From assembly GCA_977016875.1 (NCBI GenBank), contig CDRNST010000067.1, positions 558,001 through 622,000 of the forward strand: a stretch of 64,000 nt of DNA, written 5' to 3'. Under the pieces are notes generated by a model. It was not told where the DNA came from. It searched no databases and worked only from the letters and a program-made list of their open reading frames with translations. The DNA comes from Pavona decussata. Its lineage: Eukaryota. The position numbers and the translations under genes were made by a program. Shown piece by piece: positions 1 through 64,000 of this stretch (positions are counted from its first letter, which is position 1; the number at the start of each line of letters is the position of its first letter).

Positions 1-37
1 ATGTCATACAATGTGATGCTAACATTGATGTGCTGTA

Positions 38-90
38 CTACTGCTACTAATACAACTACTACTACTAATAATAGTAATAATGATAATAAT
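38..90. repeat. Degenerate (ACT/AAT)n microsatellite
   Basis: ctactgctactaatacaactactactactaataatagtaataatgataataat. Confidence 0.7.
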
Positions 91-309
91 CTTTATTCAA
101 TCAATAAAAGACATCAAAAGTTAGAAACATCAACTTTACATTCAAGAAAGTGAAAGAAACAACTATATTACAATTCAAACTGAGTCAAATTGCTAAGTCA
201 TAGTTAAAACATGGCCTATTTATAAACCAACTAACAGATGGAACCCCATATCCCCGTTTTATTCACATCCAGATTGTTGTACCACACGAGAAAATTTTTA
301 AAAGCCTGC

Positions 310-1052
310 ATGTTGTATAGCCCGTTCCCCCCTGGCCCCCTTACCGTTGGGGGTTCTGTCATTGAAAGCGTTGTGACCTATAAGCTCTTAGGTGTCTATA
401 TCTCTGAAGATCTTTCATGGAACGTACAAATAGAGCATGTAGTAAAAAAAGCCAACAAGCGTTTGTACGCACTGCGTGCGCTTAAGAAGAGTGGCCTCAC
501 TATCAAGCAGCTTGTGCAAGTGTACTGTAGCATTGTACGATCTTTACTAAAATATGCCTGCCCTGTTTGGGCAGCCCAACCAAAGTACTTAGATGACATA
601 TAGAATCTGCACAAAAAAGGCCCCTACGCATCATTCTGCCGAATTGTCACTATGGCGATGCCCTAATTCAATCTGGCATCACTGCCCTTTCCCAGAGAAG
701 GGAGGAAGCTTGCACAAATTTTATCAAGCGTGATTGCCTGTCTTCTCCTGTCCTGAAGCCATTAATTCCTTGCATGTCAATTAACAGGCCATACTGCCTC
801 CGATCAGGCGATCGTGTTCCAGTGCTTTTTTGTCCCCAAGACAAAGGGGTTCGCAGATTTCTGCACCATCAAGTATCAAGACCAGTTGTAATCCTTTTCT
901 CTGTTATGTTTTCTCTGTTATTTAATGCTTCTAATCATATTCATATAATTATTTATTTGACTGTCTTGTACTATTGTCACTGACCATCCTTGTGATTCAG
1001 CCTTTTAGGCCGCGAGAGGGATATCAATAAACAATTATTATATTATTATTTG
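310..1052 (+). mobile_element. 5'-truncated CR1/L2-like LINE: RT C-terminus, 3' UTR and (TTA)n tail
   Basis: ORF 238-603 has YKLLGVYISEDLSWN..HVVKKANKRLY..L..VYCSIVRSLLKYACPVW (non-LTR RT thumb region). Ends in aataaa followed by attattatattattatt. Confidence 0.8.
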
Positions 1053-1059
1053 TTATTTT

Positions 1060-3135
1060 TTTCCCACACCTGTTATGTTGGTGTTTTTCAGAGATGAATA
1101 GAAGGCAGCATGAGGGGGCAGTGTTGTCTTGTTCAGCTTATTTAACCCATCCACCCACTCGTACGGGAAGAAACCTTTCGTCTGGTCGCACTCATACCCG
1201 CTTAGAAAATGGTCATAGCTGAAGCCTGGCGCAACATAGCTCAATATCCAGGAGCTTCAGAAAATCTGTCTTGAGACACATATGGTTGTTGTTTCTCTTG
1301 ACAGTGAACTTGATAGGATGGTGTTTTATCACGTATGGGAACAGAAATTTTTTCGCAGCATTCAGATCATACTTGCCAGAATTAAAACCTAGCACGGGTA
1401 GCTCATTAAGGTAAACGTTCAGTTTTTCTTCCAGTTTGGTCAACACTTTGTTGTCACTAGTTGATGCCTCTCTAAGGAGCATATCTTCACAGTCCGCAAT
1501 TTTTTGTCATCTCTGCCTCAGTTCTTTCCTTCTGTTCTGGTCCAACTCTATGTTCAATCTTCTGTAAAATGATATATCTTCATGTTTTTGTCTCATCATC
1601 GAGAAATGCGTGATCTTCGTTCTCTGGTTCAATTTCTTCTCCATCGTCTTCATCATCACTTGTCATTAAGTCGCTATCTCTTACATTGTCTCTCAATTCT
1701 TCTTCGCTATCTTCCTCTTGTTGGCTTTCAGCTTGCTGGCCCTCTTCAATGTCCACCAGAATTTGTGCTAATCGGGCTTCATGAGTTTCACTGTTATTCG
1801 GACCTCTTGCCGTTTTAAGAGCTTCAAACACGTCTGCGCACCGTTGGCGTAGTAGGGATGAACTTTTGGTGCTTACCTGTGAGGTACTGGATAAATTCTT
1901 CAATAAACTAGTTTGGGTCGCTGTTAGACATGAAACACTTCTGTTCTTCATAACCAGGCACATTACTACAGACGCTCTCGCTCAAAGGCACATGAGATGA
2001 CTGCCAATTCAACTTTTCTTTGTTTTCAGTTCTTCCGCTTTCTCCTCGGCAAAGTAACATTAAAAATCAAATGTGCCGTGGTAGGGAAAATAGCGGGCTT
2101 CTTCTGGTACAATAATTCCTTTGCCTTCCAGTTCTTCAAAGATCGTTTTAGGGACATGGTACGCACCACTATGGTAGTTGGGGTGGGCTTTGCCATCACA
2201 GGTTTTTTGGTGTTGATTAAGCCCGAATCTGTCCTTCCAGTACTATCCACAGCGAGAACATCTAAAGGATTTGGAATATTGGGCAAGATCTTTTATGTAG
2301 GAGAAATGGTTTTCATAGAGGTTGAGGGAGTGCTTTCGTAATGGTGATGTGAATGGCGAACAAGTGTGGCAGTGAAATTGACTGTACACTTGGATGTTGA
2401 CTTCAAACAACTTTTCTAGGTCGTCCAGTTGAGTGAACTTCACTCTATGAAATTTTTTTTTTCCCAACCCAGCTTCTCAGTACTCGCTTTATAGTGCTTG
2501 GTATCTCTCTAATTTCTTCATGTGACAGCCATTATGGAGGGCCAGACAGCGTAAAAAACACAGGTTGTCTTCATACGGTTTACCTGTTCTTATCTTTGTC
2601 TAGCGCGTTGATTCCATGGTTTCCGGTGATATAACCTAGTAGATATTTGCCACGACCATTTGGGTGATCGCGAATTTTCCACACGAACAAGGTAACATTC
2701 GTCAGGAGATCCACGGCCCATTTACAGTTAGGCCTCTGCTGGCGTATCCACTCCAGGAAATCGATGTAGTTTACTTGTTCATACAAGCACTCTAAATCGT
2801 CTTGATTGGAGTTAAAAAAAACGGTTGTTAAATCACCAGGTTGTTGTTGACCGATGGATGGTGATATTGGAGAGCTGCAGTCTCTGTATTACAGAGAATA
2901 AAACCAAACAAGAAATTCACTTTGAACACAGTAGGCTGGTCAGCAAAGATGTGGCTCAGTTCTTCACAGAGAGCAGTGGGACTTACTGTGGACAGGCGAA
3001 AATTATACCAATCTTGAAGTCAGTTTTGGCGGCCAAATCTGGTCAGGATTTGTGGCGAGTATTTTCTGTACATTTGGGCAATATCTGCTTCGCCACTTGA
3101 AACAAGGTTGGCTGAAATGAGAATAGGATCAGGAT
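1060..3135 (-). pseudogene. Polinton/Maverick (adintovirus-like) protein-primed DNA polymerase B remnant, N-terminal and exonuclease regions
   Basis: Collinear frameshifted fragments: FKVNFLFGFILCNTET (~2890-2930), NVTLFVWKIRDHPNG, LDDLEKLFEVNIQVY, YIKDLAQYSKSFRCSRCG, PYHGTFDF, LPVLGFNSGKYDL (ExoII-like), YVAPGFSYDHFL..KGFFPYEW..LPPHAAFYSSLK. Confidence 0.75.
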
Positions 3136-3139
3136 GCCA

Positions 3140-3408
3140 GCTAGCAATGGTACTCGTACTTGCTTGGTCTGACCTCTTTGAAGACGAATAGAATATGAAC
3201 TGTATTTTATTCCAAGGATTGTCAGGCTCGACTCCTAACTAAAGGTTACAACACTCCAAACGGTCCAATTTCGCAAGGATTGCAAAGATTGCATAACTTC
3301 GCTAAAGGTTCACAGATCACCAAGGTGGCTACAAGAACACAACGCATTTTTTTGGGATCTCTCCCAGAAGGCTTAGCGCTCTGCTAAACCTTTACGTCAT
3401 CGCATACA
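3140..3408 (-). repeat. Probable 3' LTR of Bel/Pao element
   Basis: On the minus strand a purine tract (agggggaag, 3409-3417) directly precedes TGT at 3408, and an AATAAA lies at ~3206-3211. The distal end is uncertain. Confidence 0.5.
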
Positions 3409-5921
3409 CTTCCCCCTGTGGACCATGAAGAATGGTTAAACCTTCTATACCTAGCATCAAATATCGAAAAGAATTAAAAATAATAACTCAGTGAATATAG
3501 TCTCACACAAAAAAAACCGTTCTGTTCAATGTTCAGAACAGATAACAAACTTAATGTTTGTCTTGTAGTTCAGCAATCCACTGTCTTCCTTTTCACTCTC
3601 CCTTGACTGCAGCTGTACGCCACTCTCGATTTCCTCTTGCTTGAGCTTGCGTCGGCTGTTCCGGTGATTTAGGTACTTGCTCCTGAGGAGTTCCTTCATT
3701 CGTAGAACAGCTTACTTCCAGTGGGTACAACAATTTTAGTGGTCTCTTTAAGAGTCCACCTCTGCCCTCCCTTAGACTCTGACCTCAGCACCTTTACTCT
3801 GCCCATCCTTCCTCATCAGAAGGCATTCAGCGAGTTAGATGCTTTGATGTTTGCCTTCCTCTCCTGGGCGAAGACTCTACTGCCGGGTTCTGCATTTTCC
3901 TGCTCTATCTTCTTTAAGGTTGCTAACTCCTCCTTGAATGTAATATTCTGCACTGCATGAATGATTGTGCACTCTGCGCATTTCTTCATTGTCACTTTGT
4001 TTCTTGCACACGTGATCTCTTAAGCTCTTGACGTAGTGTAGACACAGACTGACTGCTCATTTGGCAAGGTTTGTGTTCTCTTAATCTGTCTGTTCAATCT
4101 GTGTGGTTGCCATGGCGACAGATTTTTCAACTTCGGGATCATCTTCATTCAGCTCAAGACTGGCCTGAGTATCTTCTCGGTTACTAGTTGGCCACTGGTT
4201 TTCCTTCTCCCTCATGAAAGCTGGGCCAGTGATCCATCGGGAATCCAACAGCTCTTGTGCTTTCATTCCTCTCGAAGCCTCGTCCGCTGGATTCAGTTTA
4301 GGCTCAATGTACTTCCATTGCTCAATGGAAGTTTTGTCCTGGATGTCTTGTACTCTGTTAGCAATGAGCACATGGAATCGTCTGCTCTCACTGCTAAAAT
4401 AACTAAGCACCACTTGGCTGTCCGTCCAGGGATATTATTGATCAATTCTGACGCAGCTGTTGGCTTATCCTTACTGAGCACACAGCAGCAGTCAGGTATG
4501 GTTACTGGTTTGAGTGGCGCTACTCTAGACTTGCCCATGACAAAGGAGCAGTGAATTCTCTGGTTTTCATCATTCAGGCGCGAGTAACTGCATTGGCCAT
4601 AGCCTTTGTTGGTTGCTACTGAGAAATGGTGGAGTTCTGTTCTCAACATACGGCCAAAATTTAGTGGCTTGTAACATCTGGGGATCGAGATGCTCCATAT
4701 TTGCAGCAACTCTGCTCTCCACTTCGTCCACCTAACCTTCGCATCCTCTGGTATCGGTTCATCCCATTCTACGTCAAGGCGGCACAGCTCCTGAAGAATT
4801 GACTTCCCTTCTAACAAGAGTTGAGCAAGGAATCCAAGAGGATCGAAAACTGAGCTCACAGTTGAAAGTATTCCTCGTCTAGTGCATGGCTTGTCTTGCG
4901 ACACGATGGTGAACCAAAAACAGCCAGTCTCAACGCACCACTGAACACCGAGTGCACGCTCTAAGGGAAGTGAATCGAGGTCTAAGTCTAATGTTTTAAC
5001 ACCATCTGCTCGGTCTGACTCCGGTATTCTTCTAATGACTTATTTCCTATTTAAAACAAACTTGTGGAGACAAAAACCTTCATAGCTGCATATCTGCTTA
5101 ACATTCGCAACCAGCTCTACTGCTTCACTAACGGAGGGAATGGACTTTAGACCTTCATCAACATAGAAACCGTTGCGAAGGAAGTTTGCAGCAGTAGGAC
5201 CAAACTCATTCTCGTAATCGTTCGAAGTTGACTACAAAGCAAAGTTAGCGCAGCCCAGCGACAAGGTAGCTCCAAACAAGTGCACAGTTATCCTGTACTG
5301 CTGAGGATCTTTAGTGGCATCGCCATCCTCCCACCAGAGAAACCGTAAGAAATCCCTCTGTTCTTTGTTTGCTTTGACTTGATGGAAGATACCCTCTATA
5401 TCGCACATGAACGCAACATACTCCCGGCAGAATCTCACTAGTACGCCAGTCAGGTTGTTTGTCAAGTCAGGGCCTTGAAGCAGATTCTTGTTTAATGATT
5501 CATTTTCAAATGCTGCAGCACAGTCAAACACACCACCGATTTTGTTTGGTTTTTTTGTGGTGATAGACACCATGGTGCGGAATGTAGCAAACACTGCGCT
5601 TCCTTTCTGGTTTGACACTGGATACATCCTCTACCTTTGGCACCTTTTCGGCATATCCACTGTCTATCATCTTTATAAATTGCACATGGTCTTTGCGGTA
5701 TTTCTGGTTGTTTCTTGATTCAAACCCTCTTTTAAGCTGATTGAGGTGGCAAAGCGCTGCATCCCTATTCAATATCTTCATTCTTCAAAGGCACTGGGAG
5801 CTCGTAGTGCCCATCTTTGCACTAATGGATCCCTTGCTCAGCAATTTGAAGAAACTTTCTATCTTCTTTGTATAGACCGTGCCTCTGTTTGAAAAAGAGT
5901 CTGCTTTTAAGGTACGAATGT
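3409..5921 (-). mobile_element. Bel/Pao LTR retrotransposon pol remnant (RT, RNase H, integrase C-terminal tip; integrase core missing)
   Basis: EDRKFL..DGHYELPVP; YIPHHGVY; FDCAA..SLNKNLLQGPDLTN..DIEGIFHQV..FLRFLWW..HLFGA; TRRGILSTVSSVFDPLG; ANRVQDIQ..NPADEASRG; TLKRPLKLLYPLE at ~3718-3755. Confidence 0.88.
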
Positions 5922-6276
5922 CAGGGTTGTCAACTCTCCCGTATAATCACAGAGTCTCCAGATTTAGAGCCGTATCTCCCGGTCTCCAGATTTATCTCTC
6001 CAATCTCTCGAAATTTTGAGCCATATCTCCCGGTGTCCAGATTTATGTCTGGAATCTCTAGATTTTCAGCCTGATTTCTACAGATTTATGTCTGTAATCT
6101 CCCAGATAATTGACGAAGTTTGCTATTTGTTGTAGACTAGACTCCCCCCCCCCCCCCCCCCACCACTGAACCAGTGAATTTGGCCTTGATGCGACACCTC
6201 TGCAAGGTGCTTTGTTATTGCTGGCCAGGGAAGTCATATTCTCCATATTTCAAGTTGTACGAGGTTGACAGCCCTG
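5922..6276. mobile_element. Non-autonomous hAT-like MITE
   Basis: Termini cagggttgtcaact...aggttgacagccctg; internal repeated tctcccgg/tccagattt motifs; no clean 8-bp TSD. Confidence 0.55.
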
Positions 6277-6841
6277 GAATAATCACCTGCATTTAAATGT
6301 CACGTTCGATCCGAGCTTTGGTGCTTCTTCTTTTGTAAGCTCTTCTCCGCCTCCCGTTGTCACTTTTGGTGCTGTTGGTCCTATTGCCCCAGTAGCTTTG
6401 CGTTGATCTCGTCGTTTTCTCGTTCCAAACGGCTTGCTTCAAAATGCTTCTGGAGGAGTAACATCGGGCTTCAATGACCAAGTGTTGACCTCCACGCCGA
6501 AGTGCACACAAAGATTACAATAAACAAACATGATGCAGTTGATGATATGTTCGTTTAACCCTTTAAACCGTATGATCAAGATATGGTGGGGAGAAGTTGT
6601 TTAAATATCCAGCCAATTAATCTCGTGTGATCATGTTTATAATTCTCAAAACCACCATGTTTTTTACAAAGCATTCGTGCTGATCACTCATAGAGCTTAA
6701 AGGGTTATAACAGGCTCTACGTGTGGTATAAAATGACAAAATAAATAATTGTAAGTTGAAACTCTTTCACAAAATGGTATGTCACAAGCAGTCAAGATGC
6801 AAATCTAGCTACACTGTATTTTAATGGTCTCTTGTAATCAA

Positions 6842-6912
6842 CTAGTCTCCTTCGCAGCCGTTATTAGGGTCGTCACGCAACGCTCCTCCCCACTAGCTGC
6901 GAAGGAGACCAG
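6842..6912. repeat. Short palindromic MITE remnant
   Basis: ctagtctccttcgcagc...gctgcgaaggagaccag inverted ends. Confidence 0.55.
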
Positions 6913-7441
6913 TAATCAACATGAGAACCCCTTAAATGCAATGCATAAGTGGTGAAAAATTGACATTGAATGTGATGACTTTCTCAGAAATGTACATATT
7001 TGTCAAGAACCACTCACAAAAGTTCTGGTTAACATTTGGCAGGGATACACTTCAGGAAACAAGGTGGATTATTTTAAAACAACTAAAATTTAACAGTGGA
7101 AATTTAAAGAACAATAATCCAGTTTTCCTTTAACAAAGGATATCTAAAAAGTTGTGGGAAAAATATCGCTGGAAGAGTGTTAACACAAGAATATTGTTTA
7201 CAAGTTTGTTTCAGATAAATGATGGGAGTAATATATTACATGTAGCAAGAGTCTCAGCAAACATACAAAACCTGTTTAATTAAAGGCATGTTTATAGCAC
7301 AGTTATTGGATTGTTTCTATGGAAATAACATGTCAGAAGTATCAAAAACTGTGTTCAGCCACATATGCTAAGCCAAAACCAGTATTAAGTAACTGTAATC
7401 TTAACTATCAGCCTACAAATGTTGTTGTTAGAGTAATCCAT

Positions 7442-7637
7442 TGTGTAGCTCCAGAAAATGTCCATACTCCCCCCACAGAAGGGATTGGAAATTCCGGAGG
7501 GGTGGGCGGTCTCAAAGCCCCAAATATGTAAGTAAATGTATGAAGCTTGACTGGAATTTCCAGAGAGGCGGGGAAGGGGGGGTCTAAGGAAAAATCCATC
7601 CCATGGGGGAGGTATGGATATTTTTTGGAACTACACA
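7442..7637. mobile_element. MITE with ~25-bp TIRs
   Basis: tgtgtagctccagaaaatgtccatac ... gtatggatattttttggaactacaca. Confidence 0.75.
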
Positions 7638-7959
7638 TTCTATTGCAGCTGCAAATTGAAAAATGTTTTTAAATGTTGTTTGAAACCACATTTCAGACAT
7701 TAACCAAGGGTCATACGGAACTTTTAATTTCAGAATATTTTCAGAATAACTTCAAGCATATTGCATTCTTTTCACACTTTTTAAGGGCTGTAAATGCAAT
7801 AAGTTGTACGAAATAACTCCAAATGAGAGGATCTTTGTTGAGCCCAAGGAAAAGACCTCAAAAGTCGCACTTTTCACAAAATGAAAAATTACGAATGATG
7901 ATTTTACTTGTGTTTTCTCATTTCCTGTGAAATTTGACATTTATTTTCTCGGGCTGGTT

Positions 7960-9772
7960 TATCACCTTCTATCAGTGGGTAACACAGTGGTTCTCAATCC
8001 TCCAAACCACAATTACAAGAGGTAGAACAGTTGTCACAACATAAATGTGCAGGATCTTTGGAATGACATACCACGTCAAAATAACTGAGCAAGTGTTTAC
8101 GTCTACATTCCTTCGATTTAATATAAGCTCTGACATCCTTTTCAACATGCATCAGCTGCATTCCTTGGTACAACAGGAAAGCTGCACCATCTCTTCCAGC
8201 TCTGTCACTCTCTTGCATGTAAAATTCAACATTTTTAGCTGGACCAAAATGTATTGTTCAGTGGACTTGCTTACAATAAATGCCCATGCCAAAAGCAATT
8301 GTTGCAACTAATTAAGAATTGATTCATGCTTAGCGTGCGTATATCGAGTTATGGATGCATGCGCATTTGGAAAACAGGTTTTGTTTCCTGATTAATTACA
8401 AAATTCTTTGTAAAAAGAAGAAAAGTGATTTCTCATATCGGTTTAATCTAAACGTTTCATTAAACTTTGACATGCTCTTATAAATATACATTTTTTATGG
8501 TGTTGTCTCTCAGTAAAACATTTTTCATAACATAGCGCGCGCATGCTTCCCCTATCTGACTTGCACGGGTCATCTGATGGATGCACGGCCGTGCATATGT
8601 TGAGAAATGTACCGTAATGACGCCAATAGTAATTAGATTAGGATGCACACGCACTATGTTATAAAAATGCGAATAGGTCCGTGATCACTCTGGAAGGATG
8701 CAAGGGTGTGGTCCTTGTTTAACTGTGGGGTGCAAAAGTGTAGCATTTCTAGTATTAGCAACACAGCCTTTGGATCTCTTTCTTCTGAGCTATAGATTTT
8801 GTCCCCAAAGAGGGTCTTCACTGTTGAGTACATAACGGCACATTGTTTGATAGTGTGTGTGTAAATGATGGTTCTGGTTGCTGCTGAGCCACAGTCTTTC
8901 ACCTCATCGGCTATCCAGAAGAAATACTCTGCAAGGCTAGCATTTTCCCCATGTATTGTACAACATAGGCTATGTTCTCTTTCTTTGGGTTTTCATGAAC
9001 AATGTGGGAACCATCCGTTAGCAGCACTTCAAATATTGTGTCCCTGGTATCCTTTGTGGCTGTGGCAGTAAATGCAATGAATGGGGTCCTTAGAAGAAGG
9101 GACCAGAACTCGTGCAAATGCAAAAACCTAGAGCCTAGAATGGAAAATATACTTGTATAAATATGTAACCTAAACGAAATATTGGCCAGCTAGAACATTC
9201 AGTTTTTCCAGCTAAAGTGAGTGAAACAAGCGTTCTACTTTTTTAATTTACACGATGTAAACATGAGACGCCAACGTGCAATAATTTTAACAACATCGCT
9301 GATGTTAATAAAACTTTGCTTATAAGCTGAAATAAATGATGATTCTTACCCGCAATAAAGAAATGGAATAAAGCTTACCAGTGGCAAATGACATGTCCCT
9401 CATCAACAGCGACAGCTCTCACTGAACTTTTGTAAACATCGCTCGCCAACTTCTTACACCATCTCTTTTCACCGAGCCAAGACTCTGGTGATCCATACAC
9501 GATTGAATAACTTCCTTTTTCGACTGATCTATATCTTCATTGGAACAAATATCACTAGGTGATACTGCACTTGTTCCAAGGGATGTTAAGCGGCTGACTT
9601 GGTCTTTCATCAGGTTAACCAGTGGCGATACAACGATGACAATGTTCGTTTCACGAGATGGTTGCACATGAGAATACACAACAGGCAAAGCCTGAAATAA
9701 TACAGACTTTCCGAAACCAGTCGGAAGATTCACGAAAACATCGCATACTTTCCTCAACGCATCTTCCGCCAT
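7960..9772 (-). pseudogene. RecQ-like helicase of an AcademH-type transposon (copy 1, spliced, disrupted)
   Basis: DVFVNLPTGFGKS (motif I), VVSPLVNLMKDQV, AVDEGHVICHW|gtaag, AFTATAT, VATIAFGMG, MQESDRAGRDG, CRRKHLLSYF..CCDNC (RecQ zinc domain). Frameshifts and an insert at ~8310-8660. Confidence 0.85.
8309..8660. mobile_element. Short non-autonomous insertion interrupting helicase copy 1
   Basis: Splits ...IRIFI | VATIAFGMG; imperfect inverted ends tagcgtgcgt...gcacacgcacta. Confidence 0.45.
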
Positions 9773-9894
9773 ATTTTCCCACGCGTTAGCGAGAGATCCA
9801 CAAAAAAACTCGCGAGTTACTTCTTGGAATATGCAAGGTGAATTGTGATTGGTCGCTAACTTTTGACGCCACGGAAATTTTTCTCAGCTCGTTT

Positions 9895-9960
9895 TCGCAG
9901 ACATTATTTTTGGGCGGGAGAGAAGCCACCACCAGAAATATGTCTGCTGTTCGCAGGCTA
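9895..9960 (-). repeat. Academ-type terminus upstream of helicase copy 1
   Basis: Reads TAGCCTGCGAACAGCAGAC on the minus strand, with an internal cagaca...tgtctg hairpin. Confidence 0.55.
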
Positions 9961-10229
9961 ACACCTCCAAAACAAAGATTTCACATACACGAAGGTAAAC
10001 CCACACATGGTCTGATTTCACAACCGGATGTTGACATCAGGAATCTTTTCGAAAAATATTCCCCCTTTCAAAAACAGGGAAAATTTGCTTAACTGATAAA
10101 TTATATTAAAATTAGTATCCCACTTGCCCTTGTGTTGTTGTTGAATACTTTATGGTTGCTTTACAAGATATGAGAAGTATTTCATTGAAGTTGATCCCCA
10201 CCTCCCACTCTCTCCCTGCTTGCTTGATA

Positions 10230-12622
10230 CAAATGGCTTAGAGTTCCTAGCCTGACAAGCTATTTTGACTTAAGTATCTATTTGACATTTCCCGTTTGTG
10301 TTTGTCAAGCCACTGATGGAATTCAACAATATTCAAATACCTCAGGGGAGACCTTTTGATCTCAGGAAAGCATTTGTGTCATCTTCCAGGTACTTTTCTG
10401 AAAGGATCCAAGTGTACTAGATCTGCAACCTTCTCCTTTGATCTTTACGAGAATCAGGAGTGGGGTGCTGCACAGAAGTTGGGTGAATACCAGCAGACAC
10501 GTCATATTGTTCCTTTACTTCTTTGATGCCATTAGTTGCCTTGCAGACTTTACTGATGGACTGGACAGTTTTGTTGGGTCCCATTCTCTGGACAACAGAT
10601 TTGCTCAAGGCATTACAAATTTCTTGGGCTACATCATCTTCAATGTTGTTGCCAGCATCACCCTTCCAAATGTAAAAGAAACCCCATTTGAACTCTTCTG
10701 ACAGGCGTGGAGTTAACATACACTCAATCTGTGCAATGGTAACAAACATCTCCAGTGCATATTTGCTGTATGCACCCATGGATTTGAAGACAGAGAGAAG
10801 TAACTTTTGATTGACAAGGGTTCTTTCATCATCTGCCTCTGCTGCAGTGTCTTTCATTCGCAAAATAAGGATGGCGAGGAAAATAAAGCACAGGGCTTAA
10901 TTTTTAACATAATCATCTCCATTCGTGTTGGCATTTTTTTGGAGGAGATACAGAGCAATAAATTTACCAAAAATATCATCAAAATATTTCTTCTTGTTCT
11001 CCTCAGTTTCATGGGAAATGTTTGCTTGGAACTTGTTAAGGGAGGGAACATCCTCAACACTTCCCATTCCGAAGAAGCTAAGAGCTGCGGTTACTATGTA
11101 TGCCCTTCCAACAGTTCTTCACTTCCTTCATACGAATCCAGGACTTTGCATGGGGTGGCATTGCTGCGATTAATTTCTCTCTGAAGTATTTAAGAGTTCC
11201 AACGTGGTTTACTGATTCTCTCTTGTGAAGAAATGAATAAGAGTATTGGAGCAATTATGCTTTTGTATGCCACATGACTGGTTAAATGGGGAACAATGCT
11301 CAAAGCGATCCGATGGAGTGTGGGAGCCTGAGAGCAAATCCTTTGCACCCGTAAATCTAACACAGGTCAACTGGTCACCAGCAAAAGCTATCTTCATTTC
11401 TCTCATGGGATCATCAGGGGTATCTGCCATGTGAGCATTCGTTTGACCAGGTGCTGCTGGTCCCTCTGGCACTGCTCTATGATATTAAATTATTGAGACA
11501 ATGAAAGATAAAAATCAAACAGGTTTACAAAATGTTTAAAATTAAAAACACAGCATATGCATTGCTGTATGTGTTGCTTAATAATCCCTGAAAAAAGGAA
11601 ACATACGCTTTTGTTCACGAACAAGGATTGAAATTCATAACATTTTGATCTTTTGTGTATACAAAAATATTTAGAGACATAGCCTCACCTTTTTTGTACA
11701 TCCACCCTCTATAACCAACTGTTATGACTCGCTTCAAAAGACCAAGTTCATGCCATCTTTCGCTCATAAGGATCGAGTACAAAAAGCTGTACTTAACCTG
11801 AAGATCGGCTGTTATTGAGTCTTTACCAGCGACATTATTCATAAGGGTAATAACGAAAGGAATGTTCCTTTCCATTTCATCCCAAACGCTATCAAAGTTG
11901 AATTCCTTCAGACTTTCGTGGTAGTTACCATATAAAACAGAGCCATCTGAACGTCTGCACAGCTTCTTACAGGCTGTACTCACCTCCTCGCTGATAAGTA
12001 ATCCTATCGCGGAAAGCACATTTGGACAGTGTTTCTTGATAATTCCTGCGGCATTTGACGGTGGCATTAAATTCAATGCTCCTATGATTTGGTTCACATT
12101 GATTAGATGCTCCTGCCCACAAACTTCAGGTGACTGTTCGGTTCCTTTGGCATTTTTTGGCTTAAGAAAGGACGAAGAATCCTTTTCCATGGGTTCCTCA
12201 ATATCTCCTTCATTGTTTTGCGTCGGAGTTTCGCCAAACATTAGCTTTCTAGCGGAGAATTTTCCATGCGTCTCGGTTGCCGCACGCTGGAATGGCTTTT
12301 AATAAGATGGCGATAATTCAGGGCAACCCTTCACTGAACACCTTTGTTCCACTTCAAGCTCGATTTGAATATTTTGACTCTTTTGTTTAAAGTGGCTCAC
12401 CTTAGAGACAAATGCTTCACACTTCCTACAAACCAACTTTGTACAGCAATCTTCGTCACTGATCATAATGTCGCAGGTATCATGAATTTTTGCAGGAAGG
12501 TTTTTGCCAATGCAGCTTTTGCTAAAAACCCCTGAAGGATATGACGGCTATTGTACGCACCACCACAAAGCCGGCACACCGAGTTCCGAGCGTGTATTTT
12601 TTTGGGAGTTGACTGCTCCATA
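10230..12622 (-). pseudogene. Academ-type transposase (DUF6589-like) with N-terminal CRLC..CxxC zinc finger (copy 1)
   Basis: MEQSTPKKIHARNSVCRLCGG start; AGDQLT; SKYALEM..EEFKWGFF..GNNIEDDVAQEICN..MGPNKT. Intron at ~11480-11685; frameshifts. Confidence 0.78.
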
Positions 12623-12799
12623 ATTTGAACAAAAAACTAGCGATATATTTGATTCACAAAACTCACAACTCATAAGCCCGCTAAGTTAATTTATTTTTTG
12701 TATTTTTGCGGGGAAATCCTATGACCAATTAGGATAAAGGATTTATCTGCGGTTGCATAAATTAGCGTTTCACGGCAAATATTAGATAAACTTCTGACC

Positions 12800-12865
12800 A
12801 GCCGAATCCAGGGTCTTTTCCTGCCCGCCCCCCACGAGAAGGGGAAAGCCCTTGGAAGGATGTTG
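12800..12865 (-). repeat. Degenerate CAACCTCGTTCCCAGG-type terminus upstream of Academ transposase copy 1
   Basis: Minus strand reads caacatccttccaagggctttcc, with inner ccagggtctttt forming a hairpin. Confidence 0.45.
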
Positions 12866-12869
12866 GAAG

Positions 12870-13760
12870 TCGAATTTAGGGCGTGATCTTCCAGGAGGGT
12901 TTCTGACGTCGCAACAGGATACTCATGATACTCCATCCCAGCAAGGTTTCGACTGTTTAGGGCTCTTCACTCTTGGCCTGATTTACTTGCTTTGGTTTGA
13001 TTCCGTTTGGACAGTACAACCAATCAGCAAGGCGATTTCTAAACCTTCCCCATATGGCGGAATCTTATATCTAATCTTGTTAAGGTGTGGCCACTTGTCG
13101 ACTATATCTGGTGTCGGAATTTGATATCGTCTGGACGGAATACTTTGTCTAGCTACACCTTTGGTAGCTCAACTTGGGCTCGTTTATCGAGACGCTTCAC
13201 TATCAAACCTTCGACTCTTCGTACGGATAACGTCTTGCGACCAAGCATGGTTCTCAAATTCAAACTGGTTTCAACACCTTCTATGCCAAGTGCATGTTGC
13301 ACTTGTGTGGTGACGACGGCGGTGTCACTTGCGTCATCCAGGAATGCATACACCTTGACTTCCTTATCTGGATTATCCTCACGGAAGAGCACAATTTGAA
13401 CTATTCAACAGTTAATTATGATGCTAGCAGAGTCTGCGATCCAGTTGCGCGCTACGCTTGCTGCATTAGAGTTTGTGGACTCTCTTACAACCGGCTGGCT
13501 TTCACTTGGCATTTCCCTGCTACTAGGGCTTGCTGAGAAGGTTGCGGCCTGAAATCGGACTGTGGATTGTCGCTTGACATAAAAAGGTGACGGAAATGGA
13601 TGAATTGTAAATATGATGGACCCATCAATTCCTGAAAACAGATGACGGCAGTTAATGTCATGGTAACCGCTCACCGTTCTGAGATGCGCCTTCCCAGAAG
13701 GCGGTGTGGCCTGGTGGCCCCAGGTTCTGGTCCCTTTTCTGACCACTAGCTTGCATATGT
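12870..13760 (-). mobile_element. Bel/Pao gag-protease fragment
   Basis: KEVKVYAFLDDASDT (aspartic protease), VELPKV, IPPYGEG..IALLIG, AVETLLGWSI. Confidence 0.8.
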
Positions 13761-14464
13761 TTTAGGGTAGTTCCCTGTTTAAATCTTCAGCCATGCTTTG
13801 TAAATAGCCAACTGGTAAGCCTTCCTGCCAGTTGTGATTTTTAAAGAGTTTCTATTCTGTTTGTTTAAAACATTTGATTACGCGGCGCCACAAGCTTCTA
13901 GCTTAAAATCTAACCGTGTATAAATGAATTTGCTTTGCTGGTTTTACTTTTTTATTTGCTTAACTAACCTTGTTTTTAACCATGCATGGTAGCTACTTTG
14001 CTGCAAACATGAGCTGTGCACCTGATGCAAATAAATATAACGACCCCTGGGTACTAGTTCCAGATGAATGTCGAAGTGACTCTTTAACATTTCCACTTAT
14101 TTAGTCACAGAGATTGTCACAGCAAAATCATCTAAACACCCGTTTGGTAGTGTAAAAAAAAATAATAATAATTGAACTGATCAACTATCCACCTGGAGAA
14201 TAATTGTACTGACATCTCAGACGCCACTGTGCTTTCGCCGTACAACATTTTAGAAATATTTTCCCTCCCCCCCCCCCCCCCCGAGTGACCACGTGACCTA
14301 TATGTTTTCCCATCAGTACTTTGGTGCTCACAAAGCTGGTGGACATCATGAATAAGGGCTATTCGTTATTTTATGTGTGTTCAATTCGTTAATTTCGTTC
14401 TGGTATGCTTGTGAAATTATTATGACTGTTTAAATATAAAGTGAAACAAATTGCACCTTTTTAA

Positions 14465-17400
14465 AGTGCACCTAACCCGTAATTTTTTTTTTCACTAAAA
14501 AGTTCCTTTTATTGTCTGGTTTATTCCCTTGGAAAACTTTTTTGATTTGGTTACATTAAAGAGACACTTTGTCAACAAAATAGTAAAAGTGAAGGTGTCT
14601 ATTCTTAAATACAGGAACAATTTACCAGCGTTTTTGACTGTCTTGGCATTATTTTCCGAAGCGATTGAGACTTTTGATTGATTTTTTTCAATATATATAT
14701 TTTACTGCACTTAAATTACATGAAATGCTGCAGTGTAATCCCATTGAATGACTACTGGTTTGCATATCACACGACAAACTGCTCCAAAGCTATTTCTTTT
14801 CTTGGTTTCTCAAAGGAAGCAGCAAGCAGTGCCGGAATGCTTTCGCGGACGTCCTGAATAGAATTTTTCAGTGCCTGTAGGGAGTCTTCATATTCACGAA
14901 CCTGCGTGTTAAGTAAAGCCTTCGTATAACCTTAAGATAAATAAGTGAGCATAGATGATTCAAAAATGAATTCATTCATGATGTTTCTATGGTGAAAAGC
15001 GTTTAATATGTCAAAATGTCAGGAGTTACCATAGTTTGCCAAGGTTTTTTCTCCTTTCGCACTGAGTGCTCACCCTTCTTATATTTTGGAAATCTGATAG
15101 AGTAGCAGTGTCTTCCCTCTCTGGTTGTGGCATGCACCCAGTCACTGTTCTCATTATAATGAAGGGCAGCTAAGAGCAATCTGGAGAGCAAACAAGAAAA
15201 TGTTAATCAATCACTTGCAACATTGTGTGAGGAGTAAGAAAATGAAAGAAATAATAGTAGAGAAATAAAACTTTAAATTACTCTTATTTCATACAACACC
15301 GGCTAACATGGCCAAAAGCAATATGCTTGGGTACGAAGGCAATGTCTAGACTGTGCAGAGCTTTGAGCGAAGAAGTCTGATATCTTGGAAATATCATCCT
15401 GTCGTCTTTTAACAGCGACTTGCTGAAAAGGATGTCAGTAAGTTTTTTAAAAACCTTGAATGCTATAGATCAGAGGCAATTGGCAGACAGTAACAGATGC
15501 AGCATTTTTCTCGCCCAAAAAAAGGTGAGGATAGCAGAATGTTGCATGTGTTTCTTACAAGGCTGTAACCGTTCTTTATCCATCTCATCTTCGTCCAAAG
15601 GACCATGCTCACATTCAGGGTAAAGGTCATCGTGTCCATCATGAACATCCTGGATGTGGTTTGCTACTGATGTCCACATAGCTTAGAGCATGTCCTTGTT
15701 TCCCTCTGGTGCAGTAGCAGCCACACAGTAGAGGTGATTCACAATGGACTTCCTCCAGAACCCTGGATCCTTGCAATCGTTTTGTTTTGTTATTGCGTCA
15801 GTCCTCTTACCAATACCTTGAAACACATCAATATTCTCATTTGTTAATGAAATGAGACAAAGGTTCATATGGGTAAAACAACCTGTTCTAAGCGATGTTA
15901 CCCTCATTAAGTTGCCTATTTTTCAAGTTTAGGTCCAAATTCACGTGCCTTTTGCAATATGCCAAATGCTGTGGTAGTGAGTTGTTCCTTTTGGCTTCTT
16001 GTTTCTTATGTACGCAGCATTTTGACAGTTCCGATCTGTGATGATGACATCTAACTGGAGATTCTTGCTGGCAAGGAATCTGTCCGTACTAGAAGGCCTT
16101 CGTGTTCACACCAGGAACTGTTTCGTACCTCATTTGACTCAGGAAAGAAAACAAAATTTAAGGCCATTTACATGATAAAACGATGGTAACTGTCTGTAAT
16201 ATTTAGGTCAGCGCTTACTTCAACTTGTTCACCCTCCATATTAGTGACCTGAGCTTTCTGAACAGCCATCTCCTGAGAGCACCACCTCTCCCTCGAGACT
16301 GGACATGGTCTGAATGAGGTAATTTCTTTGGTGCTTGTAAAATGTTTGCCTGCTAAAGCACTCCACCTTCAAGGTCTTAAGCATTCTGAGAGACTCTGAT
16401 ATCATGCTACCCGAGTACAGAATGGCAGTGGATAGCAAAAGATTCCCCAGCAGGTTTCGGTCCAATGTTGGGCTGGCCTCTCCACCTCTGGAATAGCTTC
16501 AGTTTGTGCACTTTTGTGTAACGTGGGTCAGCATCCCTATAACTTTAAATACTTTGGCAGAGGCAGGCTCGGTACAAAGTGGACAGACAGCGAACAGGTT
16601 CATCATCATAGAGTGGAAGACTATGTATTTTTTTTTTCATTTTATGGGGCCACGGGTTCTTTTTCATCATCATCAATTCTGTAATTTAATAAAAGTTCAA
16701 GATAAAATAAAATCTAGCAGGAAGGAAAAGAAAAAATAACAGCTCAATGATAAGAACCAGGTTTGTAAAAATACTGTATTTAAGTTGATCATTTTCAAAT
16801 CCATCAAAGTCATCCTCCTTTTCGTCAAAAGACATATTAAAGGAAGGGATATAGTCCCTGTCTCTCATCGTCCTCACTGCAACCTCCTAAATTCTTCAGT
16901 GGGCTGCACACAGGTGTAGAACTTGGAGGTATGGTGAGTAACTCTCACTGGATTGTCATTTCTTTGGTAGGGGATTGCACTTGCATGCCTGCTGAGAAAA
17001 TTTATCTGTTATCAACTACTGAAGTCGTAAAAACCGCTATTTTGATATTTTGAATAGATAATTAAGGGATTAGTGTGTAATGAAGTGTCATGCTGAGTCG
17101 GTGGGGCGAAGAAAAGAATGTTTGGTTTAATGCACAGATCTGCTCGAAAGGTCAGCACCCAAATCTCTTTACAGTGGTTAAATTACCTTATCACCACGGA
17201 TAATCCAAACAGTTATTTCAAACAGTTCAAACACTTTTCACATCTTTAAGCTACAGAGTAAACCAATTTAGTTAACATTGAATTGCCATGTCTTTGAACC
17301 GGAGTTCTGTTGCAGGAGCGGGTTGTGGTTGCACTGTGGCATCAGACAATGCCACATCTTTGTTTGCTTCTTTTTGCTGGGGTTCTTCAGCGGCTGCCTT

Positions 17401-17940
17401 GACTGGTGCTGGCACAGATGTAGAGCAACTCGCTCACTCATACTTGTTGAATAACTGATACAAAAGAAGCAAAACATGTATGCAAAGTAAATTATTTAAA
17501 TTTTTTTTCTTAAAACCATTGAATTCTTCAATAAATTTTATTACCATTAAAAATTATACTTACCCATTAACTTCCAGTTTTGTATAGCTCTGCCCTTTCG
17601 TGATCTCTTACTAGTTTTCCCAGCCGTTTTTTCTGTTTCCTCGCTTTCCATTGTTTGCTTATGCACTTCTGACAAGGCTTTCTGCTGTGGAGTTTGAGGT
17701 TAAATCGTTGGTACATCACTGTCTGTCAACTTTTTAAAACCATTTCTCGCATGTATACACCCTTGAAGCAGTCTGATGTGAAATGAGCAGTGCAAATTAG
17801 TGAATGTTTTGTCGGCTGTATAAAATCGGATCGCTTGACTTGAACAAATTTAATCCACTGTTGCCGTAAATTTAAGTCTCTTGGAAACATATGCATGGTT
17901 TGATTGCCATTTCTTGATGTAAAGAATTTACATAGGCTTT
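14465..17940 (-). mobile_element. Kolobok-type DNA transposon remnant (THAP plus spliced transposase)
   Basis: TTAA|AGTGCACC terminus at ~14461; THAP-like ICTAHF (~17780); GNLLLSTAILYSG; VLSGDG..S.GH; WRKSIVNHLY; NHIQDVHDGH..ECEHG; RLLLAALHYNEN. Confidence 0.78.
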
Positions 17941-17964
17941 TAGCTAGATAAAGTAGTTACTTAC

Positions 17965-18905
17965 CTGCATTGTATTACTCTTGTAGGAATTACAATTTTC
18001 TTTGCACCATACATCACCATGATGTTTGAAGTGGAAGTTGTCCATTTTTGTGTTGCAGTTTCTGTTCCTGTTGTTCTTGTAGGATGTTCCGTAGAACAAG
18101 AACCTCACGCCAATGTGGAGGTATCCTATTTATTGGGATTATAATTCGCTCTGAGTAAAAAGAAAAATATCGTTGGCACTTGGCCTTACAACGTTCAAAT
18201 GTAACAACAGGATAAAAGAAATTAAACAAACAAAGAAAACTTACCTCTGTAACTCCACATTTAACGCATACACGTAAACTGTCAGTCCAACGTTAATTCA
18301 TCCAGGTTAGCTCAATATTTCAAAGGTTTAACATTGCTTCGTCACAGGTTAGCTCAATATAAAACATTACTTTCTCAACAGGTTAGCTTGCGTAATCTTT
18401 TAACTGATTCAACTTGCGTGATCATTACCCGTCTTTTTGCGAATTTAAATATAGTATGCACAAAACAGCACGCGCAGAGATACAAAAGTTTACAATGTAA
18501 ATGTTCATCCGAACATAGGATTTAGGGCAATTTTTTTAGGTGGCATGCGTCATCATAGCAGATGGGTTGTTTAAGAATGAAAGAAACTTAGTATGGGGAA
18601 AGATTTTATTTATTTCACATCTAGGTGACAGTGTTTAGGCACTGTTAGAGACTGAGGAAAAAAGAAGAAATTATCTCATTCAGCATAGACAATATAAGAT
18701 AAAGTTTTTTGTTAAAAGAATGTTGCTGAGTAATTTGAGTAGGGTGATGGCTTAATGTGCTGTGTTGAAACGTACCTATGCTATGCATTTCAGGCTTCTC
18801 CAGCGGTTCATTGAGATGTGCATATACCTGAGGTTTTCTCTCTTCTCTGAATAGTTCCTTTACACTGATAACTATAGAGCAGGGTTTTGCAATTGCAAGA
18901 ATTCC
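17965..18905 (-). pseudogene. KDZ/CxC-associated-type transposase, C-terminal exons
   Basis: Exon ~18905-18775 GILAIAKPCSIVISVKELF...QVYAHL; CYDDACHLKK (~18535-18565); DNFHFKHHGDVWCKENCNSY (~17985-18045) followed by a gtaag donor. Confidence 0.7.
18085..18515 (-). mobile_element. Solo LTR (431 bp) with 5-bp TSD
   Basis: TGTTC...GAACA termini; TAGGA duplicated at 18080-18084 and 18516-18520; minus-strand AATAAA at ~18130. Confidence 0.8.
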
Positions 18906-19030
18906 TGTGGCAAAATAATTGATATGAAAACTACATTAATTTTTATTTACAGCCCTATGGCAACAAACATTTCAAATCATACAGCCTCAGCTTCTCTAGG
19001 GAAGTTTTATAATATATTTTAGCTTCTTTC

Positions 19031-19168
19031 TGGCATCTCCAATTCACTTTTGTTCTGTGTGTACAGTATATTAATACTATTACATATCATCCAAAAGCCA
19101 CAATTTGGATGATATGCAGTAGTATGGGTATAATGTATACACAGAACAAGAAAGAATTACAGATGCCA
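19031..19168. mobile_element. Palindromic MITE
   Basis: tggcatct..ttgttctgtgtgtaca ... tgtatacacagaacaa..agatgcca. Confidence 0.6.
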
Positions 19169-20020
19169 ACCTTACTGGACCCTCCTCTCCCAAAAATCAC
19201 TTCCCCTTAAAATTTTAGTTTCCCTAACTTAATGCAAATTCCCCGACTATTGCCTAGCCATGTAAAAAAAGTATGGTTCCCCGCTTTTTCCCAAGTGCCA
19301 AAAAAGGCATCTACATTCAAACCTATATTAAGCGTCCAATTCACAAAAATTGTGTCCCTTAGTTAATGAAATTTTGACCTTTATTACCATATTTGCTCGT
19401 GTGTAAGGCGACCCCCCCCCATTTTCAAGGTCAAAAAATTGGATTTTTCATCATTTCTGGTTAAAGAAGTAAAATTCAGACCGATAGAAATTTCCCAAAA
19501 CGTTGATCTTTTATTCCTAAGAATGTATTGAGAGGACGCTGAATTAACAAAAGCAGAGCAAAATGTAATTGTGTGCCGTGAAGTTTATTAGGGCTCTGTT
19601 TACATCGCAATTTAAGCACACACAAGCACTTTGATTTACTTGAGAAGTATTTACGGTATTTGGAACTAAATCGCGTTGAATTTAACTAACCTTTATCTCA
19701 AGGTTGAATTTGAAAGGAGATTTAGGGGACCAAAGGAATGCTGAAGAGCTTCGAAGGATCGCTCAATGAAAACACCGCCATCTTGGAGGACTTGGTAACC
19801 AAACTACGAATTTGAAGAGTACTGGTAACTAAGATAACTCCACATGCTTTCTGAAATTTGTGCGTGCTAGGCAACAGAGAAAAAAATTAAGAAAGACCAG
19901 GGGAGGGCAGGGAATAAATAAAGAGAGTAAATAGACACATTGAATTCGTTGTTGGTCATTGACTTTTGTTAACTTGGTGGCTCCTAAAGGAGCCGTTTGT
20001 AGAGTAAGCAAAGCCCCTGC

Positions 20021-21725
20021 TCACTCAAAGCCAGTGAATTCTTCATCTTCGCTGTCACCAAACAAGTTCTGCCACTCTTCTGATGTTAGGTGATCTGCAT
20101 AAGCTCCTTCATATTCATCCTCATCATCAACTGGGGTGGTAGGTACATCTTTAGTTTCCTCCCAGAGAATTTCGTCCTCTGTGCCATCCATCCAATTGGA
20201 AATGCCGCCCTTCTTGAAGCATTGGGCTACCATCTCGGCCGGAAGACTTGGCCAGGCATCTAGGACCCATGAACATACAGTGGAAAGCGATGCTCCTCTC
20301 ATGTTTCCAGCAGGAGTGAAGCTCTTCTGGCCTTCAATCATCCAGTTGTTCCATTGCTCACAGAGACGATCTTTAAAAGGCTTGTTTAGGGAAACGTCTA
20401 GGGATTCAAGAATGCTTGTTAAACCGCCTGGTATTACAGCAATGTCAGTGTTTGTTTGGCGTACTGCTCGCTTCACTAAGTCGAAAGGACGAGCTTGGAA
20501 GGAGTCCCAAACAAGGAGACTTTTCTTTCTCAGAAGACCGCCGGGTTGAGACTGCCATACTGTCTCTACCCACAACTTCATTCCAGCTTTGTCCATCTAG
20601 CCCTTCGGATGACAGAGTATGAGGACTCCAAGTGGAAAGTTCTCTCTTGGCAAAGTCTTCCGTTTGAAGATCACCATGGGCTTCAGCTTTGTTCTGTCTG
20701 CCAGGCACGCAAGTACAACGGTGAACCGCGATTTCTCATGACCAGTTGTGTTGACTTAGGCCCGGTTCAGACGCCGAACTTTTCATGAGTCGAACCTAAT
20801 ACCTCGAATTAAGGACATGAAAAGTTCGGCGACTGAATCAATTGAGAACGGCTGTGTCAATTTGGAACGGCTCAGCCGTTCTTCCCGCCTGGCTCAACCA
20901 GGAATTTCGGCTTTGGAACGGCTCTGATTCAGACGCCGAACTTTTCATGAGCCGAACCTAATGCATAAATTATTTTAACATATTTCAAATACTGAAAAAA
21001 TTAAAAAATAAAAAACAACGCTGACATTTCGATTGGTTTTGCTTCAAGTAAATTAAGTTCGGCTAATTCAATTCGGCGTCTGAATCAAAAGGCGGCATTT
21101 TCGTGATTTGGGCTGACCTTAATTTGAATTAAGTTCGGCTCATCAAAAGTTCCGCGGCTGAACTGGGCCTTACACAGTTTTGGCTGATGGCATGTCAAAC
21201 CAGACAGGCGTTTCGTCCATGTTCCCAATGTGAACAAGTTCATAATTGCCCTTCCTTCTGCTCTTGATTACAAAGCTGTGGAAGTTTGTGATCTTCTGGT
21301 CAAGATCTTCTGGAAGCTTTTGGGCGATCTTCCTCTTCTGTCGAAGAGCAAGAGTATTCCGTCTAAGGAACTTCGTACACCAGCAGCTGGAAGCCAGGAA
21401 CCCCGTTATTTGCAGTTCAGGGGCCATTGCCTTAGCCTTGATGATAATCATGTTGCTGGTGACAATGTAGCCACTCTGTCTTTGCTCTTCGATCCAGTGG
21501 AGAAGCTTGTCTTCTAAGTTGGGCCACTGGCACGGTTTCCCGCGGTTGCCGCATTTGTTCTTTGGCATGCACTTTAGTTTCTTGACTTGCTTTCGCCAGT
21601 CGCAAACCAACTTTTTGTTGACGCAAAATTTCATGGCCTGCTGCACAGTTTTTTGACTCCTGTGCGAACTTGACGACTTGTAACAAACTTAGCTGAATAT
21701 TTCATACGTTTTGAAGACGTCTTCG
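20021..21725 (-). pseudogene. pogo transposase (Brinker-like DBD, CENPB-HTH, DDE_1)
   Basis: WPNLEDKLLHWIEEQR; GNMDETPVWFDMP; SLLVWDSF; VIPGGLTSILESLDVSLNKPFK; acidic tail. Frameshifts and a MITE insert. Confidence 0.88.
20759..21169. mobile_element. PIF/Harbinger MITE inserted in pogo transposase
   Basis: TTA|ggcccggttcagacgccgaac ... gttccgcggctgaactgggcc|TTA; 3-bp TSD. Confidence 0.85.
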
Positions 21726-23252
21726 TAAACTGGTAAACAGGTGAGAAGTAACGTGGTCGAGACCTTGTTAACAATGTAAACTAAAACACTTACAACTAGG
21801 TTTTGTTTTCTTGTTAACCTGTAGTTACAATGTAATTGGTCCTTTTCTGGTTGCTAACAAGAAGACTGCCCGAGCAACAGCATTTGCCAGGTCACTAAGC
21901 TACCATAATCGTGTGATGAAAACAAAAGTGCAGCACCGTAAAAACAGCAGCAAAGCTGTGCAGATTAAAAGACAATAGAAATCATCTCCAGTAGGTTTGT
22001 GTTTAAACCACTTAAAAATTATTATTTCACACTTTTTTATTGACGAAGAATGCGCCGAAAACTGACGAAACTTGAGCGCAATTAGAACTGGTTTTGTAAA
22101 CTCGGTTTTCCCAATGGACTTCAGGCAATTGCTATGCTAATTTCTCGGATTGCTTGGTCAGGTCTTTGTGTATGACTCGTGTGTAAGTCAAGGGCGATTT
22201 TTTGGCTACCTTTTTGGTCATAAAAGGTCGACTTATACCCAAGTAAATACGGTAAATGGTCACCTCTAATAAGCAGCCGCGGTCGCCCTTGAAGTCCCAA
22301 CTAGCTGTTTCTATTGTCTTGACCTGTTTTAAATGATCACTTTGTAAAAGGAAACCACTTAAATACGGTGACAAATAGCGTACCAGTTAATTGAATTTCT
22401 AATGGCCTTCAATACTAAATGGAAGATCTTGGCATTGCTTTATTCACCAGTTTCTATACCATGTTCTCCTTTGCGATACTAGTATTTTATCACTGCAGTT
22501 TGTTAATCAAATGTTAACTTAGTGACTTTGTGCTTGACATGTATTCTGCGCAACCTGTATTAAGAGGTCAACCTGTTTATTATAAGTGGTCACTTGGCCA
22601 TTCCCCAAGGATGAGCGCTTAATACAGGTCTGACTGTGCTTTTGCAGACTACACCACAATTTCTTAGGGTGAAAAATTGAAACTATGGATAATGTTATCA
22701 CCCACTAAAATAATTATTATTTTTAACAGACTTACTCTCTGGCACAACTGCAACAGGAGGAGGTTAAATTCATTGCAGGCCAGTAGCAAGAAATGATAAC
22801 AGAAATGAGTCATGCGATGCTCTTTCCACATTTTCTTCTGAAAACAAGACAATTTTAAGGTGGAAACAAAAGCAAATAACTTTATGTGACCATTGAACCG
22901 TTTTTCATTTGGGTCTACTTTCTCTGGAACTTCACTTTCAAAGGCCGGTTTTTCCTGTTGAAATAGCAGCAATTCTGTTTAGTAATTAAACTCATTGCAG
23001 AATAAGACACTTGAAAGCTTGCAAGCAGATCTATTCAAGCCTATGACTCAAGTTAGTCCGTACATTATGATTACTAACAACAAATTTTCCATCGCATCTC
23101 TACCTATAACCTGAATATACAGCTGTAGTGTGAGTGAATTTTTTGCTTTGCACATCAAGGAATCAGTTAAGTCACGAGCTCATAATTTTCTGGAACTTGC
23201 AACACTTGATAAGTACTCATCTTGATTCTCAATCCTTGATACTTGATCCTTA

Positions 23253-25280
23253 GGCCCGGTTCATACGTCGAACTTTACATGAGCCGAACCTAATACCTAT
23301 TAAGGTCAACCCAAATAATTAAGTTTGGCAGTTGATTCAGACGTCGAACCTAACTGAAGTCGAACTTAAAGCTAATGTGAGAAAATAGATTTTCGTGGTC
23401 AGCGGCTGTTGTTTTTACTCAGATGAATTCTGACAGGGAAAAGCTGGTTTTTCAGCTGCTTTTCTGAATGCGATCAGAGAAGGCGTCAAAACATACAGCT
23501 ATTATTGGGAAACCTGGTTGCACGGAGAAGGCAAGTTTTGAATGTTGTTTGGTTTCTACTTCTCCTAGTTTCTCAATGAAACAACATCGCAGTTCCTTGA
23601 TCAATTCGTTCTTGTCGTCAGTTGAACAGAAATACTGGCTGGTGGGACAAGGCATGGAATACCTATTCACAGGCAAGGTTCAAGAAAACCTTGCGAATCT
23701 CCCGGCCGACTTTCAATTTCATATTGAATCGTATTGAGTCATTCATCACTAAACAAACTGTAACTGAAGAGCCTATCTCGGCAGAACTGAGGCTTGCTCT
23801 TTTTTTGTGGACAAATTAGTTCAGCCCATCGCACAAAAACAGAAATTGTATCTAAAAGATACCACGGATTGCGTAAACTTCATAGAAAAGACAAAGGTCT
23901 CTCAAGATACTATCTTAGTATCAATGGATGTAACAAGCTTGTATACAAACATACCACAGGAGGAGGGAATTACAACAGTAGGCAAAGCATACAAGGCATT
24001 CCACAGCAATAAACCTCCTATACCGTCACACTACCTCAAAGAAATGCGTTAACTTATCCTTCAGGAAAATTCATTCCAATTTGTTGGAAACAATTATCTT
24101 TAGACCCATGGAACTGCAATGGGTACAAAAATGGCCGTTGCATTTGCAAACATCTTTATGGCCGATATTGAAACAAAAATGATAAGTCAAAGCAAAACAA
24201 AACCAATAGAATGAAAACGTTTTATTGATGACGTTTTCTCACTGTGGGACAGTGACAAAAAGGAAATTAACCTGTTCATTGAACAAGCTAACAACTTCCA
24301 TCCTACAATTAAATTTACGGCCGAGATTTCAGAGAATGAGACAAGCTTTCTCGCCACAATTCTTAAAGGAGAACGATTCAGTAATGGGTCGATCCTTGAC
24401 ATCGGTATGCATGACAAGCTTACTGAACCTTTTAGTATACGCATTATACCTCGAGCCATCCACTGGGTGTGAAGAGGTTTTATTAAAGGCAAAGCACTCA
24501 GACTACTGAAAACAAACTCTTCTGAAACAACGTTCGAACAAAGTATCTCCAATTTTAAATCGCGCCTCATAACACGCTGATACCTCCACAAGACGATACA
24601 GACAACGTTATCAGAAGTCAACTTCGCCGAAAGATAGTCGGTTCTACAACAAAATAAAAAAACTGGTAAAAAAATCTTGCCTTTTGTTACAACATGCTAC
24701 CCATCGGTGCGTAACTGTTGAAATATATTGATGCAAATCTGGAACTTAAAATCAGCCTTTGCTGAAAAGCACGTTCAAACATCCGCCAATTATATCCCAT
24801 AAGAGAGGACATGGTAAGGACATGCTCGTTAGGGCAAAAATATAAGGCAGCGTTCATAAAAATATGCACAACATAATGCAGTGGGTCATGCAGGCCCGCA
24901 TACAGTAGTATTCGTGGCATCCCAGACAAGTGTATTTAGTTGTTTCGAAAGAAGAAGAACAAGCACTTTCCTCTTTTCCCGCCATCTTGTTCGGAATGAA
25001 GTCCTTTTGCGCTGCCAAGTTGATGGAACACGCAGACCTCCGGGATAGATATAATGTAAATAATTTATACGTAACATATGCATTTGGTTCGGCATATGTA
25101 AAAGTTCGACGCCTGAATCGAAGTCGAACTTTTGCCATTCTATTGGCGCAGTCAAATAGAACGGCGGGTCGACCCAAATACAAATCTGTCGATCCTAACT
25201 GATTCATACGTTGATCTTTACATGCGCCGAACCAAATTATTAGGTTCGGCTTATGTAAAGTTCGACGAATGGACCAGACC
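23253..25280 (+). mobile_element. PIF/Harbinger element remnant (TIRs like the 20759 MITE), containing a Penelope fragment
   Basis: TTA|ggcccggttcatacgtcgaac ... gttcgacgaatggaccagacc|TTA; transposase N-terminus WWDKAW..FKKTLRISRPTFNFIL..PISAELRLA (23622-23800). Confidence 0.8.
23800..24860 (+). mobile_element. Penelope-like retroelement RT fragment
   Basis: YLKDTTD..ILVSMDVTSLYTNIP; HGTAMGTKMAVAFANIFM; KRFIDDV; HPTIKFTAE. Stops and frameshifts present. Confidence 0.88.
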
Positions 25281-25774
25281 TTAGAATGTCCCAGGGTTAA
25301 GTATCACTAGAGCCTACCAAGTGAACTTACATTCAATCAGTACTTCAAATTTCACCACAAATTGGTGAGTCTTTGACATGTGTGGTGCTGTGAGTAGCTG
25401 ATATACAAAAAAAGATCAAATTGAATACAACTCAATTTTATATGATTATCAAGTAATAATAAAGTATTATTTTTTGATAACTGTACTCAATTTAATACTC
25501 TCAGCTCTCTTAACCTGGCTTTGGTTTATGTGCATGTAATGCATTTTGGCATAGATTATACCTCTACAACTATATCTAGGGACCATAACTCTAGCTTTAG
25601 ACACCTGCAGTCAGCAACCACCAAGAATTAATGTCTAGGGTAGTTGCTTACATAGGTAGAAAACTGTGTTGTACTTGATTATGAAGCTATCTGCTTTTGA
25701 TTCACATAAACTGTAAGAATTCTACTTCCCACACTGTAACCAGTGGTGGATTACTTTTTGTCGTAAAACTCCTT

Positions 25775-26935
25775 ACCTTGTTTTTCTTCCTCCTAAGTTT
25801 CTCAACTTCTTTTTCCAAATTGCTAAGTCGGATGCTCAGAGACTGTAGTAAGGGTTGGCAGTTGGGGCAAGGGCTGTTGACAGCTGTGAATGATGGTAAC
25901 CCTTGCCAGTTGTGATCTCTTGGGGCTTGTCCTTGCACTGTTTGCAGCTGAAGTAAGCTCATATTATGGGATGAATAGCCTGTTGGTACCTCTAAATCAG
26001 ACATACCATAGTCAACAGTGTCCCAAACTATGAGAAATGGAGAACTCATCCTGCGGAATAGTAGGTGGAGACAACACTTGGTTGAATTATTTATGAACTG
26101 TGGAGGACTGGGCATTGATGAGTGGCTTAGTGAAGAACTGCTTGAGGTCGATTGACTTAGACCCATTGTTGGTGTGAAGAACTGAAACCTTGGGGAAGGG
26201 GTGACAGGTGAAGCTGGTATAAATTGAGATGACTGTGCTGTGCTGCTGAAGTTTGATGGCAGCCGTGGTGAAAAGAGGGTTCTTTCTCCATTTTGGCTCT
26301 TGGCTGAAATTGGAGTTTGTAAGTAGGTGAGGATCTTACTTTGCTGAGATACATCTACAGGCAGGGGTTTTGAATGTGGAGGAGCTGGCACAACTGCATC
26401 AGAGGGCTGTACGTTTGACATGAGATTTGAATCTGACTGATGGTTGGTCTTGTTTTCTGCTGTAACCTTGACAGTTTCAACTTCTTCAGATGCAGCACTT
26501 GCATTCTTCCTCCGTACCGGTTTGTATTGGCGACTTTAATTTTTTTCAATCTTATCATCTTTATTTGGGTCTGCTTGAGAATTTTCAGATTCATCACTTC
26601 CCTCAACCACCTTTCTGGAAGGTTTGGGCTCCCTCCGAGGACAAAGAGTATTGACATTCACCTTGTTTCCTGTACCATCAAGTGCAAGTGAAGGGGTAAC
26701 CAGTGCAGTTACCATTTTTTCACCATGTTTTTTATCAGTATTGACAATCATACAAGTGCAAGAGATTTACCGTACAAGTGCTTTTTTGAAAATGCTATCA
26801 AAATGACACTGGTCTTTTAGAAGTTGAGTTTTAAATTTTGACGGGCATATTAACTCCTTAAGGTTACTGTATACATTCGAGGGTGTCCTCCAGGAAATCT
26901 TTTCTACTCCCACACTGTTTCAAAATAAATCCTGA
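25775..26935 (-). other. Unassigned spliced coding remnant (Ser/Pro-rich, CPNC, coiled-coil)
   Basis: ORF 25702-26421 ends SPCPNCQPLLQSLSIRLSNLEKEVEKLRRKKNK followed by gtaag; upstream exon-like block 26933-26772 bounded by ag/gt. Confidence 0.4.
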
Positions 26936-26963
26936 AAAACTAAATTATACAATGTAGTACCTG

Positions 26964-27538
26964 TAGTCAAACTTCTATTAAGTAGTCACCCTCGGAAAAT
27001 AGCCAGTGGGCCACTTAAAAGAGGTTTTCTAAAACGTAGTACACTACTGAACTAGTCTAAGCATGTATAATTATGTTGTAGGTTAAAATGAATCCCAGGT
27101 TAAAATGATTTCAACCTAGTTTGACTTGTATTTTCCTTTGTTCCAGATGTAAATTACCCTAACCTTAAACAAAGGAAAATACAAATGAAACTAGGTTGAA
27201 GTCATTTTGACCTGGATTAATTTTAACCCACAACACTTTTTTTGTATCGGTTAACAAGAACAGCAACTCAAAATATGAGAAAAACATCAAGCAATTGCAT
27301 GGTCAAGGAAGTTCACCCTTGGTTCGCCTGTCGTTTGTCGAAATATTGCATTGTAATTGACTACATGACCGCTTTATAGAAGTGAAATACAATAAAATTA
27401 ACTAATTGGGAATTCTAAATGGTGACCGCATCCACTTAATAGAAGGTCAAAAAATTACAGTAAATAGAGGGACCAATTTTTGTGAATTTTAAAAGTCTCC
27501 ATTTAATAGGGGGTGACTGCTTAATAGAGGTATGACTG
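26964..27538. mobile_element. Tc1/mariner-type MITE hosting a hairpin MITE
   Basis: tagtcaaacttctattaag ... cttaatagaggtatgactg|ta. Confidence 0.55.
27074..27235. mobile_element. Hairpin MITE with TGTTGT...ACAACA termini
   Basis: Near-palindrome over ~160 bp. Confidence 0.7.
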
Positions 27539-27772
27539 TAAATTTAAACCATGCAAATTCATGGTAAACCGAAGTTGTAGTTGAATTTTGACAGCAAATG
27601 GAATTATTGGAGTATGACACCTTCATGTATTTATTGACTGGGCTTACAAATTACAGTCTTATTGATGTATGTTGCATTATTTTCAATTTCTTTCAGCATT
27701 ATTGCTTCACCTAACCAAAGAGTAAAACAGTACCGGTAAATTTTTTGAAGACCTGACCTCTTATTATAATAC

Positions 27773-27904
27773 ATGAATATGAATATATGAAACATCATAT
27801 ATTGAACTGCAGATGAAAGATTAAATAGAAGAAAGATCCTCACAGTGAGTACGCAACTTAAATAGTTGCGAGAAGAAAGCCTGAAAAAAATTCAGGCTTG
27901 AACA

Positions 27905-27947
<43 letters not shown>

Positions 27948-28008
27948 CCAACTGAGCTATTAAGTCAACTGGGAGCTGGTCATATTGTGAGTTTGTAATA
28001 TACCCGTG
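27773..28008 (-). mobile_element. tRNA-derived SINE
   Basis: Minus strand: A box TAGCTCAGTTGG, B box GGTTCGAATCC, then a non-tRNA body and a (ttcata)-type tail. Confidence 0.85.
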
Positions 28009-30921
28009 AAACAAGATCTTCAATCATTTTAACTAGGTCTGCTTTCTTAATGTTAATAAGCTGGGATGCTGCCTCTCTCGCTTCCTGCGTCACATACAAT
28101 GTTGTCAATGGTAGGTCTGTTCTTTTTTTACCACTGATGAAAACATTTTCGAAGACCATTTCTCTGTTGGCACTAGCAACCTCAGTTAGATCAACCAGAC
28201 TTTTGTCCAAAAGTTTACCATCGAGAGATAAGTGTGTCTTCTCATCAAATGGGTTGATCAAATAACTGTGGAGAGGAAAACAGTTTGGGTATAGACCGTA
28301 AGAGTGATATGACATTACATGTACATCATGTAAGAGGGCTAAATAACTTACATATTTGCAGTTACCATGAAAATTTAAAGTGTTGAATTACATGGGCCAC
28401 TGTGTCCATAAATAATAAATAATGTGCTGAATAAAGCAAAAATTGAACTTTTGTACAGATCAGATTAAAACTCACTATTTAAGCCTCTTCCTACATTTTC
28501 AGACAAATAAATTTTACCATCAGGTTGATGTGACAGGTACATGTAGTGTTTTCTATAGCCAGCCCCTCTACCCCAACTTCTAGCATACCGTGCACGTCTC
28601 AGTTTTACACGCCAAGCCGAAATTTCCTTGCTTAAGTCTTCTCTCTTTCTGGAAAATTGAGCTTCATTTTTAGGATCCTGCATTCCAAACCAGGAGAATG
28701 TAGCAGCCCTCAGCTACAATGTAAATAAAATAACCAAGTGCTAATTATAATAATAGTTTTTGTTTGCATTGTTTCTTGTAAATACAGTTTGGGAGAAGAA
28801 AATTTTCATGATATATAAAAAGAAATCATTCAAACCACCTAGCAAAGCATTGTAAATCATTATTAAATACAAAAGTTACCTCAGTAAGTTCATCATGATT
28901 CCTGAATATTGTCAACCATTCTCTGGCCGTCATTGCACCATTTTCCCAACATTTTGATGATTAGTTTACTTCTTCCAGTTGGGCGTCAAGACCTTCCCCT
29001 TTGGATTTATTACCACTTGAGCGGACAGCTTCATTCTGCTCAATAAACTTCTTCAGATCCACTGGGTACATGGTCCGCTCACATCTACATGTAGACATGT
29101 GCAAAAAAGGAAAGTACACTTGTCAATAATAATATTACCTTCACTACAAATCCACCGCATTTTCTCTGTCTTAAGGGAAACAAGGTATAGACTTTATAGA
29201 ATAGAAAGAGTAAGTTTTTTTTTAGACCAGGGTCAATAAATTATTAAATTAAAATCACCAAATCACATCATCAAGGATCATTACTGTATGCTATACATGT
29301 CAGTGATACAAAAGGTTCTGAACATTAACAAGTGTGACTTAGTTGTAGATCTCACAGTGGCACTGATAAAATGGACAAATTTTCCCCCTTTGTGTGAATC
29401 AACTAAGTTACCTGTCTTGCAACTCAATAAGCTGGTACTTTGATGTGAAAGGCCTGAAACTGAACAGGGGTGCAAATCCAGTCTGACCACTGTTGACATA
29501 TGCACTGTTGTTCCGCCTGATGCCGATGTGATACATCCTCACAGAACCAATGTAACGCCAAGTTTGCTCTAATAGATACACGTAATTTCTGCATTTCACA
29601 TTAGGCAGCCACTGATACAAATAGTCATTGACAGATATTGGCAACTTACTGGCCATTCTGTCACGAACATATGGCACCAGCCTCTCACACCAGTTTCCTC
29701 GCTCCAAGATGTTAAGCATTGTCATTGAATGGTGATGGCTTTTGGCCCCTTTCGCATAGTTCAAGGCACTTTCTGAGGTGAAGCCAAGTTCCTTTGCCAA
29801 ACAACTTATGAAGACAACCCAGTTCACTGAAAAGAATGTCTTTACCATGTTTATCTCCACATGAAGTGGACCAATACGCAGCACCACCCAATCAAATTCC
29901 TTAGCACAAACAACACCTTCCTCACCCCATCAGAAGCTTCTTTCTGAGCACAGGCAAGACAGAGGACTGTCTCTTTTATAATGCTGACAGCAATCAGGAA
30001 AGGAAGACCATCCATGGTTACAGTAATCCACTCTTGAGAGATCAGCACCACTAAAACCATAACGTGTTATACGTGCTGTGCAACCGACACGACGAAGCAC
30101 TTGAGTAACTGCCTTCTGGGAGTTTGGATTTACAAACACTGGATCAGAAACAGAAATTTTAACAGCATCGGGTTGATGGTTCGAGGGAACATGGCTCCAT
30201 TCAACAACAAATTCTTCATGAACTGTTTTAACCTCCTAGCGCAAACTGGAATCCCCAACAGCCATAACTACCTCATTCTCCTTGAACCTGTAGTGGTACT
30301 TTTTTGTAGGCTCCACAAGTGCTGTGCCCAGGATGTCCTCACCAGTCAACTTTGTCTCGGCTGCTTTCAAATCAACCCTGCATTCTTTGTTAACGCATTT
30401 TCTTTTTGTCTTTGGCATTACTGTCTCACAATTGGGACACACACGACTGTTTTCACTCAGGTTAATTTCGTTTACTCTCAAATCAACATCATCTTTCCAC
30501 AACCCACTCTCAACCATTTGCTCAGAAACAACATCCTTTAGACAGTCATGAATCAACAGCTTATTCTGAAAATAAAGACAAAATTAAAAATGTTTAAGTT
30601 TAGTTTAAGGGTCATTATCTCGTGATGTAAAGGTCTAATGTTTTTTTTGGTTTGAAAATATCTAACCATTATTTAATTTTTATTTTCCTTTGTCTCTGAT
30701 TTGTCATGGTAACCCTTATCTGAGACAAAAGAAAATTAAAAGTAATGCAATACAATCAAACAGTTGCATTTATTATATCAAAGCAAATCTTTAAATTTCT
30801 ATAGAGGATCAGGGTCTTGTGATACACTACTGTAACTGGTTAGTAAGTAGTCCTAACACAATGTAAGGGAGCTTTCACTATGATACAAGTTGCCATTATC
30901 AGATTTGCAAACTGGTGGCTA

Positions 30922-31049
30922 TGTTGTGGTTCAATTTTATCCTTGGTTTAATTTTTATTTCCCTTTGTTTTGGGGTATGGTAATGTATGATAATGAGTTT
31001 AAAACAATGAGAAAAAAAATTAAACCAAGGATAAATTTGAACCACAACA
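30922..31049. mobile_element. Hairpin MITE with TGT...ACA termini and 4-bp TSD
   Basis: GCTA|tgttgtggttcaattttatccttgg ... ccaaggataaatttgaaccacaaca|GCTA. Confidence 0.8.
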
Positions 31050-31584
31050 GCTATACCTCTCTTCTCAGCAACTCCTGCATCTCATCTGTGAATTGGATTC
31101 CCATTTGGAGTTGCTTGTACAAAACTTCATCATCCTTTGCTTTGTCAATACCATCTAGTCAGCATCTATGTAAGATAACAACTTATGTTAAAAATGGATC
31201 CGAAATGACCTGTAACAGCACTTATGTCTAATACATATCATGTAATGCTCTGTTTCCTTAAGCCTCGTTTTCACTAGTGATGCAAGCACAAGCGCAAGCA
31301 GCATATGCAGACACAGTAATGTGTTGATTTGTTGTACACGAAAGGCACTGATGATCCATGCATAACTGTTTCTGTGTATGTTGCTTTAGCATTTAAGTGC
31401 ACATTGTATGAACTTCTTCAACATTAAAAGCTTGTACCAAAACAAAGCACTAGGAAAACTTCAATAAACGAATGTAAATGACTTTTCCTGCCTGTCAAAA
31501 ATAAAACTATAATGTCATTTAAAAATAACAACTGAGCTGACTGACCATACTAAAACAAAAGTAAGGTTTTCAAGACATTGTCTT

Positions 31585-32095
31585 GTTAGTAAAAGTAAGT
31601 AAGTAATTTATTTAGTGTCAAATACACAGGGGGTGGTCTCCCAGTCCCCCGAGCCACAGGCTGATGATATAAGTGTTTGACAGTATAAAAAAAAAGATAA
31701 TAACTACTAATTAAATTAAAAAGTAACATCTAAATATAAATAAATAAAAATAAATCGGGTCAGAGGCAATTGCTGCATTGACAGCCGTTAAAATTTAACT
31801 TAGTTAAAAGTCTCCGAAAGGATGATGCATTAGGTGCGTTTTTTACAGCAGATGGCAACTGGTTCCAGATGTGTGAGATCATGTACGCATATGAGCCATG
31901 AAGGAATCTACTATTGTATGAAGTTTGTACAACATTTAGACCATTGCTTCTAAGATTATATGGTGTAACTCGGGATTTGAATAAATTGGCTACATAGCCT
32001 GGACCATTCTCCCTGAAACATTTAAAAAATATCATCAAAGATTGTTCTATGCGTCTATGTTCCAATGTATTCATGTCTGCCATCCTAAGAATTGA
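31585..32095 (-). mobile_element. CR1/L2-like LINE 3' end in an intron
   Basis: TLEHRRIEQSLMIFFKC..PYNLRS..IWNQLP; minus-strand aataaa followed by a (ttac)n tail. Confidence 0.78.
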
Positions 32096-34499
32096 ATTTA
32101 CTGCATGTATAAATTATGGCAACAATAATTATCCTTATTATTATTCTTCACAATGATCACTGATAAGCTTGCAAAATAATAATTGGCCAATTAAATATTT
32201 CTGATAAAAGCAAGATAACGTGTACCTTGGAGCAAGATCTCCTCTACCACCACTGTCAACCTCAGCCTGGCAAACACTTGTCACCACACTCACTCTTGCC
32301 TTTTGCCCAACTTTCACTTTCCATTTTCGTTGCACAATCTGGTCGTTATCGATGGCGACCATACAGTCTCCAGATGGAAACTCCTTAGCTTCTGAGGTGA
32401 GATCTCTTGTCCAAACTTTCAAAGTGGAGTATGATCCACCAGGAAGAGCCTTGCCAAACATGTTAACTGTCAACTTTAAGTTACTTATGGCAAGGAGACT
32501 GATATTGGTCATGAAGCTACATGGCCCAACAAAGTTCACACCTTGTAGACTATACAGATGTTCAAGAGCTAAACATCGATGAAAATTATTCTTCTCAGGG
32601 GAAGCAATGCCATTCACTACAGCTTTCACTACAGAATTCCTTCTCGAAAACCAATCCTCTGCCCTAAAACTCTGCAAGGTATCAAGATCCTTGTAGGTTT
32701 GGGCAAAAGACTGGCAGTCCACCTGTATCTTTTCCTTTTGAAGCTGGACAACTTCAAGCACCACCTTTGCCTGTACATTTTCTGGCATTTTGCAAAGAGA
32801 GTCAGTAAAATCAGCTGCACTGATGATATAAAGACCCTCTGTATGGGCTAACAGGTCCACCAATTGTTTGCCAAGGGACAAGCACAGTTCCATCAATATA
32901 GTTCGCTGGTCTTGAGCTGGTATCCTTCCGATGCATTCCTTCAGGCAATCCATAGTCAAACTATACACTATAGGAGGACTTAATTCATCTTCATCCTCTG
33001 AAGCAGAGTCATTATCCATTTCTTCATGTTCAGTTGTGGTCATGTTCTTATTCTGACATTTTCTTGCCCTTTTGGCTTTTGAACTTGAAGGCCTCCCTCG
33101 TCGTGGTTTTACTGATGAGTCACACACAGCACAACTGTCACTATGAGGATACCACGTTTTGAATACTGTGACAGTTGTCATTTTACCTTGAAGGTATTCA
33201 CCTTTGCCGCAAACTAGATGGCATTTGACACAAATAAAACGTGGATGGACATTAGGGGAATCCCAACAAAACAGACACTTGCCAAATTCTGTTAACTTTA
33301 GTGGCCAAATTGGATGCGACTACTCTTCGACTTTTATCTTTAATTTTCTGCCCACAAATTCTGCAAAGAGCCTCAAGTTTTTCGAGGTGAACTTCCATGC
33401 CAAGATAAACAACCCTATATAAAGAAAACAACAAATTAAAGCCTATTCTCCTCAGCGAGAAAATGAAAACAGGACAAAATCACGCAAGTCTATCTTGTTA
33501 CTCACGAGTGTAATGAAGCAGCGGTTTGGATACAATTTCACTACCTTGACTTGTACAAAAGTCTACCAGAAATCTAGCTTATCTACCATGTGGACACTTC
33601 GCATAACGAAAGTTTATCTACATAAGAACCGGCAAAAAATAATGCAAGCTTCGTGAAAAATACGTGAATACAGGAAAAAAACAAAAATTGTTCACTTACC
33701 TTGAAACCACGACACAAAATGGCCCTACATCGCTTCGTTTCTTACTCGAAAGTTCACTGATAAACGCATGTATAAACACTATGGTCGCATCCAAAATGGC
33801 CGCTCAAGACTCCTCGCAATGTTTCGTAACTAAAAGTCCCGGATGACCGCTCATACGTTGCTACAGACAATGGATTTTAACATTGCCCGGGCTTTTTGAA
33901 AACCAGCCGCCATTTTCTTCAGAACAATGGATTCATGACGTCACGACTGTCCTAAAAGATTGGGATAATCCAGACTGTTAACGTATGTAAATAGAATAAG
34001 AAGCGATGTATGAGGCGCGATTGTAAACGTAAAAAGTTGATTTTACAAGGTTTGCAATAAACGCTGCCCTCGAATAAACGACGTATCTTAAGTGCCAAAA
34101 ATTTAATAATATTATTAATTTAATTATATTAAAACTTTTGTTGAGCATTGAAATTGGTTGGCCATCGCGCTGGGTAGTTAGATTAAGAAACCTGCATGGC
34201 TCTGTTGAAGCCAGTCCGTATACCGTACTGCGCAATCTCAGAGATTCGATGGGTTGAAACGTCCGATTACACCCGAAACTATTGTGCGTTTTTTAATCAA
34301 GGAAACGCTGTTTTCGAAGTTTTGATTCGAGAGATTAAAGTACAATCAAGCATAATTATGTGCAGCGTACTGGTAGCAATCGCGTGTTTCCATTCTCAGC
34401 TTGTGAAACAGCGGCCGAAAAAGTCGCATTCTTTTAGTTTCGCTTCCTTCACTGTTTATTTTTATTCAATATTCAAGTTCCTGATATAGTTTAACAATA

Positions 34500-36821
34500 A
34501 TTTCATTGATGTGGCGTCTGAGGTGCAGGAGCTACACTGTCTTCTGTTCCTGGCTTACAAAATTGTCTTATCTCACGGTAAAGATAAAGTTTACGTTCTT
34601 CACTCTATCCATTTGGTTCAATCACCGGAGGAGTAGTGCTTGAAGGTGGAAGTACCGCTTGATCTTTCAACAACATGAAAGAACGTTCAGGACTGTTTGC
34701 AAATTCTTTATAATAAACCATTCCAGGGTTTTGCTCAGAAAACCTGAAATGATGGTAGCTCTTGATGTTTGGTAACTTTCTGAAATACTGGCCAAGGAAG
34801 GAAGCCCAGTCATAAACAGGTATGATGATTCTGCCATCGTGCGCAAGTTGTGCCTTGTTTAGGCCACTGGAGTTCTCGACCAATCTTGCAAATTCATAGC
34901 GACGAGATATAAGTTACTTTGTAAACTTTCTTGATTAACCGAAAGCACCGATCGGGGCCAAACTTAGTGTGTCCCGCTATTAGAAATGAGTATGTAATTG
35001 AGCGGTGAAGTTCCAACAAAATTCTGTAAGCTAGGTACCAAAGGAAAAAATTGTTCTTGTTTGGCCGGCGCAGTTGTTGGCATGAAGATGAGCATGCTGT
35101 TTTCCCAGTCCGTAGTGTTCAAGATAATAATGCACGTAGCTGATCGTTGCCTTGGCTCCTTTTCCTGCGGAGACTGCTTCGTCAATTAAAAAGTTAACTT
35201 GGCGAGGAATCCCTTCGCACATAACTCCAAAAATTCCACATTTTCGCGGAGTCTTAAAATATATCGGTCCCGGTTGTAGAGGATTGCTTGGTACGTGTAT
35301 TTGCTGCTCAAAGTCAAAGGTGTAATGTATTGTTGCATTTAAAGAACAGGGTCCGCGGGTTTCACAGTTAAGGAAAGTGTCAGTGTCAAGTGTTTCAAGA
35401 ATTTTTTCACAGTCGTTGCACGAATTTCTGTATAATTCTCTTTCGGTTTGCGCAGTGTTCAAGTGTTCCTGGTGAGCCTTTACACACTCTGATTTTTCTT
35501 CATCCAAGAGGCGGGCAGCCCGCTGTAGTTTTGTGGTGTGTTGTTGACATGTTAAACAAAGATCCGTCATAGGTTTAGCTACCACCACATCAGGATAAAA
35601 CTCGTCCTGTAACTTACGGCTTTCTCATTCTAGGCCTTGCAGGTTCCTTCATACTCTTTCCACACGCTCATTTTTGTCTCCGACGAAGACAAGAGTCTGA
35701 TTTCTTCATTTTTAAATGCAGGAATCCTGCTTGGGAGCACAATGGCATTTTCTTCCACATAATTTTCAATTAACGCATGGATTGGTTCGAGAGATTTTTC
35801 GGACGTTGCATTTCCTGGCAAACATTTGGTGTTTCCGTGAATTCTTGAGAAAATTCCGTGCTCCTGATAATGTTCCTTTAATCTTCGAAACCTGGAATAG
35901 CCAATTCCGTACAAGTGTAAGGACATCTCCTTGCATATGGGGCTCATTTGGTAAATAAAACTACACCGAGGACTCCTGCTTCTTTTGTCGTCAGCCTTTT
36001 CTCTCTTTGTGAATACTTGAATATTTGCCAGGATAGCAAGGTCGAGTTCGGCGCTAGAAAGCTCGAGGCAGTTATTCAAATTGCAAAGAACTGTCTCCTC
36101 TGTAAATTGATCGGAACATGGGCGACCATTTCAACCAAGAGCACAACCGCAAGTTTCCCGCATGAATTTCTTTACCTTTTGCACGATGTCATCAGAGTTG
36201 TCGATTTCAAGCTCAGCCATTTTCGAATTTTCGTGTTGAATGATCTGGCGTTCAAAATAAAAACAATCATTGATTGTCATAATAACTGTTGCCATGGCAA
36301 AATGACGACAGTACTGCAGTCGCACGCATGGCTCTGCATGTAACTAACAACAGCTGCGATTGTTTTCCTGCTACTAAACGCCAATTTTTTGGTTCCGTAA
36401 TGGTTTTCTTTTTTGATAGCGACTGCAATTATTTCTCCTATCAAATGGATACGTTGAGAATGGATGTTGAAGCCGTTCAAACGGTTGTTGCAATTCTTCG
36501 AACAGACGTTCTAGTTGCCGAACGGATAAAATAAAATTAATGGATACAATTAACCGTTCAACGGATGCGAGAACTGTTCGAACAGATGCGAGAACCGTTC
36601 GAACGGATGCGAGAACCGTTCGAACGGATGTTGCAATTAACTTCGAACATATCTCAGAACCGTTCGAACGGATGTCAAAATCATTCAAACGGATACGCAA
36701 ACCGTTCGAACGGCTTGTTGAACGCTGTGAATGGATTTTTTTTGGCGTTCGAACGGATAACGAACCGTTAACGTCTTGGAACAGATAACCGTTAGTGTCC
36801 GTTTTGCCCTTCACGGTCACA
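34500..36821 (-). mobile_element. Sola-like DDD DNA transposon (right terminus TGTGACC; left end not seen)
   Basis: KPMTDLCLTC; FDFEQQIHVP..QPGPIYFKTPRKCGIFGV; NFLIDE..GKGA; HANNCAGQ; GHTKF.PD; YDWASFL; YLYREIRQFCKPG. Terminus ...cacggtcaca|ta. Confidence 0.72.
36470..36795. repeat. Subterminal array of ccgttcgaacgg motifs, including 21-bp tandem units
   Basis: (aaccgttcgaacggatgcgag)n at ~36552-36630 plus dispersed copies. Confidence 0.85.
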
Positions 36822-37049
36822 TATTCAAGGATGTCATACCCTTACACATCAAACATAAGTACTCAGATGAAATGAAAAATAAAACAGAAACAGTAAGATT
36901 ATTATTGTTACAGATGTAACTCAGACTAACCCAATTACTTATCTTAGATCTTCAAAAATGCATGACATTGGAATTTATCAATAAAAAAAATATTGAGTAA
37001 AAACAGTAAAAAATAACTAATGTCAGTTTCGTCATTTTCTTCACATTAG

Positions 37050-38941
37050 GTTCATCTTGGTGTTATTTTTAGAGATGAAAATTTGGGAGAGAACATGATC
37101 GATATCGTAAGGGAACTCCATGGATTGGTGCCAGTTGCACTCGATAATGGAAAAGAGGTGTTTGACCGTGTCCCTGTTGTTGGAGACCAGGAAACAATGG
37201 AGAGAGGGGTGGAAGCACAGTTTTCTGTACGCAATGCCTACAGCAAAACACGTAGATTGGAGGGCCTGTTCTTTCAACTTGCTGATTGGCATCATGAAAA
37301 CAAGCTCCTATCAGTAAGTTTTTGAAACAAATTACTACCACGTGACACATCATTGTACAGTCAAACCAGTAAAACCACAACTACTTGAAGTATTTCAGGA
37401 ATATTTATTGTGTTAGGACACAGAAACTAGCAGCAAAACCACAAACTAAATAACGTTCTTGCTTGCAGTTTATTCTCTCACACCTGACTGACTTTCTTCT
37501 TGCAGCACAATAACATTTTAGAAATATTTCCAGTATTTACAGTTTTCCTGGTTTCATGAAAGTCTGCAGTCAGAGAGGAATAACTCATCACTGTCACAGT
37601 GTGTGTCAATAGGAAAAATTAATGAGAATATTTTCTTTTTCTGTCAAATCACTACATATGAGAACTATTATGAGAAACCACCTCTCCTGTGTGACATTTC
37701 GAGAGAATGTTTCATTGGAATATAAATGAAATACAGCGGTTCCTCAGCATCGGACAAGACTTCGCTGTTTGCTTTGAGAAACCTTGTGAACTGGCGTGAT
37801 GTAGTCAGTGATGCCCAGCAAAAACCTGCTCCATGTAAGCGATTTGTGAATTTGGTGTTGGATGCAAGTATCATTGCTGCAGCCCTTAAGTTCTTTGGCA
37901 TGGAAACAACAGAAGACACACCCACAAAGACCAGTATCAGCCCAGGATTAGCAACAGGACTCAAGGTGGTGCGCCAACGTTTTTTTTTTTGATAGAGTGA
38001 TCAAAGAATTCATTCAAACCTATGTAGTTGATGGAACTCTCTATGAAAATCACTTCAACAATATTCAAGCACTACAGGAATGCGAAACAGCCCTAACTAA
38101 TCAGCCTACACCTCCAAATGGCAGGTACCCCTGTAGATTCCCAGGCTGTTGAAGGTCATTCAAACATGATGGAGTCCACAGGATGAGGCATGAACTGTCT
38201 CATGACCTCCCACCCACCATTCCTGAGGAACCAGTACTTGGTAATACTGTGCCTGATTCTACTGATCAAAATCCTAAACCCAAAGATGACATGTTTGACT
38301 ATCACTGTGGCTTCATGAACATGGCTTTACTGTTACGGAACTTCATGTATGCTGTAAAAGAGGATGATGGTGAAAGGATAATAAGATGTATCAGGATGTT
38401 CCTTTTACATTTCAAACAGGATGGCAGTGGCAGCACCAAGTATGCTTTGGAGACTTTGTTCCACATGTTTCAAATGTATGCTTTGCTCAATCTTAGAGAA
38501 GCAGAAAGGATGAAATGGAACAGAACAGTCAACAATCATGGCAAGCCAGGATGTAATGTTGCCATGGATCTAGCCTTGGAACATGACAATCATTTGATCA
38601 AAGATATGATTAGAGGTCTGGGGGCTAATATCAGTGAAGCTAGTGTTCGTAGAATCTGTAGGGCATTCTTTGTCATCAAAGCGTTTTTTGAACACCTAGA
38701 CCTAGAGATGAAAGTTAAGAAAATCTCAGGTGAACATACCAAGAAATCTGTTGGGTAGGATTTGAGGAAAGTCGTTCAAACACTTCATGAACAGAATGTA
38801 TTTGATAAACAGCCAACCCGGGAAGCAATGTTTTCCTTTCGTGACTGTCCAAGAGACTACCTCCAATTGCAAGAATCAAAGGAATTATTCTCTCGGATAA
38901 ATGAGAATAAGGAAAATGTCAGACTTGGGAAAAGACCGTGA
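37050..38941 (+). pseudogene. Academ-type transposase (DUF6589-like), copy 2, 5' part missing
   Basis: VVGDQETMERG..RLEGL..ADWHH|gtaag; SLFALRNLVNWRDV; C2H2-like C..PGC..H; AVKEDDGERIIR..TKYALE..WNRTVN..NVAMDLALEHDN. Confidence 0.82.
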
Positions 38942-38996
38942 TAAATCCATGCAAAATAATTACATATTTTAGTCAAATCTATGTGCAAATCTCCCC

Positions 38997-39020
38997 AACA
39001 GCGGCTGGTAATCGAGCCTA
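38997..39020 (-). repeat. Internal exact copy of the AcademH terminal 24-mer
   Basis: aacagcggctggtaatcgagccta, identical to 43581-43604. Confidence 0.85.
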
Positions 39021-40050
39021 ATCTACTGAAGGGAGCCATTTTGTCTAAAATACTTAAAATGTACCTTTCTACAGAAAGCTTTATCAATGGGACACAAATC
39101 TTTCTTTTTTTCTCTCGATATGTTAAAGGACCCTAGTCAGCCTCCGCGATTTTCAATGTTATTGAAATTATTGATATTGCTGTTTTTGCATGGTGAAGTG
39201 AAATCGTATTGCTTAACTGTAAGTTGTGTTCCTGGCAAGCCATAAAACTGACTTTCTTTGCACCCTGTTCTTATGGTAGGTTGTCTGCATTAGGTAAACA
39301 TTTTTAATTGTTAATTAATTTAATGAACATTCTTTGTACAATACCCTCAAGGCCTTACAGTATAGGCTTAAGTTAACATAGACTTCAATGAAACTGATTC
39401 TGATACAGCTTTACCACCCAATAAAGAATATTGTTTCGCAATAATTTCAAACATTTTTCTAAAATTTTACAACCGATATGAACAGCTTTTTGACACAAGA
39501 AATGGGATATTTCAACAGACCATTCACAACACTGTTTATTTACAACAATTCTGTTTACCCAACAGACTTAGTAGCCTCTTGTTCCAAGCAAGACTAGATG
39601 TGGATCAGCTGAAAAATACCAAGCCACATTTCCATCTTGTACCTAATGAACTATATCACAATATTACAAGTACTTTCTGCTTGGATTGGATGTCTAAATC
39701 ATCTCACTGTTGAAAAAACCTAAAAAGGCGTTTGACCTTTGCAGGGATAATGAGCTGGCAGACCCGCGACACCATGGAAATCGAGCCTATGACAATAATA
39801 TTAGTAATTTGCATATTTGTGAGTTGATGTACAGTAATCTGATCCAGTTTTCTAACTAAACCAAGGTTTTTTTAAAAATCTGATTTCTTACTTAAAGCAA
39901 CATGTACTTGTCCAGGTTAAGAAAAAAGGAAACAAACACCAGACATCATGATACTGTTTTGACTGCTTCAGTAATCCCTAACAGCTAAATATAAAAATGT
40001 AAAGAATATCATGACATTTGTGGGTTAACGGATTGAACAAAACCTTCAGT

Positions 40051-43000
40051 TTACTCAACGTCAGAGCCGGACTTTTCTTCATTGGCTGCAAAAAGGCTAT
40101 CCTCAGGAGTATAAAACATTTCTTCTTGAATGCCAGCCAAGACAGAATCCTCAACGTCAAAATCAAAAATGTCCAGATCAGCAAACTCTGATGTGTCACT
40201 GTGTTCAAGCTCTTCAACAGGTTCACACACATCAACATCATGGAAGACTTGGCTAAGGTAAACAAAACTTCTAAGGTCACACTTAAATTCCAAATGTCAA
40301 CAAATTTGAAAATGTCAGTGACACTGAAAATGTTCTCACAATTGGTACAAATCTGTTCCACATGCAGATCTCCAAATGCACCATACAACTTTGCAGGAGT
40401 AAACAATGGCACGTTTTCAAGTCTTACTCTGCGCAAATATTGCCCTCTCAAGGCTTTCTTTAGGTAATTCAACTTTTGACGTAGATTACCCCTCTGAGCA
40501 TCACTCACTCCTCTAGAAATACAATCTGTTGGTCCCTCTTGGATATCTGTTAACTGTGACTGAAAGAAAACAAAATCACAACAGCCCCCCTGGCATTTAC
40601 AGTTTTTCTTGCAAAAGTCATAACAGTTATGCGCTGGTTCAGCTGAAGGCAATTTTTCGAAGTCAACATCAAAGTTTTTAAGGAGTAATTTCCTTCTGCA
40701 TGTAGATGTTTCCCGCGCATAACTTTTTATTTCCTCAGAACAGTGCTTCATCATAAGGCTTGAGTAGAGAACCACAGACTTGCACATCTCATCGTTTGAC
40801 CTACCAGCCCTGCCGCTTTCTTGCAGATACGTTTCAAGGTTGTAAGAAGGGCCATAGTGCAGAACTGTCTTGACATTCTTGCAATCAATGCCCATGCCAC
40901 AGGCAATGGTGGCTATCAAGACACGGACTGAGCCATTTGGTTTTCCCATTGACTCCAAAATATGATCTCTATTGAGATCATCAATTCTATTGTGGAACAT
41001 TTCCACAGTCCTCTTCTTAGGGTCACCAGAATTGCCAATGTACGTCTCATCACCAAGTTCTGACACGAAGAAAGAATACAAAAAAGTGGTGACTTTAATT
41101 GTCTGGCAATATATTATTGTCCTCTCAGTTAATCCTTTTTGTTCCCGTAACTCTTTAACTAATGCCTTGAATGTTTGAGCAGGATCAGGGGTGATAACTT
41201 GAACAGCATAACTTATGTTACTTCTGTTTGGGCTATCCATTATCAATGCTGGGCTTTTCATCTCAAGAGACTGCATGATCTTGAGTCTTGTGGAAGTGTT
41301 CACTGTAGCAGTCAGTGCAATCAGGGGAACTTTACCGACGATTGAGAGGATCTAGTTTATCTGGCCAAACCATTTTCTAAAAGCCATTTCTCCTCTCTTC
41401 ACTGCATAACCGCTGAAATGAAAACATACAATAACATGTTAACTGGGGTGTAGCGTGGTTTTTCCAGTTAGTTATGCACAGGAAGGAGTAGTGAAACAAT
41501 CACAGAAGACACAAGCCTCTAGGGTGTGCTCTCTGAAATCTTTTTTTATGATTTTCAGGGGGGAATAAGTAAGTCAATAAAGACATAAATGAAAGAAAAT
41601 ATATATTTTTTTAGATTTTTGAGGTACACTCATGATTAAGTTAAAGTTGTGGATAGCATTTATGTTCCATTTCTACTTAGTTGTTTTTGCCATTTCCTTT
41701 GCCTCCTTTCCCTAGATATTCATAATCTCAAACACTTAAAACCAGATAGCACAGGAACTTAGGAATAATCCTAGGCAAAAAAAAATTATTCTAGCTGTAA
41801 TTTCTATCAACAACACATAATTCACGTACATGCCAGAGAGACAACTGAAGACTAATTTAATACACGTGATTATGTATATGTCTAGGAAAGGAAATATCTC
41901 TAGCACCGCGACTGGTTGTGATATATCACATGTATGTCTCAAAATAACATCTTCTTTAAAGAAATACAGCACAGCTACATTATCTTATCATACTTTGAAA
42001 CTGAATCATATAATACAAATCGATTACATGTAAGAGTGTATTCTTCATCTAGGTATTCCACGGTTTACAATCAGAATTTGTCCACATGTTAATATAAAGA
42101 ATAGCTTCGCTTTAATTAGCCTCTATTTCCGCCGTCTCTGAAAGAGTGCTTACGTCTTAAAAATAAGCTTAAGTAAATGCAAAAGGATGAGAGTCAAAAT
42201 ACAGAGGGAAACGCGTAAAGGCCAATAGACTTACCAGTGAGAAATACAGGGCGCTTTCCATTCGACCAAAAATTCCGGAATGAAATTTCGAGTATTCCAT
42301 GTGACGAATGGAACAGTATTTTCCGGTTGGTTTGAAAAAAGCCGTCCCAGTCCATCACGTACCAATTTTCGCGCGAAAATACCAAATAAACAGGGGAATA
42401 AAAAAATGGCGGACTCTTTGTCTATTTTACTTGCTTTAGAGTTGCTCGACGACTATGAAGTTGAAATAAGCGAAGTATTGGACAAGGACGACGACATAAC
42501 GCTGTTCAGTGTGGGTAGCTCCTACATGCCTAGGAATTTAAACCGAGTCCGCGACTACTTTGAGGGCACGATACCTTTCTATTTTCCTGACGAGTTTAGG
42601 GTCACTTCAGAATTTTCGCACTACTTACGAAAGTTTGCCGTGGCTCCGGTGCAAAAGTGGTGCAAAAGAACATTCAAGTCATCTGTCGCATAATAACAAG
42701 CGGAACACTGATATTGAGCAGAAGAATTAGAAGCCATGTTGAGTTAGATTTCCGGGCTCTGAGAAACTGGACGCAAGCAGGATCTAGGAATGGTTGAGTG
42801 GAACGGAATTTTCCGGTTATTCCGATTTTCCGGAATTTTAGGCCAACCTCGCGAGGTACACCCAAAATTCCGGAATGAAATTCCGGAAAATGTCTGTTCC
42901 ATTCGCTTCCAAACCCGGAATTTCCGGAATTTTTGGTCGAATGGAAAGCGCCCACAGTAAGCTTCATCAATTGCAACCAAACACAATCTCTCTTTGTAGA

Positions 43001-43436
43001 CATCGTTGCTGAGCATTGCCCGCCATCTCTTTGTAGATAAAAATGCCTCAGGTGAGCCATACACGATTTGGCATTCCCCGCGTTCCACACTTTGCTTCGC
43101 CTCTTCGCTCTCCTGTTCGTCCCCTATAAACTCGGCCTTGATTCCCACGTACTTAAGGTATCGCACTTGGTCTTGCATAAGAGATTGCAAGGGAGAAATC
43201 ACAAGTGCAATCAACTTCGCATTTGACAAAGGTCTCACTGTGTCAAAAACGATCGGTGCGGACTGAAAAATCAATGATTTTCCAGACCCCGTTGGTTGAA
43301 TAATGAACACATCTTGACCTTTAACTATGTGTTGCAGTACCTCTTGCTGAGAATCTTTTACATTTTGAAGTTTAAAGGACTTTAAAACTTGCTCGAAAGC
43401 CAAATTCATCTTATTGACATCGTCGGCCATTTTCAC
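40051..43436 (-). pseudogene. RecQ-like helicase of AcademH element (copy 2), convergent with transposase copy 2
   Basis: QPTGSGKS; ISPLQSLMQDQV; YGSPE; IDEAYCISHW|gtaag (after removing the insert); ALTAT; VLIATIACGMGID; YLQESGRAGR; CRRKLLL. In-frame stop at ~41352. Confidence 0.9.
42249..42953 (+). mobile_element. PIF/Harbinger deletion derivative inserted just after helicase motif II
   Basis: ACA|gggcgctttccattcgacc ... ggtcgaatggaaagcgccc|ACA; residual transposase-like N-terminus RNLNRVRDYFEGTIPFYFPDEFR. Confidence 0.85.
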
Positions 43437-43604
43437 AACTCTGTTTGATTTGATAATTTATGCAACAATCCTTGCCAGACGAAAATCTGCAGGCGGGAAC
43501 ATGATTGGCTGAAACCAACAAAGGAAATCACACGCTTCCAGCCGTCTTTTCAGGGGGATGAGTGCCGGCTCATTTTCCCGAACAGCGGCTGGTAATCGAG
43601 CCTA

Positions 43605-46600
43605 CCAATGCATCTCTATTTGAGTGCTGCTGTTCAGGGACAAAATTGTGTCGTAATTTTGTCGTGAGGCATGTAGTGTCTTGATTAGTGGAGTTTTCAT
43701 GTAGCGATAGTGAAGGGGAGGCTGCCAAATGGCGTGACGAGTAGCCTCCAGGGTACCAAGGAGGCTTGTTACTTCCTGTGCTGGTGATTTGGGATTGGAA
43801 AGAGCCTTTTGGCATTTCTCTTTTGGTTTGAGGATTTTATTCTCTGGGAGACTCAGAGACATTGCCAGGGAGTCTATAGAGAGGCCCAGGAATGTAAGGG
43901 ACTGAGTTGGTTCCAGTGATGATTTGTCCCAGTTTATTGTGAACCCAAGCCACTGCAGGAGGTCGAGAGTCAGTGAAGTGTTGAGTTTTCATTCCTTCTT
44001 GGAGGACCCGAGAATCAGAAAATCGTCTAGGTAAACAATAATTCGGATGCCGCGTTTCCTCAGGAAGGCAGCATTTGATTTGAGCAACTTTGTAAACAAA
44101 CTAGGAGCTATCTTTGGCCAAAGGGTAAGCCTTAGAAGGCAAAAGATTTGTCCCTCCATTAGAAGCAGGTATTTTTAAAACCTCTCATAAATGTGAACCA
44201 ATAGATAAGCATCCTTTAGATTGATGGATGTCATGAAGTCCCCCTTGTTCAGGAGGGATTTCAGGCACGAAATGTTTTCCATCTGAAAATGGTAGTGTTC
44301 TGCAAAATGATTGAGACGGGACAGATCGATGACTGGGCGGTATGAATCTTCTTTTTTGGGTACCAGAAATAATCGGCTGTAAAAGTTCTTCTTGGTAAAG
44401 GGTACTTCCCTTACAGCACCAAGTGCAACTTGTCTGGCCACCTCTGCATCCATGAATGGGACAGAGGAGTCGAGAGCATTGCCACTACTGGAGGGCTTAG
44501 TTGAACTAAAACACAACAAAGAGGTATTTGATAACCTGACACAACATTCAAAATTTCTGGGTCTGAAGTCACTTGCTTCTATCTTTCTAGGAAGTTGTTG
44601 ATCCTTGGTTTGGGGTACCCTTTTTGGGACGAAAGGGCCAGGAGTTTTTTGGTCGGTTGTTTTGATATTTGAAGGCAAATTGATTAGGCCTACGAAAAGG
44701 GTATTGGCTCTATTGGTTAGACCCAGGCCTATAATTATGTCTGTCTCCTTGGGTAGACATATGTGACCGTGCACGGGAAAACGTACCTTAACGCTTATCC
44801 GTTAAACGGTCGCTAACGGACGGATAGATAACGGATAGTTAACGGCCTGCACAGCATTCTAACGTTTTATCCTAACGTTCTAACGGTTATCTAATTGTGC
44901 CTAACGGATGATCAAAGCATGCTAACGCTTTGTTCTAACGTTCTAACGGCTAACTAAGTATGCCTAATGGATGAAGAGAAAGTTCTAACGGTTGCCCAAT
45001 TTGTTCTAACGGATGACTGGAGCCGTTTAACGGTTGTCTGACGGTTTACAACTAAGGACTTTTAACGAACGAATAGCTTAGCTTTCAGTCCGATGCTATA
45101 AACACATAATCAGGCCAAACCATTAGTAGTCTTACACTCACGTTTGTTTTTTTAAAAAAAGAATCGCAAAGTGCCGATTTCGTCAGTCGTCGATGAGACA
45201 AACATAAGTATACTTATTTCCACAGAAAGCAAAACTCAGTGATATAAACTATCACTTCCTCATCGAGATAAACAAACGCAGAACTCAAGTCCTTCGATGA
45301 TGATTATCGTGTGAGATGAGAAGTTAGTCCGAGGCTAACGTCGCTAAACGAGCGTGTAAACAATTTCACTTGCCAGTCGGGGTGAACATTTTTTATTGTT
45401 TTACTCAAATGGTTTTGTCGGTTATACTTATTTTACACAATGACTTTGTCTAGAGTTTTTTAAAGTAACTGTTTAATCCAGCTGTGGATTCGAGAAAGAT
45501 CACGCTTTCAATTTCTTGATAAAATGCGAAAAGCGGTACCTTTAGATTCATGAGTCTCGAAGCGACAGGCGTTTTGTTGGCGCTGGTTTCATCAGATAAA
45601 GTTGTTTTTGTCACATACATCTTGTTTAGAATTGGTTTCTTCTGATTCAAAGTCAGACACAACGAGACAACAGGCTATCAAAATATTCATCAAACTTCCC
45701 GCCCGAATATGGCCGTTTCTCACATCTTGGAAAATGTAAACAACTTTATGCAAATTTTTGAACCCACATTTTGTGAATTGAAACCTGCCGAATGTACCTT
45801 GATACATGTGAAGGAATTTGGATGCCTAGCACGTGACCAAAATCTTGCCAGTGTTTTCAGCGTGGCAATTCCTTTCTACGTCCGAAGGACGGCTTTTGTC
45901 AGTATTTTATAACGTTAATAGAAGCTTTAAATCTTGTAAAAGATGGTATTTTGGCTTTATCCAAGCGAACGTACTGAATATAGAAATGCGTCAAGCGTTA
46001 ATTTGCGGTACTCAGTAGACTCGCAGTGTTTACGTTTGTTCCGGGTAATCGATCTTATCGCTCACACTGGACCCGAATGAAATTTTGCAAAATTGAAGTT
46101 TCCTATTTTACCCCAAGCCCTTAACCAACGGAATTGCCTTGCATCTTTAAAGTCAACTAAACGGTTACATTTTGCGGCCGGAGACAGTAAATGCTAGAGG
46201 TAGAGTGAGGGAAAGTTCATGGTAAGTCAACAAATATGCAAATCGGAACCGAAGCGCGCTGGAGGAGAGAAGTCTGTTGAATTTACTGATTTTATTCCGG
46301 GTCGTAATTTATTTTTGTGACTTAATTTCATGGATCCGGAGCTACGATATCTTCCGTTCCTGGTTTACAAAACTGTCTGATTTCGCAGTAGAGATAGTTC
46401 CCGCGTTCCTAGCTACATCTCATGATTGTTTTGAACTAAATGGAAGCCAACTACAAGAGCCACTCTCGTTTTACACTGTGTTTAGGCGACCACATTCTAC
46501 TTCAACGCGTGTCATGCCATTCTAACCGAATCGTTACCCGTTTAACGGGTGCTGGTTTATTCTAACGGATCCTAACGGCTTCTCTAGCCGTGCTAACGGA

Positions 46601-47620
46601 TACAGATTGTTTGCTAACGGTTATGCTGTCCAGTCTAACGGTCTGATGCTAACGGCTAACGGATACATGTCTTTTGCTAACGGTTGCACTATCTGCTCTA
46701 ACGGTCCGATGCTAACGTCTAACGGTTGGGCTTACGCCTCTAACGTTCTTAAAAAAACTTTCTAACGGATGACTAACGGATGCTTAACGCTTTTGCCCGT
46801 TTAACGGATAAGCGTTAAGGTACGTTTTCCCGTGCACGGTCACATATGCGAAAGGTGGTGTGCTTTCGCTGATGTGTGAGCCAGGTTTTTGGCTAGGCGT
46901 GAGGACAAGTCAGCCTCTTTTGAGGCAATGGAAGGAAAGTCGTTGCCAAACAAGGAGCGGTTCACATTAGGGAGACACTGGTCAGCAAGACCTATTTTGT
47001 TCTTGTTGACATTTGCTAGAACCTTCTTTCTCCTCAGAACAGAGAGTTGGTGGTTTGCAGAGCCCAACAGGCATATAGTTTGTTCAATTATACTTTTTAT
47101 GTCCCCTAAGGGAACTTCTTGGCCTTAAGAAAGGGCATCATGGAGAGAACACAAAGGACCAGTAGTGTTCAGGAAGGCTCTTTGGACTGAAGCCTTTTCC
47201 TTGTCGCGGTGCTGAACAAACTTTTTGGTTTGAGGTTGAGAAATGTGATTCAAAATAGTGGGGTCCAGAGTAGGAGCATAAAGGCAATCAACTGGTGGAA
47301 CACTAAAATTGTCAAGAATATCAACCACCTGGTCATAGGAGAGTTTCCTCCTAAACTTTTTTTCTAAAAGTGCTGAAAGTTCGCTTTTGGCTCCCAAGAA
47401 GTCCGAGTACAGTCTGGGTCGTACAGAGTGGTGTCAGATTCAGCAGCAGGCGTGCTGTCTTTTGGCAGGTCGCTGCACTTCTCTGTTGACTCTAAGGTCT
47501 GGTGTGGTAGCCTAATGGCCGAGTGTGATGGCTTAATAGCCGTGAGCGGTGGCTCAAGTCATTTGCTTGTTGCTGAGTCAGAGTGCAAGTTGTCTTCATT
47601 AGAGGCCTCAGAATATTTCT
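43605..47620 (-). mobile_element. DIRS1-like retrotransposon remnant (gag-like region and RT)
   Basis: FYSRLFLVPKK..RPVIDLSRLN..FQMEN..INLKDAY; VYLDDFLI (~44020); LGFTINWDKS..P..TFLG; gag-like LSVLRRKKVL..LFG. Confidence 0.82.
44762..46844 (-). mobile_element. Non-autonomous ~2.1-kb derivative of the Sola-like family
   Basis: TA|tgtgaccgtgcacgggaaaacgtaccttaacgcttatccgttaaacgg, perfect ~48-bp TIR; retains ERGNYLYCEIRQFCKPGTEDIVAP (~46335-46410), matching the C-terminus at 34520-34600. Confidence 0.85.
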
Positions 47621-47926
47621 CAATATTATAATCAGATATAAAAGTTACAGATATTGTTGGAATTGAGTTGCAGTGTTGCAGCAAAAGTTCCTTTGGGTTA
47701 GCTATTTTCAAGTTTGGTTGAAGAGAGATGTAATGCCAAAGAATAGCTCTAATGTTTGCTAGCTTCGCCTTACTGTCACTTTATGCAAGCTGGATTTTGT
47801 GTTTTTGTATATTTTTTTTTAATAACATAATTGTCATTCAAGTTGTTTGAGCTGTTGAATGTGACACCATTGTTACTTGATTTTATTGGCTCAGTTCTTT
47901 CAACCATTAAGAGATGCAAACTTTCC

Positions 47927-49710
47927 CTAACCCCTGCCCATCTTAGTGTGTAATTTTTCTCTTATGCAATGATGCACGCCAGCTGGGAGAGGTCTTGTAT
48001 TCTCCCAGCCCGTATATCCACAAATCCAGCGCACAACCCATCTATATGCTACTGCATGTATAAGCCTAATGGCTGGTTTCCATATGATTGCGGATCGCAG
48101 ATTGCAGATCACAATGAAATCTGCGATTGTCTGCAATCATATGGAAACATACTTCTGGGATCGTCTGCGATCGATCGCAAAGATAAGGCTGGTTTCCACA
48201 TGATCTCGGATTGCAGATAGATAGAACCATGTGCTATCTCCTGCGATCGTCTGCGATCTGATCATCTACGATCAATTGCGATTGTGCGATCATATGAAAA
48301 CCAAGTTTTGCGATCCGCGATCGAAACGCATCCCATAATATTTCGAGTTCTCTTCCACGATTCAAAGCTAGTGTGTTCAATTGTAGGAACGGTCTACGTT
48401 ACGATTGTGTTTATTATTGCAGCTGCAAAGATTTTAACGACAAGAACAAAAAGGCCAGCTATTGGGACAAAATCGGGCAGAAGATTCATTTATCGGCCGA
48501 GGAAGCATAAGAACTGCATACGGTCGTTATCGAATTCCAAACCGATGTTTTCGACGGTTTTGGAGCTGGCGACGACTCGCTTTATCATGACAAACAGGAA
48601 AAGTCAATTTGCTTCCAGCAAAATTTCCGCTCTTCCACGTTCGTGATGTTCTTTGCTTTTCAGCCTACACGCTCGTGTATATTTGACGTTTTCGCTGACC
48701 AAAACGTATGCCTGCGTTTGGCTCTGCAATCGTTGCGATTATATGGAAACAGCCTTTTTTGCGATCGTCTGCAATTATTTGCGATCTGCAATCGTCAGGA
48801 TAAATAGACGAACAGAATCAAGGAAAGTAAGAGTTATTATTGGGAGTATTGACTGACAACTTTCTAAAAGTGTTCATGTTTTGACACTTGCTTCAAAGTA
48901 AAGCCTTATAGAGTAACAGTAATAAAGCTGTACTGTGTCATTTTATTTCAGAACACAAACTGACGCCATTTCAAGTAATCTTTATACTTGAATCGTGAGT
49001 ACATGTATGATGATGTGAAACCCAGGTTAGATTGCCTTTCTTTTTTTGTACAGCTGGGCTACGAAGTACACGTGCTGTTACTCAAAGGATTGTTTTTGAG
49101 AAATATTCTCTTAAAAACCACTCACATTTTCTCGGTTTGACCATCGCGGCGACGATAGCCTTCTCCAGTAGCGGCCCCTCAGTAACGGCGCAACTTACAA
49201 AAGGACCGTCCTGTTGTTCATGGCCGAAAAGTCGTCATGCTTTGTGATGCAGTTTACACGCTTGATACTTCCATCAAACGTAAGTTTTTGGTGAACTTGT
49301 GCAATTTCTTTGCAACATCTGTGTTCCAAAGCCCCCATTAAATTCTCTCGTCAGCATTCTCGACACATGCACCTACAAACAAAGGAGTGTTGAATCAAAC
49401 AAAATTGTTATCAAGCAAGAGTGACAATTTTAAACACTGATCACAACCAAATTCATCGCCTCGTTATTTCGGAAAAAAAAAGATATATCCGATTACTAAC
49501 CAAGCATTCACTGAAACATTGCCTTTGAACCGTGCATGAAGGTCAACAGGGGTACTCGTACTCGTACTAGAATCTAAAGGTCTCTATTGGCTCCTCCGCA
49601 TAGGGTTGAACGATTCCAGTGACTTTCATTTCGTCCAAGTCGCTTGACTCAGACAGATTTCCATCAGAAACAGATTCCACAAGGGACATAACTTCGTCAC
49701 TGTCTGACAT
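47927..49710 (-). pseudogene. Kolobok accessory-type protein (P2X7 intracellular-domain-like), spliced, copy 1
   Basis: MSDSDE..QPYAEEP; CREC..EHRCCKEI..CITKHDDF; AVAYRWVVRWICG..RPLPAGVHHCIREK. Confidence 0.72.
48071..48796. mobile_element. Harbinger-like MITE remnant with gcgatc repeats; absent from the duplicate copy
   Basis: Starts ggctggtttccatatgat; many gcgatc/atatggaaac motifs; copy 2 reads gcctaaaggataaata at the empty site. Confidence 0.7.
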
Positions 49711-49809
49711 TTGGGTGGAAACACCAGCAAGCAAAAAAACTTTAGCGACAAATGTTGAGAGATTGCTCTTAGCAACAAAGCAAGATATGTGGTAAACAAA
49801 TCTCTGAGG

Positions 49810-50055
49810 GGTAAGAGACAATACAACTTTCTTCATTGATAGAACCCCACAACATAGCGTAGTTGGATTCATCTGCTTCTTTCGTAGAGCCATGCAAGTC
49901 AGCACTCAAATCATTCCAGTAATCAAGTATGGCCTTTTTCTCATACCAGCCACAGCTGTTGAAGCTTTGCTTCCATAAATCTTTCCCTTACGGGCATTAA
50001 ACCATTTACATGTAGCACTTCTTTGTCTGTAACATTTGGGATTATCAGAGTCACT
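49810..50055 (-). pseudogene. YqaJ/lambda-exonuclease-like N-terminal fragment (duplicated at ~59765-60010)
   Basis: RQRS...WFNARKGKIYGSKA, then (frameshifted) NYAMLWGSINEES. Confidence 0.5.
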
Positions 50056-50059
50056 AGTA

Positions 50060-51047
50060 GTTTCAGAAGACCTTCTCAACCAAAATCACACCTTCCTTTT
50101 ACTAACAGACTTGAAGGAAATATATGACTTTGAAATCCCCTTCACGACATACTACGGCCTCTTAAAAACCATATCCGCAAATGGAAACAAAACTCTGCAC
50201 TGCAATGAACACCCTGGTCACAGTAACACCTCTCGATCCGTTTTCTACAAAAACTGCATATTCCACCTTGCTAGACAAGAGCTTCCTGGCACCTACTGCT
50301 GAGAATAGAATTCTGAATCATGGCTTCACCAAAGATAACATCCGCAATATTTACATGCTACCTTTTCACATCTTGAAAGAACCAAAATTAATCATGTTTC
50401 AGATTAAAATTATTCATAATCTACCCACACAATCTAGCTTGTTCCGCTCTGGCATAACAAACTGTGAAACTTGCCCTTTTTGTAACCTTGAAAACCAAAC
50501 ACTACTCCACATGTTGATTACGTGCAGTGTATCGTCGTTCTGGAATTGCTTTTCTAACTGGTAGCACAAAAAACTCAATTAAAAGTTAATTTTATCTGAA
50601 AGAACTATCTTATATGGCTGGCACGAAAAAATCAAACCATTGGAAATGACTTAACTATTCTCTCATTGTTGCAAAATATCATATTTTTGCTACAAGCGTA
50701 TGCAATGGCAGGCTGGACTTTGAATGTTTCTTTTTACGCCTAATTAATAAGATTGCTATTCGTCACACCATTGCGAAAAAACAAATCGTGTCAATAAATT
50801 TAATAAATTGTGGGCGAAGCTGCTTTCGTTTAGTGTAAGCTAACTGTACTTTGAGATTGTAAATATTTTAAATTTTGTAATTATTGTAGTTAAGTTGTGA
50901 ACATTGTAAGCATTGTTAGTATTGAGTACAGTAAACATTGTTAACACTGTAACTATAGTATGTAATGTTGGTATTGTAAGTCAAATTGTAATCATTGTAT
51001 TTTCATTATATGTGCTCTATGTCAATAAATATATTCATTTAAAAAAA
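50060..51047 (+). mobile_element. L1/Tx1-like LINE 3' end (zf-RVT region, 3' UTR, polyA)
   Basis: FQIKIIH..CPFCNLENQTLLHMLITC; aataaa..aaaaaaa at 51025-51047. Confidence 0.8.
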
Positions 51048-53303
51048 GGGAGTTTCAGAAGATATTGGTTTGTAGTATCATTACAACTTCACGCCGATTT
51101 AAGTGTGTCATTCAGAAATGGGAAAAACTGCTGGATTTTGTAGCTTGAAGGCTAGTTTTAGTCCTTTGGGCATTCACTTCGCGAGCCACCGAAAACGTGT
51201 TGAATAAGTTCGGTTTCATTCGTTTGGAAAACGGTGAGATCTTTTGGATGAGGACCTAAAGCAACTTCAAAGGAATGGAACAATAGCGCAATTATGTGAC
51301 CACGAGCGGCAGAGTTTATTATCGTATCCTTTTGTTCTTGATGTGTGAATAAACTCTTATAGAATGACTTGGGACTTTGCATTTAGTTTTTTTCCGCAAA
51401 ACTTTTCCAAGTTCGATATGTATTTATGAAAATAGAGCATTGTGAGAGCTTCAAAAAGAGATCTTGAACGAGGCTTTTTGGTCAATGTAGGCCGAAGTTC
51501 GATGTTTGTTTGTTGATCGGCAGTTCGAACTGCAAAGTTAATTTATGCTGAAGCCATCTTCTTCCAACGCGTTTGTGAATTCCCGAAGGTATCATTGCAG
51601 AGAGTCCTGAATGAAATTTAAGTTCATCCCGAAAACGTTGCTTTTTTATTTGTATTTTTTTAACGAGAAGGTCGATTTGACTGCTGTAAAATGTGGTCTG
51701 AATGAGTTTCTGTTGTCGAGATTTCTCAATGACGCGCCGTCTGACAGTTCCACAGCTGACTGCTCCTTCTCGTTTATATTTTGAATTATTGAAGTTATTC
51801 CCTACAGAGTAAAAAAGTTTTTTGATGAATTTTTACTTTCTTCTTTAAAGAAATCAAATGAAGCCTGGATTTTTATATTACTGCAAACGCTGAGCATCCT
51901 GAGTTCTTGATATTAACAGCCGTGTTTACGTTCGACATTCAAGATCGTTCCGATAAGCCCGTGCTTGATCATAAGCATAAAATAAACTTTAAAAGTTTAG
52001 AGATTATCAAAGAAAAGTTGCAGTCCGACAGCTTTAAAAATTTTTTTTGTGAATCAAACTGAGCTATTGTTTGTTCTCAGATGATAAACAGAAGGAAATT
52101 GTCACACATTTCCTCAAAGGGCCTTCCGATTTATATAGTTGTTCTACATTCCCGAGTGAGATCCGATGTATCCGACGTAAACACCGATAAATCGGCATTG
52201 AGTCTAAACAATAGCATGAATATATGAATACTTAACGACCCACAAAACGTGGGTACACACTTAAATCGACGTGAAGTTGTCATGATTTGAAATCATCAAG
52301 ACTCGGACATGAATGTTAGTGGCTGGCCAAACAAAAGTGTTTTTTTTATGTGGCCAACATGGTCAATTTAAAAAAAACATGTCCAAACAAGAGTAAAAAT
52401 GAAGGACAATTAAAAACAAAACTTGTGCAAAAGAGTAATGAATTTTCAAATATTTTTATCCGAGCAGCCAAATTGCACGCATGAAAAACATCTGCTCTTT
52501 TTAAGCCTGTGGGGGAGGTATTTCTTCTATGTACCGTATTTATTCGTTTATAAGGAGAGCGATTTTTTCACCAAACTTTACCAAAATCTTGAAAATTTGA
52601 GCTAGAGAAGGGTCCTCGGCTTATAGCCGAGTGTTTTTCCAAAATTTTTTTTTTAGAAATGGCAAATTCATAGTAAACATAGATTTATTCGTCTATTAGC
52701 TGAGATACTGCATGCAGAAATAAATGACAAAAGAAGTTGAACTTGGTCATTGATTTTTTAATTATGTGGCGGCTCCTAAATGAGCCATTTGTTGTTTTTG
52801 GGAGGTAGTAAATACGGCTTACTGTTTGTCCTCAGTGTCGGTGTTGAAGCCGTTGTCCATCTCCTCCTCACCCTGCTGTTTCTTCCAAGTAGATGAAACT
52901 GACCAATCAGAATTGCTTATTCCCATGCTTGGTAAACAAACTCGTCACATGATATGGTGTTGAAATTTGCGATTACGTAAAAAGAAAACTTACCTTGACT
53001 TCTCTGCTCTGTAAACCACTCAAGTAATCTCTCATGCGTCCAGCTGAGCTCTCTCATCTTGAGCTCTCCATTAAGGAGGTTCTCTTGCACTTTCCTTCAG
53101 CGCCAGACCATAGACTCACTGATGCTGTACTCTCTGGCTATCTCGGAATTGTTTTTGACAGCTTCGGTTTCTGCGACAATCAGTTTAAATGCAAGATTGT
53201 ATGAACAACAATACGCCTTATTCCAAAATGGCGACCGCCCGAGACGATCTGGGGAGAGTAGCATGATAACGAGACATCAAGGGCCGCCAAGCTCATAACA
53301 ACT

Positions 53304-55350
53304 ATGGCGTCCCTTCAGAACAACATTGTTTACGGTCCTTCGTTTTCACTGAGGATGATATTCCTGGCAGTTCGTTGGATGGAAGAAATCCGAATCGATT
53401 GAAAAATTCCGAATTAAAGTTTTGGTTGAAGTGTCGTGGCGATTCGTGTAAAGGATTGTCAACCAAAGCTCAACTTTGTAAGCGGTAAGTTTCGAGACCA
53501 AACAATAAGCTTAGCGTCGTTGCTATGGCCTAGAGTCTCAAATATTTCCATTATTTTACAGGGTAAACGAGTACTTGGAGGCAAACATTACCCACCTCCT
53601 TGTTGATCCAGACGAAAATGTCATTTATACTAGGCGTAAAAGACGACTTCTCGGTGGTCAGGATAATTCTACTAATCCAATCTTACCTCCGGTCGACGAG
53701 CCACCTCACAACACAAAGAAGGTAGCTTTTACTGCAAATGGATGGGGAACATCTCTGGAAAAAAGTCCACTGTTTACCCGTGCAGAAATGGATAGTCATA
53801 TTTCCAAATCAGGGAAAAAGCACAATAACAGCGCAGATAATCACACGTTGCCCACAGGACTGCGGAAAGCGAAGGGTTTTCTTGCTGATGAATACCTTCA
53901 TGAGATACAAACCTATCATGATGAAAGGTATTTCTATTATCGCGCCAAGTGTTTTCACAGTTTCAAAACTCGTGAAGAGCCACATAATTTGAAACTTGCA
54001 CTTAGTATTGTTTCTGGAGAAGTCGAGCATGCATATTGTGGGCCAAGTTGTGCAGCTGGAAAGTCAGGATTGTGCAACCATGTCCTGGCTTTCATGATGA
54101 AAGTATGTAAATACTCATTGATTAACTGTAAGGATGTTCGGGACCTGAGAGATGAAGAAGATGAAAACCTGAGCACAGCATGTACTTCTGCCTTGCAGAG
54201 CTGGCACCGATCAAGACTTGACGGGATCCCTGCCCAGCCTGTTATGGAAGTAGTGATTTCCAATCCAGTAAACAGTGCTGATAAAAACAAGAAGACTGGG
54301 GTGACTTGCCTAGTAACCGAAGCAAGGAGAGGGGAAAGTGACACTAATGGAAAACTAAAAAATTTAATTGAATCTCTTGAGCAGCATAGCTCAAAAATAG
54401 GTAATACACAAGTTGTCGACACTGCTAGTCTTGATACTTTGCCTACTGTGGACACTCGCTTTGGAAAATGTCCAGTTGGATCATATGGATCATACCAGCT
54501 ATCCTTCACAGAGTCTAATTTCTCTTACATAAGCTCGTTTGATGGATCTCAAGAGGTTGCTCACTGCACAGCAACTGAATTCCCTGCTTACCCCTCTTTT
54601 CCTTTGGATGAATGTAATGGCTCTTTAGTTCCACCAGACAATCTAACTGAGAAAGAGCAGGAACTGCTAAGGAGTCTTAATGTAAATGTTATCAAGGCCA
54701 ACAAAATAGAAGAAAAGACAAGAGAGCAGGCGGAGTGTGTGGAATGGATGCAAGAACGCAAAAACAGATTTACCGCATCTAACTTTGGGAAAATTTCAAG
54801 GAGGGAAAGGAACCATAAGAAGTTTGTTGAAGATCTTTTGGCCCAAAAACCGATTTCTGCTGCGGCATTGGAACATGGCAAAAAATATGAACCAGTGGCC
54901 TTAAAAGAATACGAGAAATATCTGCGTAAAGTGGGAAAGCCTGTTAAGGTACTCAAAAGTGGTCTGTTTGTGTCACCTAAAGTTCCAATTTTAGGTTGTT
55001 CACCTGATGCTAAAGTCATTGACTTGAGCTGCAAAGACAGCTTTGGAATTGGGGAAGTGAAATGTCCTTCTTTTAAATTTAATGTTACACCCCTTGATGC
55101 TTGTGACGACCCTGGCTTCGTCATGGAGAAGAAAGATGGAAAACCCACATTGAAAAAAGGACATGTCTATTACGACCAAGTACAAGGACTTATGGGACTA
55201 ACTGGTGCCCAGTGGTGCGATTTTATTGTTTATACAATTAAAGGACTTAGTGTGGAGAGGATCAAGTTTGATCAAGATCACTGGGATACCCTCTGCGAGA
55301 AACTGTGTAATTACTACTTTAAATATTTCCTTCCTGTAGCTGCTCTGTAG
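53304..55350 (+). CDS. SAP-like + SWIM zinc finger + YqaJ/lambda-exonuclease protein (two exons; exon 1 appears frameshifted)
   Basis: Exon 1 LKNSELKFWLKCRG..KAQLCKR|gtaag; CGPSCAAGKSGLCNH (SWIM); ACTSALQSW; WMQERKNRFTASNFG; GCSPDA..GEVKCP; YYDQVQG..WCDF. Confidence 0.85.
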
Positions 55351-55787
55351 AAAACTAGTACATTTTACAAGGCGAAAGAGTTTTTCCAGGCTGAGTTTGT
55401 GGTGTTGCATTCTCATTTACTATTATTACAATCACTATATGGACAACACGTTAATTTAGATTCCACAGAATTTCTGTATTAGTTTTCAATAATACATATG
55501 TCATTATAGCAACAGGCATGAAGTACATGTAGCAGGAGAATATAATTTAATTGTTTTGTCTGTTTAGCTACTTCATGGAGATGCCTTGACTACAGTTGTG
55601 TCTTTGTGAGAGAAGGGTGAGGGGAGAGGCTATCACAGAATAATTAGCACATAATAACCCTGAAATATTCCGAAAGTGTAAATCAACGAAAACAACAATT
55701 GGCAAGAGGAGTATAAAACTAAGGTTTTACTGGAGACAGAAGTCTATTTCCAAATCAGTTTTTTTCGGTTTTAAAGGATAACAAAAA

Positions 55788-57490
55788 CTATTCACTAATA
55801 ATACTGTTTTGGAAATTACAGAGCATAGCACACACTGCCCACATTTGATTTACGACCGTAAAGTTGGTGAATGGAACCACACTGTCCCATATGTGAAAAT
55901 TTTTAATTTTGTTTATTGCCCTTTCCACATGAATGCGAAGGGCAGCAATCGATTGTGTCTCTACCACTTCCTCAGGGCTCATTTGCCCCTTACTTCCTAG
56001 AAAGGGCGGTATATTCAGGGAAACTCCAAGGGGCAACAGATCCCCTACTGTAAATCCCTTATCTGCCATGACAGCATCTCCTCGGTTGAATGGTAGCTTT
56101 AAAAATCCAGATCTTGTTACTATCTCTCTATCAGAGAGGTGGCCAGTGTAGAGCTGGCTAACAAAAGTTAGAGCACCTCCAGGTGATATGCCGATCAAAC
56201 TCTTAAGTGTTGTGTAGTTTTTATATGAACTAAAAAGTTCACTGTTCAGGCGCATGCTCTTGGGCATCTGACAGCGGATCTCAGTGCAGTCAATAATTAC
56301 TCTGGTTGATGGATATCTCTCTCTAAAATCAGCTGGCATGTGTTTGTCAATTTGAACCCTTGATGGCCACACTGGAATTGTGCTAAATTTTAAATACATA
56401 AAATTTATCCATGAAATTGTTACTCTGCTGACAGTTGTCTGTGAAATTCCATACAAATGGGCCAAATGATCTTCTTTAAATCCTTGCCTCAGTCTGCAAA
56501 GGGTTAAAAAATATTCATCCTTCGGAGTTAAATGTCTAGGTCTGCCCTGTTTGGGGGCATCCTCATCATACCTGTTATTCACTGTGTCTGACTCATCGGA
56601 TTGTGAATCCCAGTAAATTATGTTCTCCCCATTCCTTCTAGGGTTCAGGAATGCAAAAACACTTTCAAATACACTTCTGTTTGGAAATCCTGTATAGAAA
56701 GCCACATCTTTATCAGAATCAAACCGGTCTACATGAAATACCCTTGCCTGTAAAACACTGTTCCGGCGTGTCAATTCTTCAACTTCCGATTCTAAATTTT
56801 CTTGTCGAACCTTTACTTTACAGAGTTCTTGAACCAGCCGTTCGTTTTCCACTTTAAGGTCGCGGCTTATATCTTGTAATTCTTGGTCGTCTATACAAGG
56901 CTTGGAATATGTGCTGGTTGATGTAAGAACCTGACATTCGGATTTCTGTGCTGTAATGCTGATATCGCACGTGGAAACATCTTCAGCGTTCGTGGTTGTG
57001 GTTTTTGCTGCACTTTTTCTCTTAATTGGGCTTCTTCTCGTCGGTGCCTTACGTTTTACCGGGGATCCCTTTTTCTGTGCTGTAATGCTGACATCGCACG
57101 TGGAAACATCTTCAGCGTTCGTGGTTGTGGTTTTTGCTGCACTTTTTCTCTTAATTGGGCTTCTTCTCGTCGGTGCCTTACGTTTTACCGGGCATCCCTT
57201 GTTCTAAGGAAATCGAGATGGCACTGCAGTAGCTAGTAAAGTACGCTTACGACCTGCAATTGCTTTGACAATATCTCCCGGCTTAAAATGCCTCGAGCAA
57301 ACTTTCGTGAGCTCGGTCACTTTAAAATGTTCGCCGACATCTCTTCGTATGGCTGCTATCCATTTCATGAACATATCTCTTTTCTTAAATTGGTCAGGAA
57401 ACTTAAAGTAAAAAAAATCTTTTCCCCATCTTCTACATAAACTTTCTTTTTTCATTCAGGAACACAGCAATTTTGAGGCATTTTCTCCGA
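55788..57490 (-). pseudogene. THAP + DDE_Tnp_4 transposase; core ORF 55788-56852 intact, THAP region disrupted
   Basis: THAP: FKFP..KWIAAIRR..KVCSRHF..AVPSRFP*. Core: FYTGFP, IIDCTE, SSYKNYTT, VMADKGF, RIHVERAI. Confidence 0.88.
56943..57200. repeat. 129-bp in-frame tandem duplication
   Basis: Two near-identical units offset by 129 nt (56946 vs 57075). Confidence 0.9.
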
Positions 57491-58405
57491 ATTTCTCACG
57501 TGTGCGCGGTTAGCATTTGCAGAGAACCGGCCCTTGATGCCTCGTTATCATGCTACTCTCCCCATATCGTCTCGGGCGGTCGCCATTTTGGAATAAGGCG
57601 TATTGAGAGGGACGCTTTTCTTTTGTTCACTTTAATTATCAACACAATAGGCTTACGAGCGTTTTCCGTTGTTTACGGCAATACTGCAGTGAAACAATTT
57701 TCTGTTTAGAATTTTTTGCATTCATTTCAGTTTGTTTGAGAATGGAATACTCTGAATGTAGTCTCAGCTAATAGCCGAGTATTTTCAATTTACACGTTGT
57801 AAAAAATCTTCCTGATTAAAACAGACAGAAATTAAGGGTCTCAGCTCGTAGCCGAGGTTGGCTTCTAGACAAATAAATACAATAGATCCGAGACACTGAT
57901 TTCCCGCCGGTGTAGGCGTCAGTAGATCTCTCACCAGAACATCTCCCGACCCAGAATCCAACGAGCACCATGCCTTTGTGAAGTTTCTCACACACTCCTT
58001 CAATGTGGCTGGGCGATGTAAATTCTTATATTTACTACCCCTTCCATATCTCATGTAGACTATACTATTAATGGCAGCCGGAGTAGAGCACTCTGCATGG
58101 TGAAGGTGAAATACCATCGGCTGCAACAGCTATCGCAGTTTGCGATGTGCAGATTTCCAGCCCAGAAGACTCGCAGCGCTGTGTGGTCGGACATTTTCTT
58201 GATAATACATTTCTTGATCAATCCTGTGTCGCTTCCGTTACTCAAATTCTTGAAGGCGCACTGATACCACCTGCGTCCTGACGACCCTGGAGAATCCTGA
58301 ACACCTTTAGGACCTTGATTTCCACGAGCACCTGTATCGCCTTTACTTCCAGGAGGACCTGCTGTCCCCATGGGTCCTTGGGGTCCCGTAGGACCTTGAA
58401 TTCCA

Positions 58406-58710
58406 CGAGTTCCCTTACTGCCTGTGTTTTTTTAAAATTTATTTTATTTATTCAATCACACTGATATAAGTTTCAGAAAGTGCATAATTACAACAAGGTA
58501 TTAGTAAAGAGGGAATCAGACGAATTGCATCTTATAACACTTACAATAAACAGCCTGATTATATTACTGATTAAATTTAATTAACAGCATCATAAAAGCT
58601 TCTAACTTGTGTTTAACAATTTCGGAATTTTTTAGTTGGTATTTAACTTCTATTTGGTTGGCAAAGTCCGAGAGAGTAAGAGCTTTGTTATGAAGTTTAC
58701 AAGAATAAAT
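58406..58710 (-). mobile_element. L1/Tx1-like 3' end truncating the CTHRC1-like gene
   Basis: IYSCKLHNKALTLSDFANQI.VKY; minus-strand aataaa plus A-rich tail at ~58406-58452. Confidence 0.65.
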
Positions 58711-60473
58711 ATCCACAAATCCAGTGCACAACCCATCTATATGCTACTGCACGTACAAGCCTAAAGGATAAATAGACAAACAGAATCAAGGAAAGTGAGA
58801 ATTATTATTGGGAGTGTTTATGTTTTGACACTTGCTTCAAAGTGAAGCTGTATAGAGTAACAGTAATAAAGCTGTACTGTGTCATTTTATTTCAGAACAG
58901 AAACTGACGCTATTTCAAGTAATCTTTATACTTGAATCGCGCGTACATGTACGATGATGTGAAACCCAGGTTAGATTGCCTTTCTTTTTTTGTACAGCTG
59001 GGCTACGAAGTACACGTGCTGTTATTCAAATTATTGTTTTTGAGAAATATTCTCTTAAAAACCACTCACATTTTCTCGGTTTGACCATCGCGGCGACGAT
59101 AGCCTTCTCCAGTAGCGGCCCCTCAGTAACGGCGCAACTTACAAAAGGACCGTCCTGTTGTTCATGGCCGAAAAGTCGTCATGCTTTGTGATGCAGTTTA
59201 CACGCTTGATACTTCCATCAAACGTAAGTTTTTGGCGAACTTGTGCAATTTCTTTGCAACATCTGTGTTCCAAAGCCCCCATTAAATTCTCTTGTCGGCA
59301 TTCTCGACACATGCACCTACAAACAAAGGATCAAGGTGTTGAATCAAACAAAATTGTTATCAAGCAAGAGTGACAATTTTAAACACTGATCACAACCAAA
59401 TTCATCGCCTTGTTATTTCGAAAAAAAAAAAAGAAGATATATCCGATTACTAACCAAGCATTCACTGAAACATTGCCTTTGAACCGTGCATGAAGGTCAA
59501 CAGGGGTACTCGTACTCGTACTAGAATCTAAAGGTCTCTGTTGGCTCCTCCGCATAGGGTTGAACGATTCCAGTGACTTTCATTTCGTCCAAGTCGCTTG
59601 ACTCGGACAGATTTCCATCAGAAACAGATTCCACAAGGGACATAACTTCGTCACTGTCTGACATTTGGGTGGAAACACCAGCAAGCAAAAAAAATTTAGC
59701 GACAAATGTTGAGAGATTGCTCTTAGCAACAAAGCAAGATATGTGGTAAACAAATCTCTGAGGGGTAAGAGACAATACGACTTTCTTCATTGATAGAACC
59801 CCACAACATAGCGTAGTTGGATTCATCTGCTTCTTTCGTAGAGCCATGCAAGTCAGCACTCAAATCATTCCAGTAATCAAGTATGGCCTTTTTCTCATAC
59901 CAGCCACAGCTGTTGAAGCTTTGCTTCCATAAATCTTTCCCTTACGGGCATTAAACCATTTACATGTAGCACTTCTTTGTCTGTAACATTTGGGATTATC
60001 AGAGTCACTAGTAGTTTCAGAAGACCTTCTCAACCAAAATCACACCTTCCTTTTACTAACAGACTTGAAGGAAATATATGACTTTGAAATCCCCTTCACG
60101 ACATACTACGGCCTCTTAAAAACCATATCCGCAAATGGAAACAAAACTCTGCACTGCAATGAACACCCTGGTCACAGTAACACCTCTCGATCCGTTTTCT
60201 ACAAAAACTGCATATTCCACCTTGCTAGACAAGAGCTTCCTGGCACCTACTGCTGAGAATAGAATTCTGAATCATGGCTTCACAAAAGATAACATCTGCA
60301 ATATTTACATGCTACCTTTTCACATCTTGAAAGAACCAAAATTAATCATGTTTCAGATTAAAATTATTCAAAATACTCTACCCACACAATCTAGCTTGTT
60401 CCGCTCTCGCATAACAAACAATGAAACTTGCCCTTTATGTAACCTTGAAAACCAAACACTACTCCAGATGTTG
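58709..60473. repeat. Direct duplicate of 48014-50517 (Kolobok accessory gene, YqaJ fragment, L1 fragment)
   Basis: Near-identical sequence and ORFs (49567-49905 vs 59521-59859; 50036-50302 vs 59990-60256). Confidence 0.92.
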
Positions 60474-60625
60474 CTTAATTTAGTTGAAGTAGCTCAAGAG
60501 AAGGGTACCAACAGAGCGGCGAATTCGACGAATTTGGCGAAAATGGGAAATTTGACAATAGTCCGCCAAAGGTTGAAATTCAGTTGAACGAGCTCAAGAG
60601 AAGGGTATCAACAGAGCGACGAAGT
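60474..60625. repeat. Short direct repeat unit
   Basis: agctcaagagaagggta(c/t)caacagagcg occurs twice, ~100 bp apart. Confidence 0.6.
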
Positions 60626-60649
60626 CGTCAACGTTTATTTACTTAAGTT

Positions 60650-60735
60650 TTGAGCGACCACTAGATTTCTATGTGTAATAGCTGATGAGGGCTGCGCCCT
60701 CATCAGCTATCATGCGATAGAAATCTCAAGCTCAT
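60650..60735. repeat. Hairpin / collapsed MITE ends
   Basis: gatttctat..tagctgatgagggc-tgc-gccctcatcagcta..atagaaatc. Confidence 0.6.
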
Positions 60736-61239
60736 CATCTGGTTATGAGCAAATTATAATTCTTACTCTACCACCTGATGTCTCGATGTTTCTTGACCAC
60801 CCTCGCTCATGCTTTATATAGACCAGTCTCTTGTGTAGTTTGACTTGCTTAGATTTATCAATATAATCACATGTCAATCACAACAGTGACAATTTGCCAT
60901 TTAAAGCCAGCCTGTTATAATCATTTTTTTTACTAAAGCTACAATTCAAATGATTTGTAGAAATTGTGAACTCTCAATTGTGCATGCATATTATAGACGT
61001 CAGTAAAATAAGTTTATAATTATTATAAACTTATAGCATATTTATATTTTGGAGAGTAGACCCTCTATAATACATCTTTTATCAGCAATATACAAAATAA
61101 TTAAGTTATTAGTGACATTTATAGTTTGCATTATTTTAACACATTTATGTGAAAATGCCCTGAAATGAAATAGTGACTTCATTTAAATAGGAAAAATGGC
61201 GGCGGTCTTGTTTTTAGAACATGTAAAATGTATCTCAAT

Positions 61240-61403
61240 AGACCTTTTCGGGTAACGCAATGCTGTACATAAAATGTTTCGTGCTAAGTATTTCGATATC
61301 ATTTAAATGGGAATACTACATTATAATGCAAATGCAATAAACAAAGAATGTTAACCCCAGGGGATCTGAATTGGGTACAGCATTGGGTTAGCAGGATAGG
61401 TCT
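61240..61403. mobile_element. ISL2EU-type MITE
   Basis: aat|agaccttttcgggtaacgcaatgctgtac ... gtacagcattgggttagcaggataggtct. Confidence 0.6.
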
Positions 61404-62099
61404 AACTTCCATTTAATTTGTTTGAAACAAAAAACGTTCCAAGAATATTAAAGAGCTGAGTACCTCTAATTTGACTATTCATTGGTGGGAAACTCTTGCA
61501 TCATGTTGCTTAGAACATAATTCATGAACATAATCGTGTGAAACAGATATATGCCATACCTCTTTTTTTTATTTCCTCACCTGAATCTATGCATTAGCAT
61601 AATCATTAATGTGAAAAAAAATTCGATTTGCCAAAACAAATATTTTTTTTTGTTAAATCCTTTATATATTTGTGGTCTACCTCTCTTGCTGACAAGGAAG
61701 GCCCACAGAATTGAAGTCACATGTTCTTTGCTAAGTGAAGTGGTATGGCAACTCGACAGCAACTCTAAAAGTTCTCTGAAATCATTTAATATTTTTTCAT
61801 GTTCTGAAAAATGCTTTTAGCAGAGCTCTTCCTGTGTGATGTGTTGATTTAGGTGAGAAAATAATAGTAAAAAAATATGCATGGGTATTGTGAGGTGGAC
61901 TCGGCGATACTTTTGATTTAACTATAAAATTTTTAAAACAAAGATCTACTAATTTCACAATAAAAAAATTGAAATTCTCTGTAGATAGCAACGTGGGAAA
62001 ATTTCAACATGGTATATGTTGAACTTGATAAGCGTAACTTAAAACAGGATAATAAAAGAAGCTTGCTTATACTGTAAACAGTGCTTTGTATAAAATCAC

Positions 62100-63900
62100 T
62101 GGTCAGTGAAGGTAGATGTTGTACCATTGTCTAATTTTGCACGTTTCGCTGATGGGTGCTGTTCTTGACATTAGTCATATTGTGAAATTGTGTCAACAGC
62201 ATTTGGGTGTGTCACATTGCGGTACGCACCATTGTACCTTTCCAGAGTTATCCCCAGCTTCTGGAGGGCCATCAGGAATATTGTTATTTCTTCTTCTGTG
62301 AGTGTTTCACTGTCCTGTTTCATGAAGAATGTCACCTGACATGCCAAAAAAAAAATATGTCAATTGCTTGTGAGAAGAATTTTATTAAAAAAAAAAGCAA
62401 AACAAATAGTGGCCATCTGGCTTGTACAATAATTATATTTGGCACAAACAATGCGGCTTAAAAGATCAAACTCCAAAGAACCTGAAAGAAGTTGTTGTTG
62501 CGACACAAAATGAACAAACCAACTAATCCGATCAGGAGTGAGCAATTTTGCCCTCAGTGAAAGGAAAATTAAGAACAAATGCCTTCTATTTTAACCAACC
62601 AGCACTAAGAAATTTTGCGCTCTATTTCTTTTCCATAATGTGATACCTACAGGACATTAATTGACCCTTAAGGTCTAAATTTGCCACATTTTGAAATATT
62701 TGGCAGTTAACTAGTATACTATGGTGTTACTGACATGTTATTAAGTTTCATTGGATGCAATTTCTTTTCAATAAATGAGAGGCGATGATTTAAGTAATGT
62801 TAATATTTTGTAACAGGGATTAAGGTAATGATTGTGATCATTGATTACATGAGTAAAAGTAAGTAAATGGAGATTTTACATAAAATGTTATTTTAAGTGT
62901 CTTCATATTGACTGCTACCTTCCCTCTTTTCCTACCAAAAAAAAAAAAATTAAGTTACATGTTTCAAGGACATTTGGCACTTCCTTTGTTTTTAGCATGT
63001 TTAATTGTGCCAAGGTTTTTGTGCTCCAAGGCAGTAACTGTCATCAGCAGTTTTTGTTTCCCGCCATCGTGACGACATTTGCTTAAGTTGTTCAGCTTTG
63101 AGGCACTTACATACTTCCCAGGGTACGTTAACACCATTTGTTGCAGTTTTGCGTCATTGCTTTGAGGTGTGAACGTGTTGGAAGAAGCAACCAGTGGTGA
63201 TGAGATCTGTCCATCCTTTATGTCGCGACCAGCCAGAAGAGCTGTGTGCTCAATGCAGAGTCCAATCATGCTGATGGATGCCTGTTGTACTGTTTCTGGA
63301 ATCGTTTTTGGCAACATTTGGAACAACACTGGAAGGGGGTGGACTTGTGAAAGTGCATGTAATGGCAGTGCCAGGGGTAGGTATTGTCCTTTGGCCTTGG
63401 AGAAAAGGGCTGTAAGGAATAAAATTTATTATAATAATGATGGCTTTGTTTTTCTGTTGTTTTAAACATATTTTCCTTACAATTCATTTTCTTTACTAGC
63501 ATAGAATTTTGATTTCAATATGGCCTATGCATGAGGGAATCCGTTCCAGACAGTCTCCTCTCTGTTTATGTCGGTAGCCATTTGAAAGTATAGTAAGAAG
63601 GTAATGAATGATCTTCCAAAATTGTTTTTTAACATTAAAGGTCTAACTTATGGTATTATGTACAATATTGAGACTTTCCATTGCCTGTAAAAGATTACTA
63701 TTGGAAGTTAATATGGGGCTGAATTGTTGACTTACCGCAAATGAAAGGATCCTCTAAACACTCTTTCTCTAACATTGCTTGGCATAAATCATATGCAGCG
63801 AGGTATGTTCTGTTTTCATCAGTAATTTAAAGGTCATACAGATTTGGTTTTGTGGAGGTCTGGCTTGAGCCTTTCAGAATTTGAATGATGATATCCTCTG
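62100..63900 (-). pseudogene. Spliced coding remnant resembling the C-terminus of DUF3987-type (AAA+-like) proteins
   Basis: YDLCQAMLERECLEDPFIC|gtaag; ALFSKAKGQYLPLALPLHAL..LCIEHTALLAGR. One in-frame stop; the gene likely continues beyond the window. Confidence 0.4.
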
Positions 63901-64000
63901 GTTAAAGAAAACACATAAATCTTAGTTGTTTGTTACTTCTCATATTTCTTGCAAAGATACAGTGTGATTCTGTTTTGTAAGAGAGGTTACTCAACATGTG

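Follow-up and report, generated by a model that had tools for sequence, protein, structure and literature searches.

The region from 33977 to about 28011 on the minus strand of the window, the whole 64,000-nucleotide stretch of Pavona decussata DNA analysed here, holds a multi-exon transposase pseudogene, which is the window's copy of a DNA transposon. This is very probably a dead, 3′-truncated copy of an autonomous cut-and-paste element whose transposase joins a RAG1-type N-terminal module to a DUF6589-related core unlike those of RAG1 and Transib. The presence of such a module on a core unrelated to RAG1 bears on the origin of the RAG1 N-terminus. The features of the window copy, ordered from its 5′ end, are as follows.

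33978-33982, minus strand: GTTAA, presumed half of a target-site duplication (5 bp, 5′ flank at the terminus), by reference to the 5-bp duplications of complete copies elsewhere
33948-33977, minus strand: 5′ terminal inverted repeat, 30 nt, beginning 5′-CAGTCTGGATTATCCC; homology to copies L001 and L003 begins here
33700-33947, minus strand: non-coding first exon or promoter-proximal region, with the palindrome TGACGTCA inside and a conserved GT donor at its end
32226-33414, minus strand: coding exon 1, with ATG at 33398, the zinc module, RRGRP, a helical region and AIDNDQ (32356-32339), the first of the catalytic Asp motifs
33089-33398, minus strand: NZD/Chapa-like two-zinc module and AT-hook-like RRGRP (Pfam PF12560; profile match to 21wb_A, RAG1 101-268)
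31057-31165, minus strand: coding exon 2, with in-frame TGA at 31161-31159 (splice sites, translation, homology to L001 and L003)
29412-30565, minus strand: coding exon 3 (core), with TAG at 30238-30236; its intact equivalent is L001 12284-13489
28880-29084, minus strand: coding exon 4; Glu motif DAQLEEVN at 28987-28964, in-frame TAA at 28963-28961
28589-28713, minus strand: coding exon 5 (..AWRVKLRRA..), matching the C-terminal region of protein P0033 and of L003/L032
28011-28265, minus strand: coding exon 6, incomplete, from alignment with L003

The window copy is decayed, with two frameshifts, the three stop codons located above, a 58-nt deletion and no 3′ end. The first frameshift is one surplus base within the run 33262-33264 of coding exon 1, since the first two zinc motifs lie in different frames and intact relatives read continuously across this run as ...IWQVSVLVDSPNVHP...; the extra G proposed in an earlier note, made from the letters alone, is thereby confirmed. 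The second is a +1 insertion near 30041 in coding exon 3, and the deletion, near 29930, takes out both His residues of a C2H2 finger; like the stop codons and the truncation, these two had escaped the earlier note. Homology to intact copies ends at about 28011 (alignment with L003), so the window copy has lost what follows in the gene, together with the second ORF and the inverted repeat of the 3′ end. Neither this repeat nor the 3′ region of the element was found anywhere within the window, and the partner half of the GTTAA duplication is missing because the 3′ end is. Lacking one end, the copy is incapable of both expression and mobilisation.

The family to which it belongs is a true transposon with common termini. 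A candidate terminus had been suggested at about 33976, and it is real: the homology of three copies at unrelated loci stops exactly at 33977. The same 30-mer occurs inverted at both ends of three complete copies, which thus carry 30-bp terminal inverted repeats, flanked by the 5-bp duplications GTAAA (L022), ATCTA (L032) and GTAAC (L034). A lack of common termini had been named as the sign of a host gene; repeats and duplications were found at all three loci. The inverted repeats begin 5′-CAGTCC... / 5′-CAGTCCGGATTATCCC..., the termini are 5′-CAG...CTG-3′ in all copies, and the flanks differ at every locus while the common boundary is kept. Two kinds of interior lie behind this one 30-mer in coral metagenome contigs. 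Intact copies measure about 6-11 kb, with an intron-containing gene for a transposase of about 1000-1100 residues and a second, MADS-like ORF in the 3′ region; L022 is an internally deleted derivative of 2.9 kb, and many copies are decayed. The donor of the non-coding first exon, CAAG/GTAAGTG, is kept in L001 (DNA alignment). The RSS-like ends and RAG2-like partner that had been suggested as things to look for did not appear: heptamer-like CACAGTG termini are not present, the repeat starting CAGTCCG, and the ORFs of the 3′ region include no Kelch/PHD gene, only the MADS-like one. The family is large, being present in corals, amphioxus, echinoderms, bivalves and one annelid. Among full-length relatives the nearest are proteins of amphioxus, and molluscs carry the family too.

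As far as sequence comparison can tell, the N-terminal module belongs specifically to the RAG1 NZD/Chapa type, in agreement with the RAG1-N-terminal-like zinc module first claimed for this region. Window exon 1 matches all three motifs described for the RAG1 N-terminal domain (PMC1131882), namely H-x3-L-x3-C-R-x-C-G (HLEKLEALCRICG, 33389-33351), D-x3-I-h-P-x2-F-C-x2-C (NVHPRFICVKC, 33253-33221) and W-x-p-h-x(3-6)-C-x2-C (WYPHSDSCAVC, 33154-33122), followed by the basic stretch RRGRP (33103-33089), all on the minus strand. Chance does not account for this: Pfam RAG1_imp_bd (PF12560) scored 27.2 bits on a long piece of this exon (cut-off 23.3) and 21.4 bits on a short piece, and was found in 29 of 47 full-length relatives. 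A family profile built from these 47 proteins matched the experimental structure of the N-terminal zinc domain of mouse RAG1 (21wb_A) at E 2.2e-11; on full-length RAG1 chains the match was limited to residues 101-268. The zinc-ligand columns H4, C12, C15, C56, C59, H85, C89 and C92 are conserved (alignment A8), and the second zinc site follows the type I pattern of one N-terminal His with a C-terminal His-Cys-Cys.

Downstream of the module, the motifs IDNDQ, DGLP, GPLH and D..LEE.N that had been read from the letters are all found in the window exons. Coding exon 3 holds a C4 zinc ribbon, CPNC...CVNKEC (30439-30380), the second Asp motif TMDGLP (30018-30001), a C(2)C pair (29961-29950) and EFDW...GPLH (29899-29849), together with DPVFVNPNS, IRRNN and KYQLIE. 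D402, D668 and E915 (P0033 numbering) are invariant in the 47 proteins, as are other residues, and their minus-strand equivalents in the window are 32350-32348, 30012-30010 and 28975-28973. The AF2 model of the core is confident (pLDDT 90.1, pTM 0.86), with an order of strands and helices compatible with an RNase H-like fold: D402 and D668 lie within strands or beside them, and E915 belongs to a late helix. Foldseek returned no solved structure for this model at E ≤ 0.001 (best matches DDE transposases: ISCth4, E 0.24; Hermes and P element, about E 1), and the putative RNase H-like fold is therefore proposed on the strength of conserved residues and strand-helix topology. In P0033, the interval from the second Asp to the Glu contains L727-H728, a Cys pair (C685-x2-C688) and a His pair (H701-x4-H706), the two pairs being 13 residues apart and modelled as one local C2H2 finger. 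At the level of sequence the core appears without similarity to RAG1 or Transib: it had no RAG1-core match in Pfam, no Transib chain was retrieved at E ≤ 10 in the profile search, and neither is among the 50 Foldseek matches listed. Together with the restriction of RAG1 matches to residues 101-268, this bears out the view that the downstream exons are not Transib-like.

The core is instead recognisable, from profile matches, as a divergent relative of Pfam DUF6589, its sole recurrent family match. DUF6589 was matched by 25 of the 47 relatives, two of them above the cut-off of 27 (P0063, 37 bits; P0080, 28.7), and coral copies reach 13 bits only. A neighbouring transposase in the window (37083-38758) scores 85 bits on the same family, and the Glu region of the core aligns with its ORF. 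The earlier note had likened the element to the neighbouring transposases, which it called Academ; the kinship of the cores holds, but its pairing of IDNDQ with GDQ.T is probably wrong, since GDQ.T falls at the DUF6589 profile positions that the second-Asp motif MDGLP occupies. The core probably has an Academ-type transposase fold. The putative equation of DUF6589 with Academ is indirect, drawn from a helicase gene beside the neighbouring element and from the occurrence of the two in fungi. EFDW-coding words did not turn up when a published bivalve 'Academ' library was searched crudely. Target duplications are 3-4 bp in AcademX and 9-10 bp in AcademH (PMC10045372), and the 5 bp of the window family fits neither; no Pfam match to an XPG nuclease or helicase was found in the 47 proteins or the 3′ regions of the copies.

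Transposons with a Chapa module are already known, since Chapaev elements carry this RAG1 N-terminal-like domain (PMC4411706), and the window family may be filed as Chapaev in Repbase. It is possible, if rather doubtful, that the family is a member of the described Chapaev group (CMC clade: amphioxus Chapaev-1/2_BF, Aplysia N-RAG-TP/Chapaev-N_ACa), in which case only the host species would be new. The Chapa domain has been reported only from Chapaev, Chapaev3, TransibSU and RAG1 (PMC4411706; 2026 preprint), and the amphioxus and mollusc relatives noted above would suit this assignment, as would the C(2)C, LH and H(4)H motifs, all between the second Asp and the Glu, which recall the pattern of C(2)C, LH and His pair quoted for CMC/Transib elements (PMC12730594; PMC4079192). 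The termini are of the 5′-CA..TG-3′ kind, and 5 bp falls within the 2-5 bp quoted for the CMCT clade (PMC12730594). However, the hallmarks of Chapaev itself are 5′-CAC..GTG-3′ termini and 3-4 bp duplications (PMC4079192), as against 5′-CAG..CTG-3′ and 5 bp in all three complete copies here. Pfam DUF1280, which has been equated with Chapaev transposases (PMC3985635), matched none of 47 members at E ≤ 0.01 and none of 19 at E ≤ 0.1, compared with 25 of 47 for DUF6589, and by HMM the core does not resemble that of RAG1. In the model, moreover, the Cys and His pairs would form a single local finger and not flank an insertion domain, and no Aplysia or 'N-RAG-TP' named protein was among the relatives in shallow searches. 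Judged by published hallmarks and Pfam, the family would stand apart from Chapaev/N-RAG-TP.

Somewhat less likely than not is a further reading, in which the family is an unrecognised metazoan-wide lineage that combines a type I NZD with a DUF6589/Academ-type core (not CMC/Transib), Transib-like 5-bp duplications and a MADS-like second gene. The distinct lineage and the candidate donor of the RAG1 module proposed in the earlier note go no further than inference. If the NZD does sit on a DUF6589/Academ-type core, the module has moved between transposase superfamilies, and Chapaev would not be alone in qualifying as source, or sharer, of the N-terminus of RAG1, against current statements.

It is highly improbable that the region is a host gene, or a pseudogene, belonging to a multigene family (a domesticated transposase that is not mobile): the conserved GT-AG introns and 5′ UTR, and the annotation of amphioxus and bivalve members as ordinary loci with isoforms, would agree with it, but the repeats and duplications at three loci, the flanks that differ everywhere, the deleted L022 and the many decayed copies contradict it for the coral copies, and individual domesticated members may exist outside them. 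Equally improbable is a resemblance to RAG1 that merely reflects generic treble-clef/ZAD-type zinc fingers and no specific common descent. Drosophila ZAD domains are the closest solved folds of the AF2 model of the module (pLDDT 82; 7po9, probability 0.98), with 21WB (the RAG1 NZD) not among its Foldseek matches and possibly missing from the fold library, and one relative has a weak Pfam zf-AD match (E 0.034). By sequence, however, the best ZAD chain reached E 0.4 against 2e-11 for RAG1 in one profile search, all eight ligand positions and W-x-P-H match RAG1, and the same ZAD neighbourhood has been reported for the RAG1 NZD itself (2026 preprint). A generic zf-AD or THAP N-terminus, which had been named as the finding that would count against a RAG1 module, is contradicted by this gap and by PF12560 in 29 of 47 relatives.

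The transposase of this RAG1-module family runs, from N to C, through the two-zinc module, an AT-hook-like basic stretch, a helical domain and a DDE catalytic domain broken up by the C4 zinc ribbon and the C2H2 finger. D402, D668 and E915 are the predicted metal-ion ligands for DNA cleavage and strand transfer. By analogy with proposals for RAG1, the zinc module and AT-hook may bind transposon-end DNA, serve nuclear import, or both. Cuts in the target would be staggered by 5 bp.

Each known system shares part of this make-up. With Chapaev/N-RAG-TP the window family has in common that these are inverted-repeat DDE transposons of invertebrates (amphioxus, cnidarians, molluscs) whose transposase starts with a Chapa module and bears Cys and His pairs after the second Asp and before the Glu; it differs in having CAG..CTG rather than CAC..GTG termini, 5 bp rather than 3-4 bp, no DUF1280, adjacent pairs in one C2H2 finger and a second, MADS-like ORF. 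Likeness to DUF6589 is found in two consistent core stretches, one centred on G-x-(L/G)-H-x-E-x-N, the other running from RRNN as far as D-F-x-L-E-E-x-N, with parallel motifs DWHHEN and DLALEHDN in the neighbouring DUF6589 transposase. Most members nevertheless score below the DUF6589 cut-off, and the family adds the zinc ribbon, C2H2 finger and NZD module; from Academ it also differs in having neither XPG nuclease nor helicase, and in its 5-bp duplication (3-4 or 9-10 bp in Academ). Transib and RAG (ProtoRAG) share the 5-bp target duplication, a Transib/RAG hallmark (2026 Transib preprint), termini starting 5′-CA and the RAG1 N-module in an invertebrate family, but not the core, by HMM or Foldseek, nor heptamer/nonamer-like repeats or a RAG2-like (Kelch/PHD) partner gene. 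RAG1 itself differs in its catalytic core and in the RING finger, which does not follow the transposon module. Common to the RAG1 NZD and the window family are all three motifs, the same eight zinc-ligand positions, a second site of type I and a basic stretch that comes next, and the window-family module is without the vertebrate-specific insertion (helix H2 region), like RAG1-like and Chapaev modules.

The transposase gene lies on the minus strand, from 33977 to about 28011, and comprises one non-coding and six coding exons, every border of which is GT-AG:

33977-33700, minus strand: 5′ UTR
33414-32226, minus strand: coding exon 1, with its ATG at 33398
31165-31057, minus strand: coding exon 2
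30565-29412, minus strand: coding exon 3
29084-28880, minus strand: coding exon 4
28713-28589, minus strand: coding exon 5
28265 to about 28011, minus strand: coding exon 6

Searches were run per window exon, and the place of the spliced transposase was taken by full-length family members from databases. Counted against intact copies, the window copy carries the following defects:

33262-33264, minus strand: one extra base
31161-31159, minus strand: TGA
30238-30236, minus strand: TAG
near 30041, minus strand: +1 insertion
near 29930, minus strand: 58-nt deletion, removing the two His of a zinc finger
28963-28961, minus strand: TAA

Homology to the intact copies ends at about 28011, beside a tRNA-Ala(GGC)-like sequence (27894-27966, minus strand) that may represent either a tRNA gene or the start of a SINE derived from a tRNA, and neither the 3′ region nor the 3′ repeat of the element is present anywhere in the 64-kb window. 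Given these defects and the missing 3′ end, the window copy is inert, not mobilisable and of no functional importance in itself.

The N-terminal module is of the RAG1 type. Its first motif in coding exon 1, HLEKLEALCRICG, lies at 33389-33351 (minus strand), and past the frame change the exon reads NVHPRFICVKC (33253-33221), WYPHSDSCAVC (33154-33122) and RRGRP (33103-33089). Intact relatives show no frame change at the point where the window's frame breaks, so the run at 33262-33264 holds one surplus base, as the earlier note had supposed. All three window motifs are published ones of the RAG1 N-terminal domain (PMC1131882). Of the two exon-1 pieces, the long one reached 27.2 bits with the corresponding Pfam family, RAG1_imp_bd (cut-off 23.3), and the short one 21.4 bits. 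When a profile was built from 47 full-length relatives, its match to the solved N-terminal zinc domain of mouse RAG1 (21wb_A) had an E-value of 2.2e-11, against 0.4 for the best ZAD chain; in full-length mouse RAG1 chains the profile matched residues 101-268 only. The RAG1-type module first noticed in the window is thus confirmed as both real and specific. Across an alignment of 39 modules the conserved zinc ligands run from an N-terminal His through two Cys pairs to a C-terminal His-Cys-Cys, the ‘type I’ pattern that a 2026 structural study of such two-zinc modules (NZDs) gives for RAG1 and for part of the Chapa domains. An AlphaFold2 model of the module, made with the sequence of the intact relative L001, reached pLDDT 82; its best solved neighbours were Drosophila ZAD domains (7po9, probability 0.98), a neighbourhood that the 2026 study likewise reports for the RAG1 NZD itself. 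The RAG1 NZD entry was absent from the fold matches of this model and may not be in the fold library.

In a word search, exon 1 retrieved coral relatives, among them a protein of Oculina patagonica. When the representative library was searched with a profile, 1332 clusters passed E <= 0.001, of which 429 passed E <= 1e-10 and 64 passed E <= 1e-30. The family ranges over corals, amphioxus, echinoderms, bivalves and an annelid. Its full-length members, of about 870-1260 residues, come from amphioxus, sea cucumber, sea urchin, oyster, clam, mussels and the annelid Owenia, and all are annotated as uncharacterised; a word search from one bivalve member found no named Aplysia or N-RAG-TP protein. 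Among the residues invariant in the 47 aligned proteins are the following (numbering of the full-length relative P0033):

D402-N-x-Q
D668-G-x-P
C685, C688 and H701
E716-F-x-W
H728-x-E730
R845-x-N847
D911-x2-L-E915-x2-N918

The element is a true transposon. DNA homology between the window and relatives in other assemblies is confined to the inside of the unit, beginning at the identical base in the window (33977) and at two other loci (L001 and L003), whose flanks are unrelated. Scanning metagenome contigs for the terminal 18-mer yielded ten coral-metagenome contigs in which the same 30 nt lead into one of two interiors, one being the 5′ end as in the window and the other the 3′ end; a human oral metagenome assembly contig (L006) matched the 18-mer by chance and was excluded from all comparisons. 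Both ends, inverted and each with a 5-bp direct flank duplication, were recovered at three loci, which together with the shared 5′ start establishes common termini:

L022, 210-3096: duplication GTAAA; an internally deleted derivative of 2.9 kb
L032, 9392-20253: duplication ATCTA
L034, 9509-15797: duplication GTAAC

A search for the inverted terminus with up to 3 mismatches found no 3′ end in the window or L001, and a degenerate one without clear duplication in L003. The terminal inverted repeat, CAGTCCGGATTATCCCAATATTTTAGGACA, is not heptamer/nonamer-like, and the idea of RSS-like ends was not borne out. A conserved TGACGTCA palindrome lies in the 5′ subterminal region (window 33920-33945, minus strand), and in the 3′ subterminal region there is a conserved block with CCAAT (..CAACCAATGAGAATGCAGGG..; L022 240-290, plus strand); these could be inward-facing promoters for the element's two genes.

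The second of these genes is a conserved ORF on the opposite strand, located in the 3′ part of complete copies near the 3′ end:

L003, 14462-14791, minus strand
L032, 16415-16759 and 16786-17064, minus strand
L034, 11984-12343, minus strand

Its similarity to the MADS box is weak but consistent (22.5 bits with Pfam SRF-TF, whose cut-off is 26; E 0.006-0.03 with MEF2A, MCM1 and SRF chains), and it is absent from the 3′-truncated window copy. The 3′ region of the copies encodes no RAG2-like Kelch/PHD partner, a companion that had been considered for the element. Further ORFs of mobile elements in the window are:

55788-56852, minus strand: PIF/Harbinger DDE_Tnp_4 with HTH_Tnp_4
53575-55350, plus strand: YqaJ/alkaline-exonuclease ORF
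20021-20596, minus strand: DDE_1 (pogo-like) fragment
4293-4904, minus strand: Pao retrotransposon peptidase

The catalytic core was modelled with high confidence (P0033 residues 240-1000, 761 residues, 55-sequence alignment; pLDDT 90.1, pTM 0.86), and the predicted order of strands and helices fits a DDE domain. In the model, the first Asp lies on a strand and is followed by a long insertion with a C4 ribbon; a further strand, the second Asp, a helix and a classical C2H2 finger come next, and then a last strand and a large helical insertion precede the Glu-bearing helix. Foldseek found no significant PDB neighbour of this 761-residue model, the top match being the ISCth4 transposase (E 0.24, probability 0.6), with Hermes and the P element at about E 1, and no RAG1 or Transib structure was among the 50 matches listed. 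No family member matched the Pfam RAG1 core, and by none of the tests run, including the profile on RAG1 chains, is the core RAG1- or Transib-like, in agreement with the first reading.

Kinship was found instead with the family of a neighbouring transposase, called Academ-like in the earlier note, whose surroundings are:

37083-38758, plus strand: DUF6589 pieces
39978-43436, minus strand: convergent DEAD and Helicase_C helicase gene

The neighbour is a strong DUF6589 member (85 bits), and DUF6589 matches 25 of the 47 relatives at two consistent stretches; two relatives, P0063 (37 bits) and P0080 (28.7 bits), exceed the cut-off of 27. Its DWHHEN and DLALEHDN are the counterparts of the family's G-x-L/G-H-x-E-x-N and D-F-x-L-E-E-x-N, and the 27 residues that the family has in excess are the C2H2 finger. 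The proposed pairing of IDNDQ with GDQ.T is probably mistaken, since it is MDGLP, the second-Asp motif, that lines up with the neighbour's GDQ.T in profile positions. Inverted repeats encountered while seeking the neighbour's termini, which were not found, belong to another element of 2.1 kb; its third arm, 8 kb upstream, marks it as a separate transposon family, of which the window has two or more copies:

44758-44809 and 46797-46848: perfect 52-nt inverted repeat pair
36780-36824: third arm, 82% similar

Three facts point to DUF6589 being Academ: the DEAD/Helicase_C gene beside the neighbour, the state of Academ in 2017, when it was without a Pfam family and most abundant in rust fungi (PMC5751038), and the reported enrichment of DUF6589 in a rust fungus. 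The gene content described for AcademH is that of the neighbour plus the helicase gene. Against an Academ label, the duplication of 5 bp is longer than that of AcademX (3-4 bp) and shorter than that of AcademH (9-10 bp), and the family encodes no nuclease or helicase. EFDW-coding 12-mers were absent from both strands of a published bivalve ‘Academ’ library, a weak negative from a crude word search, and DWH-coding 9-mers in the published bivalve TE library were at chance level and uninformative. Literature searches on DUF6589 and PF20231 returned nothing useful, nor is DUF6589 named in the supplement to the paper on fungal co-option. The core may be Academ-related.

Where the N-terminal region of RAG1 came from is still a matter of debate. 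A large NZD-bearing family now has defined termini and a duplication length of 5 bp, together with a core model of high confidence and intact copies fit for biochemistry. The earlier interpretation is partly supported, and the family may have been a donor of the RAG1 N-terminus.

According to one published account (PMC4411706) the Chapa module is confined to Chapaev, Chapaev3, TransibSU and RAG1, and the 2026 study names Chapaev as the sole transposon lineage consistently keeping an NZD-like domain. Repbase might file the present family under Chapaev_BF or Chapaev_ACa, a possible but rather doubtful placement that we weighed by the published hallmarks (PMC4079192): termini reading 5′-CAC..GTG-3′, duplications of 3-4 bp, and three motifs, C(2)C, LH and H(4)H. 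All three motifs occur in the present family, but with the Cys and His pairs adjacent; unlike Chapaev, the family has CAG..CTG termini and 5-bp duplications. DUF1280, the Pfam family equated with Chapaev transposases (PMC3985635), is matched by none of its members. These differences suggest a lineage distinct from Chapaev, which would widen the set of candidate donors and show that the module can pass between transposase cores. Were the family Chapaev, the published termini and duplication lengths would need revision, and DUF6589, not DUF1280, would be its nearest Pfam relative. The 5-bp duplication, otherwise a mark of Transib/RAG, is a feature that the family shares with them.
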